From: an uncultured Desulfobacula sp.
GTDB taxonomy: Bacteria > Desulfobacterota > Desulfobacteria > Desulfobacterales > Desulfobacteraceae
Length of the DNA: 64,000 nucleotides
NCBI GenBank assembly: GCA_964619205.1
Contig: CAZUDE010000002.1
Location: 61,420 to 125,419, forward strand
Direction of reading: 5' to 3'
The notes beneath the pieces were generated by a model that saw nothing but the letters and a program-made list of their open reading frames with translations, ran no database searches and had not been told where the DNA came from. Both the position numbers and the translations under genes were made by a program. Shown here one piece after another: positions 1 to 64,000 of the stretch; the stretch's first letter is position 1; each line of letters begins with the position of its first letter.

Positions 1-417
1 TTTTACAAAAACCTGAACCCGTTCTGGAAAATGCTGCTGGCCTTTGGCTTAACAGACGAAACCTTTGCCGTGGCTGTCAGACGCTACAATCAGAGGGATG
101 GCGGGCCAGGCAAGCAATACTACAATCTGGGCTCTGTCGTGTTTATGTATGCCAACTGGAATTTCTGCACTTTTATCGGGCTCACTGCCGGCAATTCTTT
201 CCCCGGGATATCCCAATGGGGGCTCGACTTTGCCATGCCTGCCACATTCATTGGCATCGTTATCCCTTATCTTGTTTCAAAACCCATGTGGGCTGCGGTG
301 ATTACCGCCGGAACGGTCTCCATCGCCGCCGCAGGACTTCCCCATAAGCTGGGATTGATGGCGGCTGCGATTGCCGGCGTTATTGTGGGGGTGATTTGTG
401 AAAAGTATTTACGGTGA
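1..417 (+). CDS. azlC: AzlC-family branched-chain amino acid exporter permease (5'-truncated by window edge)
   Basis: Frame open from base 1; LTDETFAVA and GLDFAMPATFIGIV motifs; hydrophobic; followed by an AzlD-like gene. Confidence 0.85.
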   Translation, partial: FYKNLNPFWKMLLAFGLTDETFAVAVRRYNQRDGGPGKQYYNLGSVVFMYANWNFCTFIGLTAGNSFPGISQWGLDFAMPATFIGIVIPYLVSKPMWAAVITAGTVSIAAAGLPHKLGLMAAAIAGVIVGVICEKYLR

Positions 418-429
418 AAAGGAGCTGAT

Positions 430-783
430 TTGAAAATTTTTAATATGGGTATTCAACTCAATGAAGTTTACATGATTGCGGGGATGGCTCTGGTGACTTT
501 TGCCATACGCTATGTCATGTTTCCGATTTCCGGGCGGTTTCGATTTCCCGAGCTGTTTGAGCGGGGACTCAGATATGTCCCGCCGGTGGTTCTGACAGCC
601 ATTATCGTGCCTTCGGTGCTCATGCCGACGGGGGAAACCCTTAATCTGAAGCTGAGCAATCCCTATCTCATTGGCGCCCTTGCCGCCTGTGTCATGGGGG
701 GAGTATTTAAAAACCTGCTGTTGACCATTGTGGTGAGCATGGTTGTTTTTCTGGGCTTTCAATGGGCCTTTTCCGTGGGTTGA
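430..783 (+). CDS. azlD: AzlD-family small membrane protein
   Basis: 117 aa, LRYVPPVVLTAII motif, directly after azlC, GGAG RBS before the TTG. Confidence 0.85.
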   Translation: MKIFNMGIQLNEVYMIAGMALVTFAIRYVMFPISGRFRFPELFERGLRYVPPVVLTAIIVPSVLMPTGETLNLKLSNPYLIGALAACVMGGVFKNLLLTIVVSMVVFLGFQWAFSVG

Positions 784-816
784 TAAAACCTTAAGAAATA
801 AATATAGTGATAAATT

Positions 817-2301
817 ATGAAAGTTCTGATCAGGATGTATCGGATAAAATGTTTTAACAAGACGGGGATATGCAGGCATCTGCCATGGACAGCTGCTGTG
901 CTGGCAGCCATGGTATTATCCGGCTGCGCCATGGTGGGGCCGGATTATAGCCCTCCGCAGGAAAAACCGCCTGAGTCATGGCACGGCAGATTGACGGGCG
1001 GAGTGACGCAAGCTGCGATGGCCCCGGAGATTCTTGCAAAATGGTGGTCCACGCTTAATGATCCCGTACTTTCAGGCTTTATGGAAAAGGCGGTTGCCAA
1101 CAATCCGAATATAGGTCAGGCCAAGGCCAGGATTCGCGAAGAACGGGCCCGGCGCAGCATCAGTCAGGCCGGTCTCTCCCCGACCCTTGATGCTTCCGGT
1201 TTCTATAGAAAAAGCGGCAGCAGCAGAGAAACAGGGAGCGGAAAAGAAACCGAGTTCTATTCGGCTGATTTTGATGCAGGCTGGGAACTGGATATTTTCG
1301 GAGGCGCCCGGCGGTCTTATGAAGCGGCAACAGCCGTGCTTGAAGCAAGCAAGGAAGATTTGCGGGATGTCCATGTCTCCCTTCTTGCCGAGGTGGCATT
1401 GAATTATACGGAAGTCCGGACCGTTCAGGCCAGGATTAAAGCTGCAAATAAAAACCTTGCCATCCAGGATCAGACGCATCAGATGGCTCAGTTTCTTTAT
1501 AATTCAGGATTATCAGGTGAGATTTCCATGCAGCAGGCAAAATATAACCTTGAGAACACCCGGTCACAGATTCCTTTGTTAAGGATTTCCCTTGAGGAAG
1601 CAAAAAATCGCATAGCAGTGCTTTTAGGAGAGACCCCCGGCTCGGTGCACGAGGCTTTAAAGGACAATGCCCCTATTCCGGCCTGCCCCCCGGAGATTGC
1701 CGTCGGTGTCCCGGCAGATGTGCTGAGGCAAAGACCCGATATTCGGCGGGCAGAGAGAAAGCTTGCAGCACAGAGTGCAAGAATAGGGGCAGCCACTGCA
1801 GAACTCTATCCAAAACTGAGCCTTTCCGGCTCCATCGGCTTTGAAGCCCTTGATGCCGGCAGATTGATTTCAAGGGGAAGCAGGAACTATGGATTTGGGC
1901 CTCGAATAACATGGCCGATTTTCAGGGCAGGCGCCATAAGGAGCAATATTGAAGTACAGTCCGCCCTGCAGGAAGAATTGCTCAGCGCATATGAATCCGC
2001 AGTTCTCAATGCCCTTGGTGAAGTTGAAAACCACCTGGTGACCTATATGGAGGAACAAAACCGGAGGCAGTCTTTGAGTGAAGCAAGACAGGCTGCAATG
2101 CGGGCTGTTGATCTTGCTCAAAACCAGTATCAGGCCGGGATGACCGATTTTAAAAACGTTCTGGATGCCGAGAGATCACTTTTATCATTTGATGAAAATC
2201 TTATCCAGTGTGAAGGAAATATTATATCCAGCCTGGTGCGGCTTTATAAAGCGCTCGGCGGAGGCTGGACTTCCATGGCTGAAGACCATGGCAGGCCTTA
2301 A
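817..2301 (+). CDS. Efflux outer-membrane lipoprotein, TolC/OprM (NodT) family
   Basis: Lipobox VLSGC, WELDIFG, RPDIRRAERKLAA and LYKALGGGW motifs. Confidence 0.93.
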   Translation: MKVLIRMYRIKCFNKTGICRHLPWTAAVLAAMVLSGCAMVGPDYSPPQEKPPESWHGRLTGGVTQAAMAPEILAKWWSTLNDPVLSGFMEKAVANNPNIGQAKARIREERARRSISQAGLSPTLDASGFYRKSGSSRETGSGKETEFYSADFDAGWELDIFGGARRSYEAATAVLEASKEDLRDVHVSLLAEVALNYTEVRTVQARIKAANKNLAIQDQTHQMAQFLYNSGLSGEISMQQAKYNLENTRSQIPLLRISLEEAKNRIAVLLGETPGSVHEALKDNAPIPACPPEIAVGVPADVLRQRPDIRRAERKLAAQSARIGAATAELYPKLSLSGSIGFEALDAGRLISRGSRNYGFGPRITWPIFRAGAIRSNIEVQSALQEELLSAYESAVLNALGEVENHLVTYMEEQNRRQSLSEARQAAMRAVDLAQNQYQAGMTDFKNVLDAERSLLSFDENLIQCEGNIISSLVRLYKALGGGWTSMAEDHGRP

Positions 2302-2327
2302 GTCTTAAAGAACAGGAAATTATAATC

Positions 2328-3620
2328 ATGGATAGCACAAAGACCGGAAAAAATGCCGATATTTCAGAAATCCTGTCCGCGGGTTCAGGTCCCGGACGTG
2401 GCCGACGATTACTGGGCAAGGCTGCCTGGCTTATCCTTGCAGCAGCAATCATAGTTGTCGCCATCCGATGGGGAACAGGCAAAAGAGACGATAAGACGGA
2501 ATATAAAACTGAAACAGTCCGGGAAGGAAGTCTTGTTGTCACTGTTGCAGCCACCGGAACCCTGCAACCCACAAACCAGGTTGACGTCGGTTCCGAGCTG
2601 TCAGGGATTATCAGAACCGTGGAAGTCGATTTCAACGACAGGGTTCAGACCGGGCAGATACTGGCAAGGCTTGACACTGTTAAGCTTGAAACGCAGGTTC
2701 AGCAATACAAAGCCTCCCTTGAGTCGGTCTCTGCCAAAGTGATGCAGGTGCAGGCAACCGTTCGGGAGACCGGAAATGAACTGTCCCGGATCAAGGAATC
2801 CAGAAAATTGAGCGGCAACAGGGTGCCCTCCCAACATGACCTTGATGCTGCCAAGGCAGCCCATGAACGCGCCCTGGCCGATGAAGCTGCTGCAAGGGCT
2901 TCGGTATCCCAGGCAAAGGCGGCGCTCAAGACATTTGAGACGGATTTGTCAAAAACAATCATCTATTCCCCCATTAACGGCATTGTCCTGAAGCGGTCCA
3001 TCGAACCGGGCCAGACCGTTGCGGCATCTTTGCAGGCACCGATTTTATTTACACTTGCGGAAGATCTCACCCAAATGGAATTATGGGTGGATATAGATGA
3101 AGCAGATGTGGGACGTGTGAAAAAAGGTCAGAACGCCGTCTTTACAGTGGATGGCTATCCGGATACATCCTTTCCGGCAACAATCAAACAGGTCCGGTAC
3201 GGATCGAAAATAGTCAGCGGTGTTGTCACCTATCAGGCCATACTGAGCGTTTCCAACCCGGATATATTGCTGAGGCCGGGAATGACGGCAACCGTGAAAA
3301 TTACGGTAAATGAAATTGAAAAAGCGGTTCTAGTGCCCAATGCGGCATTGCGTTACACCCCGCCGGTAAAAGAAAGTGCACCTTCAGCTAAAAACGACAG
3401 CATTATCGGCAAACTTTTTCCCAGACCCCAGAGACCCCGGCCGCCGCAAAAAGAGATGTCAAAAACCGATAAAAACAAATCAAGGGTCTGGACCTTGAAA
3501 CAAGGGCAGCCTCTTGAAATTCAGGTTGTCACAGGAGAGAGCGACGGGATCATGACCGTAGTAACCGGCCATGATGTGATACCGGGAACGGTTTTGATTG
3601 TCGATACCATAAGGAACTGA
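2328..3620 (+). CDS. macA: Efflux periplasmic adaptor (MacA-like membrane fusion protein)
   Basis: N-terminal TM, VDVGSELSG, IYSPINGIV, LRPGMTATV, VLVPNAALRY. Confidence 0.9.
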   Translation: MDSTKTGKNADISEILSAGSGPGRGRRLLGKAAWLILAAAIIVVAIRWGTGKRDDKTEYKTETVREGSLVVTVAATGTLQPTNQVDVGSELSGIIRTVEVDFNDRVQTGQILARLDTVKLETQVQQYKASLESVSAKVMQVQATVRETGNELSRIKESRKLSGNRVPSQHDLDAAKAAHERALADEAAARASVSQAKAALKTFETDLSKTIIYSPINGIVLKRSIEPGQTVAASLQAPILFTLAEDLTQMELWVDIDEADVGRVKKGQNAVFTVDGYPDTSFPATIKQVRYGSKIVSGVVTYQAILSVSNPDILLRPGMTATVKITVNEIEKAVLVPNAALRYTPPVKESAPSAKNDSIIGKLFPRPQRPRPPQKEMSKTDKNKSRVWTLKQGQPLEIQVVTGESDGIMTVVTGHDVIPGTVLIVDTIRN

Positions 3621-4348
3621 TGACAGTGTTGACGCCTCGTACATCCGACAGCCGCACCCCGGTGATTGAACTCAATGCCGTGACAAGGAAATATGGCACG
3701 GGCACGGCAGAGGTCAGCGCGCTCCAGGGGATTGATGTGACCATTGACCATGGGGATTTTGTTGCCGTGATGGGCCCCAGCGGGTCCGGCAAATCCACCT
3801 GCATGAATATCCTGGGCTGTCTGGATACCCCTTCATCAGGCATATACCGGTTTAAGGGCATTGATGTCGGAACACTGTCACGGGACCAGCGCGCACTTTT
3901 GCGGCGCCACTATCTTGGGTTTGTGTTCCAGGGATTTAATCTTTTAAACCGGACATCGGCCCTTGAGAATGTCGAACTTCCTCTGATCTACCGGGGAACC
4001 GCTGCAAAGGAACGCCGTCAGAGGGCTGAAAAAGCCCTCGCATCAGTGGGCCTCGCCGGCTGGGAAACCCATACCCCGGCAGAGTTGTCCGGCGGGCAGC
4101 AGCAGCGGGTTGCCATTGCCCGGGCCATTGTGACGGACCCCTTTGTTCTCTTTGCCGATGAACCCACAGGAAATCTGGATTCGGCGCGCAGCCGTGAGAT
4201 CATGGAACTGATTACGGCGTTTAACCGTGACCGCGGACTTACCGTGGTCATGGTAACCCATGATGCCGTCATGGCCTCCTATGCAAAAAGGATGATTTGC
4301 TTCAGGGACGGATTCATTGAAAAACTAAAAGAAAACGGGGACCAATGA
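3620..4348 (+). CDS. ABC transporter ATP-binding protein (MacB/LolD-type)
   Basis: Walker A GPSGSGKS, LSGGQQQRVAIARA, FADEPTGNLD. Confidence 0.95.
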   Translation: MTVLTPRTSDSRTPVIELNAVTRKYGTGTAEVSALQGIDVTIDHGDFVAVMGPSGSGKSTCMNILGCLDTPSSGIYRFKGIDVGTLSRDQRALLRRHYLGFVFQGFNLLNRTSALENVELPLIYRGTAAKERRQRAEKALASVGLAGWETHTPAELSGGQQQRVAIARAIVTDPFVLFADEPTGNLDSARSREIMELITAFNRDRGLTVVMVTHDAVMASYAKRMICFRDGFIEKLKENGDQ

Positions 4349-5559
4349 TGTTTCTTGAAACCGTCCTCATTGCCATGCGGGAAATCCGGCGAAATGTCAT
4401 GCGCTCCTCTCTTACGATTCTCGGGATTGTCATCGGCGTTGCAGCCGTTATTACCATGGTGACGGTCGGGGATGGCGCAACAAAACAGGTGGCCAATGAA
4501 ATATCAAGCCTTGGCAGCAACCTGCTTGATGTTCGTCCCGGTCAGAGTTTCCGGGGGCCGGGCGGAACCCGTTCCGGCGCTCCGATGTTTAAGATGGCCG
4601 ATGCAGAAGCCGTTGCAAGAGAAATTACCGGACTGGCCGGTGTCGCGCCTGTCACCAGCCGGGCGGTTCAGGCCATTCACGGGAACGACAATTGGGTGAC
4701 ACAGATTGCCGGAAGCACCAATGACTATCTCAAGGTCAGAAACTGGACCCTTGCCGGCGGACGCCTGTTCAATGAAGGCGAATTAAAGGGAGGGGCGGCT
4801 GTCTGCATTATCGGCGATACCATCAGAAAACAGTTTTTTGGCGCCCAGGACCCCGTCGGAAACACCATCCGTCTTGAAAAAATTTCCTGTCAGATCATCG
4901 GCATATTAAAACCCAAGGGGCAATCCGGTTTTGGAACGGATCAGGATGATTTTGTTCTCATGCCCCTGAAGACTGTTCAGCGGAGGATTACCGGTAACAC
5001 GGATATCTATTTTATCTCGGTATCGGCCATGGACGGGGTTTCAACGGAAAAGGTAAAGTCGGACATTGAACGTTTGATGCGGGAGCGGCGGCAGACCGGG
5101 AAAAATGAGGAGGATGATTTTAATGTCAGGGATATGCAGGAAATCGTCAAAACACTCACCGGAACAACCCGTCTGCTGACGACACTTCTTGGTGCCGTGG
5201 CTGCCGTCAGCCTTCTTGTGGGGGGAATCGGCATCATGAACATCATGCTGGTTTCGGTTACGGAGCGAACCCGCGAAATCGGCATCCGGCTTGCCATCGG
5301 CGCCATGGAGAAGCAGGTTCTCATGCAGTTTCTCATCGAGGCGGTGGTTCTTTCCTGTTTTGGCGGTATCATTGGAATCATTCTCGGCATTGCCGCATCT
5401 GTGGCAGGGGCAGGGGCCCTGAAGGTGCCTTTTATCCTGAACATGGGAATTGTTGTTGTTTCATTTGTATTTTCAGCCGGTGTAGGGGTTGTCTTTGGAT
5501 ATTTTCCGGCCAGAAAGGCGGCCCACCTTGATCCCATCGAAGCCCTCCGCCACGAATAA
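4345..5559 (+). CDS. ABC transporter permease (MacB/FtsX-type)
   Basis: RSSLTILGIVIGV, GGIGIMNIMLVSVTERTREIGIR, PARKAAHLDPIEALRHE. Confidence 0.95.
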   Translation: MMFLETVLIAMREIRRNVMRSSLTILGIVIGVAAVITMVTVGDGATKQVANEISSLGSNLLDVRPGQSFRGPGGTRSGAPMFKMADAEAVAREITGLAGVAPVTSRAVQAIHGNDNWVTQIAGSTNDYLKVRNWTLAGGRLFNEGELKGGAAVCIIGDTIRKQFFGAQDPVGNTIRLEKISCQIIGILKPKGQSGFGTDQDDFVLMPLKTVQRRITGNTDIYFISVSAMDGVSTEKVKSDIERLMRERRQTGKNEEDDFNVRDMQEIVKTLTGTTRLLTTLLGAVAAVSLLVGGIGIMNIMLVSVTERTREIGIRLAIGAMEKQVLMQFLIEAVVLSCFGGIIGIILGIAASVAGAGALKVPFILNMGIVVVSFVFSAGVGVVFGYFPARKAAHLDPIEALRHE

Positions 5560-5670
5560 CCCTATCGGGCAATCCCCTGGCTTTTTAATCAGCTTTTTGG
5601 CCCCGGCCCCTGAATCTCGGATTAATTTTGGATGGGCGTCCAGGGAAAAGCAAATTTTTCTTTTATTTTT

Positions 5671-5690
5671 TACGATACTAAGATATCGTA
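5671..5690. promoter_or_regulatory. Palindromic candidate operator TACGATA-N6-TATCGTA upstream of the MCP gene
   Basis: Perfect 7-bp inverted arms in an AT-rich intergenic region about 120 bp upstream of the MCP start. Confidence 0.4.
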
Positions 5691-5813
5691 CTGGATCAAG
5701 GTCACAATTTTTTCAAGGTTTTATAAAATTTATTCATTTTAGAGCGGATCAAAAGCGTTAAACTTTTGAGATAAGTCAGAAGATTGATTCTATCACTAAG
5801 GAGAGCGATTAAC

Positions 5814-7820
5814 ATGGACATGCTGAAAAATTTTACACTTAAGGCAAAATTAATTTGTGGATTTACCATTGTTCTGGTGCTGCTGGTGATTATTTCCGGG
5901 GTCAGCTATTTTGCATTGACCGAATCAAACAACGGATTTGAAAACTACAGTGAAATGGCAAGGGACAGTAATCTTTCCGGCCGGCTGCAGGCCGACATGC
6001 TCATGGTCCGGATGAATGTAAAGGATTTTATCATTACCGGAAGCGAAAAGGACGAAAAACAATACCAGGAGTATCATGACAGAATGACTGCCCTGATCGA
6101 GACTGCGAAAAAAGAAATCCAGAAACCGGAAAGGGCACAAAAAATTAAATTCATTGAAAACGAAGTGGATGACTACCATGAAGGATTCATGAAAATCGTT
6201 GAAATGAAAAATCAGAGAAACCATCTCTTTTTTGATATCCTGGACAAGGACGGCAGATCCATGGAAGAAAAACTGACCCGGATCATGACCTCTGCGGATA
6301 AGGATAATGATATTGAAGCTGCTTTCGAGGCAGGCCTTTCGCTTCGAAGCCTTTTGCTGGCAAGGCTTTATGTCACCCGGTTTCTGGAGACCAATGACCA
6401 GAAGGATGCCGATAGGGTGAATCTGGAAATTGAGGAACTGGAAAAGCATTTGAAATCCCTGGCTGCGCATCTTGAGAATCCGGAAAGAAAAAAACTGCTC
6501 CAGGAAATCAATGAAGCGGATAACGAATACCATAAAAGCTTTAATGAACTGGTTAAATTGATTTTTGAACGCAATCATATCATCTCGGGAACCCTGGACA
6601 GAATAGGACCTGAAATTGCTGCTGCCGTGGAATATGTGGCAACAGATATTAAAAAAGTTCAGGATGAAATCGGCCCCAGGCTTGAGGCGTCCAACAACCG
6701 GGCAGAGGGATTGATTCTGGTTTTGAGTATTTTTGCAGTTATTTCCGGCGGAATCTTTGTTTTTTTTCTTACCAAAAATGTGTTAAAACAACTGGGCTGT
6801 GATCCTTCCGTTTTGGCAGACATTGCCCGGAATATTTCCGAAGGGAATCTGCGGATATCATTTGAGGAACAGGGGAAAAATAAGATTCAAGGCGTGTATA
6901 AAGATATGGAAATCATGGCTGAAAAATTACGCAGAATGCTCAAGGATGTCACGGAAGGGGTAGGGACTTTGGCCTCTTCTTCCACAGAACTGTCTGCAAT
7001 ATCCGGTCAGATCACTTTGAATTCCGAGACAACCGTTGAAAAATCAAGTACTGTTGCCGCTGCTGCCGAAGAAATGAGCACTAATATGAACAGCGTGGCA
7101 GCTGCAACGGAACAGGCAACCGTTAATTTCCAGATGATTGTGTCTGCTGCCGAAGAGATGTCGGCAACCATCCAGGAAATTTCAAAGAATACGTCAAAGG
7201 GGAGCCAGATCACACAGAGCGCTGTTGAGAATGCCCGTGAAGCATCAGGAAAGGTGGACAATCTGGGCCGGGCGGCAAAGGAAATCACAAAAGTGACTGA
7301 AACCATTGCAGACATTTCCGAACAGACCAATCTTCTGGCCTTGAATGCCACCATTGAAGCGGCAAGGGCAGGGGAAGCCGGTAAAGGATTTGCCGTTGTG
7401 GCAGGCGAAATAAAAGCACTGGCCCTGCAGACCGCTCAGGCCACCAGCGAAATCAACCTGAAGATTTCCGGGGTACAGGATACATCAAGGGAAGCTGCAA
7501 CCGCGATTGAATCCATCGTGGGCATTATCAATGAGATTGATGAAATTGTCACCACGGTTGCCACTGCTGTTGAAGAGCAGTCTGCCACGACCCGTGAGAT
7601 TTCCAATAATGTTGCCCAGGCAGTAAGCGGAATACAGGAGGTCAATGACAATATGAACCAGATCTCTGCTGTTACAGGAGAAGTCACGCAGAATATTTCA
7701 GACGTGAGTCAGGCGGCCGAAGAAACCAGTTCCGGCAGCCGGCAGGTAAACGAGAGCGCCTTGGAATTGTCAAAACTGGCTGAGAAATTAAATCAGATGA
7801 CAGCTCAGTTCAAACTCTGA
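5814..7820 (+). CDS. Methyl-accepting chemotaxis protein
   Basis: Two TM segments around a periplasmic domain; [37 protein letters not shown] signalling hairpin; start chosen from the GGAG RBS (ORF open from 5784). Confidence 0.95.
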
Positions 7821-8821
7821 TGATAATGGATTTGACGGATAAAAACCAGGCCGCATCAAAAGGAAAAAATATGGAAAAAACCGACCTCCTTTTTGCCCAC
7901 GACCTTTACATGAGATTATCCGAGAATATCGAAACCGTAATCAAAGGCCAGAAGGAAAATATCCGCTATATCCTGGCCGGGTTTGCCGGCAGCGGGCATA
8001 TCCTTCTGGAAGACAATCCGGGAACAGGAAAAACCACCTTGGCCAAGGCGCTTGCCAAAAGCATGGATGCCCGGTTCAAACGCATCCAGTTTACTCCGGA
8101 TCTGTTGCCTTCGGATATCCTGGGGGTTTCCATCTTTGACCCGGCCAAAAAAGAGTTCAAGCTTCATAAGGGTCCGGTTTTTACCCATATTCTCCTGGCC
8201 GATGAGATCAACCGGGCCTCCCCGAGAACCCAGTCTGCGCTCCTGGAAGCCATGGCAGAGGGACAGGTGAGCATTGACGGCAGCCTTTTGAATCTGGAAG
8301 ATCTCTTTTTTGTCATTGCCACCCAGAATCCTGTTGAATCCAGAGGGACCTATCCTTTGCCCGAGGCCCAGATGGACCGGTTTGCCATGCAGCTTGAGCT
8401 TGGGTATGTAACAAGGGAAACCGAAGCACTGGTGTTGTCCGAACAGGGCCAAACCCATCCCATTCACCGGGTCTTGCCCTGCATGACCCTGGAAGAGGGC
8501 ATGAAACTTCGCAGGCTGGCAGGAGAGGTTTTTATTTCAAAAGAATTAAAAGACTATATTGTCACCCTTGTGACGACAACCCGGGAAAAACCCGGAGTTC
8601 TTCTCGGCGCAAGCCCAAGGGCCTCCATTGCGCTCATGAAGATCGCCCAGGCCCTGGCGCTTTTTGATAAAATGGACTTTGTCGGGCCGGATCATATTCA
8701 GGAAATAGCCGTCCGTGTCATTGCCCACAGGCTTATTTTAGACCCAAAGCTGAAGTTTTCCGGCGTATCCTCCCGGACCCTTGTGGAAGAGATATTAACA
8801 TCCGTTCCTGTCCCGGTATAA
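7820..8821 (+). CDS. MoxR-family AAA+ ATPase
   Basis: LEDNPGTGKT, RIQFTPDLLPSDI, LADEINRASPRTQSALLEAM, YPLPEAQMDRF; alternative start 7871. Confidence 0.95.
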   Translation: MIMDLTDKNQAASKGKNMEKTDLLFAHDLYMRLSENIETVIKGQKENIRYILAGFAGSGHILLEDNPGTGKTTLAKALAKSMDARFKRIQFTPDLLPSDILGVSIFDPAKKEFKLHKGPVFTHILLADEINRASPRTQSALLEAMAEGQVSIDGSLLNLEDLFFVIATQNPVESRGTYPLPEAQMDRFAMQLELGYVTRETEALVLSEQGQTHPIHRVLPCMTLEEGMKLRRLAGEVFISKELKDYIVTLVTTTREKPGVLLGASPRASIALMKIAQALALFDKMDFVGPDHIQEIAVRVIAHRLILDPKLKFSGVSSRTLVEEILTSVPVPV

Positions 8822-8837
8822 GAATGGTTTTTTAACC

Positions 8838-10196
8838 ATGACGGCAGCAAGGTTTTTATACCGGTCCTATTCTTTTTTTTATTCAGTTTCGTTTTGGCTG
8901 AAAAGGCATATTACGCCCGCCGGAATCATGATGACGATTATTTTTTCTGTGACCATGATCTCCGGGCTTAACATGTTTAAAACCACCCTTTACCAGGTTA
9001 TGACCGTCAGCTTTGCCGTTCTTTGTGTTTCAGCAGGCTTAAGCCTGATCCCTTTCAGGCTCAAGGCAAGGGTCAGGCATATCCTTCCTGAGTATGCCAC
9101 CGTAGGGGAAACGGTTTTTTATTCAATCGAAATCACCAATCTGACCCTGAAACCCCAGAAAGGGATCATCCTTTTTGAAGACACGGCTGATCCAAGACCG
9201 GATCTCAGCACCCTTTTGACACAAAAAGAGCCCTATGAGCATATAAGAAACGCCTGGGACAGGAAAACCCTGTATTACCGCTGGGTGTGGCTCTGTCTCA
9301 AAGCATCAAAGGCAAGGTTTCAGCCCATAAACCTGCCGGATCTCCTGCCCGGGGAAACCATCCGGGTTACATCCAAGTTTGTCCCCAATTATCGGGGATA
9401 TATCCATTTTACCGGGATAACCCTTGCAAGGCCGGATACTCTGGGGCTGTTCATGAGGCTTTTTCATATTAAAAAGATGGAAAAACTTCTGGTGCTGCCA
9501 AAGCGATACCCCATTTCACCGCCGGATTTAAGATCGCGGCGTCAATACCATGCCGGAGGGGTGAATCTTGCCTCCTCCATTGGAAATTCAGATGAATTCA
9601 TGTCGCTTCGGTATTACCGGCCCGGAGACCCCATGCGCAATATCCACTGGCGGACCTTTGCCAGAACCGGTGAACTCGTGATAAAGGAATTCGAGGATGA
9701 GTTTTTTGTGCGGCATGCCTTAATCCTGGATACTTTTGTCTCCCCGGAAAAAGATGATGTTTTTGAAGAAGCCGTAAGCATTGCCGCTTCCTATGCGGCT
9801 GCCGTGGAGCCCCGCGATGCCATCCTGGATCTGATATTTGCAGGCCAAAAGGTTTATTCTTTTTCATCGGGCAGGGGGCTTGGCAGCTCTGAAAAAATGC
9901 TTGAGGTGCTTTCCTGTGTGGAACCCTGCCAGGATAAAACCCTCCTGGAACTCAAACCCGTCCTTGAATCCGGTTTAAAGAAAATATCCGGGGCCATCTG
10001 CATTTTTTCAGGCTGGGAAAAAGCGCATGAAGACATATCCCGTATGATTCATGAGTCCCGGGTGCCTGCCTTTATCATTGTTCTTGCCGGGGACGATTCA
10101 CAAAAAGAGGATATCCTCGAAAAAACCCGGAATGCTTATCAGGAGATCCGGGTGGTCCGGGCGGGAAAAGTTTTGGAGGAGCTTTCAACCCTATGA
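8838..10196 (+). CDS. DUF58 domain-containing protein
   Basis: EFMSLRYYRPGDPMRNIHWRTFAR motif; follows MoxR. Confidence 0.9.
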   Translation: MTAARFLYRSYSFFYSVSFWLKRHITPAGIMMTIIFSVTMISGLNMFKTTLYQVMTVSFAVLCVSAGLSLIPFRLKARVRHILPEYATVGETVFYSIEITNLTLKPQKGIILFEDTADPRPDLSTLLTQKEPYEHIRNAWDRKTLYYRWVWLCLKASKARFQPINLPDLLPGETIRVTSKFVPNYRGYIHFTGITLARPDTLGLFMRLFHIKKMEKLLVLPKRYPISPPDLRSRRQYHAGGVNLASSIGNSDEFMSLRYYRPGDPMRNIHWRTFARTGELVIKEFEDEFFVRHALILDTFVSPEKDDVFEEAVSIAASYAAAVEPRDAILDLIFAGQKVYSFSSGRGLGSSEKMLEVLSCVEPCQDKTLLELKPVLESGLKKISGAICIFSGWEKAHEDISRMIHESRVPAFIIVLAGDDSQKEDILEKTRNAYQEIRVVRAGKVLEELSTL

Positions 10197-12166
10197 AAAC
10201 ACCGCGGTTTTATCTGGGCGCAATTCTTTTTTTCTGGGGCTGGCAGGTTGGGCTTTTATGGATTGCCCTTTGTCTTGCCGTCACCCTTGAATCCGCCCGC
10301 ATGGTGAAAACCCGGTTTGAACTGCAGCCATCCGATTTTAATAAATTTGTGGACATCAGCACGGTTCTTCTGGCCGGCACCATTGTCGCGGCCCTGACCA
10401 CTGAGGCACAAAAAGCCAATCTCATCCTGCTGCGATGGCTGCCCCTGATTTTTTTCCCCATTATTGCGGCCCAGGAGTTTTCAGCAAAGGGCAGAATAGA
10501 CATTCGATCCTTTTTTCTTGCCGCACGAAAAAAGTCAGAGATGCGGTTCTATGTAACAAAAGAAATTGATGTGTCCTATATTTACGCATTTTTCTGCATC
10601 ATGTCCTCAGCCTATGCAAACACAAAAGGCCTTCTGTATTTTTTTAGCGTTGTGGTGTTTTTTGTTTGGGCACTGCGGCAGATCCGTCCGGGACGATCAC
10701 CTCTGGCAGGGTGGGGGTTATGCATCCTCACGGTGATCATCCTCGGGTATGAAGGCCAGATTGCTGTCCGTGCAGCGGGCCGCAATATCAGTCATTGGAT
10801 CATGTCCTATTATACCCGTTACCACATGACCGACCCCTTTAAAACATATACGGCCCTGGGTGAAATCGGGGACTTGAAATTTTCAGATAAAATTGTACTC
10901 CGGGTATCTTTTGACGATTATGTGCCGGGAAAAAGCTATCTGCTTCACAGCGCTACCTATAACCGGTTTGCATCTTCCAGCTGGTTTGCAAAATACCCGT
11001 TTCAAAAAATTGAAGGAAAAAGAAACAACACGTTCTGGCAGGTGAATCCTTGGGCAGGCACTCCCTTAAAAATGACCCAGTATTTCCGGCTTCAAAAGGG
11101 AAAATCGGTTCTGGGTCTTCCTCCCGGTGTCATTGACATCTCTGAAATGAAAGCCGGTGAATGCGAGAAAAATGCCATGCAGGTCATCCGCATTGAAGAT
11201 GGTCCTTCTCTTCTCAAAGCGGTTGTGTCCTATACCGGGTCATCTGGCTTTGATGCCCTGCCCGGGCCGGATGATTACGGTGTTCCGATAAAAGAAAGAT
11301 CCGCCTTGGAGGCCACGGCAAAAAAACTCGGGCTTGAAAACAAATCCGAAGAAGAGATTTTGAAAACCGTTTATGCCTTTTTTTTGTCTGAGTTTTCCTA
11401 TTCCCTTGAACTTAAGGGTAAAGGCAGGAGCCAGACCCCTCTGGAGAATTTTCTGTTTAACACAAAGACCGGGCATTGCGAATTTTTTGCCACGGCAACC
11501 GTGCTTCTGCTGCGGCAGGCAGGACTTCCGGCCCGGTATGCCACAGGATTTATCGCCCATGAATATTCAACCCTTGAAGACCGGCTGGTGGTAAGGCTAA
11601 GGGATGCCCATGCCTGGGCAAAGGTCTTTGTCAATGGGCAATGGCGGAATATTGATACTACACCGGCCTCGTTTCTGGGTTTTGATAATGAAAAAATTCC
11701 GACCTCTCTATTGGAAGACCTCTTTTCTTTTCTTGGGTTCAGCCTGTCCCGGCTCCGCCATGAAACAGGCGCAAAGCTCATGGAGAGATATGGGCTATGG
11801 CTTATTCTGCCGCTTTGTCTGATTTTGTTTTTAAGACTTAGAAAAGCGGGTCAGATCAAAAGAATCAGTGATCAAGGCCAACCAGGAAAAGGGAGAAAGA
11901 AAAAAGAAAAGGCCACCGGATTCTACCGCATCGAAGAGATCCTGTCTCAAAAGGGCCTCCCCCGGTATCCCCATGAAACCCATGCCGTATGGCTGAAAAG
12001 GATCGAAAAGCACATCCACGAAAAAGAATTGATAGAGCATCTTTTCATTGTCCTCGGGCATCACCATCAATTCCGCTTCGGGCCGCCGGGACAAACGGAA
12101 GAGATCAAAAAAAAGCTTGAGAAAGAGGTTGCTGCTTTATCGGAAAAATTGTCAGCCATGCTCTGA
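10193..12166 (+). CDS. Membrane protein with transglutaminase-like domain (TgpA-like)
   Basis: N-terminal TM helices; catalytic triad motifs GHCEFFATA, DAHAW, IDTTP. Confidence 0.9.
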   Translation: MKTPRFYLGAILFFWGWQVGLLWIALCLAVTLESARMVKTRFELQPSDFNKFVDISTVLLAGTIVAALTTEAQKANLILLRWLPLIFFPIIAAQEFSAKGRIDIRSFFLAARKKSEMRFYVTKEIDVSYIYAFFCIMSSAYANTKGLLYFFSVVVFFVWALRQIRPGRSPLAGWGLCILTVIILGYEGQIAVRAAGRNISHWIMSYYTRYHMTDPFKTYTALGEIGDLKFSDKIVLRVSFDDYVPGKSYLLHSATYNRFASSSWFAKYPFQKIEGKRNNTFWQVNPWAGTPLKMTQYFRLQKGKSVLGLPPGVIDISEMKAGECEKNAMQVIRIEDGPSLLKAVVSYTGSSGFDALPGPDDYGVPIKERSALEATAKKLGLENKSEEEILKTVYAFFLSEFSYSLELKGKGRSQTPLENFLFNTKTGHCEFFATATVLLLRQAGLPARYATGFIAHEYSTLEDRLVVRLRDAHAWAKVFVNGQWRNIDTTPASFLGFDNEKIPTSLLEDLFSFLGFSLSRLRHETGAKLMERYGLWLILPLCLILFLRLRKAGQIKRISDQGQPGKGRKKKEKATGFYRIEEILSQKGLPRYPHETHAVWLKRIEKHIHEKELIEHLFIVLGHHHQFRFGPPGQTEEIKKKLEKEVAALSEKLSAML

Positions 12167-12209
12167 AATTTCAGGAAAGGTTTACTTGAGTTCATGATCC
12201 TGGTGATAT

Positions 12210-14177
12210 ATGCTTGCTGTGTTCAGAAAACAGGAAAAAGATTATATGGCTACCAAAAACAGAACCAGAGATGTGACCGCCACTGTCACGGCATTGTATG
12301 AGATATCAAAGGCAATCAATACCACAAAAGGCCTTGATGATCTTTATAAAGCCATTCACATGTCTTTGAACAAGATCTTGAATCTGGAAAATTTTGCCGT
12401 TGCCATCTACCATAAGGAAAAGGATTCCATCACATTGCCTTATTTTGTGGATGAAAGGGATCCAAATCCGGGAGAAGTGTTTGATATCAGCAAGAAACAA
12501 TCCTTGACAGCCCGAGTGATTAATACCGGAACCCCGTTGATATTTAAGGAAGAAGAAATCAAAAACTTGTCTACCGGCAAGGTAGAATCATTAATTGGAA
12601 CTGTCCCCAAGGTCTGGGCAGGCGCACCCCTGAAAATCAGGGGCCGCTCCTTTGGCGCCATCGTCGCCCAGAGCTATCGGTCCAAAGATGCATTTAAAAA
12701 AAATGATCTGGAACTTTTAACTTCCGTAGGCGAATTCATCGTAGCTTCCATTGAGCGCAAACGGGCAGAGGTCGCCCGGAAGCAAAGCGATGAAATCAAT
12801 CAGGTTCTGCGTGAGATCACAAGCGCCATCCACAGCTCTGAAAATTTATACCAGTTGTTTGAGACCATTCACCAGACATTGGGCAGGCTCTGGGATGTTT
12901 CAAATTTTTATATCGGCCTGTATGAAAAAAAAAGCAATATCCTGACATTTCCTTTTTTCCGGGATGAATATGACGATATCACGCTCTTGGATGCTGTCTA
13001 TTTAAAGGCCAATTCATTAACTTATACGGTGTTCCAGGCCCTCAAGCCGGTTCTTCTGAAAAAACCGGATCTGGATATCCTGAAGGCGCAGAAAAGCATG
13101 TTGGGGACTGTTCCCCTTATCTGGCTCGGGATTCCCCTGATGGCAAAAACCGAGCCCATTGGGATAATGGTCATCCAGAGTTATTCAAATCCAGGGCTGT
13201 TTGATAAGAAGGATGTGGATATTTTATGCTCTGTGTCTGAACAGATTGCCCTGGCCATTGAACGCAAGCAGGCAGAGAAAGCCTTGCGGGAGAGCGAGGA
13301 AAAGCATCGCCTTCTTTATGAGAATGCTGTGGAAGGAATCTTCCACAGCACACCGGACGGCCGGTATCTTTCCGTCAATCCTTCTTTTTTAAGGATTTTC
13401 GGGTTTAATTCACAGGATGAGCTTTCTGAGCACTTCAAAGACATTGGAAAACATCAGTATCTGAACCCGGAAGACCGGGATAATTTTAAGAAAACTGTTG
13501 AGACACAAGGGGTTATCAAGGCCTTTGAAACCCAATTGTTCAAAAAGGACGGCACCCCCATCTGGGTTTCCATGAATGCCCGGGCAGTAAGGGATGATAT
13601 GGGGGCGCTGCGTTATTATGAGGGTTTTCTGCAGGATATTACCGAGCGTAAAACGGCACAGGAGGAACTCTACCGGATTTCCATTCATGACCACCTGACC
13701 GGCCTCTGCAACAGGCGGTATGTTTTTGAGCGGCTTGATGCAATGGTGAATGAGTGTCAAAGACAAGTCCGGTATTTTTCCATTTCCATTATTGATCTGG
13801 ATCATTTCAAAAAAATAAATGATACCCATGGCCATCAGGCCGGTGACTTTATCTTGAGAGAGTTTGCGGCAATTCTGTCCGGCTGTTTCCGGCCCTACGA
13901 TATTGTGGGGCGTTATGGCGGTGAAGAGTTTATTGTCGTTGCAATGAATATTGATATTATAGAAACGCAGCATATGCTCGAAAGGTTCCGGGAGATCATC
14001 AAATGCCATGTTTTTGATTTCACAGGAACCCATATCCGGATCACCTTCAGCGCCGGTGTGGCCAATACAGGTGAGACAGGATCGGAAATAACAGTGGAAA
14101 ACCTCATCCGAAAAGCTGATGAGCGCCTTTATCTTGCCAAGGAAAAAGGCCGGGACAAAATTCTTATTAATTCATAA
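12210..14177 (+). CDS. Diguanylate cyclase, GAF-GAF-PAS-GGDEF
   Basis: DHLTGLCNRR, DHFKKINDTHGHQAGD, intact RYGGEEF with RxxD I-site (RPYD); two GAF-like repeats and a PAS domain. Confidence 0.95.
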   Translation: MLAVFRKQEKDYMATKNRTRDVTATVTALYEISKAINTTKGLDDLYKAIHMSLNKILNLENFAVAIYHKEKDSITLPYFVDERDPNPGEVFDISKKQSLTARVINTGTPLIFKEEEIKNLSTGKVESLIGTVPKVWAGAPLKIRGRSFGAIVAQSYRSKDAFKKNDLELLTSVGEFIVASIERKRAEVARKQSDEINQVLREITSAIHSSENLYQLFETIHQTLGRLWDVSNFYIGLYEKKSNILTFPFFRDEYDDITLLDAVYLKANSLTYTVFQALKPVLLKKPDLDILKAQKSMLGTVPLIWLGIPLMAKTEPIGIMVIQSYSNPGLFDKKDVDILCSVSEQIALAIERKQAEKALRESEEKHRLLYENAVEGIFHSTPDGRYLSVNPSFLRIFGFNSQDELSEHFKDIGKHQYLNPEDRDNFKKTVETQGVIKAFETQLFKKDGTPIWVSMNARAVRDDMGALRYYEGFLQDITERKTAQEELYRISIHDHLTGLCNRRYVFERLDAMVNECQRQVRYFSISIIDLDHFKKINDTHGHQAGDFILREFAAILSGCFRPYDIVGRYGGEEFIVVAMNIDIIETQHMLERFREIIKCHVFDFTGTHIRITFSAGVANTGETGSEITVENLIRKADERLYLAKEKGRDKILINS

Positions 14178-14195
14178 AATTTCATATCAGGCTTT

Positions 14196-14614
14196 TCAAA
14201 GAACCCGGCCGGTTATGGATCTGCTGATCTTTATAATATATGCCACATTGACAATGGCGCCCCGGTGAATTTTCCAGAAATAGTCCGGGTCCAGTTCATT
14301 TTCCAGGTCTTTGATGGTTTTGCGGATCAGGGTGAAATTCTGGAAAATAAAACCGATGCTGTTGTTCCTGTATTCGGATTTTTCGTTGTCTGACATTTTT
14401 GACACATCATCGCCATTAATCAGGATCTTTCCGGAGCTGCGTTCATCAATGTGCCGATGAGATTCAAAAAAGTGGTCTTGCCGGACCCGGAAGATCCCCA
14501 GACAGCTGTGAATCAATCCTTGTAAAAACTTAAGGGAATATCTGTCAGGGCTGTCATGGGCGTTTGGCCGAGACAATACTGTTTGTTTATACCGAAAAGC
14601 CCTATGGGTTTCAT
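14196..14614 (-). pseudogene. Chimeric pseudogene: LolD/MacB-type ABC ATPase 5' part fused to a LytTR-domain fragment
   Basis: From ATG 14614 (GGAG RBS): MKPIGLFGINKQY..ALTDIPLSFYKD*FTAVWGSSGSGKTTFLNLIGTL, then a frameshift to DERSSGKILINGDDV..IGFIFQNF, then LIRKTIKDLENELDPDYFWKIHRGAIVN (LytTR-like). Confidence 0.8.
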
Positions 14615-14730
14615 TTTTCTCTCCTGTTTCATGTGGGTATCCGTTTTTTAAAGCAGAGGATAAGAAATAAACAGGGCAGGTTCAAACCCTGTGAGACGAA
14701 CGGGCAAAAAAAGGGGGTGAACAGGTTGTT

Positions 14731-15351
14731 TCAGGGGTGAATGAAATCCGTGACATAGATGTTTTCTTTCATCTCCCGGCCAATGGTTGAAAACGGTGTG
14801 ATGCCGTAATCATGGCCCGGATACAGAATGGTGTCCGGCGGCAGGGCAATGACCCGTTCCTTGATGGAGTGGATCAGGGTGGCAAGGCTGCCGCCGGGAA
14901 GGTCTGTTCTGCCGGCATTCCCCACAAAAAGAGTGTCCCCGGAGAAAAGAGCGTTGCCGATATAAAGACAGATGGAGCCGGGCGTATGGCCCGGAGTATG
15001 GATGGTTTTTATCTCAAGGCTGCCCACGGCAAGGATATCTCCATCATGAAGTTCAATATCTATGGAAAGGTTTTTCTCCCGGTAAAACGATTTGTCATCC
15101 ACATGCATGGCCACGGGCACGGCAAAGTGCCGGGAAAGGGATGTGTTTCCCTCTACATGGTCCCTGTGGCCGTGGGTATTGATGATGTATTGGGGAATGA
15201 TTTTATTTTCATTGATCGTTCTGATGATCTTTTCATCCTCTCCGCCCGGATCAATGATTAGTCCTTTTTTGGTTTTCGGGCAGGCAACAATATAGGTATT
15301 GACGGCATAATCCCCGACATTCAGACAGTGAATCAGAATTGTGGTATCCAT
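14731..15351 (-). CDS. MBL-fold metallo-hydrolase (glyoxalase II-like)
   Basis: NTHGHRDH, HTPGHTPGS, FSGDTLF, YPGHDYG motifs. Confidence 0.93.
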   Translation of the reverse strand: MDTTILIHCLNVGDYAVNTYIVACPKTKKGLIIDPGGEDEKIIRTINENKIIPQYIINTHGHRDHVEGNTSLSRHFAVPVAMHVDDKSFYREKNLSIDIELHDGDILAVGSLEIKTIHTPGHTPGSICLYIGNALFSGDTLFVGNAGRTDLPGGSLATLIHSIKERVIALPPDTILYPGHDYGITPFSTIGREMKENIYVTDFIHP

Positions 15352-15512
15352 GTTAACCTCGTTTTAAAATAGCCACTGATTTTTCTTTCATAGCACATTT
15401 TCTTAAGGGTTGTCGATTCATTCATCCGTGAAAACCCTGATTTTTTTTCATGGCGTAGCCTCCGGGTGTATTGATGAATTGACATTTGTTTTTAAAAACA
15501 GACACAGCGATG

Positions 15513-15547
15513 ATTGTTATAATTGGTTGATAATGGTAATTATTTTT
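15513..15547. promoter_or_regulatory. Shared 22-bp motif (copy 1) plus Fur-box-like site upstream of the TonB-dependent receptor
   Basis: ATTGTTATAATTGGTTGATAAT is 19/22 identical to 36792-36813; 15529-15547 GATAATGGTAATTATTTTT matches the E. coli Fur consensus at 15/19; TTGACA at 15599. Confidence 0.5.
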
Positions 15548-15716
15548 TATAATCACAAATAAATTAAAATAATTCAAACAAATAATAACCAAAAAGTATT
15601 GACAAACAGCTACAATGTAAATAAACAATAGCCTGGTTTTGAGCAGGGACCCATTGCCTCCCAAAGCAGTGTGTCAGGGTCGGGGATTTATATTTTTTTA
15701 GTGTGGAGAGCTTGTT

Positions 15717-17735
15717 ATGAAAACAGTTGGGAAATTTTTAGCAGTCATATTATTTTTAATGATCCTTCCCATGGGTCTTGTTTCAGCTGAAGAAAAAAAA
15801 CAGCAGAGCCAGATCTTTGATCTCGGGGAGGTACTGATCATGGACAAAGGGGATGAGATCAACAGTATCACCACGACAGAGACGGTATCGATGGAGGATA
15901 TTGAAATGCAGGGGGCCCAGACCGCTGCAGACGCCTTGGAAATGATTCCGGGGATTGATGTCATGACCACTGGCAAGAACCAGTCAAGTATCAGGCTCAG
16001 GGGCTTTGATCAAAAACAGGTTAGAGTCCTGATTGACGGTGTTCCTGCCCATGAATCCTATGACGGATCCCTGGCTCTGGATATGATCCCCGTGGATTCC
16101 ATTGCCAGGATAAAAATCATCAAAGGTGCTTCATCCGTTCTTTACGGCCCCAATACCCTGGGCGGGGTCATTAACATCATCACTAAAAAAGGCGGTGAAA
16201 AACCTTATACCAGTCTGATAACATCATTCGGGCCCAATGATACCCAGAATTATATTGTCAACCACGGTGCGTCAAAGGGAAACTGGAATTACTGGGTTAC
16301 GGCAAGCCGCAGAAAATCGGGCGGGTATGACCTTTCCGATGATTTTGATAAAAACAACACACGGACAGGCCTGGGAACCGATTATAATGAGGACGGGGGT
16401 GTCAGGGATTTAAGCTATTATACAAAGAATACCTTTAATTCAAAAATCGGGTATGAGTATGATGCCACGTCAAAACTCTATCTGTCCTTTGATTATCATG
16501 AGAATGAAAAAGGCATCCCCACAATGCAGAAAAGATACTGGGAGTTTACCAACTGGGACCAGTGGCAGCTGAGTCTGGCAGGGGAGCATGATTTTACAGA
16601 CATCCTGTCCCTGAAGGCCAGGGTATATTATGTGGATCACGACGACAGCATTGAAGATATCGGCGGCTGGGATGCAAGCCATACCACTCCCGTGTCAAGA
16701 AAATGGTTTGAACGAAGCTCCTATGAGGACTATACCCTTGGCGGAGAAGTCCAGGCATATCTGGATTTCGGGGATGTGAGTCTTTTAAAGATGGGTCTTA
16801 ATTATATGAAAGATAATCATCAGGAGCAGGATTATCTTGATGCCACGTGCAGAGAAGTTGCCGGAGCTCCTTTTTATCCAGTGGGATACCGGCCTTTGAA
16901 AGAATTTGAAGCTGATGTTTATTCCTTTGGCATCGAAGATGAGGTTAAACTGACCAAACAGCTGACCCTGAATGCAGGGGTGAGTTATGATGTCTATAAA
17001 CCGGTTAAAAATTATTTTAATTATGTCCGTGATGATATTAAGACCTGGAACCCCCAGACAGGAGTGTCCTTTGATGTGACCGAGAATTTTAACCTGTATG
17101 CGTCAGTCGGTAAAAAGACAAGATTTCCACAGTTAAAAGAGCTTTACAGCGTTGTTGCCGGTGGAAACGCCAGCCTGAAGCATGAAGAAAATATAGCCTA
17201 TGAAATCGGAGCAAAAAAAAGATTCAACAAGATATTTGATATGTCTGTAGCTGCTTTTTTTAATGATATTGAAAATAGAATCGATCGGCAAGGCAGTGCG
17301 TATTTGAATAAATTTGAAACTGAAATCAAAGGGATTGAAACCCAGTTGAACATCACAACACCCTGGAACCTGGATGCTGCATTGAGTTATACATTTATTT
17401 CTTCAGAGGAAAAGGCCACGGCTTCGAGCACTGTGACAGATGCCGCAAACGTTCCCGGCCGAAAGGCAAGCCTTGATTTGAGGTATGCCTTTGATTTTGG
17501 GCTCACAGCATCTTTTCAGGCCATTTATACATCAGATCAGCTCGATACCTACGCTGTCAGGTACAAGGAATTTACTGTCTGCAATGCCAGGCTGAATCAG
17601 GCCATTCCCATTTTTGAAAAGGTTTCCACAGACCTTTTTCTGGAATTTTCCAATATTTTTGATGAAAATTATGAAGAAGGATGGGGCCCGACTCCGGGGA
17701 GAAGTTTTCTGGCCGGCATGAAATTCAGTTTTTAA
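15717..17735 (+). CDS. TonB-dependent outer-membrane receptor
   Basis: Signal peptide; plug motifs IRLRGFDQKQVRVLIDGVP and IKIIKGASSVLYGPNTLGGVINIITKK; C-terminal PGRSFLAGMKFSF ending in Phe. Confidence 0.96.
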   Translation: MKTVGKFLAVILFLMILPMGLVSAEEKKQQSQIFDLGEVLIMDKGDEINSITTTETVSMEDIEMQGAQTAADALEMIPGIDVMTTGKNQSSIRLRGFDQKQVRVLIDGVPAHESYDGSLALDMIPVDSIARIKIIKGASSVLYGPNTLGGVINIITKKGGEKPYTSLITSFGPNDTQNYIVNHGASKGNWNYWVTASRRKSGGYDLSDDFDKNNTRTGLGTDYNEDGGVRDLSYYTKNTFNSKIGYEYDATSKLYLSFDYHENEKGIPTMQKRYWEFTNWDQWQLSLAGEHDFTDILSLKARVYYVDHDDSIEDIGGWDASHTTPVSRKWFERSSYEDYTLGGEVQAYLDFGDVSLLKMGLNYMKDNHQEQDYLDATCREVAGAPFYPVGYRPLKEFEADVYSFGIEDEVKLTKQLTLNAGVSYDVYKPVKNYFNYVRDDIKTWNPQTGVSFDVTENFNLYASVGKKTRFPQLKELYSVVAGGNASLKHEENIAYEIGAKKRFNKIFDMSVAAFFNDIENRIDRQGSAYLNKFETEIKGIETQLNITTPWNLDAALSYTFISSEEKATASSTVTDAANVPGRKASLDLRYAFDFGLTASFQAIYTSDQLDTYAVRYKEFTVCNARLNQAIPIFEKVSTDLFLEFSNIFDENYEEGWGPTPGRSFLAGMKFSF

Positions 17736-17761
17736 CCTGAAACAGGTTTTTACATAGTTCC

Positions 17762-17794
17762 GGGCAGCGAAACAGGGCCATTATCTCGCTGCCC
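17762..17794 (+). terminator. Intercistronic hairpin after the receptor gene (mRNA stabiliser or attenuator candidate)
   Basis: GGGCAGCGA...TCGCTGCCC 9-bp stem, no U-tail. Confidence 0.4.
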
Positions 17795-17798
17795 ATAA

Positions 17799-18932
17799 AT
17801 GACCAAGGCATTAAAAATGACAAAATCAAAAATTTTATGGTCTCTTTTCTGTGTCATCATCTTTGCTTTTCTTTTCAGGGTTTATCTTGTTCATGAATCG
17901 AAAAATAAGGAAATTCCGGGCAAAACCCGCACCGTTACAGACATGAAGGACCGCACCTTTGAGGTGAAAGATCCCATAAACCGGATTGCTCTTTTAGGTG
18001 GCCCCACAGGCCAGATTGCATTTATCCTGGGAATCCAGGATCGTCTTTGCGCCGTGACCAATACCCTTAAAATGTCGCCCCTGGTCAGGGAAATGTATTT
18101 AAAGATCAAAGATCTTCCGGGGCCCCGGACCACATCGGGCAGTATCAACATTGAAGAACTCATCCGGTCAAATCCGGATATTGCCGTGGCAGGTGATATT
18201 GACGGCAATATCGTTCTTGAAAAAACCCGTATCCCCGTGGCCTTTCTCTCAGACAGTATGGGGGAAGGCCTTGTGGATATCAAAAAGGAAGTCCTGTTTT
18301 ACGGGTATCTGTTCAATGCAAAGGACAGGGCGGAAAAATATGTTAAATTTCTGGACCGGGTCACCGGTCTGGTGAGGCAAAGGACTAAGGACATCCCAAA
18401 AGATGCCAAGAAGACTGTTTTCCAGGGCTATAACCCCAGTCACCTTGTGACCCTGGGCGGAGACACCTTCATGCAGGAGCATATTGAACTTGCAGGCTGC
18501 TTGAATGCGGCGGAAACCATCACCACCCTGGGCGCACAGACCGGTCTTCATTCAGGGCTCGGCGAAGTGTCCATGGAACAGGTGCTGGACTGGAATCCGG
18601 ATATCCTGGTGATTAATTACGGGACATCTGATGACCTTTATACTGACCCCCAGTGGAATAAGATCAAGGCGGTGCAGGACCAACAGATTTTTTTTCAACC
18701 CGCCGGGATTTTTATTTTCAACCGGCCCACGGCAGAGTCGGCCGTTATTTTTCCTTTATGGCTGGCAAGCACGGCTTATCCGGACAGGTTTCAAGACCTT
18801 TGTATAAACTGTATTGTGAAGGAATTTTACAAGGAGATCCTCGGGTTTGATCTCAATGACGATCAGGTCAGGGGTATTCTTCTGGGGACCTATGAATTAA
18901 AAATGATGAAGGGGATCAGCCATAAAGGATAG
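17799..18932 (+). CDS. Fe/B12-type ABC substrate-binding protein (set 1)
   Basis: TVTDMKDRTFEV, NIEELIRSNPDI, VSMEQVLDWNPDIL. Confidence 0.9.
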   Translation: MTKALKMTKSKILWSLFCVIIFAFLFRVYLVHESKNKEIPGKTRTVTDMKDRTFEVKDPINRIALLGGPTGQIAFILGIQDRLCAVTNTLKMSPLVREMYLKIKDLPGPRTTSGSINIEELIRSNPDIAVAGDIDGNIVLEKTRIPVAFLSDSMGEGLVDIKKEVLFYGYLFNAKDRAEKYVKFLDRVTGLVRQRTKDIPKDAKKTVFQGYNPSHLVTLGGDTFMQEHIELAGCLNAAETITTLGAQTGLHSGLGEVSMEQVLDWNPDILVINYGTSDDLYTDPQWNKIKAVQDQQIFFQPAGIFIFNRPTAESAVIFPLWLASTAYPDRFQDLCINCIVKEFYKEILGFDLNDDQVRGILLGTYELKMMKGISHKG

Positions 18933-18993
18933 AGTCCGACATATCCAGGGAAGGTCCAACGCCTTCCTGCCGGAAACCTGGATCAGGATTTTT

Positions 18994-19965
18994 ATGTTTG
19001 TCCTTGTCCTGGTTGTAGTTTCATCCCTAAGCCTTGGCCGGGTGAATATTCCTTTTTTCCAGACGCTGAAGATCCTTTTTTCCCCTGTGTTTTCCCTGGA
19101 ACCGGACTGGTCCTCAACCACTTATTCAGTGGTCATGGATGTGAGACTGCCGCGGGTTCTGGCCGGAGTCCTTGTTGGGGCTGCGCTTTCCATATCCGGT
19201 GCATCTTTCCAGGGAGTGTTCCAGAACCCCCTGGTAAGCCCGCATATCCTGGGGGTGGCCTCGGGGGCCGGGTTCGGGGCAGCCCTGGCCATTCTTTTTT
19301 TTGACAATCTCTTCCTGATTTATTTTACCTCTTTTATATTCGGTCTGGCATCAGTGGCCATGACCTATGCCCTTTCAAGGGTGTATAAAATGACCCCGGT
19401 TCTTATGCTGGTCCTGTCCGGAATTGTGGTGGGGTCTTTGTTTTCAGCTTTGACATCGCTTCTGAAATATATTGCCGACCCCATGAACAAAATGCCGGCC
19501 ATTGTGTTCTGGCTTCTGGGATCGCTGAATCATGTGTCGTTTAGAAATCTTCTGATCACTGCGCCCCTCTTTATTATCTGCATTGCCGTCCTGCTTATGG
19601 TCAGATGGCAGATCAACCTTTTGTCCATGGGAGAAGAGGATGCAAAATCCCTGGGGGTAAACACCGAAACCCTGAAAGTCCTTATTATTGTCAGCGCCAC
19701 CATTGCAACGGCATCCGCCGTCTGCATCAGCGGCATCATAGGCTGGATCGGCATCATGATCCCCCACATCGGCCGGCTCATTGTGGGCCCTGATCATAAA
19801 TACCTGCTTCCCATTTCCATGGTCATCGGCGCTGCCTATCTTGTGGCTGTGGATACCATTGCCAGGACCGCACTTGCCACGGAGATTCCCATCGGAATAC
19901 TGACGGCGATTTTCGGGGCGCCCGTATTTGCTTTTTTACTCAGAAAAAGCCAGGGAGCTGCCTGA
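18994..19965 (+). CDS. FecCD/BtuC-family ABC permease (set 1)
   Basis: VRLPRVLAGVLVGAALSISGASFQGVFQNPLVSPHILGV, IGWIGIMIPHIGR. Confidence 0.95.
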   Translation: MFVLVLVVVSSLSLGRVNIPFFQTLKILFSPVFSLEPDWSSTTYSVVMDVRLPRVLAGVLVGAALSISGASFQGVFQNPLVSPHILGVASGAGFGAALAILFFDNLFLIYFTSFIFGLASVAMTYALSRVYKMTPVLMLVLSGIVVGSLFSALTSLLKYIADPMNKMPAIVFWLLGSLNHVSFRNLLITAPLFIICIAVLLMVRWQINLLSMGEEDAKSLGVNTETLKVLIIVSATIATASAVCISGIIGWIGIMIPHIGRLIVGPDHKYLLPISMVIGAAYLVAVDTIARTALATEIPIGILTAIFGAPVFAFLLRKSQGAA

Positions 19966-19968
19966 ACC

Positions 19969-20781
19969 ATGATTGGCCGGATCGACATACGCCATCTTTC
20001 CTTTGGGTATTCGGATCAAAAAGAAGACGCTGTCTTTACCAATATTACGATGTCCCTTGAACCGGGGCAGGTTTTCTGTCTTCTGGGGCCCAATGGATCA
20101 GGCAAATCCACCCTGCTCAAATGCATTACAAGGCTCTTGAAACCTGCCAGGGGAATGGTGACCATTGACGGAGAAAATATTACGGCATCAAGTTCAAACA
20201 AGATAGCAAAGAAACTGGGCTATGTCCCCCAGAGTCTTGTTTCGGCATTCCCGTTTACCGTGGAGGAAATCGTGGTCATGGGAAGAGCATCAAAAATCAG
20301 CATGATCTCTTCGCCTTCAAAAAAGGATCAGGACAAAGCCCGGGAATCCATGGAAAGGATCGGCATTGCCCATTTGGCGAGGCGTCCATGCAACAGGCTT
20401 TCAGGGGGGGAATGGCAGCTGGTCCTGATTGCCAGGGCCCTGACCCAGTCACCAAGGGTGCTGCTTTTGGATGAACCCACCTCCCACCTGGATCTGGGCA
20501 ACCAGGTGAAAATCCTGGAGGTGGTCAATACGCTGTCCAGGGACGGCATCACCATTATCATGGCCTCCCATTTCCCGGATCATGCATTTTTAAACGCTGA
20601 CCAGGTCGGTATCCTGAAAGGCGGGTCCATGAAGACCCTGGGAAACCCGGACAAGGTGTTGACCGAAGAGGTTCTTTTTTCCACCTATGGTATCCGGATC
20701 AGGGTCATAGAGATGTTTGAAGGGATTAACAGGAAGGTCTGTGTCCCGGTCTTAAAACAAGGCATAAAGGGAAATCCTTGA
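19969..20781 (+). CDS. FecE/BtuD-type ABC ATP-binding protein (set 1)
   Basis: GPNGSGKS, LSGGEWQLVLIARAL, LLDEPTSHLD. Confidence 0.95.
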   Translation: MIGRIDIRHLSFGYSDQKEDAVFTNITMSLEPGQVFCLLGPNGSGKSTLLKCITRLLKPARGMVTIDGENITASSSNKIAKKLGYVPQSLVSAFPFTVEEIVVMGRASKISMISSPSKKDQDKARESMERIGIAHLARRPCNRLSGGEWQLVLIARALTQSPRVLLLDEPTSHLDLGNQVKILEVVNTLSRDGITIIMASHFPDHAFLNADQVGILKGGSMKTLGNPDKVLTEEVLFSTYGIRIRVIEMFEGINRKVCVPVLKQGIKGNP

Positions 20782-20920
20782 TCCCCATGACCCCAATGCA
20801 GCCGTGGCCATAGCCGATCAGTCCGTCATGCTGAAAAAAGGGGAACTCTTGGCATTGGGCACACCTATGGACACCATCGCTAGTTTATTGCTGTCCAGGA
20901 TCTGCTCAATCAAAATTTAA
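20780..20920 (+). pseudogene. C-terminal remnant of a fourth FecE-type ABC ATPase
   Basis: Start-less frame DPHDPNAAVAIADQSVMLKKGELLALGTP..* matches the H-loop region of FecE proteins and differs from all three intact paralogues. Confidence 0.7.
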
Positions 20921-20987
20921 CCCAGGAAAAGGGCGGATATTTATGGCCCACGGGCAACAGATCAGCGTTTATATAGTGGGAGGTATT

Positions 20988-22016
20988 ATGAAAACAACTA
21001 AAATTCTATGGATGGGGCTGTCCATCGGTCTTGGGGTTTGTTTTTTTTATGGGTGTGATTTTATCTCACAAAAACAGGCACAAACCCGGACCATCACCGA
21101 CCAGATGGGAAGAGAGGTGACCATCCCCAAACACCCCAAAAAAATTGCAGCCCTTCATCATTTTGGCGGAAAAATCATGTATGCCCTGGGCCGGCAGGAT
21201 TTCTTGGCAGATCAAAGCATCTACGGCAAAGAAGCCGAGGCCAGGCATAAAATCGATCCGGTCTTTGCGGCCCTGCCGAAAATCATCGAATCCCACGGGT
21301 ATAATGTGGAAGGCCTGGTCAGCCTGAACCCTGAAATCATCTTTGCCTATGCATCCATGGACAAACTGGAAATGGACCAGTTTGAAAATTCCGGAATCCC
21401 GGTGGTGGCCATAAAAGGGGAAACCCTGGAAGAAAGTTATACCGCCATCCGGCTGGTATCGGATGTGATGAATTGTAAAGAAAGGGGTGAATTTTATATC
21501 AAGGCCTGTCAGGATCTTGTGAATATGGTGCAAAGCCGCCTTGAAAGTCATGTGGAAAAACCCCTGGCCGTCATGTTTGCAGGGCCCAGGAGCATTTTTT
21601 CCGTTGCCACGGGCAATATGCTGCAGAACCAGATCCTGAACCTGTCCGGCGCATTCAATGTGGCACGGGAATTAAGCGGGTTCTGGGCAAATGTGTCGCC
21701 GGAGCAGATTGCAAAATGGAACCCGGATGTAATTTTTTTGGGCTCCTATCTGGATGTTTACGGCAAGGACAAAATCCTTGAAAATCCCCAGTTCCAGACC
21801 GTTACCGCCATAAAGGAAAAAAAGATTTTTACCTTTCCCTCCAATATCGGGTGGTGGGATTACCCGGCTCCCCATTGCGTCCTGGGTGTGGTCTGGTGCG
21901 CCAAAACCATTTATCCGGATCTTTTTGCCGATATCGACATGATGGCCGTGGCCAATGAATTCTACAAACAATTTGTGGGGTATACATTTGAAGAAATGGG
22001 AGGCAGGCTGGATTGA
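20988..22016 (+). CDS. Fe/B12-type ABC substrate-binding lipoprotein (set 2)
   Basis: Lipobox-like FYGC, TITDQMGREVTIPKHPKKI, VSPEQIAKWNPDVI; GGAGG RBS before 20988. Confidence 0.92.
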   Translation: MKTTKILWMGLSIGLGVCFFYGCDFISQKQAQTRTITDQMGREVTIPKHPKKIAALHHFGGKIMYALGRQDFLADQSIYGKEAEARHKIDPVFAALPKIIESHGYNVEGLVSLNPEIIFAYASMDKLEMDQFENSGIPVVAIKGETLEESYTAIRLVSDVMNCKERGEFYIKACQDLVNMVQSRLESHVEKPLAVMFAGPRSIFSVATGNMLQNQILNLSGAFNVARELSGFWANVSPEQIAKWNPDVIFLGSYLDVYGKDKILENPQFQTVTAIKEKKIFTFPSNIGWWDYPAPHCVLGVVWCAKTIYPDLFADIDMMAVANEFYKQFVGYTFEEMGGRLD

Positions 22017-23026
22017 AAAAAATTCTGATCACAGGCGGGCTGGTTTTCCCAGTGGTTTTATTCATCTGCCTCAGCATCGGCCGGTATCCCATTGAACCGG
22101 GCCGGGTGGCCGGGCTCCTCTTGGCTCCCTTTGGCATTGAAAATCGGCTTTTTGAAGCCCCCATGGATATGATGATGATTTTCTGGAATGTCCGGGTGCC
22201 GAGGATTATTCTAAGCATTTTTGTGGGAGCCGGGATTTCCACTGCAGGGGCTGTGTTCCAGGCCCTTTTCAGAAACCCGCTGGCTGCCCCGGATATCCTT
22301 GGGGTAACCTTTGGCTCGGGTTTTGGCGCAGCCCTGGCCATCATGTTTTTTGCCCCTGTTGCCCTGGTGATCCAGACCAGTGCCTTTGCCTTTGGGATCA
22401 CAGCGGTCACCCTGGCCTATATCCTGGCATCCCTGAGCCGTGACAGCTCCCCTTCGGTCCTGGTCATCTCCGGGATTGTGATTTCCGCGATATTCCAGGC
22501 CGGGCTTTCTTTTATCATGTATATTGCCAACCCCTATGACCAGCTGGCCCAGATTGTGTTCTGGACCATGGGCAGTTTTAATACCGCGTCCTGGATCAAG
22601 GTTGGGGCAACCGTGCCCCTGCTCTTGCCCGGCATTATGCTCATCATGATTTTTTCCTGGCGGCTGAACATCATGACCCAGGGAGAGGAAGATGCCGGGT
22701 CCATGGGCATCCATGTGGTGAGATGGCGGTACTTTTATGTCATCGTCAGCACCCTCATGGTGGCCTCTTCCGTGGCAAATGTGGGGAATGTGGCCTGGAT
22801 CGGGCTCATCGTACCCCATATTGCCAGGTATCTTGCCGGGTCTGAACACCGAAGACTCATCCCCATGACAGCCATGCTGGGGGGATTGTTTCTCATGGTC
22901 ATGGATACGGTGGCAAGAAGCGTCATGCTTTCTGAAATCCCCATCAGTATTGTCACCTCCATATTCGGCGCTCCCTTCTTAGGGTATCTGGTGGTCAGCG
23001 CCGGGAAAGCAAGGGTGTTTTCATGA
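22013..23026 (+). CDS. FecCD-family ABC permease (set 2)
   Basis: VRVPRIILS, QALFRNPLAAPDILGV, WIGLIVPHIAR. Confidence 0.95.
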   Translation: MKKILITGGLVFPVVLFICLSIGRYPIEPGRVAGLLLAPFGIENRLFEAPMDMMMIFWNVRVPRIILSIFVGAGISTAGAVFQALFRNPLAAPDILGVTFGSGFGAALAIMFFAPVALVIQTSAFAFGITAVTLAYILASLSRDSSPSVLVISGIVISAIFQAGLSFIMYIANPYDQLAQIVFWTMGSFNTASWIKVGATVPLLLPGIMLIMIFSWRLNIMTQGEEDAGSMGIHVVRWRYFYVIVSTLMVASSVANVGNVAWIGLIVPHIARYLAGSEHRRLIPMTAMLGGLFLMVMDTVARSVMLSEIPISIVTSIFGAPFLGYLVVSAGKARVFS

Positions 23027-23811
23027 ATCTCAGAGTTGAAAATATCAGTGCGGGATACGGCAAGAACCCTGTGATTTCCCTTGTCAACCTCACCGTGGCA
23101 CCGGGCAGGATCTGCGCCCTCATGGGCCGGAACGGGTCGGGCAAAACCACCCTGCTCCGCTGCATCAACGGGCTTTTGCCTTCCAGTGAAGGCAGGATCA
23201 TCCTCATGGGCCGGGATATAAAAAAACTCAGCCGGGACAAGATTGCAAGGATGGTGGGTGTTGTCCCCCAGGTGAGCGTTACCCCGTTCTCCTTTTCATG
23301 CCTTGACATGGTCCTGATGGCTGGGGCGGCCCGGATCAAAGCCTGGTCAGCTCCGTCAAAAAGAGACCACCAAAAAGCCCTGGGCGCCATGGCGGAAACC
23401 GGGATAGACCATATGGCAAAGAGGGCCTTTAATACCCTTTCCGGCGGGGAGAGGCAATTGGTCATGCTGGCCAGGGGGCTGTTCCAGGACACGCCCATCA
23501 TGCTCCTGGACGAGCCCAATTCCCATCTTGATTTTGCCAACCAGCATAAAATCATGGCCCTGATGCAGCGGCTTGCCAGAAAACGGAACATGACGGTTCT
23601 CATTACCCTGCATGACCCGAACCTGGCCCATTATTACTGTGATGATGCCATCCTTATCCACCAGGGCAGGGTCCGGGCCGCAGGAGAGATTGGTGTGACC
23701 CTGACCAACGAGGTCCTGTCCTGTGTTCTGGGGGATGATATTGAATGCGATGTAACAAAAAAAGGAGTGTTTGTGGCGATTCCCAAACAGATCCCTCAAA
23801 ATATGAATTAA
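23023..23811 (+). CDS. FecE-type ABC ATP-binding protein (set 2)
   Basis: GRNGSGKT, LSGGERQLVMLARGL, LLDEPNSHLD, HDPNLA. Confidence 0.95.
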   Translation: MNLRVENISAGYGKNPVISLVNLTVAPGRICALMGRNGSGKTTLLRCINGLLPSSEGRIILMGRDIKKLSRDKIARMVGVVPQVSVTPFSFSCLDMVLMAGAARIKAWSAPSKRDHQKALGAMAETGIDHMAKRAFNTLSGGERQLVMLARGLFQDTPIMLLDEPNSHLDFANQHKIMALMQRLARKRNMTVLITLHDPNLAHYYCDDAILIHQGRVRAAGEIGVTLTNEVLSCVLGDDIECDVTKKGVFVAIPKQIPQNMN

Positions 23812-23822
23812 AAGGTGAAGCT

Positions 23823-24833
23823 ATGAAATGTAATTTTTGCGAACACAAATGTGATCTGACCAAGGGAAAAAGTTTTTGCGGCATGTACAAAGATGAAGGG
23901 GGCAGGGCGGCTGAAATCTACCCGGACCGCTGGTGCACCTATTCCCCCTCACGGATCGAATCGGTTCCCTTTTACCATGCCTACCCCGGATCACGGTCCA
24001 TGATCATCGGAACGGCAGGCTGCAATTTCCGGTGCAGGTACTGTTCCAATTCCTTTATCGCCTGTCAGGACCCGGCCGATATCCAGGACGTCATGTTTGA
24101 ATTTTCAGGGGAGAAACTTGTGGCCATGGCAAAGAAGCTGGGGTGTCACAATATCATTTTCAATGTCAATGAACCGGCCGTGTCCCTGCCGAGCCTCATG
24201 CGGGTGTCTGAATATGCAATAAAGGAAGGCATTCCCATGGGATGTCTTACCAACGGCTATACCACGGAAGAGTCCACCCTGATGCTTGCCGAGATCTTTT
24301 CTTTTGTCCATGTCGGGCTGAAAGGCTTTTCCAATAAATTTTACAGGGAATTTGTGGGCGTGAGCAGCATTGACCCTGTCTTAAGAAATATCTATACCCT
24401 GTCCCGGCATTGCCATATAGAGATTGCCTCTCCGGTCATTGAAAACATCAATGACCATGAACTCAGTGAAATTGCGGAATTCATCTGCGATATCAACCCG
24501 GAAATTCCCTGGCATGTGTTCCGGCTTCTGCCCGAGCATAACATGAAGGATTTCCAATACCCGGATATTGAAAAGATGAATAAGGCCCTGGAAACAGCGA
24601 GAAATTATCTTCCTTTTATCTATTTTCATAATTTTGTTGGGTCCAACTGGGTGAACACGCTTTGCCCCGGTTGCGGGGCTGCCGTGATCAAACGGTTCAG
24701 CCTGGGATGCTCCGGGGACCGGCTGGATGAATTCCTGGCACCCGGCAATACCTGTTCAAGCTGCGGAACCAAAATCGCCATGCTGGGAACCAAGGTGGCC
24801 TGGACGGAAAAACGTGAAAAGGAGAATGTTTAA
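23823..24833 (+). CDS. Radical SAM enzyme, AmmeMemoRadiSam/PFL-activase-like
   Basis: GCNFRCRYC (CxxxCxxC); N-terminal CxxCxxxC..C; RIESVPFYHAYPG; C-terminal TLCPGCG. Confidence 0.9.
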   Translation: MKCNFCEHKCDLTKGKSFCGMYKDEGGRAAEIYPDRWCTYSPSRIESVPFYHAYPGSRSMIIGTAGCNFRCRYCSNSFIACQDPADIQDVMFEFSGEKLVAMAKKLGCHNIIFNVNEPAVSLPSLMRVSEYAIKEGIPMGCLTNGYTTEESTLMLAEIFSFVHVGLKGFSNKFYREFVGVSSIDPVLRNIYTLSRHCHIEIASPVIENINDHELSEIAEFICDINPEIPWHVFRLLPEHNMKDFQYPDIEKMNKALETARNYLPFIYFHNFVGSNWVNTLCPGCGAAVIKRFSLGCSGDRLDEFLAPGNTCSSCGTKIAMLGTKVAWTEKREKENV

Positions 24834-24834
24834 A

Positions 24835-26007
24835 ATGAGTCTCGCCATAATTGATGCAAGGCAGTGGCAGAACCGGTTTGACCTTGAATCAGGCCGGCCC
24901 ATGGATTCGGATCATCCAATGGCCGCCATGATCAGCAAGGTCCTAAGCTGGAACCCATACCCCGGCGACATGGATGAAAAAGCCAATGAATGGGTAACCC
25001 GGACAGCTCTGGACCTGGTCGAGAAATATGAGCCCGGCCTGGTCTGTTTAAGCTATGTCCACCAGTTTTTCAGCCATCGCCATTTTGCCCATTCAAAAGA
25101 GGACTGGGAAAAGATGTGTGAAACTGTCATGGCAGAAGCACAAAAATTTATCCATCTATCCGGCTATACCCCGGTCATTATCGGCACCGGTGCCATGATT
25201 CCCTTAAAGGGCGAAATGAATCTTTCAGGCATGGACGGGCTGGCCATATCTTCCAACTGGTCGGCCCGGTATTGCGGGGTTCACCAGCCAAGCCCGGCCG
25301 ATATGGAATTGCTCCATGGGTTTGTGGCAGAGGGAAAGATTGAACGCATTGTAACCAAGGATGAATGGATCGATCTTTTCAGATCAGAACAGCCGGATAT
25401 AAAAATTCATCAGGATGAAGCGCTCATGCCTGACTTCCTGGTTGTTTCCAACGAGGGATATGCCTTCAAGACCATGGGAACGACCCTGAGAAAGCCTGTG
25501 AATATTCCTGAAAATAATTTCAACATCCCTGTGTATACCCGTCTGGGCAATCTTGATGATCTAAGGGGAATCAAACAATTGGTTCGGTCAAACCTTGAAC
25601 ATCACAAGATTGCCCTGATCCTTGTGGAAGGAGTTGGAAAAGAGTTTTTTCCGGCTGATCACTCCCTGTGCAGAAACGGCTGCGGCTGGTTCTGTAACGA
25701 ACCGGGAGATGCTTTTTACCTGACCCTTTCCACAGGAAAACACGAACCTTTTGCCTACCCGGCAGGATGCCGGTCCTTTGACCGGGATGCGGAAACCATA
25801 AAATTTCCTTTTTCAGGCTATATGCTCTCCATCCCGGAAAACACCCTGGCACAGGATTATCCGGGAAAAAGCATTGCCGTTGGGAACCGGAGCATGTTCA
25901 TGCACATGATGTTCGGCGTGGACATGAGTATTGAATGTTTTGCCCGGAACCTGTTCAACCAGGGATGCCTGGGCGTGATTCACAGGATGGGTAAATATGG
26001 GAAATAA
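24835..26007 (+). CDS. Hypothetical protein translationally coupled to the radical SAM gene (weak alkaline-phosphatase/phosphodiesterase-superfamily resemblance)
   Basis: About 390-aa ORF with GGAG RBS, operon-packed; ANEWVTRTALDLVEKYEPGLVCLSY only loosely recalls PhnA/NPP segments. Confidence 0.7.
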   Translation: MSLAIIDARQWQNRFDLESGRPMDSDHPMAAMISKVLSWNPYPGDMDEKANEWVTRTALDLVEKYEPGLVCLSYVHQFFSHRHFAHSKEDWEKMCETVMAEAQKFIHLSGYTPVIIGTGAMIPLKGEMNLSGMDGLAISSNWSARYCGVHQPSPADMELLHGFVAEGKIERIVTKDEWIDLFRSEQPDIKIHQDEALMPDFLVVSNEGYAFKTMGTTLRKPVNIPENNFNIPVYTRLGNLDDLRGIKQLVRSNLEHHKIALILVEGVGKEFFPADHSLCRNGCGWFCNEPGDAFYLTLSTGKHEPFAYPAGCRSFDRDAETIKFPFSGYMLSIPENTLAQDYPGKSIAVGNRSMFMHMMFGVDMSIECFARNLFNQGCLGVIHRMGKYGK

Positions 26008-26035
26008 ATTTAACCATGAAGGCCATGAGGAAAAG

Positions 26036-26698
26036 ATGGGTTTCAGGACTAATATTTTTTTCGGGGTGATTTTTGGTGTTGTCTTTTTGTTCTGCTGTTC
26101 CCCGGTTTTTGCAGACAGGAATGAAAAGATGGCCGCGCTTGAAACAAGAATTGCAGCCTATATTCTTGATAAACAGCATAAAGAGGATTTCTATGCCCTG
26201 GCCGTTGTCAAAAGCGCCCTTGAATCCATCAGGGAAGGGTCCGGCGGCATCGGCGCCTGCCTTTTGGACGGCAGCACGGGAAAAATCGTTGAATATGGCC
26301 GGAACCGACAGCACTCCCCGTATTTTCGCAGTGATCTGCACGCTGAAATGGATCTGCTCAATAAATATGAAGACCGGGCAAAAAAGATGAATGATCCAAA
26401 AAATTTAAACAAAACACGGGAATGCAAAGATCTGGTTCTGGTCACTTCAGTGGAGCCCTGTCCCATGTGCCTGACCCGCATCATCAATTCCGGGATTAAA
26501 ACGGTGCTCTATGTGGTGGAGGATAAGGAAGGGGGTATGATCACCCGCCTGGACAACCTGCCGCCGTTCTGGCGGGAATTTGCTTCGGATCGGGAATTTC
26601 GGCCGGCCGATTGTTCTGCCGAACTAAAGCAGATCGCCATAGACCTGTTTAATTTTTCCAGCCGGAGTTTTGCAAAAAAACAGAGGGAAAAACAATGA
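26036..26698 (+). CDS. Zinc-dependent nucleoside/nucleotide deaminase with predicted signal peptide
   Basis: HAEMDLL and VEPCPMC motifs; N-terminus MGFRTNIFFGVIFGVVFLFCCSPVFA-DR. Confidence 0.88.
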   Translation: MGFRTNIFFGVIFGVVFLFCCSPVFADRNEKMAALETRIAAYILDKQHKEDFYALAVVKSALESIREGSGGIGACLLDGSTGKIVEYGRNRQHSPYFRSDLHAEMDLLNKYEDRAKKMNDPKNLNKTRECKDLVLVTSVEPCPMCLTRIINSGIKTVLYVVEDKEGGMITRLDNLPPFWREFASDREFRPADCSAELKQIAIDLFNFSSRSFAKKQREKQ

Positions 26699-26768
26699 TT
26701 GGAAAGAAGGCGAATCCTTGGAAGGATTCAGCCGTTCTAATAAAACAACTCAAATAAAGGAGAACAAC

Positions 26769-26912
26769 ATGTGTGACTGCAAATGCCAACACCCGGATAA
26801 GTTAAAAGACAAGCCTGAAAACTGTACACCCCGGCAGATTGAAGAATGCCATGGGAAAACAGGGGAGCATGCCTGTACCTGCGAGTCTGAAAAAGAGAAA
26901 AAAACAGAATAG
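26769..26912 (+). CDS. 47-aa Cys/His-rich mini-protein (metal-binding candidate)
   Basis: AAGGAG RBS; MCDCKCQHPDKLKDKPENCTPRQIEECHGKTGEHACTCESEKEKKTE has 7 Cys and 3 His. Confidence 0.7.
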   Translation: MCDCKCQHPDKLKDKPENCTPRQIEECHGKTGEHACTCESEKEKKTE

Positions 26913-26935
26913 AACTTTTAACAGGAGACTGAAAC

Positions 26936-27598
26936 ATGCCGGTTGATAATCCGTATTTAGAAGATGAAGAAGATAAAAAAGCAGCCATGGAAATGGATGA
27001 AATCGTTAAAACCATATTTGCCCCGATTTATCCTGAGATTGCCGGGCAGATCAAATCCATGCACAAGATTACCACCGGCATTTGCATCGACCTGGGTGCA
27101 GGTCCGGGAGCCCTTTCCATTTGCCTTGCAAAGATCACGGACCTTCACCTGTATGCAGTGGACAAATCACCCCACGCATTTTCCATCGCCACCCAAAATA
27201 TTAAGGATGCAGGCCTGGATGACCGGATCACCCCGGTGAAATCCGATATCGTCAACATGCCCTTTGAGAACAATTTTGCAGACCTCATGATCTCACGGGG
27301 GTCTATTTTTTTCTGGCAGGATATGGCAGGTGCATTTAAAGAAATCTACCGGGTCTTGAAACCCGGAGGGGAAACCCATATCGGCGGAGGATTCGGCACA
27401 TCGGAATTGAAAAAAGCCATTTTTGAAGAAATGGCGCAAAGAAAGGACGGGTTTGAAGACCGGAGCAAAAAGCGGGGAAGCCCGGAAAATATGAAGCGCA
27501 TCAAAGAGGCCCTGGATGAAACCCTTCCCGGTCAATACAGGATGACGCAGTCGGATATCGGGTTCTGGATTTATATCACAAAGGAAAAGGCCTCATGA
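26936..27598 (+). CDS. Class I SAM-dependent methyltransferase
   Basis: CIDLGAGPG motif I, MPFENNFADL, YRVLKPGG. Confidence 0.92.
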   Translation: MPVDNPYLEDEEDKKAAMEMDEIVKTIFAPIYPEIAGQIKSMHKITTGICIDLGAGPGALSICLAKITDLHLYAVDKSPHAFSIATQNIKDAGLDDRITPVKSDIVNMPFENNFADLMISRGSIFFWQDMAGAFKEIYRVLKPGGETHIGGGFGTSELKKAIFEEMAQRKDGFEDRSKKRGSPENMKRIKEALDETLPGQYRMTQSDIGFWIYITKEKAS

Positions 27599-29337
27599 AA
27601 TGCGGGATATGCGAGATCGGCTGTCACCTTGAGGAAAATGGATATGGCAAATGCCGGATGATCACCCTCAGGGGAGGGGTGTTTATGGAACGGTATCCGG
27701 ACAGCTGGTCCACCATGTTCCCCATTTCCATAGAAACCCTGCCAACCCTGCATTTTTATCCCAGCCATAAATTTTTGCAGGTGTCTTCCATGGGATGCAA
27801 TTTTTCCTGTTCCGGGTGTATTTCAGAAATGCTGACCCTGGGGACTGAAACCATTTATAAGACCTTAAAGACGCTGCCGCCTGAAAAAGTCATTGAAAAG
27901 GCTGTAAAAGAAAACTGCAAGGGAATTGCTTTTTGCATCAATGATCCCACGGTTTCTTTTTATTCGTTTTTAAAATTGGCCCGGGCGGCAAAAGAAAAGA
28001 ACCTGTTGGTGGGATTTTCAACCAACGGGTATTTTACCAGTCAGGCCCTTGAAGCCCTGATCCCCTTTACGGATTTTGTAAATATCGGGTTTAAGGGGTT
28101 TTCCGACAAAGCTTATCAATCCTGCGGAGTCCCTTCGTCAGCACCGGTTTTCAGGAATATGAAAAGGCTGTTTGACGCAGGGATTCATTTGGAGGCTGCC
28201 GTCATCCACTTAAAAGGGCGGGAAGAGGATGTCGTCCGCATTGCCGGGTTTGTTTCCTCCCTGTCGCCTGATATCCCTTTCCAGGTCATGCGGTTTGTCC
28301 CTTTTGGTGAAGCAGAGATTGAATTTGAACCCACCATCCGGGAATCCGAATCCCTTTGTGGCGGGTTGAGCAAAACCCTGACCCATGTGTATCTGTTTAA
28401 TTCCCCCGGCTCGGATCTGTTAAATACCCTGTGCCCGGTCTGCGGGAAAACCGTCATCACCCGGGAGTTCTTCGGACCCATGGGAGCAAGAATTGTGGAT
28501 CATGGGATCGATGTCCGGTGTGTTTGCGGCAGCCGCCCCATGATCAAAGGGGAGGTGGCTGAAACCCGGTATGATGAACATGGTTTTTTTGGCGGGTACC
28601 GAACCACCCGGGCCTTTGAAATGCTCCAGGCGATTCTCACCTGCATGGGTGCGGATGACCCTGAAAAAATACCGGAACTTTGGTTTGACATCATGGAGAC
28701 CGATTATCTCAAAGAATTCCATGAAACGGTTCATCTGCCGGAAGCTTATGGTAACATCATTGATCTTCTGGCTCGAAAAACCGGTTGCGAAAAAGCCGGA
28801 GACCGGCTGAAAACCTTTATCAACCAGACCCTGTCCCATATCCGGTTAAGGGCCTGTTCTGCAGACCGGCCAAAGGTCTACTATGCCATGGGCTATCCCT
28901 TGTTTGCCCTGAATGCGGAACGCTTTGAAACCAACCTGGTGGAGGCGGCCGGCGGGAACTGCCTGAACAAGCAGTTGACCAGAAAAGGAAAACCAGGGGT
29001 CTCCATCACGCGGGAAGAATTGATGCGGATGAACCCGGATTTTATTTTTATTTCCGGTTTTTTGTCCTGCCCGGTGTCTGATTTTTATGATTATTGTATT
29101 CGCCATGATATTCTCGTGAATGCAGTGAAAAACAACCGGATCTATGACCATTTTCCCCTATGGGATTTTGGCAGCCCGAGATGGGTTCTGGGCCTCATGC
29201 ACATTGCCAATACCCTTCACCCGGAAATTTTTGAGTTTGACATAAAAAAAGAAGCAGATGCATTTTACACTGAGTTTTTTAAACAGCCCTTTAATCAGAA
29301 AACCGCCAACAGATCTTTTTACAGAGTCTCAAGATGA
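27595..29337 (+). CDS. Radical SAM enzyme (AmmeMemoRadiSam-like) fused to a periplasmic-binding-protein-like C-terminal lobe
   Basis: GCNFSCSGC and TLCPVCG; C-terminal third (VEAAGG..ITREELMRMNPDFIF..AVKNNRIY..WDFGSPRWVLG..HPEIF) parallels the C-lobe of the locus SBPs; no signal peptide. Confidence 0.85.
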   Translation: MKCGICEIGCHLEENGYGKCRMITLRGGVFMERYPDSWSTMFPISIETLPTLHFYPSHKFLQVSSMGCNFSCSGCISEMLTLGTETIYKTLKTLPPEKVIEKAVKENCKGIAFCINDPTVSFYSFLKLARAAKEKNLLVGFSTNGYFTSQALEALIPFTDFVNIGFKGFSDKAYQSCGVPSSAPVFRNMKRLFDAGIHLEAAVIHLKGREEDVVRIAGFVSSLSPDIPFQVMRFVPFGEAEIEFEPTIRESESLCGGLSKTLTHVYLFNSPGSDLLNTLCPVCGKTVITREFFGPMGARIVDHGIDVRCVCGSRPMIKGEVAETRYDEHGFFGGYRTTRAFEMLQAILTCMGADDPEKIPELWFDIMETDYLKEFHETVHLPEAYGNIIDLLARKTGCEKAGDRLKTFINQTLSHIRLRACSADRPKVYYAMGYPLFALNAERFETNLVEAAGGNCLNKQLTRKGKPGVSITREELMRMNPDFIFISGFLSCPVSDFYDYCIRHDILVNAVKNNRIYDHFPLWDFGSPRWVLGLMHIANTLHPEIFEFDIKKEADAFYTEFFKQPFNQKTANRSFYRVSR

Positions 29338-29344
29338 TGCAGAT

Positions 29345-31615
29345 ATGAAACAGAAAAACCTAACCATATTTTGTTTTCTTTTGTGCTGGATCTTTCTGGT
29401 CCCGCCGGTATCTTCCATTGGCATTTCAGAACCGTGTCCCCCTTTTTTTCTGAGAACGGACAAGGGCGAGATCATCAATCCCATTTCAGGAGAAAATGCA
29501 GACCAGCCTTATTCAACCCGCAAAACCTGCGGCTCCTGCCATGATGTGGATACAATATCCAAGGGCTATCATTTTATGATGGACTGGGACAAGGCAGACG
29601 ATGAGCGGTTCAAGGATACGGATACCCCCTGGCTGGTATCCACAGGTCTCACCGGCAGCCTCTCCCCCTATGGATATTTCCAGCTGGCCAAAAAGAAAAA
29701 TACCCATGCCCATGAAATCGATCTCACAGCCTTTGATTTTGTTGCCAGGGTGCCGGAAGCCTTTAAGGGGTTTCAGAAACCCGGCTGTGCCGGATGCCAT
29801 GCCGGGGGCGGCATGCTGGAATTTGACCGCGACGGAATACGCTACGATCTTCGGCTGGCCAAAAACCCGGAACTGGCCGACACCCTGGACGGCGATTATT
29901 ATAAAAGCCGCTGGGATAAAACCGGGGTCGTTGAACCGGACTGCTTTTTCTGCCATGGAAACCGCTATCAGATCCAGGCAAGAATCACCCAGATCAAACA
30001 CCTGAATTTTAAATGGGCCGGGGTGGAAGGCTCAGGGATCGGAAAGGTCTTTGGCCGGGTCAGCGAGGGCCAAATCCCCAAAGTCATTTATAACAAGCGT
30101 CTCTTTAATGAGGACGGCACTTTTTATATGCCGGACATGGTCTTTAGGCCAGGGGCAGAAAGCTGCCTTCGATGCCATGCATCCATTGATCTCGGCAAAC
30201 GGGGGAATTCCTGGGACGATCCGGTCAACCCGGATGTCCACCACCTTGCCGGTCTCACCTGTATTGACTGCCACCCCGGAGACATCAGCCATAATTTTGC
30301 CAAGGGAAACGCCATGGACGGCAAAGTGGCCGAAGACCTTGACAATACCATGCGCTCCTGTCGGGACTGCCATAGCCAGGGGTATAAAGGCGCAACCCGG
30401 ATGAAACACCGGGGAATCCGGCAGGACCATCTTGACAAGCTCTCCTGCGAAGCCTGCCACATCCCGGAATTGAAGCGGAGCGCTGTGGGCGCCATGTTCC
30501 TGAATACCGGCGTATTTGGAAAACACGGCCAGGCAGACACCAAAGCCTTTGGCGATGAAAAACCATGGAAACCCGCTTATGTGATCCGGGAAAAAGACAG
30601 GGATGGCATGCCGCGAATCACCCCGGTCAATCCTATGCTCAACATCTTGTTTACCAATAAAAACGAAAACGGGGTTTATGTCCCGCTTTTTCTTTCAGAG
30701 GTGGAAAAGGCCTACGAGCAATGCAAAGACAAGATGACCAAAAGAAAATCAGCCTATGATTTCCATAACCCCGAAGATATCGTTCTCATGCTCTCCACCT
30801 TGACCCTCACCCTGGACGGAAACAAAAGGTTTGGCAATATAGCCCCGCATTTTCACACCGGCGGAAACCTCTATTCATTAAATGAAAATTCCTCCCTGGA
30901 AATCCAAAAAGATCCCTCCTGGGTGATCCGGCTCCCCTATTTTTCCATCAGCCATAATGTGTCTCCAGCTGACAAAGCCATTGGCAAAGGCGGCTGCAAA
31001 GACTGCCATTCAAAAGACTCCCATCTTTTCAACGGTCTGGTGGTAACGGATTATTTCGGCAACCAAGGAAATCCGGTTACGGTTTCCATGGCAGGGTTCC
31101 TTGAACTGCCCGCCTCGGCTCAAAAATGGAATGGGGTTTTCGGAGCCTGTCTGAAAACCGGCCCCCTTTTTTTTAAGGCAGGCATCGGCATGCTCTTATT
31201 GCTGGCTGCTGTTGCGCTTTTTACAGTTCGTCCCTTCATGCCCGGGTTTTTTTCATCCATTGCCCTGGTGTTGAGTTTCCTTATAGCCCATTTTTTAATC
31301 ACAAAACAGACAGGGGTTCTCACATCGGTACAAAACACCTTCATGGGCAGTTCATTTTTCCTGGGGCTCTCTCTGATGCTGCTGACAGCTGCCGGCTATA
31401 TTTTTCAGGTTCAAAAAATGGTAAAAAACAAATTCCTGTTGGCAGGATTGTATGGATTGGGGAGTTTAGCCGCAGGCACAGGCGTATTATTATATATGCG
31501 TCCAATGTCGGATATTGCTTCAATGTTTATTGCCCTGGGGATTCACATCCTTTTTGCAGTGCTGATGATCACGGTTCTAATTTGTCTTTTTTTTATAAAA
31601 AGCCCGGAGTCTTGA
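29345..31615 (+). CDS. Membrane-anchored octaheme cytochrome c (MmcA/octaheme tetrathionate reductase-like)
   Basis: Signal peptide; 8 CxxCH motifs (CGSCH, CAGCH, CFFCH, CLRCH, CIDCH, CRDCH, CEACH, CKDCH); about 5 C-terminal TM helices. Confidence 0.9.
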   Translation: MKQKNLTIFCFLLCWIFLVPPVSSIGISEPCPPFFLRTDKGEIINPISGENADQPYSTRKTCGSCHDVDTISKGYHFMMDWDKADDERFKDTDTPWLVSTGLTGSLSPYGYFQLAKKKNTHAHEIDLTAFDFVARVPEAFKGFQKPGCAGCHAGGGMLEFDRDGIRYDLRLAKNPELADTLDGDYYKSRWDKTGVVEPDCFFCHGNRYQIQARITQIKHLNFKWAGVEGSGIGKVFGRVSEGQIPKVIYNKRLFNEDGTFYMPDMVFRPGAESCLRCHASIDLGKRGNSWDDPVNPDVHHLAGLTCIDCHPGDISHNFAKGNAMDGKVAEDLDNTMRSCRDCHSQGYKGATRMKHRGIRQDHLDKLSCEACHIPELKRSAVGAMFLNTGVFGKHGQADTKAFGDEKPWKPAYVIREKDRDGMPRITPVNPMLNILFTNKNENGVYVPLFLSEVEKAYEQCKDKMTKRKSAYDFHNPEDIVLMLSTLTLTLDGNKRFGNIAPHFHTGGNLYSLNENSSLEIQKDPSWVIRLPYFSISHNVSPADKAIGKGGCKDCHSKDSHLFNGLVVTDYFGNQGNPVTVSMAGFLELPASAQKWNGVFGACLKTGPLFFKAGIGMLLLLAAVALFTVRPFMPGFFSSIALVLSFLIAHFLITKQTGVLTSVQNTFMGSSFFLGLSLMLLTAAGYIFQVQKMVKNKFLLAGLYGLGSLAAGTGVLLYMRPMSDIASMFIALGIHILFAVLMITVLICLFFIKSPES

Positions 31616-31635
31616 CGATTCCGGGCTTTTTATAA
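31593..31635. terminator. Rho-independent (bidirectional-type) terminator ending the first half of the uptake locus
   Basis: Perfect 16-bp arms TTATAAAAAGCCCGGA / TCCGGGCTTTTTATAA spanning the cytochrome stop codon. Confidence 0.8.
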
Positions 31636-31725
31636 GTAGCTATATGATTTTTTAAGATAGTCATTTATAATTATCCTGATTATAACTCAAGCATCATATA
31701 TTTTTATATGATAGGATTTTAAAAA

Positions 31726-34629
31726 ATGGCTGGAAAACCTACCTACAAGGAACTGGAAAAAAGACTTAAAGAATTAGAAAACACTAAGGATAAGCATAAA
31801 CTCGCAGAGGAAGCACTTAAAGAAAGCATAGCACGATACAGATATTTATTTGACACCATGCCCAATGGTTTCTATCTCTCTAACCACGAAGGATATTATA
31901 TTGATGCAAATTCGGCGTTTATCAGAATGCTGGGGTATGACAGCCTGAATGATCTAAAATCGGTTTATATTCCAACAGATATCTATGTTCATGAATCAGA
32001 AAGGGAAGAGCTCAATCAAAAGATTGGCAATAAAAACCCTGAATTTATAGATCAGACAGAGACCTACAGGCACAAAAGAAAAGATGGACGTATAATCTGG
32101 ATTGAGGACAATGCCCGTTATATTAAAAACAGCGAAGGCACTGTCCTTTATCACCAGGGGATTTGCAAGGATATTACAGACCGGAAACATGCCGAAGAAA
32201 TCAATTCGGTTCTGTTTGAAATTTCCAACGCCGTTAACACTACACAAGACCTGGAAGATCTATATGCTTCCATTCATCAAAGCCTCGGCCGCATAATCGA
32301 TCTGACCAATTTCCATATCTCCCTTTATGATCGGAAACAGGATATCCTGACTTTTGTTTACTGGGTAGATACAGTGGATCAACCGCCTAAAAATTTTCAG
32401 ATTCACAATATAACCTCCCCGCAGACGATGTCCCATACCGCCGAAGTCATCGTGACCGGCAAACCCGTATTGCATACCAAGGCTCAATTCATTGAAATTC
32501 TTCGTCAAAGGGGGGTTAAGCCCGGGTTCAGCATTTCCGAAATCTGGCTGGGGGTTCCGCTTAAAATCAAGGATGAAGTCATCGGCGCCATGGCGGCCCA
32601 TAGTTTTGTCAATCCCAATCTCTATACACAAAAGGATGCGGAAATACTGCTTTCCGTTTCCAATCAGGTGGCCATCGCCATAGAGCAGAAGCGAACCGAG
32701 AGTGCCCTGAAAGAAAGTCTGGAGCGGTTTCGTGTCTTGATCGAGCAGGCCCCTGAAGCCATTGTTGTGTACGACGTTGATCTTGATCGGTTTGTAAATG
32801 CGAACACAAGCGCACAAAGGCTGTTTGGATGCAGTCATGATGAATTGATGCTGTCGGGTTCAAAGCGATTCTATCCATCGGAACCGACTGGCCGGAAAGG
32901 TGTCAATAAGAATTTTTCCAAGTATTGCAGGCGTGCGCTCACAGGAGAGAACATTAAATTCGAGCGTTTGGTTCACAGTGCCGATGGCCGGGACCGGCTG
33001 TGCGAGGTCCATCTTGTCCGGCTGCCCTCTGAACAGGGCAGTCTGCTTCGAGCCTCCTTTATCGATCTCACGGAACGAAAACAGGCGGAAGAAGCATTGC
33101 GGGAGAGCGAGAAAAAATTTCGTCAGATTTATAATAATATTTTAGATGTCTATTATGAAGCTAGTCTTGAAGGGGTTATGTTGGAAATCAGCCCTTCAAT
33201 TGAAAAACATTCGCATTACAAAAGAGAAGAGCTAATCGGCAAATCTATTTTTGATATTTATCCTGATCCGGCAAATAAGGATACATTTCTGGATGTGCTT
33301 GTCAATAAAGGCTCTGTCAGAGATTATGAAGCCGTTTTCATGGATAAAGACGGCACCGGGCGTTTTTGTTCCCTGAATATCGAACTCATTAAAGATTCCA
33401 AGGACCGGCCGGAAAAGATAGTCGGTATTTTCCGTGATATCACAGACCGTAAAAAAAATGAGATTGAAAGAATCGAAGCCCAAAAAATTGCAAGTGAACA
33501 GGAAAAGCTGGTGCTTGTGGGTCGAATTGCAGGTAAAATGGCCCATGATTTTAATAATATTCTGGGCGCAATAATGGGTAATTCGGAACTGGCACTGCTG
33601 GACTGCGCAGATACTGAGACAAGAAATACATTCGAGCTGATTCTTGAACAGACGATTCGCGGGAGAAATCTCACCAAAAATCTTGTCGCCTTTGCCAAGG
33701 ACCAGGAACCCAAACAGGAATTCTTTAAACTCGATGAAAAGATGGATCTGGTCATAACCCTTTTGAAAAAAGATCTGGAAAACATACATGTGATCAGGGA
33801 TTACAACCCGAATGTTCCTGAACTCCTGGCAGATCCGGGTATGATTGAACATGCCATAGTCAATCTCATTCAAAATTCGATCCATGCAACCAGCCTGACA
33901 ACGCAGCCTCAAATCATACTCAGGGCAAAACACCGGAAGGGCTGGATAGTTATCGAAATAGAAGACAACGGCTGTGGCATACCCGAAGAATTTCTTGAAG
34001 AAATATTTGAACCCTCCTTTACCCTCAAAGGCAGCAAAGATAAAAGCGGTATGTATAGCCCCGGCATTAAGGGAACAGGTTACGGCATGTCCAATGTGAA
34101 GCGATATATTGACCAGCATAAGGGAAGGATTTCAATTCATTCGGAACTTTGGAAAGGTACAAAAATCACCCTTGAATTGCCGGTGACAAAAAAAGAGTTA
34201 ACAGATAAAGAAATCCGGATCATTAAAAAAGAAAGCTTCCGGTTTGAAAAATATATTCTGCTGGTGGAAGATGAGCCGGCCATCCTGGATGTCCAGTACA
34301 AGATACTGACGCAGGAACCTTGCCGTCACAGAGTGGATATTGCTGGGAACGGACAGATTGCAATGGATTTGCTGGATAGAAATGAATATGATTTGATCAG
34401 CCTTGATTATATTCTGCCGGGGAAAATCACTGGAATGGATGTTTATCATCATATCAGGGGGAAAAACAAATCCGTTCCAATTCTTTTTATTTCCGGTAAT
34501 ATAGAATTTCTGGAATCCATTGAAACCCTGAGACGAAAAGACCCGTATATCGATCATTTGTCAAAGCCTTGCAGGAATATCGACTATGTGAACCGAATCA
34601 ATTTTTTGCTTCGAAACTTGATAATTTGA
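31726..34629 (+). CDS. Hybrid sensor histidine kinase (PAS-GAF-PAS-PAS-HisKA-HATPase-REC)
   Basis: H-box AHDFNN, NLIQNSIHA, DNGCGI, GTGYGM; receiver LVEDE..ISLDYILPG. Confidence 0.95.
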   Translation: MAGKPTYKELEKRLKELENTKDKHKLAEEALKESIARYRYLFDTMPNGFYLSNHEGYYIDANSAFIRMLGYDSLNDLKSVYIPTDIYVHESEREELNQKIGNKNPEFIDQTETYRHKRKDGRIIWIEDNARYIKNSEGTVLYHQGICKDITDRKHAEEINSVLFEISNAVNTTQDLEDLYASIHQSLGRIIDLTNFHISLYDRKQDILTFVYWVDTVDQPPKNFQIHNITSPQTMSHTAEVIVTGKPVLHTKAQFIEILRQRGVKPGFSISEIWLGVPLKIKDEVIGAMAAHSFVNPNLYTQKDAEILLSVSNQVAIAIEQKRTESALKESLERFRVLIEQAPEAIVVYDVDLDRFVNANTSAQRLFGCSHDELMLSGSKRFYPSEPTGRKGVNKNFSKYCRRALTGENIKFERLVHSADGRDRLCEVHLVRLPSEQGSLLRASFIDLTERKQAEEALRESEKKFRQIYNNILDVYYEASLEGVMLEISPSIEKHSHYKREELIGKSIFDIYPDPANKDTFLDVLVNKGSVRDYEAVFMDKDGTGRFCSLNIELIKDSKDRPEKIVGIFRDITDRKKNEIERIEAQKIASEQEKLVLVGRIAGKMAHDFNNILGAIMGNSELALLDCADTETRNTFELILEQTIRGRNLTKNLVAFAKDQEPKQEFFKLDEKMDLVITLLKKDLENIHVIRDYNPNVPELLADPGMIEHAIVNLIQNSIHATSLTTQPQIILRAKHRKGWIVIEIEDNGCGIPEEFLEEIFEPSFTLKGSKDKSGMYSPGIKGTGYGMSNVKRYIDQHKGRISIHSELWKGTKITLELPVTKKELTDKEIRIIKKESFRFEKYILLVEDEPAILDVQYKILTQEPCRHRVDIAGNGQIAMDLLDRNEYDLISLDYILPGKITGMDVYHHIRGKNKSVPILFISGNIEFLESIETLRRKDPYIDHLSKPCRNIDYVNRINFLLRNLII

Positions 34630-34630
34630 T

Positions 34631-35890
34631 TTATTTTTTTATCACAAAAGTATCAGCAATTTCTTTGTCCAGGGTGTAGGCAGTATAGTTAAGGGTATTG
34701 CCTTCCACCCGGATGGACTGGAACCAGATTCCGTGGGTCATGGTTTTTTCCATGAGATGGTCGTACCTTTTGCTGGCAGGGTAGTATTTGGGGCCGCTGT
34801 TGGTGATGACATACACGGTCCCTTTTTCAGATACCGGCTGGTTGCTTTTCAGCATTTTTGTCCGGGCATAACTGTGATGATGCCCCTGCAGGACGAGATC
34901 CACGGAAAACCTGTCAAAGAGGGGAAGAAAAGCCTCCTGCATTTCCGTGTTGTTTCTTTTCTCAATTACGGAATATATGGGGTGATGCATGGCTACAACA
35001 ATCCATGGCTGACGGTTTTTCAATAACAGGATTTCCAGCCAGGCCTTTTGTTCCGAAATGTTTTCAACCCCGTTCAGGATGATAAAGCACACGCCTTGGT
35101 AATTAAAGCTGTAGACAATTTCTTCCAGACCTTTGGGGCCGTTCTCCGGAAAGGTGAACTGGGGCCGCCACAAAGGGGATATGATCCGGGGTGTGCCCGG
35201 TGTCAGGGTTCTCTGATCCGGGTATTCGTGGTTGCCGGGAGCCAGAACCAGGGGCACAGTCCTGGGGATAAAGCCCAAGGCGGAAAAAAATTCACTCCAT
35301 TCTCCATCATCCATGCTATTGTCAACCATATCCCCGGTAAAAAGCCAGAACTTTGCATCGGGCTCTTTTTGAAAGGCACTTCTAAACACCTGGGAGCACA
35401 TGGAAAAAATATCCTTCTGGATATCTCCGAAATAAAGAAAGGCAAAGGGTTCTGTTTTTTCTGATGCAGTTTTGAACTGGTTCCATTCGCTCCATGCCTG
35501 ATCGTCTCCCACGCGGTAGGCATAAATTTTATCCGGGGTCAAATCATTAAAGATAACGGAGTGCTGGAATGCCTTGGTTTTTTCATTCAGAATGAGAGTG
35601 GAGGAGAGGGCGGGAAAATCCTTTGGGAGTTTGTCCGGATTCAGAATATCCTGTACCGGGAGCAGTTCCGCTCTTGGAGAACCGCCGAAAACCCTGGTTC
35701 TCCAGGTAACGGCCTGGCTGTTGAAAGGAGTTTCAGTGATATTCAGAACGATTCGTTCAGGATGCAGGATATCTGTTTTTTCATCTGCTGTGCCTTGATT
35801 GAAGCAAAGAAGCAGGCAAAATCCTGCAAGCATCATATACCGGTTGATTTTTGATAATGGAGTCATTCTTGTACTCTTTCCTGCAGTCAT
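34631..35890 (-). CDS. Exported purple-acid-phosphatase-family metallophosphoesterase
   Basis: Signal peptide; FGD, GDMVD, GNHE, AMHHP, QGHHHSYAR motifs. Confidence 0.9.
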   Translation of the reverse strand: MTAGKSTRMTPLSKINRYMMLAGFCLLLCFNQGTADEKTDILHPERIVLNITETPFNSQAVTWRTRVFGGSPRAELLPVQDILNPDKLPKDFPALSSTLILNEKTKAFQHSVIFNDLTPDKIYAYRVGDDQAWSEWNQFKTASEKTEPFAFLYFGDIQKDIFSMCSQVFRSAFQKEPDAKFWLFTGDMVDNSMDDGEWSEFFSALGFIPRTVPLVLAPGNHEYPDQRTLTPGTPRIISPLWRPQFTFPENGPKGLEEIVYSFNYQGVCFIILNGVENISEQKAWLEILLLKNRQPWIVVAMHHPIYSVIEKRNNTEMQEAFLPLFDRFSVDLVLQGHHHSYARTKMLKSNQPVSEKGTVYVITNSGPKYYPASKRYDHLMEKTMTHGIWFQSIRVEGNTLNYTAYTLDKEIADTFVIKK

Positions 35891-35960
35891 TCTCTCTCAT
35901 GTCCGACAGATGTTGAAACAGTATAAAACATAACGGTTGAATCGGCAACAGTTCAGGGTA

Positions 35961-36710
35961 TCAATATTCTTTTGCTTCCTTTTTGGTAATGGTTCGGTAG
36001 GGGATGCCGGTATATTCGGCATCCTCATTGGCGGTGACCACGATCACCTGTTTATGGCCCATCCGGATGGTTTTTGTTTTTTCCGATCCGATATGAACAT
36101 TGGAATCAACAGGCAGGCAGGCACCGGATCGAGTGACCAGCTGATCAATATAAGGATAACCGCATAGTGTTTTTACACTGACAATTTCACCGGGCTGACC
36201 CAGGTGGTACCATCCTCTGTAGCGACCGTCATTTCCAGAAAGTCTCAGCCCGATGCCGGCCATGGCTCCCACAACCCCCTGGCCGGTTCCGCCGTGTTCT
36301 GAAAGGTGAACACCGGTTTTCAGGGACAGGGCATAGGCTGCTTCTTTGGAAAAAATTTTTATTTTGGCATTTTCCCCGAATTCAATCAAACTCTTACGGT
36401 CCAGGTCTTCTGTGATTTCTGTAACGCAAAGGCCGGGATCTGATCCTTTTTCCGACCAGGTTTCAAGGAAATCGGCTATCAGTTCAATAATGGGCCTAAT
36501 AATCCCCTGTTTCAGGGTCAGTTCAAAACACATGGAAGAATTATGGGAAGTATAGGGAATGTCATCGTGGACAAAAAGCTGGTGTCGGCTGATGGCGCTG
36601 GTATCGGCCAGTCCTCTTTGCTTCAGTATTCCGCATAATTTTTCCACCAGCCAGCCGGTACCCCTGGTTCCGGGCATATCCGTGTCATCAATGCAAACAA
36701 GATAATTCAT
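35961..36710 (-). CDS. Stand-alone DDTD-motif protein (TiaS N-terminal/DUF1743-like)
   Basis: YLVCIDDTD..RGTG, HQLFVHDDIPYTSHNSSMC, SDPGLCV, GTGQGVVGAMAGIG; 249 aa, too short for a full TiaS. Confidence 0.75.
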   Translation of the reverse strand: MNYLVCIDDTDMPGTRGTGWLVEKLCGILKQRGLADTSAISRHQLFVHDDIPYTSHNSSMCFELTLKQGIIRPIIELIADFLETWSEKGSDPGLCVTEITEDLDRKSLIEFGENAKIKIFSKEAAYALSLKTGVHLSEHGGTGQGVVGAMAGIGLRLSGNDGRYRGWYHLGQPGEIVSVKTLCGYPYIDQLVTRSGACLPVDSNVHIGSEKTKTIRMGHKQVIVVTANEDAEYTGIPYRTITKKEAKEY

Positions 36711-36791
36711 TAGTACTCCTTCATTTTTTTGCAGGTTATAGAAAAAACCCGCTGAAAAGTCAATCTTAAAGATGAGTGTTTATGGTTGCAA

Positions 36792-36823
36792 ATGGTTATA
36801 ATTGGTTAATATTAATCATCATT
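36792..36823. promoter_or_regulatory. Shared 22-bp motif (copy 2) plus Fur-box-like site in the divergent promoter before the exbBD-tonB operon
   Basis: ATGGTTATAATTGGTTAATATT (19/22 vs 15513-15534); 36805-36823 matches the Fur consensus at 14/19; TTGACA at 36835. Confidence 0.5.
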
Positions 36824-36900
36824 TGTAATTTTGCTTGACAAAATCAACCAAAACACCTAATCAGATGTGATTATTTTGTAACTGTACTGGAATGTGAAAA

Positions 36901-37230
36901 ATGAACATGATTTTAGACCGGGCCTGCCTGTTTCTAAATCGGGAGCTCCATGAAATCCCAGAAATCCGGGAAATTATTGTAAATCCAAATTTTACAGGCG
37001 TACCCCTGGAAAATGATGACATGGGCATGGCCATGAACATCCGGCAAGGGTCTTGCAGGGATAATTATTCCATCAAGGAAATTGTAAAGGACAAGACTGT
37101 GGCCATTGTCGGATTCGGCGGCAATGTCACCAAGATTTCAAGCCGGGCAGCCAGGGTTTATGTCATGGAACCGGAACGGTTTTTTTCAGAATCAGGACAG
37201 GAGCTGTTTATACAGAAAAACAAATCATGA
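36901..37230 (+). pseudogene. Internally collapsed DUF364/DUF4213-like gene
   Basis: N-terminal NFTGVPLENDDMGMAMN joined to a Rossmann-like KDKTVAIVGFGG..RVYVME segment in only 109 aa. Confidence 0.5.
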
Positions 37231-38855
37231 AGAATTTATTTAAAACGGATCTTTTGTTTCAGATTCTCATAATAACAGCCCTGTGTATCCTGTCGAGCCC
37301 TTCTGCATGGGCGGATAAACGCACGGAAAAAGACCTGGACAAGGATGGCCGGATAGACCAGGTCTTGATTTATAGTGATGCCGGGGTCATTTTGAGGGCT
37401 GAATCCGACAAGGACCAGGACGGGTTTTTTGAAACCCTCCAGGAGTATCAGGAGGGAAAACTTGTCAAAATTGAAAGGGATACGGATAACGACAGAAAAA
37501 TAGACAGTATTGATTATATTGAAAATGAGAAACGAATCCGACAGGAAAAATTTGACCCCAACGGGAGCCTAATTCAGGTTTCATTTTTTGATGAAGCCGG
37601 TCAGGTTACCCAGATGAAAAAAGATACCACCGGGGATAAAAAATTCGATACCCTGTACCTGTTTAAAGCCGGAGCGCTTTCATCATCCACGAAAGATACC
37701 AATGGCAACGGCAAACCAAATGTCTTCTGCATTTATAAAAACCAAATGCCCATGGAACAGAAAATAGATGACAATGAAGACGGCGTCATGGATCGCCTTT
37801 TTTTCTTTGATGCAGAAGGTGAACTTGAAAAGATTTATAAGGAACCTTTTTCAAAAGAGAAATACAGAGTAACGGTTTTTTTTGAAAAAGGCGAGATCAA
37901 ATCCCAGGAACGGGATACCAATGAAGATGGAAAAGCCGATGACATCACCCGGTATATCAAAGGGGTTCCCTCTGAAAAGAAAAAAGACAGCAATTTTGAC
38001 GGTCGGTTTGATGCATTTACCGGGTTTGTCAATAATCTTCCCAAAACCCTGGAAAAAGATACGGATTTTGATGGAAAAATAGATTATTTTGCTGAGTTTG
38101 ACGACAGGGGAGAGGTTTTAACAATCCGTGAAGACACAAATGGAAATGGAAAAATCGACCGCATCCGGCATTTTCGGTCAGGCAGCCTTTACAGGATTGA
38201 GCAGGACGGCAATGATGATGGTTTTTTTGAAACCGTGTCAGTGCTGGAAAATAATAAAATGGTAAAGAATCTCATTGATAAGAATCAGGATGGCAAGGTG
38301 GATATGGAGGTTTTTTTCAATTCAAACCAGGAAAAGACGCGCCTGATAAGTGATGCGGATTTTGACGGATATTTTGAAACTACCCAGGTCTATGATAATC
38401 CTTTATGGACCGTTATTGTGTCTCTGGATATTGACAGAGATAAATATGTCGATGTCCGGTCCTTTTACAAGGATACGGTTTTAAGACAAAAAGAAATCGA
38501 TGAAGATTCAGACGGTGTCGTGGATGTTGTGGAAGTTTATAATCAAAAAGGGGAACTTGAAACAGTTGAAGAAAAAAAATCCGGGAAGAATTTCCTGACT
38601 TGGTTTTATGGTAATGGCGAAGTCCTTATTCGAGGGGAAGAAGATAGGAACCAGGATGGTAAAACCGAGATCTGGTATTTTTATGAAAACGGAAAATTAA
38701 AAACCGTGCAGGAAGATACCAATTTTGATGGAAAGCCGGACCTGTGGGAAGATTATGATGAAATTGAAGCGCTTGTAAAACGGGCAAAGGATCTGGATTT
38801 TGACGGAACCCCTGATTTTACAGATGTTGTTGGAAACGCTGAAAAAGACAGTTGA
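37227..38855 (+). CDS. Exported tandem-repeat protein with about 21 units carrying Dx[DN]xDG (Ca-binding-loop-like) motifs
   Basis: Signal peptide ending SAWA; repeat period about 24-25 aa, e.g. DLDKDGRIDQ, DSNFDGRFDA, DTNGNGKIDR, DLDFDGTPDF. Confidence 0.85.
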   Translation: MKNLFKTDLLFQILIITALCILSSPSAWADKRTEKDLDKDGRIDQVLIYSDAGVILRAESDKDQDGFFETLQEYQEGKLVKIERDTDNDRKIDSIDYIENEKRIRQEKFDPNGSLIQVSFFDEAGQVTQMKKDTTGDKKFDTLYLFKAGALSSSTKDTNGNGKPNVFCIYKNQMPMEQKIDDNEDGVMDRLFFFDAEGELEKIYKEPFSKEKYRVTVFFEKGEIKSQERDTNEDGKADDITRYIKGVPSEKKKDSNFDGRFDAFTGFVNNLPKTLEKDTDFDGKIDYFAEFDDRGEVLTIREDTNGNGKIDRIRHFRSGSLYRIEQDGNDDGFFETVSVLENNKMVKNLIDKNQDGKVDMEVFFNSNQEKTRLISDADFDGYFETTQVYDNPLWTVIVSLDIDRDKYVDVRSFYKDTVLRQKEIDEDSDGVVDVVEVYNQKGELETVEEKKSGKNFLTWFYGNGEVLIRGEEDRNQDGKTEIWYFYENGKLKTVQEDTNFDGKPDLWEDYDEIEALVKRAKDLDFDGTPDFTDVVGNAEKDS

Positions 38856-38871
38856 TCATGTGGAGAAAATT

Positions 38872-39483
38872 ATGCTGGAATTATTATCAAAAGGCGGGGT
38901 TCTGGTTATCCCCATTGTATTTTGTTCGGTCCTGGTCGTTGCAATTTTTTGTGAACGGATGATCCGTTATACCATTAACCGCAGCCGGGGAAAAGATATA
39001 GAAATCAAAGTGGCGGAATTGATAAAAGATGGGGATTCTGAAGCTGCGCTGAAGGCTTCCAAACAGAGCGGTTCTCCCATGGGAAGGGTTCTGGAAAAGG
39101 CCATAGAAGCAAAAGATCTTGATAATGAGGTGCTTGAATCCGTGATTGTGAATGCAACTGAGAATGAAGTCAGGGATCTGTCTTCATATCTTCAAGCCCT
39201 GGCCACCATTGGTAATATCGCCCCCCTCCTGGGTCTTCTGGGAACTATTTTCGGTATGATCAAAGCCTTTATGGTGATTCAGGAAATGGGCGGCAAGGTC
39301 AATGCGGCGGTTCTTGCCGGAGGTATCTGGGAAGCCATGCTGACAACGGCGCTGGGGCTTGTTGTGGCCTTGCCTACGATGGTGGCGCACAGCTATCTTC
39401 TGTCAAAGGTGGACCAGTATGAGGCAAGGCTTCAAAACGGATCGGTTCTTTTTTTGAAGGCAATTGCCAAAAAGGCGGTATGA
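38872..39483 (+). CDS. exbB: ExbB/TolQ/MotA proton-channel protein
   Basis: IGNIAPLLGLLGTIFGMIKAF, GGIWEAMLTTALGLVVALP. Confidence 0.93.
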   Translation: MLELLSKGGVLVIPIVFCSVLVVAIFCERMIRYTINRSRGKDIEIKVAELIKDGDSEAALKASKQSGSPMGRVLEKAIEAKDLDNEVLESVIVNATENEVRDLSSYLQALATIGNIAPLLGLLGTIFGMIKAFMVIQEMGGKVNAAVLAGGIWEAMLTTALGLVVALPTMVAHSYLLSKVDQYEARLQNGSVLFLKAIAKKAV

Positions 39484-39484
39484 C

Positions 39485-39892
39485 ATGCTTTCGTTCAAAA
39501 GAAACAAAGATCGATACCAGATGCAATCCCCCTTGACTTCATTGATAGATATTGTCTTTCTGCTCCTGATTTATTTTCTTTTGACCACCAATTTCCTGGT
39601 GGAAGAGGGCATCACCATCAAACTTCCCGATGCCAGGGCATCCGCACCCCAGATAAGGCAGGAAATCACGGTTACGGTGGATCAAGACGGAAACGCCTAT
39701 ATGGCGGATAAGGAAGTCCCCCTGGACCGGTTATATGCCAGGATTAAGGAAATGATAGGCAATGACAAGGACCGGCTGGTGATTATCAAGGCAGATAAAA
39801 CAGTGATTCTGAACAAGGCGGTCAGGGTTATGGATATTGCCAAGGCTGCCGGTGCCTCAAGACTCAGCCTGGCAACGGAAAAAGGACTTTAG
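39485..39892 (+). CDS. exbD: ExbD/TolR biopolymer transporter
   Basis: PLTSLIDIVFLLLIYF, IKLPDA, IKADK, VRVMDIAKAAG. Confidence 0.93.
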   Translation: MLSFKRNKDRYQMQSPLTSLIDIVFLLLIYFLLTTNFLVEEGITIKLPDARASAPQIRQEITVTVDQDGNAYMADKEVPLDRLYARIKEMIGNDKDRLVIIKADKTVILNKAVRVMDIAKAAGASRLSLATEKGL

Positions 39893-39901
39893 GTGGGACC
39901 C

Positions 39902-40597
39902 ATGACTCAAAAAGCATCCCCTAATTGGCTCCTCCGGGGATTTATTCTTATTTCCCTCGGGGCTCACGTTTTTTTCATTCTCCATGCAACAGGGATCTAT
40001 CAGAACAAAGCCATGTCCTATATTGAATTGACATTACAGCAGACATCCAGACCCGACATCCGCGTGATCCCGAAACCCAGACTCCGTCAGACCGATCTTC
40101 GGGTTTCCGAAGTCATGACAATGAAGGTAAAAGACTTTCAGGCTCCCAAAATACAGGTTGAGGAGATACAAAAACAAGAGGATTTCCGGGATACCCTGGA
40201 TCTTCCGCAGCTTCCAGAGAAAATGGATATTTCTGAATATTCTGCGTCAGGTTCAAGGGCAGGGGGGCTTGCAAATATAGGGAACGCTCAAGGACAGATT
40301 CAGTTTACCAGCGCAAAAGACTATTTTGAAATGCTGAATCTGCGGGTGCAGCGGTTTAAAAAATATCCGGAATCTGCAAAATCCGCGCACATCGAGGGAA
40401 GAGTCCATATCGAGTTTGTGCTGTTGAAAGACGGCACCCTGTCAGATATTAAAATCCTTAAAAGTTCCCGTCATAAAAACCTGGATGAGGCAGCCCTTGA
40501 AGCCATTAAAAAAGCATCACCATTTCCAAAACCACCTGATTTTCTTTTTAAGGGGCCTGTCACCATGCGGATCAATATCCTTTTTGAGCTTGCCTGA
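39902..40597 (+). CDS. tonB: TonB energy transducer
   Basis: N-terminal anchor LISLGAHV; C-terminal YPESAK..IEGRV..SSRHKNLDEAALEAIKKASPFPKPP. Confidence 0.9.
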   Translation: MTQKASPNWLLRGFILISLGAHVFFILHATGIYQNKAMSYIELTLQQTSRPDIRVIPKPRLRQTDLRVSEVMTMKVKDFQAPKIQVEEIQKQEDFRDTLDLPQLPEKMDISEYSASGSRAGGLANIGNAQGQIQFTSAKDYFEMLNLRVQRFKKYPESAKSAHIEGRVHIEFVLLKDGTLSDIKILKSSRHKNLDEAALEAIKKASPFPKPPDFLFKGPVTMRINILFELA

Positions 40598-40627
40598 CAA
40601 AAATGCATTACAAAATCGAGGAGGCTG

Positions 40628-41686
40628 ATGAAAACCGGTAAAATAATCAGACAGGGATTCTTTTCTTTTTCTTTCTTTCTACTGACTGCTTTTCTGGTTT
40701 TTATTCCGGTCATTGTGGCAGCAGGAACCGACACCGGGCGGACTGTTACCGACATGACCGGTCGCAGGGTGGTTATTAAAGGCCCGGTGAACAGGATCAT
40801 TACAACATTTAAACCAGCCAGCCTGTGTGTGCTTTCCCTTGGACTTGCCCAAAAGCTTGTCGGGGTTGACAATTCTTCCAGGCAGGATCGGTTGCAATTG
40901 GAGGTGTTTCCTGAGATTTCCAATCTTGAAGGGGTCGGTACAAAAACCACGGGCATTAATTTTGAAACCCTTGTCAACCTGAGACCGGATCTGGTGATTC
41001 TCTATTCTCAGAAAGAAGGGCTTTTGCTTGCGGACCGCCTTGACGCAATGAAAATACCTTCCATTGTGATCCTGCCTGAATCATTTGCAAGTATAAAAGA
41101 GTCCCTGCGTTTAATTGCCGGGGCAGAAGGGGAGACTAAAAGACTTCCCAATGTTGAGCTGCTGATGGATGAGGTGATTGAGTTTGTTGCAATGCGGCTT
41201 TCCGGTATTTCCGAAGAGGATAAAAAAACCGGGTATTTTGCGTCCGCCCTTGGGCTTTTCAGTACTGCGACGGGAAATATGATCGCAAATGAGATTTTTG
41301 AAAAGGCAGGCATAAAAAATGTTTCAGCCCATTTGACAGGGTATTTTCAGGAAATTTCACCTGAGCAGCTGGTAAAATGGAATCCCGATATCATGGTGTT
41401 GTCCCAGCACCTGAAAAAAGGAGAGGCAGAGCGGGTTTTCAATAAAGCCCTGCAAGAGATCAGCGCCATAAAAAACAAGGCGGTCTATCGGTGTCCGTCC
41501 AGCCTGGCACCCTGGGATTTTCCTTCTCCCCTGACGGTTCTCGCTACCTTATGGATCTCTCAGAAGGCTTATCCGGAGAGGTTTTCAGATATTGAGATAA
41601 AAGACCGTGCAGACGATTTCCATAAAAAACTGTTTGAAAAAACCATGACACAGATGGGCGGCACCCTGAGCGACGGCATTGAATAA
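40628..41686 (+). CDS. Fe/B12-type ABC substrate-binding protein (set 3)
   Basis: TVTDMTGRRVVI, NFETLVNLRPDL, ISPEQLVKWNPD, WDFPSP. Confidence 0.92.
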   Translation: MKTGKIIRQGFFSFSFFLLTAFLVFIPVIVAAGTDTGRTVTDMTGRRVVIKGPVNRIITTFKPASLCVLSLGLAQKLVGVDNSSRQDRLQLEVFPEISNLEGVGTKTTGINFETLVNLRPDLVILYSQKEGLLLADRLDAMKIPSIVILPESFASIKESLRLIAGAEGETKRLPNVELLMDEVIEFVAMRLSGISEEDKKTGYFASALGLFSTATGNMIANEIFEKAGIKNVSAHLTGYFQEISPEQLVKWNPDIMVLSQHLKKGEAERVFNKALQEISAIKNKAVYRCPSSLAPWDFPSPLTVLATLWISQKAYPERFSDIEIKDRADDFHKKLFEKTMTQMGGTLSDGIE

Positions 41687-42712
41687 ATGAAAGCGACACT
41701 GTCATTCTGGAAAATTATTTTTTTGCTTTTTTTTGTCCTGATGCTTGCTTTTATTCTGTCCATTGCATCAGGACGTGTCTCCATAGGGTTTTCAGACATG
41801 GTTAGCAGTGTTGCAAACTTTTATCAGAGCCGGGACTCCGCAGATGATTTTATTCCAAAGGAACTGGTGTTTCTGTGGATTCGGCTGCCCAGATGTCTCA
41901 TGGCTGTTCTCGTGGGGTCAAGCCTTGCCGTGACCGGGGCAGTATATCAGGCCCTGTTCAGGAATCCCCTGGTGTCACCGGATATTCTCGGGGTCTCTGC
42001 CGGGTGTACCTTTGGGGCAGCTCTGGGGCTTGTTCTTCCTTTCAATTCTTTTGCACTTGTGCATGTTCTTTCCTTTGGGTTCGGATTGCTTGCCGTTGCC
42101 CTGAGCATGGGTCTTGCAAGGGCCATCTACATAAAACCGGTCCTCATCCTGGTTCTGGCCGGTATGGTGGTGATGTCTTTTTTTAATGCCCTGCTCATGG
42201 TTGTGAAGTATTTTTCAGATCCCTATGATGAATTGCCCAGCATTATTTACTGGGTCATGGGGAGCCTGAGCCGCATCACCTGGGGCAATGTTCTGGTCAT
42301 GGCCCCATTTGTCGTATTGGGAATTTTTTTGTTCGTCCTGTTCAGTTTCAGGCTGAATATACTTTCCATGGGGGATATTCAGGCAAAATCCCTGGGAATA
42401 AACCCTTCATTTTTCAGGATGATCCTGATCACGGTAAGTTCGTTCATGGTAGCGGTCTCGGTTTCAACCTGCGGTCAGATTTCCTGGATCGGCCTGGTAA
42501 TCCCTCATCTGGCAAGAAGTTTGGTGGGACCGGAACATGAAAAAATGATTCCTGTATCCGCGCTTCTCGGCGGTATTTTTCTTTTGCTTACCGATTCTCT
42601 TGCCAGAAGCATTTCTTCTGCCGAGATTCCTGTGGGGATTATCACTGCTCTTGTCGGAGCCCCGATATTCGGCTGGTTCATGTTCAGGAACAGGAGCAGC
42701 GGATGGATCTGA
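41687..42712 (+). CDS. FecCD-family ABC permease (set 3)
   Basis: IRLPRCLMAVLVG, QALFRNPLVSPDILGV, WIGLVIPHLAR. Confidence 0.95.
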   Translation: MKATLSFWKIIFLLFFVLMLAFILSIASGRVSIGFSDMVSSVANFYQSRDSADDFIPKELVFLWIRLPRCLMAVLVGSSLAVTGAVYQALFRNPLVSPDILGVSAGCTFGAALGLVLPFNSFALVHVLSFGFGLLAVALSMGLARAIYIKPVLILVLAGMVVMSFFNALLMVVKYFSDPYDELPSIIYWVMGSLSRITWGNVLVMAPFVVLGIFLFVLFSFRLNILSMGDIQAKSLGINPSFFRMILITVSSFMVAVSVSTCGQISWIGLVIPHLARSLVGPEHEKMIPVSALLGGIFLLLTDSLARSISSAEIPVGIITALVGAPIFGWFMFRNRSSGWI

Positions 42713-43476
42713 TGCTGGAATGCCAAAACCTCGGGTTTAGCTACAGGGATAAAAAAATCTTTGAGAACATATCTTTTCAAGTGGCAAAGGGAAAATTCTG
42801 TGCAATCCTTGGCAGGAACGGGTCCGGGAAAACGACCTTGATTCATTGCCTGAATAAAATACTGACCCCCCTGACCGGCCGGATTCTGGTCCAGGGCAGG
42901 GATATCAATTCTTTTTCCCAAAATGATATTGCACAGGCCATCAGCCTTTTACCCCAGGAACAGATCGATATCTTTCCTTACCGGGTCATTGATGTAGTCG
43001 TCATGGGCCGGGCCCCGTTTTTAAAGATTGCGGCCCGCCCGGATGCAGGAGATTATGAGATGGCTGCCCAGGCGCTCAGGCAGTTAAATGCGCAGGGCCT
43101 TTCATACCGGAGTTTTAACCGGATATCCGGTGGAGAGCGGCAGATTGCCCTTCTGGCGCGCTGCCTTACCCAGACAGCGCCCATCATGCTGTTGGATGAA
43201 CCCACCAACCATCTTGATTTTAATCACCAGTATCATCTTCTATCCTCCATCCGTCATCTTTGCAGGGAAAAAGGAATCAGTGTTGTTGCATCCATGCATG
43301 ATCCCAATCTGGCCGCAGCGTTTGCCGATGATGTCATCATGATTAAAAACGGACGGGTCATGGACAGGGCAGCAAAGGATGAAGTGATGACTGAAAAAAA
43401 CATCTCAGCCCTTTACGATATGGACATCAAAAAAATCATGATCAACACAAAGACTTGTTTTTTTCTTCCCCGATAA
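42703..43476 (+). CDS. FecE-type ABC ATP-binding protein (set 3)
   Basis: GRNGSGKT, ISGGERQIALLAR, LLDEPTNHLD, HDPNLA. Confidence 0.95.
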   Translation: MDLMLECQNLGFSYRDKKIFENISFQVAKGKFCAILGRNGSGKTTLIHCLNKILTPLTGRILVQGRDINSFSQNDIAQAISLLPQEQIDIFPYRVIDVVVMGRAPFLKIAARPDAGDYEMAAQALRQLNAQGLSYRSFNRISGGERQIALLARCLTQTAPIMLLDEPTNHLDFNHQYHLLSSIRHLCREKGISVVASMHDPNLAAAFADDVIMIKNGRVMDRAAKDEVMTEKNISALYDMDIKKIMINTKTCFFLPR

Positions 43477-43591
43477 TTCAATATCAATCTGATGGATTTT
43501 ATTTTGACCTTGAAATCTTCCTTTTCTGGTGCAATATACCAGGGATAGACTAAGGGTTGCATTTATCTCATTCAGGAAAGGGAAAACCACA

Positions 43592-44395
43592 ATGGAGAAT
43601 TTCAATCATAAAGTGGTGGTTATAACCGGTGCCTCAGAAGGAATCGGCCGTGCGTTAGCACTTAAATTTGCAGAGCAGAAGTCAAAAATTGTTATCTCAG
43701 CAAGAAATGAAAACCGGTTAAATGAACTTAAAAGCGAAATTGAATCTTCAGGTGCAAGCGCTTTGGTGGTTCCAGCAGATGTAACAGATCCTGATGCCTG
43801 CAAAAATCTTATGGAACGGGCCTTTGAGGAATACGGCCGAATTGATGTTTTAATTACCAATGCCGGCAGGACCATGTGGACTCCTTTTGAAGAGATCAAA
43901 GACCTTTCGATTTTTAAACAGCTTATGGATCTGAATTATCTTGGGTGTGTCTATTGCACCTATTATGCCCTTCCTTATCTGAAAAAAACAAAAGGACAAA
44001 TCGTCGGGGTATCCAGTGTGGCAGGACTTAATGGTGTGCCATCCAGAACAGCGTATTCTGCAAGCAAACATGCGATGTTCGGTTTTTTTGATTCCCTCAG
44101 GATCGAATTAAAGGATACCGGAGTTTCAGTCACAATGATTGCTCCGGATTTTGTACTGTCCGAGATGCATAAAAGGGCTCTGGACGGCTTTGGGAATTCT
44201 CTAGGGAAAAGTCCGTTGCAGGCATCTAAAATAATGACGGCTGAAGAATGTGCAGCATTGATAATGCCGGCTGTTGAAAAACGGGACAGGCTGCTCATTA
44301 CGTCGTTAAGAGGGAAATTGGGCCGATGGCTGAAATTAATCTCTCCTTCAACGGTCGATAAAATAGCAGCAAAGGCAATTAAAGAAGCAAAATAA
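43592..44395 (+). CDS. Short-chain dehydrogenase/reductase (SDR)
   Basis: TGASEGIG, NAG, YSASK catalytic motif. Confidence 0.93.
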   Translation: MENFNHKVVVITGASEGIGRALALKFAEQKSKIVISARNENRLNELKSEIESSGASALVVPADVTDPDACKNLMERAFEEYGRIDVLITNAGRTMWTPFEEIKDLSIFKQLMDLNYLGCVYCTYYALPYLKKTKGQIVGVSSVAGLNGVPSRTAYSASKHAMFGFFDSLRIELKDTGVSVTMIAPDFVLSEMHKRALDGFGNSLGKSPLQASKIMTAEECAALIMPAVEKRDRLLITSLRGKLGRWLKLISPSTVDKIAAKAIKEAK

Positions 44396-44443
44396 AAAAA
44401 CATAAATCTTTAGCCTGATAATCAGGGAAAGGAATGAGGTCTT

Positions 44444-44674
44444 ATGACAAAAAAAATCAAATCTGAAAGAGATCTGGAAAAAGAGTATTCGAAAAAGGAT
44501 TTTGTTGCCAAATTAAGAAGGCTTGCCCATGCAATTGAACAGAATAACAGGTTCAGGATACAGGTCGCAGGGGAAAGGATTTCAGTCCCTCCAAATGCCA
44601 TTTTTAATATTGAGCATGAAAGAGAAGGAAATAATGAAGAAATTGAATTTCAGTTGAAATGGGTGAAATCTTAA
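44444..44674 (+). CDS. Amphi-Trp domain-containing protein
   Basis: KLRRLAHAIE..FRIQVAGERISVP..EHERE..EEIEFQLKW. Confidence 0.85.
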   Translation: MTKKIKSERDLEKEYSKKDFVAKLRRLAHAIEQNNRFRIQVAGERISVPPNAIFNIEHEREGNNEEIEFQLKWVKS

Positions 44675-44700
44675 AAATAATGATTTGATGCAGTTCCAAC

Positions 44701-45270
44701 TCCGATCATGACCGCAAACCCGTTTGATCCGTTGTCAAGAACATTCAATGCAGTCCTGGTCATTTTTTCCAGTGTGGGGACACTGGACAGCATGGGGGCC
44801 TCCCTCACTTCGGCCCTGCCGGAGTGTTGAACCGTTTTTTACCACACCAAAGACCTTGTCCGGTGTATTTCCGGAAACCAGGGTTTTGAATTCAGCTTTG
44901 GCCTGGACAAGCTGCCACGCGTTCACACCGTTATTCAAGTCTTCCCAAGCCCCCTTGCCGCCCACATAATTACAGCTGGGGGCTGGCTGGCGCTGTGGCT
45001 GTTCGGGTTGCAGCGGTATGTGGCTTCCAGACCCAGTTCAGAAAAATTGGAAACGGTTTTGCCGCCGTTAAGGCTGATGGATTCCATCTTGCCTTGAGGA
45101 GAATACAGGTAGATCTCAGCCAGTGTAGTCTTGCTGTTGTCGCTGACCCGTTTCAGGAGAGTGGTGTCCAGGTAAAATTCATAGTTCAGGGTTTTAAAAA
45201 GCACCTTGTTTTTTTGTGACGGCCTTGGAGGCCAGGCGTCCTGCAGGGTCGCAGGCATAGGAGGCGGACT
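44701..45270 (-). pseudogene. Frameshifted chimeric remnant: YD-repeat-like fragment followed by an alkaline phosphatase fragment
   Basis: Across frames: SYACDPAGRLASKAV / TLNYEFYLDTTLLKRVSD (YD-like); NYVGGKGAWEDL..WQLVQAKAEF..TLRQGRS and VPTLEKMTRTALNVLDNGSNGFAVMI (PhoA-type PTLxEMT..GFxLMIE segment). Confidence 0.5.
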
Positions 45271-45393
45271 TTTACTTACCGATTGACAAATCGTTTATGA
45301 AATTGCATAGTTAAGGCTAAGGATTTATTTTAAAATTCAATAAATTTTAAGGGTTTCCAATACCAGGACAAAACGAAGATCAAGAGGCCCAAA

Positions 45394-45615
45394 ATGCAAC
45401 ATATAGATATCAGCCAGGTTAAACAATATTTGCCGCAAATCTTTGAAAAAGATATTCATGAAGACATTATCATAACAAAACAAGGATTGCCGATTGCTAA
45501 AATTATCGGCATATCAAAGCAAAAAAAACAACGGCAATTCGGCTCGGCAAAAGGACTCATTAAAATGTCTGATGATTTTGAAGAACCCTTGGAAGATTTT
45601 AAGGAGTATATGTAA
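45394..45615 (+). CDS. Type II antitoxin, Phd/YefM-like with RQFGSAKG..DDFEEPL tail
   Basis: IIITKQGLPIAKI motif; overlaps the start of a PIN-toxin gene. Confidence 0.85.
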   Translation: MQHIDISQVKQYLPQIFEKDIHEDIIITKQGLPIAKIIGISKQKKQRQFGSAKGLIKMSDDFEEPLEDFKEYM

Positions 45616-46001
45616 TGCAGGCCTTGCTGGATACAAAAGCCTTTCTCTGGTTTATTTCCGGTAGCGACCGACTCAGCAGCAAAGCCCGTAATTATATAGC
45701 AGATTTTGAAAACGATATAGTCATAAGCGCTGCAAGCCTCTGGGAGATCGCCATAAAAACAAGTCTGGGCAAGCTTGAGCTACTCAGCCCCTTTGATCAG
45801 CTCATTCCGTCCCAGCTTGAAAAAAATTCCATTGCCACATTATCCATAGAGCTGACCCATCTCACAAAAACCATTGACCTTGAGTTCCATCACAGGGACC
45901 CCTTTGACCGGCTGATTATTGCCCAGGGGATCACAGAAAAAATACCCATCATCACAAGTGATGCCGTATTCGCCAAATATCCGGTTGATATTCTTTGGTA
46001 A
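45615..46001 (+). CDS. vapC: Type II toxin, PIN domain (VapC)
   Basis: LLDT..LW, SAASLWEIAIK, HRDPFDRLIIAQ, ITSD. Confidence 0.92.
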   Translation: MQALLDTKAFLWFISGSDRLSSKARNYIADFENDIVISAASLWEIAIKTSLGKLELLSPFDQLIPSQLEKNSIATLSIELTHLTKTIDLEFHHRDPFDRLIIAQGITEKIPIITSDAVFAKYPVDILW

Positions 46002-46247
46002 TCAAACAAAATGAGGGAAGTCCGTCCTCTCACGCGTTATTTCGGGAGTTCCTGGATACTGTTTGGGAAGAGCTTAACTTTTACACCTAACATGATCTGC
46101 TTTATATTTCCTTTTGCAATCTCGGCACATTAAATATTTTTGTGCTTTTCTATTTGCTGAAAAAATACCATATAATAGTATTACAACTCATTTCAAGACC
46201 TGACACCATGACATATGTTGTAAGATACATCTGCTGTTCAGAACCCC

Positions 46248-46823
46248 TCAGTTTAGCCAGACATATTTAAACTTTTTATTTTTAATATCCCAAAAATAAG
46301 CTTTATCACCATCAGCATCATAATGGAAAAAGACAATTGATTCGTTCGCTATTACTATTTCTTCCATTTCCGAGCCTTCTTCTCCACAATCAACAAGGCC
46401 TTTCCCACATGCTGTAAGATATTTTCCTGGGGGCAATGTTTTTATCCCATAATACAAAAAATAGCCTTTAATATAACTATCAAAATTTGGATACTCTTTG
46501 AATCCATCGATTAAATTTGGATCTGTTGTTGTATCAAAAAGTTTGTGTTGAGAAAAACCTTGTGGGTCATATAAAAACACATATATAGATATCCCTATTT
46601 GATTTTTATTTTCTAAAATATATGCAAAATCTAAATGACCATCACCATTAAAATCTCCTTCGCATTGAAGATATAATTTTTTATCCTCTTTTCTCCAATG
46701 CTGAAAAAAACTACTATCTTCTAGCGTTTTCCAATCATCTGGAAAAATGATTTTTGTTTCAGCATATAAATTGATAGCCATAAAAACACCCAATATGAAG
46801 ATAAAAATCAAAATTTTTTTCAT
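46248..46823 (-). CDS. Exported AT-rich hypothetical protein, candidate immunity protein of the upstream Rhs toxin
   Basis: Signal peptide MKKILIFIFILGVFMAINLYA; GDFNGDGHLDFA; 36 bp downstream of the Rhs C-terminal fragment; visibly lower GC than the flanks. Confidence 0.7.
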   Translation of the reverse strand: MKKILIFIFILGVFMAINLYAETKIIFPDDWKTLEDSSFFQHWRKEDKKLYLQCEGDFNGDGHLDFAYILENKNQIGISIYVFLYDPQGFSQHKLFDTTTDPNLIDGFKEYPNFDSYIKGYFLYYGIKTLPPGKYLTACGKGLVDCGEEGSEMEEIVIANESIVFFHYDADGDKAYFWDIKNKKFKYVWLN

Positions 46824-46859
46824 TTTTTATATGTCCTTTCCCCTTATAAAACAAAGGCG

Positions 46860-47627
46860 CTATTTTACAGATTTTCCATTACTATCTCTTAGGCCCTTCC
46901 CCCAACCTGTGACATTGTCTTTTCCTGGTGCTGTTTGAAAATGGAAACATCTTTCTTCCTCAATTGCATAGCTATTATTGACATCAAAACAATTTTTATA
47001 TGCGGCTTCTATTTCCTTTGCAGTTAATGATGAATTATTTTTTTTACCTAAGTCGGCGGCTTTTCCTTTGCCATGTTTACCATCATCTCCGGGCCTAAGA
47101 CCTGAGGTAACCTCGATGTCCTTTTCTATTTCTTCAGCAATACACTGCATACATTCTTGTGTTTTTTGATCTGGTTTTAAAACTTCTGTTGAATATGTAA
47201 CGCTATAATTAGGAATTTCTAATGCAATAGAACTAAGGTCGGAAGGCGGATCATATCCCGGAGCCCCCCCACCTCTACATCCTCTCATACTGCCAAACGA
47301 ATAACCGCCCGGGCCTTCGTCGCCAAGCCCCGGTCCATTATCTCCTCCTGTGTGATGCCCAGTCGGATCAGTATAGATAAGAGGATTATTCAGGCAATAT
47401 GTATACCGGTTAATACTCTGAGGATTAAACGGATCGGGCACGATCGTATCGGCCATGACAAATTGGCCGAGGTTGGGGTAGTAGTACTGGGCATCATAGT
47501 TGTAGAGGCCGGTGCTGGCATCCTGTTCCTGGTCTGTATATTTGTAAGCGCTTTGATTTAAAAGAGCGTTTGTACTTCTATCCGGACCATAGGGCAAATA
47601 GTCGCCCCTGTCAATAATGGCTTTAAC
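46860..47627 (-). pseudogene. Orphan Rhs core/C-terminal toxin fragment with M15 (Hedgehog/DD-peptidase)-like domain
   Basis: In-frame ..IDRGDYLPYG..YKYTDQEQDASTGLYNY..NRYTYCLNNPLIYTDPTG; stop immediately upstream and no proper start; C-terminus VTSGLR..HGKGKAAD..CFHFQ. Confidence 0.85.
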
Positions 47628-47747
47628 CTATCAAACATTATTTAACCGATGGCTTTCTGAACGGTGAAGATTATGCTTTATTTCCTGACAAAATTAATAA
47701 AAGAGGCTCTCTAACAGTGTTTTTTATAATAAAAACTTGATCGGAAT

Positions 47748-48365
47748 CTATCCCAATATAAACATCTCACCATAGGCAGGCCTTATCTGAAACAGATCTT
47801 TTAAGGGAATTTTGAGGATATGGCAGAGGATCACACGGAGCACGCCGGCATGGGTAACAATTAATATTTTTTCTTTTTTCCCGGAAATGCATTTGTTAAA
47901 AAAGGGGATAACCCGGTCCGAGAGATCCTGAAAACTTTCACCATCAGGCGGACGATAGGTGGAAAGGCTTCCCCCCCTTTTTTGAAACTCTTCAGGATAA
48001 TGGGTTTTTATTTCTTCAAAAGTCCTGCCGTCCCATTCTCCCATGTTGATTTCATTTAAGGCGTCGGCATTTACGACAGGCACTCCTCCGGCTATGCGGC
48101 GGACGGTCCGGTCACAGCGCTTAAGGCGGCTTGAATAGATGATATCCAAAGGAAATCCTGAAAAGCTTTTCTGCCAGTAGCGGGACTGGCGTTTTCCCTC
48201 ATCATCAAGATCCGTGTCTGTCATACCGACAAACCGTTTTTCTTCATGACCTTTAATCCGGCCGTGTCTCAGAAGAAAAATCAGGGAATCATCTTGAGAG
48301 TATTTCTTTAATGGATTTCCCGGCCGATGATTCAATTCTGGCCTGTATGAGTTGAGTATTTTCAT
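47748..48365 (-). CDS. Histidine phosphatase family protein (CobC/PGAM-like)
   Basis: LLRHG, SSRLKRC, EINMGEWDG, IVTHAGV. Confidence 0.92.
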   Translation of the reverse strand: MKILNSYRPELNHRPGNPLKKYSQDDSLIFLLRHGRIKGHEEKRFVGMTDTDLDDEGKRQSRYWQKSFSGFPLDIIYSSRLKRCDRTVRRIAGGVPVVNADALNEINMGEWDGRTFEEIKTHYPEEFQKRGGSLSTYRPPDGESFQDLSDRVIPFFNKCISGKKEKILIVTHAGVLRVILCHILKIPLKDLFQIRPAYGEMFILG

Positions 48366-49404
48366 ATCTCTTTGAAATGCTGTTCATGGCCCAAGGGGAT
48401 TTCATGAGGCAGTCTGCAAACCGTTTGTGATAATTTAAGTCAAGCCCATGCCCGTTGCAGATTTTATCTGCAAAATAAACGACTTCAGTTTCGCGGACCT
48501 GGGTATGATGACCCAGTTCAATGTCCATGTGCTGGGCAACAATTTCTGCCACTTCGCTGAAGCCGAGGCAATCCAGAATCCTGGCTCCGGATTCGGCATG
48601 ATTTTTTTCTTTTCTTTTTATATCATGGAGAAGCCCTGCGGCGATTATAAGATCCGAATCTACTTTATCTGAAATGGAATGGGCGATTTTCAAGGCTGTA
48701 AAGGACACATCTGCCAGGTGGGATCTGATGGCGGTGTCATCCCCCAATATGTCATTGATAATGGAAAGGCATTCTTCTTTATCCGGAATATGAAGGGATA
48801 TAAATTTTTTAAGAACTTTTTCATATCCTTTTTTATCATCTGCATCCATTATGGTTCCCCGGTCATGGACGTTTACGGGAATTGTCCGGTTCTCCCATGA
48901 CAAAAAGAGATCCCTCAGGGTTGATCCACTGGAAAGATTTAAGATATCGCTTTTAAGCCGGGAAGGAATGAGGGGAGGGTGGCCGGGGGTTCTGTCAAAG
49001 TTTGGAATGAGGATCTGATCCCGGGTCTCATTGAATTTTTTAATCAAACCGTCAATGGTGGCGGGGCGGATTGCAGGTATATCTACCGGAAGAAGGAAAA
49101 AGCCGGTATTCTCAGGCCGGATATTTCTGACTCCTTTTTGAATGGAAGACAGCATCCCGGACTTGAAATCCGGGTTAAAGACCGGCAGAGCCCCGGCATT
49201 TCTGACAACTGGATCGAGTTCAATGCGGTTATGACCGGTCACCACGATGATATCCGTGATATGGTTGGCTTTGAACAGATGAATGACCTGCTCGATCATG
49301 GTTTTATCCCCAAAGGGCAGCAAAGGTTTAAAATCCTTCATCCTGGAGGAAAAACCGGCGGCGGGAATGACGACTGAAAGGTGTTTTGTTATGATGCTGT
49401 TCAT
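48289..49404 (-). CDS. MobA/MocA-like nucleotidyltransferase fused to an HD domain
   Basis: IPAAGFSSRMKDFKPLL, LLPVDIP, GHPPLI; C-terminal H..LLHDI..HAESG. Confidence 0.88.
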   Translation of the reverse strand: MNSIITKHLSVVIPAAGFSSRMKDFKPLLPFGDKTMIEQVIHLFKANHITDIIVVTGHNRIELDPVVRNAGALPVFNPDFKSGMLSSIQKGVRNIRPENTGFFLLPVDIPAIRPATIDGLIKKFNETRDQILIPNFDRTPGHPPLIPSRLKSDILNLSSGSTLRDLFLSWENRTIPVNVHDRGTIMDADDKKGYEKVLKKFISLHIPDKEECLSIINDILGDDTAIRSHLADVSFTALKIAHSISDKVDSDLIIAAGLLHDIKRKEKNHAESGARILDCLGFSEVAEIVAQHMDIELGHHTQVRETEVVYFADKICNGHGLDLNYHKRFADCLMKSPWAMNSISKRYENTQLIQARIESSAGKSIKEILSR

Positions 49405-49415
49405 TTTTCCTCCGG

Positions 49416-50456
49416 CTATTTTCCGAAGCTGCAATTTGGGAATCTACATGTGCCGCAACTGGAGCAGAATCCGCCGTGGCCCATGGCAATGATGTCTGTT
49501 TTGGTCACGGTTTCGCCGGCCAGAAGTCTTGGCACCACCAGATCAAAAATAGACGCCCGGTGGTACATAACGCATCCGGGCAGCCCGATGACGGGAATAT
49601 CGTTGATATAGGCCAGCATGAACATGGCTCCGGGAAGAACCGGGGCACCGTAGGAAACAATCTCTCCCCCGGCGGCCTTGATGGCCGCCGGTGTAAGATC
49701 ATCCGGGTCCACGGACATGCCGCCCGTCATGGCAATCATTTCTGCACCTTCATCCATGAGCGTTCTGATGGCAGACACGGTCATGGGCAGAGCATCGGAT
49801 ACAATTTCTTTTCTCAGGATACGGCTTCCCAGGGCCTCAAATTTTTTTTGAACCACAGGCCCGAACCCGTCCCTGATCCTGCCATGGTAAACTTCCGAGC
49901 CGGTTATAACAAGTCCCACAGCCAGTTTTGAAAAGGGGCGGATGTCGATGATGGGAAAGTATTGCCTGCAGATATCCTCGGCTTCAATAATCCGGGTTTC
50001 ATCAATGAACAAGGGAATGATCCGTGTGCCGGCAAGTTCCTGTCCTTTTTCCACGATCTGACCGGTATGAAGGGTGGCAAAAATCACATCCGGAACTGAA
50101 TTGAGTTTTTCAAGACCCGGTAAATTGATTTTCAGCAGGCCTTGTTTTGAGGCTTTAAACCCGACTTTTCCCTCTTTGGGGGCAGTGATGGAAATTCCAT
50201 AACCCAGGGCAGCCTTGGCAATTCTGACGGCTGCTTCATTTTCATGAATTTCACCGTTGAGGCAGACCACATAAATATGCTGCTTTCCTAAATCCAGGAG
50301 GGCTCCCACATCAGTTTCAGTGATGATATGGCCTTTTTTAAACCAGGGCCCCTTGAAAAGATCGGGGACAATCCGGGTTATGTCATGGAGCAGGATTTTC
50401 CCAACTGCTTCTTTAACCGGTACAGCAGTTACCTGATCTTTTTCATCATATTTCAT
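49416..50456 (-). CDS. Molybdopterin-binding protein (MoeA/MogA-like) with C-terminal Cys cluster
   Basis: ITGSEVYHGRIRD, TGGMSVDPDDLTP, PVLPGAMF, GLPGC, GGFCSSCGTCRFPNCSFGK; ORF open from 50549. Confidence 0.85.
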   Translation of the reverse strand: MKYDEKDQVTAVPVKEAVGKILLHDITRIVPDLFKGPWFKKGHIITETDVGALLDLGKQHIYVVCLNGEIHENEAAVRIAKAALGYGISITAPKEGKVGFKASKQGLLKINLPGLEKLNSVPDVIFATLHTGQIVEKGQELAGTRIIPLFIDETRIIEAEDICRQYFPIIDIRPFSKLAVGLVITGSEVYHGRIRDGFGPVVQKKFEALGSRILRKEIVSDALPMTVSAIRTLMDEGAEMIAMTGGMSVDPDDLTPAAIKAAGGEIVSYGAPVLPGAMFMLAYINDIPVIGLPGCVMYHRASIFDLVVPRLLAGETVTKTDIIAMGHGGFCSSCGTCRFPNCSFGK

Positions 50457-50545
50457 TCTTCTTCCTTTGCCCTTTGAATGAGACTTTTGATTGTCATCCT
50501 CTTGGGGATGGTTTCCTTTATTCCGTTCAATTGAACCATCATGAT

Positions 50546-50776
50546 TCAAATCCTTTTAAATGCTTTGCATTCCGGGTTGGGTTTAAGATCCAGGCATTGA
50601 ATTCTCATATCCAGGCCACAAATTCTAATCATCCGGTTTTCAAGCGGTTTTCCGATGCCCAGAAGCAGTTTAATGGTTCCCATGGCCTTGGAAGGATGCA
50701 GCCGTTCCTGACCAGCGGGGTCGATTTCGGGAAGGATGATCTGGCGGTTATATCTCTGACCGTCCATCCTTGGCAT
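50546..50776 (-). pseudogene. moeB: Internally deleted MoeB/ThiF-family gene
   Basis: N-terminal RYNRQIILPEI..GQERL joined directly to C-terminal IKLLLGIGKPLENRM..LKPNPEC; nucleotide-binding core absent. Confidence 0.75.
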
Positions 50777-53141
50777 GGTTATTTAATATTATTTTTTCAT
50801 TATATTCCTGGATTGCGTTGTATACCCGTTCCGGAGTCAGGGGCAGTTCATAAAGCCTGACTCCGGCGGCATCATACACCGCGTTCAGGATAGCCGGTAT
50901 GGTGGGCATGATGGCCCCTTCGCCGACTTCTTTGGCCCCGTATGGTCCGTTGGGTTCATCGCTTTCCACCACAATGGCTTCAACCTTTGGCATATCCATG
51001 GAGGTCACGATTTTATATTCTGCAAGATCATGATTCAGCACCCGGCCCTGATTGTCGAAGATGACTTCTTCATGCATGGCTTCGCCGATTCCCATGGACA
51101 CGGAACCCTGCATCTGGCCTTCAACCGATGTCAGGTTGATGGCCTTGCCGCAATCATGGGCGTCCGTGATCTTATCAATGGTAACCTGCCCGGTTTCCAT
51201 GTCCACGGTAACTTCAGCCACCTGGGCGGAACATCCATAAGCCGGAGAGGTTCCGACAGCAGCGCCTTTGAATTTACCGCCCAGGAGACTGGGTTTATAT
51301 TTTCCGGTTCCCACAATAGAGCCTTTTTCAAGGAAGGCGATCCTGGATGCTTCTTTAAAGGTCAGCTTTTCAGAAGCCGGATTATCATTCCATCCTCTGT
51401 GTTCCTTGATATACCGGGTTCTCAATTCTGAGAAATCCGGGGATGTTCCCTTGAATTCAATAAATCCGTTTCGGATATCCATGGTCTCAACAGGTGTTTT
51501 AAGTTGCCCGGCAAGGACTTCCAGGACCTGGATTTTTGCATGATAGGCAGCTTCTTTGGTGGCATGACCTGTCATTAAGGTCTGGCGGCTGGAATAGGCA
51601 CCCAGATCAACGCCCATATCCGTATCACCCGAGGCCAGTCTGATATTTTCCAAGGGAATGCCAAGGGTTTCAGCCGCAATCATGGCAAAGGCTGTGTCCG
51701 ATCCCTGGCCGATTTCGGCAGATGCGGTATAAACCAGGGCGGTTCCGCCGTCTTCAGTAAGTTTGACAATGACGGTTCCGTGCCAGGTATCAGATCGGTA
51801 AATGGGGTAACCCGCGCCGGATACAAAGAACCCGCAGGCCATACCGATCCCTTTTCCCTTGGGCATATTGCCTTTTTTTTTGTCCCAGTCCGATCCTTTC
51901 CGGACCGCCTCAATGCATTCCGACATGCCGAATGAACTCATGTTCAGATCGTTGCAGGTGGTGTCTCCGGTTTCCATCATGTTTTTAATTCGAAGCGCCA
52001 TGGGGTCCATACCGATTTTTTGGGCAATCATGTCCAGCTGCTGTTCAAAGCAGGCCCGGGCAATAACCGCCCCATGGCCCCGCTGGGCACCGCAGGCCGG
52101 TTTGTTGTTATATACGCGGTATCCGTCATAGCTCATGTTGTCGAGTTTATATGGTCCGCCCAAAAGGGAACCGGTATAATACACTGTTGCGATTCCAAAA
52201 CTGGTGTAGGCACCTCCGTCAAGCCAGCATTCATGCTTCAGGGCCATGAGGGTTCCGTCTTTTTTGGCGCCGGTGGTAATGGTATGGGAAAACTGGTGTC
52301 TGGCCCGTGCCAGCATGAAAACCTGATCCCTGGTATAATTCATTTTCACGGGTTTTTTTGTCTTTTTTGCAAGAAGACAGCAGGCCAGTTCCATGGGGTT
52401 GGCCGAGGCCTTGATGCCGAAGCCTGCACCCACATAAGGTTTGATCACCCGGACCTTTCCGATATCCATGCCCAGCACCATGGCCACGGTACGCTGGACA
52501 TAGTGGGGAACCTGGGTGGAGCTGGTCAGGGTCAATACGCCCAGATTATCAAATTCGGCAATACACCCCTGCATCTCTATAAATGCCCCGTCCTGGCGTT
52601 TGTTCTTCATTTTGGTGGTGATAACGATGTCGCTGTTTTTCAGGCCTTCTTCCACATTCCCGAATTCCTGGTGAACTTCGGCACACAGGTTTTTCAAAGA
52701 CCCTTCATGGAGTTGGGGAGCATCTTCTTTCATGGCGTCTTCAATGGTAAAAACAGCCGGAAGAATTTCATATTCCACTTTTATCAGTTCTACAGCGGCA
52801 AGAGCGATATCTATCGATTCAGCTGCCACGGCTGCAATTTCATCTCCGACATAGCGGACTTTTTCCAAGGCAAAAACGGTTTCATCATACCGGGCCGGGC
52901 TGACACCATATTTAATGCTGCCTGCATCCTTTGAGGTAATAACGGCTTTAACTCCTTTGAGTTTTTCAGCCGCCGACGTATCAATGGAAATGATTCTTGC
53001 GTGGGCATGGGGACTTTGCAGCAAGGCACCGTATAACATGCCAGGTCGCGAAATATCATCTACAAATACAGCTCTTCCGGTTGCCTTGTCCGGCGTATCA
53101 ATGCGGTTTGCCCGAGTGCTGATAATATCAAATTTTTTCAT
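50748..53141 (-). CDS. hcrA: Xanthine-oxidase-family molybdopterin subunit, 4-hydroxybenzoyl-CoA reductase alpha-like
   Basis: SPHAHARI, TQVPHYV, GAQRGHG (HCR-type RGHG), AEIGQG, GAYSSR, VEGQMQG, GPYGAKEVGEG. Confidence 0.75.
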   Translation of the reverse strand: MKKFDIISTRANRIDTPDKATGRAVFVDDISRPGMLYGALLQSPHAHARIISIDTSAAEKLKGVKAVITSKDAGSIKYGVSPARYDETVFALEKVRYVGDEIAAVAAESIDIALAAVELIKVEYEILPAVFTIEDAMKEDAPQLHEGSLKNLCAEVHQEFGNVEEGLKNSDIVITTKMKNKRQDGAFIEMQGCIAEFDNLGVLTLTSSTQVPHYVQRTVAMVLGMDIGKVRVIKPYVGAGFGIKASANPMELACCLLAKKTKKPVKMNYTRDQVFMLARARHQFSHTITTGAKKDGTLMALKHECWLDGGAYTSFGIATVYYTGSLLGGPYKLDNMSYDGYRVYNNKPACGAQRGHGAVIARACFEQQLDMIAQKIGMDPMALRIKNMMETGDTTCNDLNMSSFGMSECIEAVRKGSDWDKKKGNMPKGKGIGMACGFFVSGAGYPIYRSDTWHGTVIVKLTEDGGTALVYTASAEIGQGSDTAFAMIAAETLGIPLENIRLASGDTDMGVDLGAYSSRQTLMTGHATKEAAYHAKIQVLEVLAGQLKTPVETMDIRNGFIEFKGTSPDFSELRTRYIKEHRGWNDNPASEKLTFKEASRIAFLEKGSIVGTGKYKPSLLGGKFKGAAVGTSPAYGCSAQVAEVTVDMETGQVTIDKITDAHDCGKAINLTSVEGQMQGSVSMGIGEAMHEEVIFDNQGRVLNHDLAEYKIVTSMDMPKVEAIVVESDEPNGPYGAKEVGEGAIMPTIPAILNAVYDAAGVRLYELPLTPERVYNAIQEYNEKIILNNHAKDGRSEI

Positions 53142-53167
53142 GGATCCTCCTTGGGGTGATCGCTCTG

Positions 53168-53626
53168 TTATGATCTTAGGGATTCGATGGCTTCAAAAAT
53201 TTTTGTATATCCTGTACACCGGCAAAGGTTTCCGGAAATACCTTCCCGTATTTCCTGTTCTGAGGGTTTCGGGTTTTTATCCAGAAGGCTTTTGGTGGAC
53301 ATGATCATTCCGGGTGTGCAAAATCCGCATTGAATAGCCCCTTTTTCAACAAAGGCGTTTTGAATCGGATGAATTCCTTTATCCGTGCTCAATCCTTCAA
53401 CGGTCTCAATTTTTGATCCATTGGCCTGGACTGCAAGGACAAGACAGGAATTGACCGGGTCTCCATCCATAATTACAGTACAGGCACCGCAGTCGCCGGT
53501 GTCGCAGCCTTTTTTGGTGCCAGTCAGCTTGAGGTCATAGCGCAGCAGATCCGCAAGGGTTTTATTGGACTCAACGGCAATCTCACAGGCCAGTTGATTG
53601 ACGGTCAGAGTGATTATTTTTTTCAT
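53168..53626 (-). CDS. Xanthine-oxidase-family 2x[2Fe-2S] subunit (HcrC/CoxS-like)
   Basis: GCDTGDCGACTV..NSC, QCGFC, NLCRCTGY. Confidence 0.93.
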   Translation of the reverse strand: MKKIITLTVNQLACEIAVESNKTLADLLRYDLKLTGTKKGCDTGDCGACTVIMDGDPVNSCLVLAVQANGSKIETVEGLSTDKGIHPIQNAFVEKGAIQCGFCTPGMIMSTKSLLDKNPKPSEQEIREGISGNLCRCTGYTKIFEAIESLRS

Positions 53627-53640
53627 TTATGTCTCCTGTT

Positions 53641-54528
53641 CTATATCATGCATTTTGCGGCCAGTTCAAATGCGGCTGCAAGGGTTCGTTTGGTCAGAAC
53701 TCCAACCATGGCACGTCTATAAGCGGCGCTGCCCCTGAAATCATCAATGGGTTTGCAATCTTCAAATCTCGCAATTTCACCGGCTTCATAAAATGTTGGG
53801 TCTTCTGCGACTCTGTCCTTGAGAAGCGCTTCTGCTTTTAACGACCGGATAGGGGTGGCCGCAACAGAACCAAGGGCAATCCTGGCACAAAGTATTTTTT
53901 TTGTTTTTGGTTCAACTTCAAGAAAGGAAGCCACATTCACCACATTAATCTCGGAAGATTTTCGTTTTCCTAGCTGTATATAATGCGCTCCGCTTCGGGT
54001 CGGCGGTATAGGAAGCCTGAAACCCGTGATAATTTCATCCGCCTTGATATCTGTCCTTCCCGGACCTTTAAAAAAATTTTCTATGGGAACCTCCCGCTTT
54101 CCTCCCAGACTTTCCAGCAGAACAACTGCTTTATAAATTAAAAGGGCAGGAAGGGAATCACCGGCCGGGCTTGCATTGCAAACATTCCCGCCAATGGTGG
54201 CCCGGTTTCGGATCAAATGGGTACCGATGTTATCAACCCCGGATTTCAGGGCAGAAAATTTTTCACTGATGAGGGGTGTTCCTGTAATTTTTGCCATGGT
54301 TGCACAGGCCCCAATTTCCACGGACACCTTTAGATTCCTGATCTGAGCCAGAGGTTCAATTCTCTGGAGGCTGATAATATGGTCTGTGGTGATAATCTTT
54401 TTTTTCAGATGAACCAGAAGATCTGTCCCTCCTGCCAGAAGCCTTGCAGAAGGACCCATTTTTTTTTTAAGCTCCAACGCCTTTTTAATGGTTACGGGTT
54501 CATGAAATTCAAACTTAGGTAAAAGCAT
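53641..54528 (-). CDS. Xanthine-oxidase-family FAD subunit (CoxM/HcrB-like, no [4Fe-4S] insert)
   Basis: AGGTDL, IRNRATIGGNVCNASPAGD, DFRGSAAYRR. Confidence 0.92.
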   Translation of the reverse strand: MLLPKFEFHEPVTIKKALELKKKMGPSARLLAGGTDLLVHLKKKIITTDHIISLQRIEPLAQIRNLKVSVEIGACATMAKITGTPLISEKFSALKSGVDNIGTHLIRNRATIGGNVCNASPAGDSLPALLIYKAVVLLESLGGKREVPIENFFKGPGRTDIKADEIITGFRLPIPPTRSGAHYIQLGKRKSSEINVVNVASFLEVEPKTKKILCARIALGSVAATPIRSLKAEALLKDRVAEDPTFYEAGEIARFEDCKPIDDFRGSAAYRRAMVGVLTKRTLAAAFELAAKCMI

Positions 54529-54598
54529 AACATGTCCTCTCTAATTTTTGATAAATGCTCCTCACACAAAATTTTAAAACTTTGCTATCATTGAAAAG

Positions 54599-54624
54599 TC
54601 GTTATGTCAACACAAACATAACGA
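54599..54624. promoter_or_regulatory. ModE-type operator palindrome TCGTTATGT-N8-ACATAACGA
   Basis: Perfect 9-bp arms between the divergent Mo-enzyme operon and the ModE-like regulator gene. Confidence 0.75.
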
Positions 54625-54658
54625 TAAGGGATATATTTTTTATTTTAAAAACTCATAT

Positions 54659-55064
54659 TATGAATTCGAATAAACAGATGACAGAAAAAAAAATCTGGGA
54701 TACTATTGAAACCGCCATGGAGAATCCAAATATAATAGTCCGCATGAGGATCTGGATTGAATCTGAAACCGGGGAAACATTATATGGTGAAGGTCAGATC
54801 TGTATCCTGGAGGCCATTGAAAAAGAAGGCTCCATTAATGCCGCCGCAAAATCCATGGGAATGGGATACAGGTCCATGTGGGGCAGGCTTAAAAAACTCG
54901 AAAAAAGAATCGGGACACCTCTTTTAATCCGCAGGAAAGGGGGAGCCTTCGGCGGAGAAACCATTCTCACAATAGAGGCAAAAAGAATGATTGAAAAATT
55001 CAGACAGCTTCAGCAGAATCTCAACACATCAGCAGAAAAAATTCACAACATGATTTATTTGTAG
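54659..55064 (+). CDS. ModE-family winged-helix regulator (DNA-binding domain only)
   Basis: RIWIE..LYGEG..ILEAIEKEGSINAAAKSMGMGYRSMW..KGGAFGG; no molybdate-binding TOBE domains; start uncertain (54659 or 54679). Confidence 0.85.
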
Positions 55065-55128
55065 CACGGTTATTGCTCTTTTCAGTTCAGAAAGAAACAA
55101 ACTGAACACAGGAAGGGGGGCAAAAGCC

Positions 55129-55785
55129 ATGAATAATGCAAATCGGACCATCCTGAGAATGCTTGGGATTCTTTTCGTTTCACTCTTTCACACATCATTG
55201 TCATATGCCGGTGATTTTAAAGATGCAGCAGACAAAGATCTTTTTATGCCTGTCACGGTTTTGACGGTTCCCGCCAAAACTCCCTCCGAATGGATACCCT
55301 TCTCAGGTCAATCCCTTTATCGCGGGAACAATAATTTTTTTCTTGTCCATTTCCCGGCTATCAGTTCTCAGCAGTCATCTAAAAAAGGCTTTTCACATAA
55401 TATCGGAAAAGCCATGGACCTGGCATCAGACTTTTTTTTCACATATTTCTCGGTCCACGACTATTCTGTCGATGATTCCGGAGCAGAGAGTCTATTGAAA
55501 AATAAAATCCGCACATTTAAGGATGAACCTAGGAATTTTCAATTGAATCTGGGTTTTGATATCGGTTATCATACTGCTGATAATCTGAGCATAGATGCCA
55601 TAAGGGTTGAGTCTTTCTTTCATCATACCTTTGTCACTACAATTTATCATTACGGGAAAAAAGAAATCGAACTTGGTCTGAGCAATGTCATGATCAATAA
55701 TCTTCTTTTGGATGGAATGAGGCTTGAAATCCAGACAAATCCTTATGCTAATTCCGGGGCCGTTCTTTTAACAATGACCATGTAA
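55129..55785 (+). CDS. Exported hypothetical protein
   Basis: 218-aa ORF with RBS and signal peptide ending SLSYA. Confidence 0.65.
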   Translation: MNNANRTILRMLGILFVSLFHTSLSYAGDFKDAADKDLFMPVTVLTVPAKTPSEWIPFSGQSLYRGNNNFFLVHFPAISSQQSSKKGFSHNIGKAMDLASDFFFTYFSVHDYSVDDSGAESLLKNKIRTFKDEPRNFQLNLGFDIGYHTADNLSIDAIRVESFFHHTFVTTIYHYGKKEIELGLSNVMINNLLLDGMRLEIQTNPYANSGAVLLTMTM

Positions 55786-55898
55786 ATTTTTTTGAATCAG
55801 AATTAAATGATAAAAAAAATTAAAAATATGTTGCTTTTTTTCATCAAATGTGAATAAGATCGAAACAATAAAATCAAAAACAACCAAAGGATGGAAAG

Positions 55899-56549
55899 GT
55901 GTTGAATAAAATTGATGAATTTTTAAAGCGGGTTCTTGAGGCCACAGGTGTCGACTCCCAGTCCGAGCTTGCAAAAGAGCTTGAGATCAATCGGTCTGGA
56001 ATCACCCATGCACGGAACAACAATAAGATACCTGACAAATGGATTGTTAAGCTATATCGGAAATATGGGCTTAATCCAAAATGGGTTGAAACCGGGATCG
56101 GTGATATGTTTGTTCATTCGGCTTCAGACCGGGAACCTGCATTCAGGCACATTCCCAAAGTAGCAGCGAGGCTCTCGGCCGGAACAGGGTCCTTTGAGTG
56201 TGAGGAGACGGTTAAGGAGTATCTGCCCTTTCAAACAAGCTGGCTTGCCCGCAAGGGATCAGCTGATAATATGGTGGCCATGGAGGTTTTCGGGCAGAGC
56301 ATGGAACCGGTTATCAGAGAAGGGGATACAGTATTGATTGATCAGTCCCAGATAAATATTATTGCCGGAGCCATCTATGCAGTGGGAGTGGAAGATACAA
56401 TCCTGATCAAAAGACTGGAAAAACATCCCAATAAACTCGTACTCTGTAGCGATAACAAGGATTATGAGCCTATTTTTCTTGAAAGGGAAGATACAAAAAA
56501 GGTAAGGATCATCGGCAAGGTGATCTGGAGCTGCCGGGAATACAGGTAG
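55899..56549 (+). CDS. CI-like transcriptional repressor (phage-CI HTH plus S24 peptidase domain)
   Basis: SQSELAKEL..LNPKWVETGIG; GQSMEP (Ser) and IKRL (Lys) catalytic dyad. Confidence 0.88.
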   Translation: MLNKIDEFLKRVLEATGVDSQSELAKELEINRSGITHARNNNKIPDKWIVKLYRKYGLNPKWVETGIGDMFVHSASDREPAFRHIPKVAARLSAGTGSFECEETVKEYLPFQTSWLARKGSADNMVAMEVFGQSMEPVIREGDTVLIDQSQINIIAGAIYAVGVEDTILIKRLEKHPNKLVLCSDNKDYEPIFLEREDTKKVRIIGKVIWSCREYR

Positions 56550-56617
56550 TTTTTTTTATTCAATATGTTTAGTTTTTTCAACAAAAGATGAAAATTTTTT
56601 ATAAAAAGGAGCATGTA

Positions 56618-56899
56618 ATGCAACAAGTAAAAACAGACAGGCGTGAAAAAATAATGCTGGGAATTAAAGGTTTTTTCTGGGTGGCGGGGTTGCTTATTTC
56701 AGGCTGCGATAGCGATTTCATGCCCTGGGTGAATGGAATTGGTCTTCTTTTGTTTGCCTCTACTAGTCTTCTTTTGGGAAAACAGTCTTTGTCTTCTGCA
56801 ATACCCGCCAGGACATCTGCACGCCCTTGTGGTTGCAATAAGTCCGGGGAAAAACAAAAACAACAGTACTCCATGTTTGCTCCGGCTACAGGCCTTTGA
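56618..56899 (+). CDS. Small membrane hypothetical protein
   Basis: AAGGAG RBS, two hydrophobic segments; ORF open from 56588. Confidence 0.5.
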   Translation: MQQVKTDRREKIMLGIKGFFWVAGLLISGCDSDFMPWVNGIGLLLFASTSLLLGKQSLSSAIPARTSARPCGCNKSGEKQKQQYSMFAPATGL

Positions 56900-57254
56900 T
56901 GCCGACCGCCTGTTTGACAACGGTCAAGAGCATTTTAAACCGGGTGGAAGCAGTGACTGAATGGGGTACATTGGCAGGCATGACAACAGTCTGCCCTTTA
57001 GTTGCCTTGATTTTTTCACCATTGATATTGATCAGTGCTTCACCGTCCAGAACAAGGACCATGGCATCTCCCGGAGATGTATGGGCACTGATCTCCTCAT
57101 CCTTGTCAAAGGCAAAAAGGGTGATATTCACATGGGGTTTTGCACAAAGGGTCCGGCTTACTACCCGGCCTTCCTCATAGTCCACCAGTTCTATGATATC
57201 CACAGGCACGGAAAAGGGGATGTTTTTAATCAGCAGGTCTTTTTTTTCTTCCAT
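56886..57254 (-). CDS. Cupin domain protein
   Basis: FAFDKDEEISAHTSPGDAMV..DGEA..MPANVPHSV. Confidence 0.9.
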   Translation of the reverse strand: MEEKKDLLIKNIPFSVPVDIIELVDYEEGRVVSRTLCAKPHVNITLFAFDKDEEISAHTSPGDAMVLVLDGEALININGEKIKATKGQTVVMPANVPHSVTASTRFKMLLTVVKQAVGIKGL

Positions 57255-57500
57255 GGTTTTCTCCTTAAAAATCTTTGTTAAAATTCAATTGTTTTGCACC
57301 AATAAATGATGTAATGTCAAGTATCATTTAAATTGCTTAATTTCAAACATTGTAAACTTTTATCGGATTGACTGTCGCCTTCACAGACTTTTTTTTCTGT
57401 GTCAGGTCTTATTACCTATATTTTTTTTGTATTATTTACCGGAGCTATTAAAGACAAGAAGAGTAAGAGTTACAGGATTTTTTTAAAACGGGGGAAAGCC

Positions 57501-57809
57501 ATGAGCATTAAAAAGCAGTATTTAAAAACCGGGCCGATCTGCAAGGTAACCTTCCGGCTTACAAAGGAGGAGGCGTGTGATGCAAAACGTGTTTTTCTGG
57601 TTGGGGAATTCAATAACTGGAATGAAGCCGATACTCCCATGAAAGCACTAAAGAAGGGAGGTTTTACACTTACCCTTGACCTTGACACGGGTAGAGAATA
57701 CCAGTTTAGATATTTTTTTGACCGTCTTTTCTGGGGCAATGATCCAGAGGCAGACAGATATGAATACTCCTCGTTTGGAAATTGTCAAAATTCCATTGTG
57801 AGTCTATAA
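57501..57809 (+). CDS. Isoamylase early-set/CBM48-like glycogen-binding protein
   Basis: VFLVGEFNNW, GREYQFRY, WGNDPEAD. Confidence 0.85.
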   Translation: MSIKKQYLKTGPICKVTFRLTKEEACDAKRVFLVGEFNNWNEADTPMKALKKGGFTLTLDLDTGREYQFRYFFDRLFWGNDPEADRYEYSSFGNCQNSIVSL

Positions 57810-57830
57810 TCATCAGCAAAGGGGAAAATT

Positions 57831-58823
57831 ATGATCAGTTATAAGGACATCGGGCTTGTCAACACCCGTGACATGCTCAAAAAGGCTGCAACGGGCGGCT
57901 ATGCAGTTCCGGCTTATAATTTTAATAATATGGAACAACTTCAGGCCATTATCCAGGCCTGTGTGGAAACAAAATCACCCGTGATTCTGCAGGTTTCTTC
58001 CGGCGCAAGGAAATATGCAAACCAGACCCTTCTCCGCTATATGGCCCAGGGGGCAGTTGCCTACGCAAAAGAACTCGGTTATGAAATCCCCATTGCACTT
58101 CATCTGGATCACGGCGACACCTTTGACCTGTGCAGGAACTGTATTGAAATGGGATTTTCTTCGGTCATGATCGACGGATCCCATCATTCCTATGAACATA
58201 ATATTGAACTGACAGCCAAAGTTGTTGAGTTTGCACATCAGCACGATGTAACGGTAGAAGGGGAGCTTGGTGTTCTCGCAGGGGTTGAAGACGAGGTCAG
58301 CTCTGAAACCTCCAGCTATACAAACCCTGCCGAAGTGGAGGACTTTGTAAAACGGACAAAAGTTGATTCCCTGGCCATATCCATCGGCACCTCCCATGGG
58401 GCTAATAAATTTACCCCGCAACAGTGCAAAAAAAACGAAAAAGGGGTTTTGGTTCCGCCGCCGCTGAGATTTGATATTCTGAAAGAGGTTGAAAAACGCC
58501 TGAAGGGATTTCCCATTGTCCTTCACGGCTCTTCTTCCGTTCCTGAGGAAGAGGTGAGAACCATTAATCAGTATGGAGGAAAACTTGAAAACGCCGTAGG
58601 TATACCGGAACAACAGTTAAGAGAGGCTGCCGCTCTTTCCGTGAGCAAAATAAATATTGATTCCGACGGCAGGCTTGCCATGACCGCCGCCATCCGGAAA
58701 GTTTTTTTTGAATCTCCGGGCGAATTTGATCCCAGAAAATATCTGGGACCTGCCAGGGATAGCCTGAAAAAGCTTTATATTAACAAAATCAATCATGTTC
58801 TGGGTTCTGCAGGCAAGGCATAA
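57831..58823 (+). CDS. fba: Class II fructose-1,6-bisphosphate aldolase
   Basis: AYNFNNMEQ, LHLDHG, SVMIDGSH, VEGELG, IGTSHGA, VLHG, KINIDSD. Confidence 0.95.
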   Translation: MISYKDIGLVNTRDMLKKAATGGYAVPAYNFNNMEQLQAIIQACVETKSPVILQVSSGARKYANQTLLRYMAQGAVAYAKELGYEIPIALHLDHGDTFDLCRNCIEMGFSSVMIDGSHHSYEHNIELTAKVVEFAHQHDVTVEGELGVLAGVEDEVSSETSSYTNPAEVEDFVKRTKVDSLAISIGTSHGANKFTPQQCKKNEKGVLVPPPLRFDILKEVEKRLKGFPIVLHGSSSVPEEEVRTINQYGGKLENAVGIPEQQLREAAALSVSKINIDSDGRLAMTAAIRKVFFESPGEFDPRKYLGPARDSLKKLYINKINHVLGSAGKA

Positions 58824-58846
58824 CCATATACTTTCCAGGGGGCTTT

Positions 58847-61321
58847 ATGTTAGATCAAAATCATATTTCTGGTGAAAGCAATCAAGGTTCAGACTCTGAA
58901 ATCGACAGCCTGAAACAGGAAATTTTTTATAATATCCGGTTTAATCTTGGGCTTGATCCTGAAGAAATGAACCGATACAGCTGTTTTATGGGTCTTGCCT
59001 ACAGCCTGAAAAACCGGTTGATCAACCACTGGATAAAAACTCAGAAAGCGTGCAGGGACAATCTGTCAAAGCGGATTTTTTATCTTTCCCTTGAATTTTT
59101 ACCCGGGCGGTTTCTAAAAAATTATATTGTTTCCCTGGATCTGGAGGAGGTTACCCGTCAAGCGCTTTCAGACCTTGGATTTGACCTTGACTCCATTGAA
59201 GAAGAGGAATGGGATGCCGGGCTCGGGAATGGCGGGCTTGGCCGTCTTGCCTCCTGCTATATGGATTCCATCGCACGACTCAGGCTTCCGGGGTATGGGT
59301 ATGGAATTCGTTATGATTTCGGCATTTTTTATCAAGTGTTAAAAGACGGGTATCAGCAGGAAAAAAGTGATAACTGGATGCGCCGGGGAAACCCCTGGGA
59401 AATCATGCGGTTTGAAAATATTTATAAGGTCGGGTTTTACGGACGTTCCGAATCATACACGGATATCCTGGGAAACCAGAGGTTTCGTCTGATCGATACC
59501 CAGGATGTAATGGCACTGGCATGCGACATGATGGTGCCTGGCGTTGGTGATGAATTTGTAACCAATATGCGCCTCTGGACGGCCACGTCCAGCCGGGAAT
59601 TTGATCTTGATTTTTTTAACAGGGGCGATTATATCCGGGCGGCGGAAGACAAGGTATTGAGCGAGTCTATTTCCAAGGTTCTTTATCCCAGTGATGAAAG
59701 TGAAAAGGGCAAGGAATTAAGGCTTAAACAGCAGTATTTTTTTGTGTCGGCAACACTTCAGGATATTGTTTTCCAGTACAGGAAAGAATACCAGACCTTT
59801 GATACGTTTTCCGACTGGGCCGCCATCCAGCTGAATGACACCCATCCGACCATTGCCATACCCGAACTCATGCGTCTTTTAATGGATGAGTATGGTCTTT
59901 CCTGGTATGAATCCTGGACCGTCTGCGGAAAAACCTTTGCCTATACCAATCACACTGTTTTGCCCGAAGCACTTGAAACATGGTCAGTGTCATTATTAAG
60001 CAGGCTTTTGCCCAGACATATGGAAATCATTTATGAAATCAACCGGCGATTTCTTGAGGATCTTAAAAAAAACCACCCCGATGACCCTGACCTTTTTGGA
60101 AGACTGTCCATTATCCAGGAAGGCCATGAAAAGAAGATAAGGATGGCGCATCTGGCCATTATCGGCAGTCATTCGGTCAATGGGGTGGCTGCCCTGCATT
60201 CTCATATCCTGAAAACGAGTTTATTCAAAGAGTTTAACCGGGTTTATCCCGGAAAACTCAGAAATGTTACCAACGGGATTACCCCAAGGCGATGGCTTCA
60301 CCAGGCAAACCCGGATCTTTCAGGCCTTATTACCTCTGTTATAGGCCCTGAGTGGATATCGGATCTCTCTTTTCTGAAGAATCTCATTCCCTATGCAGAC
60401 GATCCTTTATTCCAGTCAAAATGGCAGAAAGTGAAATTTGAAAATAAGAAAAGGCTTGCCCGGTATACCTTGAGAAAGACGGGGAAGGGCGTCAACCCAA
60501 ATACCCTGTTTGACATCCATGCCAAACGGATGCATGAGTACAAACGCCAGCTTCTTAATATTCTCCATGTGATATATCTTTATAACAAAATCAGGGAAAA
60601 CGAGGACAGTGTGGACATCAGCCGCAGCTTTTTCTTTGCCGGCAAGGCAGCCCCTGCCTATGTGCAGGCAAAACTGATCATCAAGCTCATCACATCCGTA
60701 TCAGAAGCCATTCATAAAGACCCGCAGGTCAGAGAAAAGCTCAGCGTTATCTTTCTGCCAAATTACTGTATATCCCAGGCGGAAAAGCTCATTCCGGCTG
60801 CTGATGTTTCTGAACAGATTTCCACAGCCGGCTTAGAGGCTTCCGGCACGGGCAATATGAAATTTGCCCTGAACGGGGCACTGACCATAGGCACTCTGGA
60901 TGGTGCAAATGTAGAAATCATGGAAGAAGTGGGAGAGGATAATATTTTTATTTTCGGTCTGAAGTCGGATGAGGTTGTCAAAAAAAAACAGGAAGGGTAT
61001 AACCCGAGACACTATTATGAGGGGAACAAAGACATTAAAAAAATTATTGATATGATCGATTCAGGATATTTTTCTCCTGGGAATCCAGGGTTATTCAAAC
61101 CCATTGTTCATTCCCTCCTGGATGGAGGGGACTATTATCTGGTTCTTGCGGATTTTGAAAACTATGCCGTGACCCAGGATGAGGTTGCCAAAGCTTACAG
61201 AGACCAGGGCCTGTGGACACGGATGTCGATTTTGAATACTGCCAACATGGGTAAATTTTCCAGTGACCGTGCGGTTCAGGAATATGCAACCGGTATCTGG
61301 GGAGCCACACCGCTTCCTTAA
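58847..61321 (+). CDS. glgP: Glycogen/starch phosphorylase
   Basis: DAGLGNGGLGRLASC, QLNDTHP, TNGITPRRW, EASGTGNMKF. Confidence 0.97.
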   Translation: MLDQNHISGESNQGSDSEIDSLKQEIFYNIRFNLGLDPEEMNRYSCFMGLAYSLKNRLINHWIKTQKACRDNLSKRIFYLSLEFLPGRFLKNYIVSLDLEEVTRQALSDLGFDLDSIEEEEWDAGLGNGGLGRLASCYMDSIARLRLPGYGYGIRYDFGIFYQVLKDGYQQEKSDNWMRRGNPWEIMRFENIYKVGFYGRSESYTDILGNQRFRLIDTQDVMALACDMMVPGVGDEFVTNMRLWTATSSREFDLDFFNRGDYIRAAEDKVLSESISKVLYPSDESEKGKELRLKQQYFFVSATLQDIVFQYRKEYQTFDTFSDWAAIQLNDTHPTIAIPELMRLLMDEYGLSWYESWTVCGKTFAYTNHTVLPEALETWSVSLLSRLLPRHMEIIYEINRRFLEDLKKNHPDDPDLFGRLSIIQEGHEKKIRMAHLAIIGSHSVNGVAALHSHILKTSLFKEFNRVYPGKLRNVTNGITPRRWLHQANPDLSGLITSVIGPEWISDLSFLKNLIPYADDPLFQSKWQKVKFENKKRLARYTLRKTGKGVNPNTLFDIHAKRMHEYKRQLLNILHVIYLYNKIRENEDSVDISRSFFFAGKAAPAYVQAKLIIKLITSVSEAIHKDPQVREKLSVIFLPNYCISQAEKLIPAADVSEQISTAGLEASGTGNMKFALNGALTIGTLDGANVEIMEEVGEDNIFIFGLKSDEVVKKKQEGYNPRHYYEGNKDIKKIIDMIDSGYFSPGNPGLFKPIVHSLLDGGDYYLVLADFENYAVTQDEVAKAYRDQGLWTRMSILNTANMGKFSSDRAVQEYATGIWGATPLP

Positions 61322-61347
61322 ACAACCCGAATATTAGCGGAGGATGA

Positions 61348-62610
61348 ATGAACAGCGAAATGGGTGACAGCCGGCATAACCCGGTGACTTTTGCAAGACT
61401 TCCCATATTTGATATTAAAAAGAATCTTTGGGGATATGAATTGATTTACATGTCTGCCGGCCAAGCTAAAGTCATCTGCCCGGAAACAGGCGATGGACTC
61501 ACGGCAGATTTGATGAGCGGAACCTCTCTTGCCCTGGATCAGATCATGGACAAAGAAAAAAAGATCATGATCGGCTTTTCCAGAAAAAATATCATAAAAA
61601 ACATTCCCTATGCCCTTCCGCCCGGGCGTACGGTTATCAAACTGTCAAGTCCGGAAGAACTGCCGGATTCTTTTATTGCAATGCTCTCAAAATTGAAAAA
61701 GGACGGCTATCAGGTAACGGTTCCCTGGATAAAAAATCACAAACCCTGCAAAGCTGTTTATGATCTTGCCGATATGATCTGTGTGGATATTTCATCCATG
61801 GTATTGCCGGACCTCATGGATATCTGTCTTAATGCCGCCCCCTACAAGACCGTAATCCTTGCCGATCAGGTCAATGATCAGGCCGGTTTTGATATCTGCG
61901 GCAAGGCCGGGGTCTCCTTATTCAAAGGATCTTTTTTTAAGAAACAGGAAGATGTATCAGTCAAAAAAGTATTATCCGGAACAATTTCCAGGTTTGAGCT
62001 GATGAAAGCCATTGAAAAAACAGACCCTGATTTTTCCGAGCTGGCTGCTGCCATCCAAGCAGATGTAACCATCAGTTTCAGGCTGCTTGCCTATCTGAAC
62101 TCGGCTTCCTTTGGGTTTAGAAGAAAAATTGATTCCATCAAGGATGCCATTACCATGCTGGGCTGGCATAATCTTAAAAACTGGCTCAGGGTTGTCCTCT
62201 TATCTGAAGTATCTGAAAATAGGAATGCCTCTGAATTGGTTTTTCTATCCGCCCAAAGGGGAAAATTTCTTGAACAGGTAGGGCGGTTCCATGATTTTTG
62301 GGGTTTTGAGCCGGACTCGCTTTTTCTTTTGGGGATGTTCTCACTTCTGGATGCCTTGTTGAACCAGCCCATGGCCGAGATATTAAGATATCTTCCCCTT
62401 GCCGACAAACTCAAAGGGGCTCTTTTGATGCAGGAAAACAATGAATATGTCCCGCTTCTGAAATTGGCCCGTTATCTTGAGGAAGCCGCGTTTGAGCAGA
62501 CGGAGGCCATGATCGGTCAGCTTGGACTGGATACGGTTAAAGTTAAAGAGGCCCATTGCAATGCCCTTGAATGGGCCAACAAGCTGAGCGAAATGCAGTT
62601 GAAAAGATAA
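61348..62610 (+). CDS. Degenerate-EAL plus HDOD domain protein
   Basis: ARLPIFD..GYEL N-terminus; DVTISFRLLAYLNSA, FLLGMFSLLDALL (HDOD). Confidence 0.88.
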   Translation: MNSEMGDSRHNPVTFARLPIFDIKKNLWGYELIYMSAGQAKVICPETGDGLTADLMSGTSLALDQIMDKEKKIMIGFSRKNIIKNIPYALPPGRTVIKLSSPEELPDSFIAMLSKLKKDGYQVTVPWIKNHKPCKAVYDLADMICVDISSMVLPDLMDICLNAAPYKTVILADQVNDQAGFDICGKAGVSLFKGSFFKKQEDVSVKKVLSGTISRFELMKAIEKTDPDFSELAAAIQADVTISFRLLAYLNSASFGFRRKIDSIKDAITMLGWHNLKNWLRVVLLSEVSENRNASELVFLSAQRGKFLEQVGRFHDFWGFEPDSLFLLGMFSLLDALLNQPMAEILRYLPLADKLKGALLMQENNEYVPLLKLARYLEEAAFEQTEAMIGQLGLDTVKVKEAHCNALEWANKLSEMQLKR

Positions 62611-62671
62611 TGTTTCACCGGATCACGGATATGAAAAACCTCATTGGAACGGATAAGCGACGGTAGAAAAA

Positions 62672-63535
62672 TTGACCCCTGATAAAGTGATGAGCGGATG
62701 GTTTTCCGAGATCTCAGACATATGGCCCGGCATTGCGCTTTCCATTGAGATAGAAAAAATTCTTTTTTCCCAGAAAAGCATTTTTCAACAGATAGATCTT
62801 TTTGAAACCAAGTATCATGGAAGGATGCTGGTCCTGGACGGGATTATCCAGCTTACGGATTTTGATGAGTTTGCTTACCAGGAAATGCTGGTTCATATCC
62901 CCATGGTTGCCCATCCTTTTCCTGAAAAAGTTCTTGTGATCGGAGGAGGGGACGGAGGTGTTCTAAGGGAGGTTGCAAAACATGACACGGTTTTATCCAT
63001 TGATATCTGTGAAATTGATGAAAAGGTAATCCAGGTTTCAAAGAATTTTTTACCCGGCATGAGCATTGGGTTTGATGACCCAAGAGTCAGTATCCATATT
63101 GCAGACGGCAGTGAATTTGTTCAGCACCATCCGGCAACCTATGATGTTATTATTGTCGATTCCTCAGACCCTGTGGGCCCGGGAGAGATTCTGTTTGAAA
63201 AAAAATTTTATGACCACAGCAGAGGGGCGCTTAAAAAAAACGGAATTCTATCGGTTCAGGCGGAATCATTTTTTCTTCATCCGGACAAAGTGAAAAAAAT
63301 TGTCAGAAATATAAAAGATCTGTTTTTGTATCACGGATATGCCTATTCCCTTATCCCCACCTTCACGGGCGGGCATGTCGGCATCTGTATCGGTTCTGAC
63401 GGATATGATCCTGCGCGGCCGTCAAGACCAATTTCAAAAAAACTCCAGACCGGCCTGAGATATTACACCCCTGAGATTCATGAAGCTGCTTTTGTATTGC
63501 CGAGGTTTGCGGAAAAATTGATCAAAGAGGCATAG
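62672..63535 (+). CDS. speE: Spermidine synthase (polyamine aminopropyltransferase)
   Basis: LVLDGIIQ, YQEMLVH, LVIGGGDGG, IIVDSSDP. Confidence 0.95.
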   Translation: MTPDKVMSGWFSEISDIWPGIALSIEIEKILFSQKSIFQQIDLFETKYHGRMLVLDGIIQLTDFDEFAYQEMLVHIPMVAHPFPEKVLVIGGGDGGVLREVAKHDTVLSIDICEIDEKVIQVSKNFLPGMSIGFDDPRVSIHIADGSEFVQHHPATYDVIIVDSSDPVGPGEILFEKKFYDHSRGALKKNGILSVQAESFFLHPDKVKKIVRNIKDLFLYHGYAYSLIPTFTGGHVGICIGSDGYDPARPSRPISKKLQTGLRYYTPEIHEAAFVLPRFAEKLIKEA

Positions 63536-63560
63536 GCTTTCTTGCGGCAGGCTTTAGTTT

Positions 63561-64000
63561 TCAGGGCTGCTGCTGGGTAATGCAGTGAATATTGCCGCCA
63601 CCCAGAAGAATTTCCCTTGCCTTGACAGGGATTATTTTTCTCTCCGGGAAAACAGATTTCACAAGCGCAACAGCCGCATCATCATGGGGATCATCAAAAA
63701 CAGGCATGATGATACCGTTATTGGCAATATAAAAATTGACATAGGAAGCAGCCAGCCGGCTTCCTTTTTCTCTTCGCATGCCATGGCTGATTTTTACTAT
63801 GCTTTTGCTTTCTTGTTCAGACATGTAAAGAGGGCCCGGCTGGTGAAGCTTATAAACGATAATCGGTCTTCCCTTTGCATCCCGTGCCTTGGATAGCCGT
63901 TTCAGGGCATCCTGAGAAATTTCGTGCTGGGGGTCCAAAGGGTCATCTGTCCAGTGAAGCAGAACCTCTCCCGGTTTTGAAAAACAGCAGATATTATCCA
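63561..64000 (-). CDS. aguA: Agmatine deiminase (5' part beyond the window edge)
   Basis: Frame open to the edge (DNICCFSKPGEVLLHWTDD); ASYVNFYIAN, GGGNIHCITQQQP. Confidence 0.93.
   Translation of the reverse strand, partial: DNICCFSKPGEVLLHWTDDPLDPQHEISQDALKRLSKARDAKGRPIIVYKLHQPGPLYMSEQESKSIVKISHGMRREKGSRLAASYVNFYIANNGIIMPVFDDPHDDAAVALVKSVFPERKIIPVKAREILLGGGNIHCITQQQP

Follow-up and report, generated by a model that had tools for sequence, protein, structure and literature searches.

An orphan Rhs toxin tip with a predicted LAS-fold peptidase domain and a candidate exported immunity protein in an uncultured Desulfobacula sp.

Most of the Rhs tips that have been characterized act in the cytoplasm, and the characterized orphan tips of enterobacteria are cytoplasmic nucleases. 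Peptidoglycan-targeting polymorphic toxins and T6SS/T4SS effectors, on the other hand, use cell-wall hydrolases as inter-bacterial weapons, and their immunity proteins are exported to the periplasm, often as lipoproteins. The orphan rhs-CT/rhsI modules of enterobacteria, such as STM0292 of Salmonella Typhimurium LT2, consist of a fragment that runs from the end of the Rhs core to DPxG and continues into a variable tip, with a small cognate immunity gene immediately after it (PMC3967940, PMC3150448). They lack the normal translation initiation and export signals, and AT content is higher in their tip and immunity gene than in the core. Salmonella orphan tips have been revived by recombination (PMC3967940), and orphan Rhs elements, as in Salmonella, have been reported to behave like type II toxin-antitoxin modules (PMC7043789).

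Here we analyzed a window of 64,000 nucleotides (the whole stretch of DNA under study) from an uncultured Desulfobacula sp. and found a cassette that shares these features of the enterobacterial orphans. On the minus strand, a reading frame is open from position 47627 to the stop codon at 46860-46862. It starts directly after two stop codons, and its translation begins VKAIIDRGDYLPYG and continues to NPLIYTDPTGH. Three parts make up the frame: the final ~90 residues of an Rhs core, a Gly-rich linker of 50 residues and, at the C-terminus, a domain of 115 residues. When the region was re-translated, the features listed in the first-pass annotation were found at the coordinates given there, on the minus strand. 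The core remnant (47355..47627, minus strand) corresponds to the C-terminal plug, or aspartyl autoprotease region, and ends with PLIYTDPTGH. Its residues 10-91 matched TIGR03696 (RHS repeat-associated core) with an E-value of 7.2e-19 and 68.1 bits against a cut-off of 32.5, far beyond chance, which bears out the initial reading of an Rhs core ending in NPLIYTDPTG. The remnant also matched the YenC2, TccC3, RhsA-type and SGS1 chains among PDB sequences and shared 59% identity with the end of the P0006 core. In one tblastn alignment, weak Rhs similarity extended upstream of the stop codons to 47717; we did not retain this extension, and similarity to other Rhs copies from the metagenomes ends at 47614-47620.

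The cassette has neither YD-repeat shell nor N-terminal delivery region nor normal start, and tblastn with seven Rhs proteins found no other Rhs/YD sequence in the 64-kb window. The cassette is an orphan and, lacking a delivery region and any further Rhs sequence within 64 kb, is not deployable as it stands. Unlike the enterobacterial orphans, it is not preceded by a 'main' rhs gene.

A further difference from the enterobacterial orphans is that the autoprotease motif of the Desulfobacula cassette is degenerate. Translation and alignment to ...harlydpdigrf... showed that the first 'DP' motif (47460..47492, minus strand) reads AQYYYPNLGQF instead of ARLYDPxxGRF, so that the Tyr codon at 47478-47480 appears to replace the first catalytic Asp of the Rhs aspartyl autoprotease dyad. 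RLYDP is kept in homologues, and related contigs from the same metagenomes read RLYDPVLG or ARLYDPTIG; the matches of these related contigs end exactly at the QYYYP patch. The second motif, DPTG (47358..47369, minus strand), is retained as the predicted autoprotease and cleavage motif and marks the boundary between core and tip. The Asp of the first 'YDP' motif is presumably D1324 of RhsA, an assignment based on spacing and on PMC8636562. The RhsA autoprotease requires both Asp residues (PMC8765631), and an intact dyad was not found in the orphan copy, which has QYYYPNLGQ in the first motif. The departure of YDAQYYYP from the consensus had been noted from the start and is real, but it is no harmless variant, since it removes the first autoprotease Asp. 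After DPTG, a Gly/Pro-rich linker of low complexity (47208..47357, minus strand; 50 residues, HHTGGDNGPGLGDEGPGG...) is present as the first-pass annotation described, and it is not conserved among homologues.

The toxin domain (46860..47207, minus strand; 115 residues and the stop codon) was assigned to no family in Pfam, NCBIfam or PADLOC. None of the Pfam M15 models (PF01427, PF02557, PF05951, PF08291 and PF13539) matched the window protein at E-values up to 1, and a word-indexed homologue search with the domain gave no match. However, an exhaustive search of 1.8 billion cluster representatives identified 41 relatives (50%-identity representatives), some of which touched Pfam below the cut-off (M15_3 in 4/30, VanY in 2/30 and M15_4 in 1/30). 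The domain is nearly always at the extreme C-terminus of these relatives. In 26 of the 42 proteins checked it directly follows the Rhs PxxxxDPxG motif, and one of them is 2204 aa long. A locus search with the near-branch alignment found only one contig of a Desulfatiglans MAG and two metagenome contigs. A locus in Nitrosomonas europaea (L009) was discarded as a false positive because the match lies inside a TonB-receptor-like gene.

All three motifs picked out at first reading are present on the minus strand: SGLR at 47094-47105, a predicted part of the active site; HGKGKAAD at 47052-47075, with the predicted zinc ligands His (47073-47075) and Asp (47052-47054); and a distal FHFQ within CFHFQ at 46935-46949, with the predicted zinc ligand His (46941-46943). 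Across 30 diverse relatives, only H45, A50, D52, H89 and Q91 were invariant (H-x4-A-x-D, a distal H, and Q). The three ligands chosen earlier are among these five columns, consistent with a zinc triad of the form H-x(3-6)-D ... H (H45, D52 and H89). E84 is near-invariant; this conserved Glu (46956-46958, minus strand), also predicted to belong to the active site, stands 5 residues before the last ligand His. The first position of the second motif is Cys in the window protein (C-F-H) and Cys, Ala or Trp in close relatives, while a sister branch of the family has H-[FY]-H. The window protein therefore does not contain the second LAS motif, H-x-H (or E-x-x-H in VanX/VanY). The third-ligand context had been called non-canonical on account of ExxxH; non-canonical it is, but what deviates is C-x-H, where LAS enzymes have H-x-H, the first His of which is essential in VldE.

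The orphan copy retains an uninterrupted toxin frame with all of the invariant residues and all of those invariant in its near branch, which argues against long neutral decay. These observations bear on whether the toxin fragment is an unrevivable, decaying pseudogene, so that the exported orphan immunity gene alone would matter. Such decay would fit the in-frame stop codons just upstream, the lack of an ATG, and the loss, in this copy alone, of the first autoprotease Asp and the flanking Arg residues at the very place where related contigs stop matching. There is also no rhs partner within 64 kb. Many contigs from the same community share the core end (47355-47620) at 80-92% identity and then diverge into different tips at the DPxG boundary, with at least five continuations splitting at 47355/47365; arrays of such cassettes occur elsewhere (L012). 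At 80-92% identity these core ends would be a poor substrate for homologous recombination. Nevertheless, the defect would be bypassed by a crossover within the ~100 nt that separate the broken motif from DPTG, and revival of orphan tips by recombination has been shown in Salmonella (PMC3967940). We consider it unlikely, though quite conceivable, that the toxin is dead, and we favor an intact spare toxin.

The fold of the tip domain was then considered. The AlphaFold2 model of the domain had a pLDDT of 95.8 and a pTM of 0.88, and in a BFVD fold search it matched phage M15/M15A peptidases at probability 1.0, with TM-scores of 0.6-0.66 and E-values of 3e-5 to 1e-3. In the PDB, structures of the VldE MT3 domain took the first five places, and the LysECD7 and RB49 L-Ala-D-Glu peptidases came next; by E-value these matches were weak (0.06), with TM about 0.5 and a probability of 0.89 for VldE. 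VldE was also the best PDB sequence match (E 1.6e-5), with SGYRPGDSGDHGKGLAID aligned to SGLRPGDDGKHGKGKAAD. Together, the model and the alignments show that the tip domain has the predicted LAS fold (Hedgehog/DD-peptidase, clan MD, M15-like). The zinc-ligand layout of M15/Hedgehog-DD peptidases had been suggested from the letters alone, and a fold search of the region after DPTG had been put forward as the check; both the M15-like fold match and the VldE alignment support that suggestion.

The same fold is found in M15 enzymes (VanX, VanY, M15A/MepK-type enzymes, and phage endolysins such as EndoT5) and in Hedgehog, which have the H-x6-D ... H triad on equivalent secondary-structure elements. 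The toxin family alone has an invariant Gln after the last His (H-F-Q) and a C-terminal PG(R/K)GGxTGFxPG(L/I)R tail. Other peptidase-type toxins differ in fold or delivery: the Rhs-linked L,D-peptidase tips (Zhang et al. 2012, PMC3482391) adopt the YkuD fold, which is unrelated, and the VanY-like toxin heads (Burroughs et al. 2025, PMC12419801) are part of another delivery system.

Pneumococcal VldE is a peptidoglycan L,D-endopeptidase with S291, R294, D297 and the zinc ligands H301 and D308, and H370, D372 and H373, which precede the ligand H375, are essential (PMC11667670). A residue-by-residue alignment showed that the S-x2-R-x2-D-x3-H-x6-D spacing is identical in VldE and the tip domain, in the shared block S-x2-R-x2-D-x3-H-x2-G-x-A-x-D, and both have a third His ligand near the C-terminus. 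However, the tip is only about 27-32% identical to VldE, with a TM-score of about 0.5, and the H370-x-D372-H373-x-H375 cluster and zinc-zipper loop of VldE are replaced by E-E-x-x-C-F-H-F-Q. Counted from the ligand His, the window protein has E, R and C where VldE has the essential H370, D372 and H373, an equivalence that is positional only, as the HMMER alignment stops short of the motif. VldE itself carries a LysM domain and serves as a housekeeping or stress autolysin; it is no toxin and has no immunity partner.

Downstream of the toxin, after 36 nt, is a gene for a 191-aa protein (46248..46823, minus strand) that begins MKKILIFIFILGVFMAINLYA and is predicted to be the exported cognate immunity protein. 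The next gene had been described as AT-rich with a signal peptide, and indeed its GC content is 29.3%, compared with 46.4% for the window, and a Sec-type signal peptide was recognized by inspection (46761-46823, minus strand). The sequence also contains a Ca-binding-type loop, DFNGDGHLD (46629-46655, minus strand), and a conserved Cys pair, CGKGLVDC (46386-46409, minus strand). In six other independent loci (L001-3, L010, L011, L012, L014 and L016), a homologue of this protein (32-44% identical over the alignment) is encoded immediately after a homologous toxin, with gaps of 3-66 nt and with the toxin variously Rhs-fused, truncated or stand-alone. Metagenomes of groundwater and sediment type contain the pair again, a Desulfatiglans MAG among them. 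A hydrophobic N-terminal leader was present in seven full-length immunity homologues, several of which end the leader in Cys (the gene call of P0002 misses most of it), and the Cys pair is common to all eight homologues (8/8). The toxin-immunity pairing proposed in the first-pass annotation is thus found again well beyond this locus. Since its homologues directly follow related toxins in six other loci, the downstream gene is, as judged from sequence and gene order, the cognate exported immunity gene.

No curated family matched the immunity protein above its cut-off, and its structure prediction was poor (pLDDT 54 from a four-sequence input); a fold search of that model gave nothing meaningful. 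The DxNxDGxxD calcium-loop-like motif is shared with FG-GAP/XAC2610-type proteins (X-Tfe/X-Tfi XAC2609/XAC2610). Membership in the XAC2610 family (X-Tfi; NF047539) was rejected at 21.8 bits in 1/8 homologues, against a cut-off of 35. FG-GAP membership was likewise rejected (FG-GAP_3, 19.8 bits against 26.9), the similarity being confined to the DxNxDGxxD loop. Depending on the model, such matches below cut-off occurred in one or two of the 8 members. Together with the poor model and the lack of a family, these matches would leave room for an unrelated protein, exported or accessory, that accompanies the toxin. Against this, the gene occupies the same place after the toxin stop codon, on the same strand, in seven loci whose upstream architectures differ, including cassettes of an orphan array. 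It also diverges faster than the toxin (31-47% identity compared with 37-67%, in all pairs except the closest), as is typical of immunity genes, and its compartment fits the predicted target. We therefore regard an accessory role as highly unlikely. The correlation of toxin and immunity identities was not accepted as evidence of co-evolution: the Pearson coefficient of 0.69 came from one close pair, and the Spearman coefficient was 0.36 (p 0.10).

The export of the immunity protein also bears on the target of the toxin. A LAS-fold peptidase could act elsewhere than on the cell wall, either on a cytoplasmic precursor, as a VanX-like D-Ala-D-Ala dipeptidase, or on a protein or lipoprotein. The LAS/M15 superfamily includes VanX dipeptidases and Hedgehog, for which no substrate is known, and most studied Rhs tips act in the cytoplasm. 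The catalytic motif of the tip is unlike that of VldE (CxH, and Glu for His). While the profile of the toxin family matches Hedgehog N-domains, VldE and the T5 endolysin (an L-Ala-D-Glu peptidase), the sister branch matches Hedgehog N-domains best (E 7.5e-4), above any bacterial enzyme in the PDB. On the other hand, a toxin acting in the cytoplasm would have a cytoplasmic immunity protein, whereas an export signal is present in the seven full-length immunity homologues and the Cys pair in all eight. A stand-alone toxin homologue with its own lipoprotein-like signal further indicates an extracytoplasmic site of action, and the nearest relatives of the tip, by sequence and by fold, are cell-wall hydrolases. 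A target other than peptidoglycan thus seems rather improbable to us, and we prefer a peptidoglycan peptidase with a predicted site of action in the periplasm, unlike the enterobacterial orphan tips.

The gene upstream of the remnant encodes a histidine phosphatase (His_Phos_1), and a neighboring addiction module on the plus strand (45394-46001) consists of a VapB-like gene and a PIN-domain gene (E 7e-14). The VapB-like gene matched DUF2281, TA_VapB (E 8e-16) and, above its cut-off, phd_fam. The initial description of an orphan module beside a Phd-VapC system agrees with this VapB-like/PIN pair and with the lack of a second Rhs gene in the window. A VapBC module and genes of cofactor metabolism flank the cassette; repeats that would bound an island, direct or inverted, were not found around it, and no tRNA or Rfam family was found in the window.

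The cassette had been called start-less. This holds in that the frame 47627-46860 (minus strand) has no ATG and no delivery region, but a TTG start is available at 47597: the sole candidate start codon (47595..47597, minus strand; first base 47597) has AGGGG 7 nt upstream as a weak Shine-Dalgarno sequence. From this TTG, a product of 245 aa is called in several assemblies by gene-prediction programs. A putative promoter, TTGACA-17-TATGGT (47614-47586), identified by consensus match, overlaps the start. If the fragment were translated from TTG 47597, it could form with the next gene an internal toxin-antitoxin-like module and not a stored weapon; the start codon, the promoter-like site, the gene calls, the adjoining VapBC module and the reported behavior of orphan Rhs elements as type II modules (PMC7043789) all point that way. 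However, promoter-like sites were no more common than in shuffled sequence (9 compared with 7.0 +/- 3.1), the toxin has no signal peptide while its partner is exported, so that the two would be in different compartments, and a peptidoglycan peptidase in the cytoplasm would have no target. We give this internal module very little credence.

Overall, we consider it probable that the locus is an orphan Rhs-CT/immunity cassette with a LAS-fold zinc peptidase tip and an exported immunity protein, the spare toxin being silent in situ. Zinc would be held by His47073, Asp47052 and His46941 (numbered by first codon bases), and the site would be completed by the Ser and Arg of SGLR together with the conserved Glu that precedes the last His. 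A full-length Rhs protein would carry the tip into the periplasm of a neighbor, where the released tip may cut a bond in the peptidoglycan stem peptide, most likely, by analogy with VldE, an L,D-type bond such as L-Ala-D-iGlu. The exported downstream protein would bind the toxin and block it in the periplasm. The toxin part of the orphan copy would be silent or harmless, and cytoplasmic if made at all, because the Rhs shell and the delivery or secretion signal are missing and the autoprotease motif is broken. The immunity gene may then be the part most likely selected, as a guard against the same toxin fired by neighbors, whereas the toxin domain would be an intact spare, re-usable only via recombination with a full-length rhs gene.

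The family could also touch on Hedgehog. The Hint half of Hedgehog and SuFu were previously proposed to stem from inter-bacterial toxin systems. The sister branch has the motifs VTxGxEGGHSxGSAHxxGQAxD (thus the full SxHxxGxAxD of M15/Hedgehog) and HxH, with four conserved Cys, and Hedgehog-like domains of bacteria have been reported as C-terminal parts of hypothetical proteins (Roelink 2018). It is a highly speculative suggestion that this uncatalogued tip family bridges two LAS branches, the MT3/VldE-like and the Hedgehog-like, with an extension to the origin of Hedgehog. If bacterial Hedgehog-like domains were polymorphic-toxin tips, the origin of the signaling half of Hedgehog would lie in inter-bacterial toxin systems.

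The cassette belongs to a well-known type of system, and our general view of polymorphic toxins is unchanged. The Rhs repertoire nevertheless gains a defined toxin/immunity family, with a 115-residue tip, a predicted LAS-fold zinc peptidase, that has no Pfam or NCBIfam model, and an exported immunity protein of about 190 residues that is likewise unannotated. The tip is among the few Rhs tips predicted to act on the cell wall in the periplasm. A cassette that is intact except for its broken autoprotease motif provides an example of the ageing of orphan modules. With Glu ... C/A/W-x-H-x-Q instead of HxH, the tip family also offers a naturally altered VldE/M15 active site, which could reveal which residues of this fold are truly needed for catalysis.

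The Rhs-tip frame on the minus strand begins after two adjacent stop codons, is open from 47627, and ends at a stop codon at 46860-46862. Its translation reads VKAIIDRGDYLPYG...NPLIYTDPTGH through the core remnant (47355-47627), followed by a Gly/Pro-rich stretch (47208-47357) and a C-terminal domain (46860-47207). The frame has no ATG start. Translation could begin at the earliest from a TTG at 47597, which AGGGG precedes by 7 nt, and the 245-aa product from this TTG is the gene-caller prediction in several assemblies. The RHS repeat-associated core model TIGR03696 matched frame residues 10-91 (E 7.2e-19, 68.1 bits, cut-off 32.5), and, among PDB chains, the core remnant also matched YenC2, TccC3 and T6SS Rhs proteins at their C-terminal plug. 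The downstream gene (46823-46248, minus strand) starts 36 nt after the toxin stop with a good Shine-Dalgarno sequence and encodes 191 aa beginning MKKILIFIFILGVFMAINLYA. The GC content is 45.8% in the core remnant, 36.5% in the toxin domain and 29.3% in the downstream gene (46248-46823), against 46.4% for the whole window. The first-pass annotation had placed an Rhs core, a tip and a following gene here, and this is confirmed; all motif coordinates were verified by translation.

Pfam, NCBIfam and PADLOC returned no family for the tip domain, and a word-indexed protein search returned no relatives. When 1.84 billion cluster representatives were searched exhaustively with HMMER, 41 relatives came up at E <=0.001, and 11 of these reached <=1e-10. 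In nearly all relatives the domain lies at the very C-terminus, and in 26 of the 42 proteins checked it directly follows the Rhs PxxxxDPxG motif, indicating that it is a polymorphic-toxin tip. One of these 26 is a YD-repeat protein of 2204 residues that has a signal peptide. From these searches, the domain is a real, widespread and unnamed family of predicted polymorphic toxins.

Among 30 aligned members, the only invariant columns are H45, A50, D52, H89 and Q91 (domain numbering), while T34, G48, G54, N58, E84 and the C-terminal G-F..G are nearly invariant. The putative zinc ligands proposed in the first pass, H-x6-D and a distal His, fall exactly among these five columns. The family falls into two branches. 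That of the window carries TSG(Y/F/L)R...H-x4-A-x-D...E-E-x-x-(C/A/W)-(F/Y)-H-F-Q, and the sister branch carries the textbook motifs S-x-H-x-x-G-x-A-x-D and H-(F/Y)-H-x-Q of the LAS (lysostaphin/DD-peptidase/Hedgehog) fold, with four conserved cysteines; its alignment (A6) contains VTxGxEGGHSxGSAHxxGQAxD. In the window's toxin domain the frame is intact and all conserved residues are present.

AlphaFold2 models built on the 30-member alignment had a mean pLDDT of 95.8 and a pTM of 0.88, with all five models above 94. The top matches among predicted viral structures were 'Peptidase M15A, C-terminal', 'Peptidase M15' and 'Murein endopeptidase K' (probability 1.0, query TM 0.58-0.66, best E 2.8e-5), which bears out the M15-like fold first suggested from the sequence. 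In the PDB, the five best fold matches were the MT3 catalytic domain of the pneumococcal peptidase VldE (probability up to 0.89, TM ~0.5, with a weak E of 0.06), followed by the L-alanoyl-D-glutamate peptidases LysECD7 and RB49, also with weak E values. By sequence, the window domain matched VldE at E 1.6e-5, and the family profile matched Hedgehog N-domains (E 0.009), VldE and T5 endolysin. The Pfam models M15_3, VanY and M15_4 were reached by few family members, all below threshold. Since independent structure, sequence and profile lines agree, the predicted fold of the tip domain is the LAS fold of clan MD.

As a zinc-dependent L,D-endopeptidase of peptidoglycan, VldE cleaves the L-Ala/D-iGlx bond in cross-linked stem peptides. 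H301, D308 and H375 bind the catalytic zinc; S291 and R294, the latter fixed by D297, polarise and stabilise the scissile carbonyl, and H370, D372 and H373, which precede ligand H375, are each essential (PMC11667670). When the window's SGLRPGDDGKHGKGKAAD is set against SGYRPGDSGDHGKGLAID of VldE, Ser, Arg, Asp, His and Asp occur at identical spacing. The difference lies in the last motif, where H370, D372 and H373 are replaced by E, R and C in the window, counting back from the ligand His. Close relatives have C, A or W at the H373-equivalent position; the Glu is conserved. A Glu is the general base in VanX/VanY-type M15 enzymes, and by analogy the conserved Glu may be the general base in the window's branch.

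Relatives of the downstream gene in the indexed protein database number three, at 41-44% identity, and five more were recovered by walking downstream of toxin homologues. In six other independent places an immunity homologue lies 3-66 nt 3' of a homologous toxin: locus L001-3, which includes a Desulfatiglans MAG; L010, where the toxin is the end of a 573-aa Rhs ORF; L011 (158-1319), where it stands alone as a 188-aa protein and has a lipoprotein-like leader of its own (...AAVAACLGG); L012, where a toxin truncated to 103 aa and the immunity gene sit in an orphan Rhs cassette array beside IS66/IS21; L014; and L016. A hydrophobic leader is present in the seven full-length immunity homologues, and several of these leaders end in Cys; one homologue, P0002, was called without most of its leader. 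All eight homologues have a DxxxDGxxD loop, a Cys-x6-7-Cys pair and F(F/Y)(H/Q)xDAGG. The immunity proteins diverge faster than the toxins (31-47% versus 37-67% identity, for all pairs except the closest). By gene order and sequence, the downstream gene is the predicted partner of the toxin, in keeping with its initial description as an exported immunity candidate. Because the partner is exported and the L011 toxin homologue has its own export signal, the site of action is probably extracytoplasmic; the same two features argue against a VanX-like cytoplasmic activity.

The L011 protein also places the toxin domain in use outside Rhs proteins. In the L012 array (5001-9846), with IS66/IS21 transposase genes alongside, the toxin/immunity pair is followed by two more Rhs-core fragments that share a tip region unlike this toxin, each with a small gene after it. 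Weak matches of the immunity protein to FG-GAP and to the XAC2610 immunity family were below cut-off, confined to the calcium-loop motif and limited to one or two of the eight members depending on the model, and its structure model was poor (pLDDT 54), making a fold search from it meaningless. We claim no family for the immunity protein.

Tip release in Rhs/TcC proteins depends on an aspartyl autoprotease made of two DP..G motifs, and changing D1324 or D1346 of RhsA blocks cleavage and killing (PMC8765631; PMC8636562). The window retains the second motif, DPTG, and has Q-Y-Y-Y-P-N-L-G-Q where R-L-Y-D-P-x-x-G-R is expected at the first. The deviation from consensus noted earlier at YDAQYYYP means that the first autoprotease motif is altered while DPTG is kept. 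Homologous tips on real Rhs proteins keep RLYDP.

We aligned contigs from the groundwater metagenome runs containing the locus to this region. The core end (47355-47620) is common to many other contigs at 80-92% identity, with a summed depth of up to ~60 versus 7 for this genome. Right at the DPxG boundary these contigs part into five or more different sequences, and upstream of 47614 they run on as Rhs core, one loose end reading ...AISGADGIV.... They carry RLYDPVLG or ARLYDPTIG, and their match to the window ends precisely at the QYYYP patch; the autoprotease motif is lost in the window's copy alone. Since the core end is shared and the tips diverge at DPxG, the community contains a polymorphic Rhs system with exchangeable tips, possibly in this genome as well. 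Two unrelated studies, one of groundwater and one of freshwater, both show the core end as a repeat spread through the community.

Separately, 47574-47731 has a second copy, ~89% identical and at this genome's depth, on contigs of 816-826 nt (runs X1 and X2). It spans the orphan's 5' junction and ~115 nt of AT-rich upstream non-coding DNA and diverges at 47731, and may mark another cassette junction of this kind at a different place in this genome or in a sister genome.

Upstream of the cassette is a minus-strand histidine phosphatase (His_Phos_1) gene, part of a minus-strand Mo-cofactor/xanthine-dehydrogenase-family cluster (47748-54528) that also encodes a MobA-like NTP transferase-HD fusion, a MoeA-like protein and a three-subunit Mo-hydroxylase (MoCoBD, 2Fe-2S, FAD). 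As listed from a TTG, the MobA-HD gene runs 77 nt into the phosphatase gene; its true start probably lies further downstream. The other flank of the cassette has a VapB/PIN pair, an amphi-Trp protein, an SDR and an iron/B12-type ABC transporter. The VapBC-type addiction module (45394-46001, plus strand) is convergent with the cassette; its antitoxin matched DUF2281 and TA_VapB, and also phd_fam above that model's cut-off. Its toxin matched PIN (E 7e-14), and the toxin start (ATG 45615) either follows the antitoxin stop (45613-45615 in the ORF list) immediately or shares the last base of that stop. The small amphi-Trp gene (44444-44674, plus strand; TIGR04354, E 9.5e-13) is just outside the islet. 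When seven Rhs proteins were searched against the 64-kb window by tblastn, no Rhs sequence was found apart from the cassette. Because its neighbours are unrelated and the 64 kb hold no other Rhs sequence, the cassette is an orphan unattached to a main rhs gene, and the Phd-VapC system beside which it had been described does adjoin it.

Within a 107-aa ORF without a family (44935-45258, minus strand), the segment 45040-45215 has a GC content of 53% and a contig depth 2-3 times that of its flanks in the groundwater runs, the extra depth being carried by short diverged contigs. It had no Rfam match and resembles a gene fragment or an element present in several copies. A frameshift may have split one gene into the 107-aa ORF and its neighbour at 44735-44965 (minus strand).

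LAS/M15 cell-wall peptidases are well known. So are orphan rhs-CT/rhsI modules and their revival by recombination (PMC3967940; PMC3150448). The 2012 polymorphic-toxin catalogue mentions no M15, carboxypeptidase or DD-peptidase tips, and the Rhs-linked L,D-peptidases listed there are of the YkuD fold, which is unrelated (PMC3482391); the VanY-like toxin heads of the 2025 survey belong to a different system (PMC12419801). What is new here is a toxin domain and an immunity partner without curated models and a variant active-site motif. The cassette is solid and testable, yet unsurprising to a specialist. By sequence, the sister branch matched the N-domains of Indian and Sonic Hedgehog best in the PDB (E 7.5e-4), with every bacterial peptidase ranked below them, a hint that the Hedgehog signalling domain could have arisen from such toxin tips. 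This descent is nevertheless unlikely, because bacterial Hedgehog-like proteins much closer than the sister branch are already known (PMC6027127).

A full-length Rhs protein with this tip would be delivered into a neighbour's periplasm, where the putative zinc peptidase would cleave stem peptides and weaken the wall, and the exported immunity protein would bind the toxin in kin cells. The window's fragment has no shell, delivery domain or signal peptide, so the TTG product, if translated, would be confined to the cytoplasm and harmless. Any present benefit under selection would come from the immunity gene, and the toxin would be a spare, redeployed only by recombination with a crossover within the ~100 nt that separate DPTG from the broken motif.
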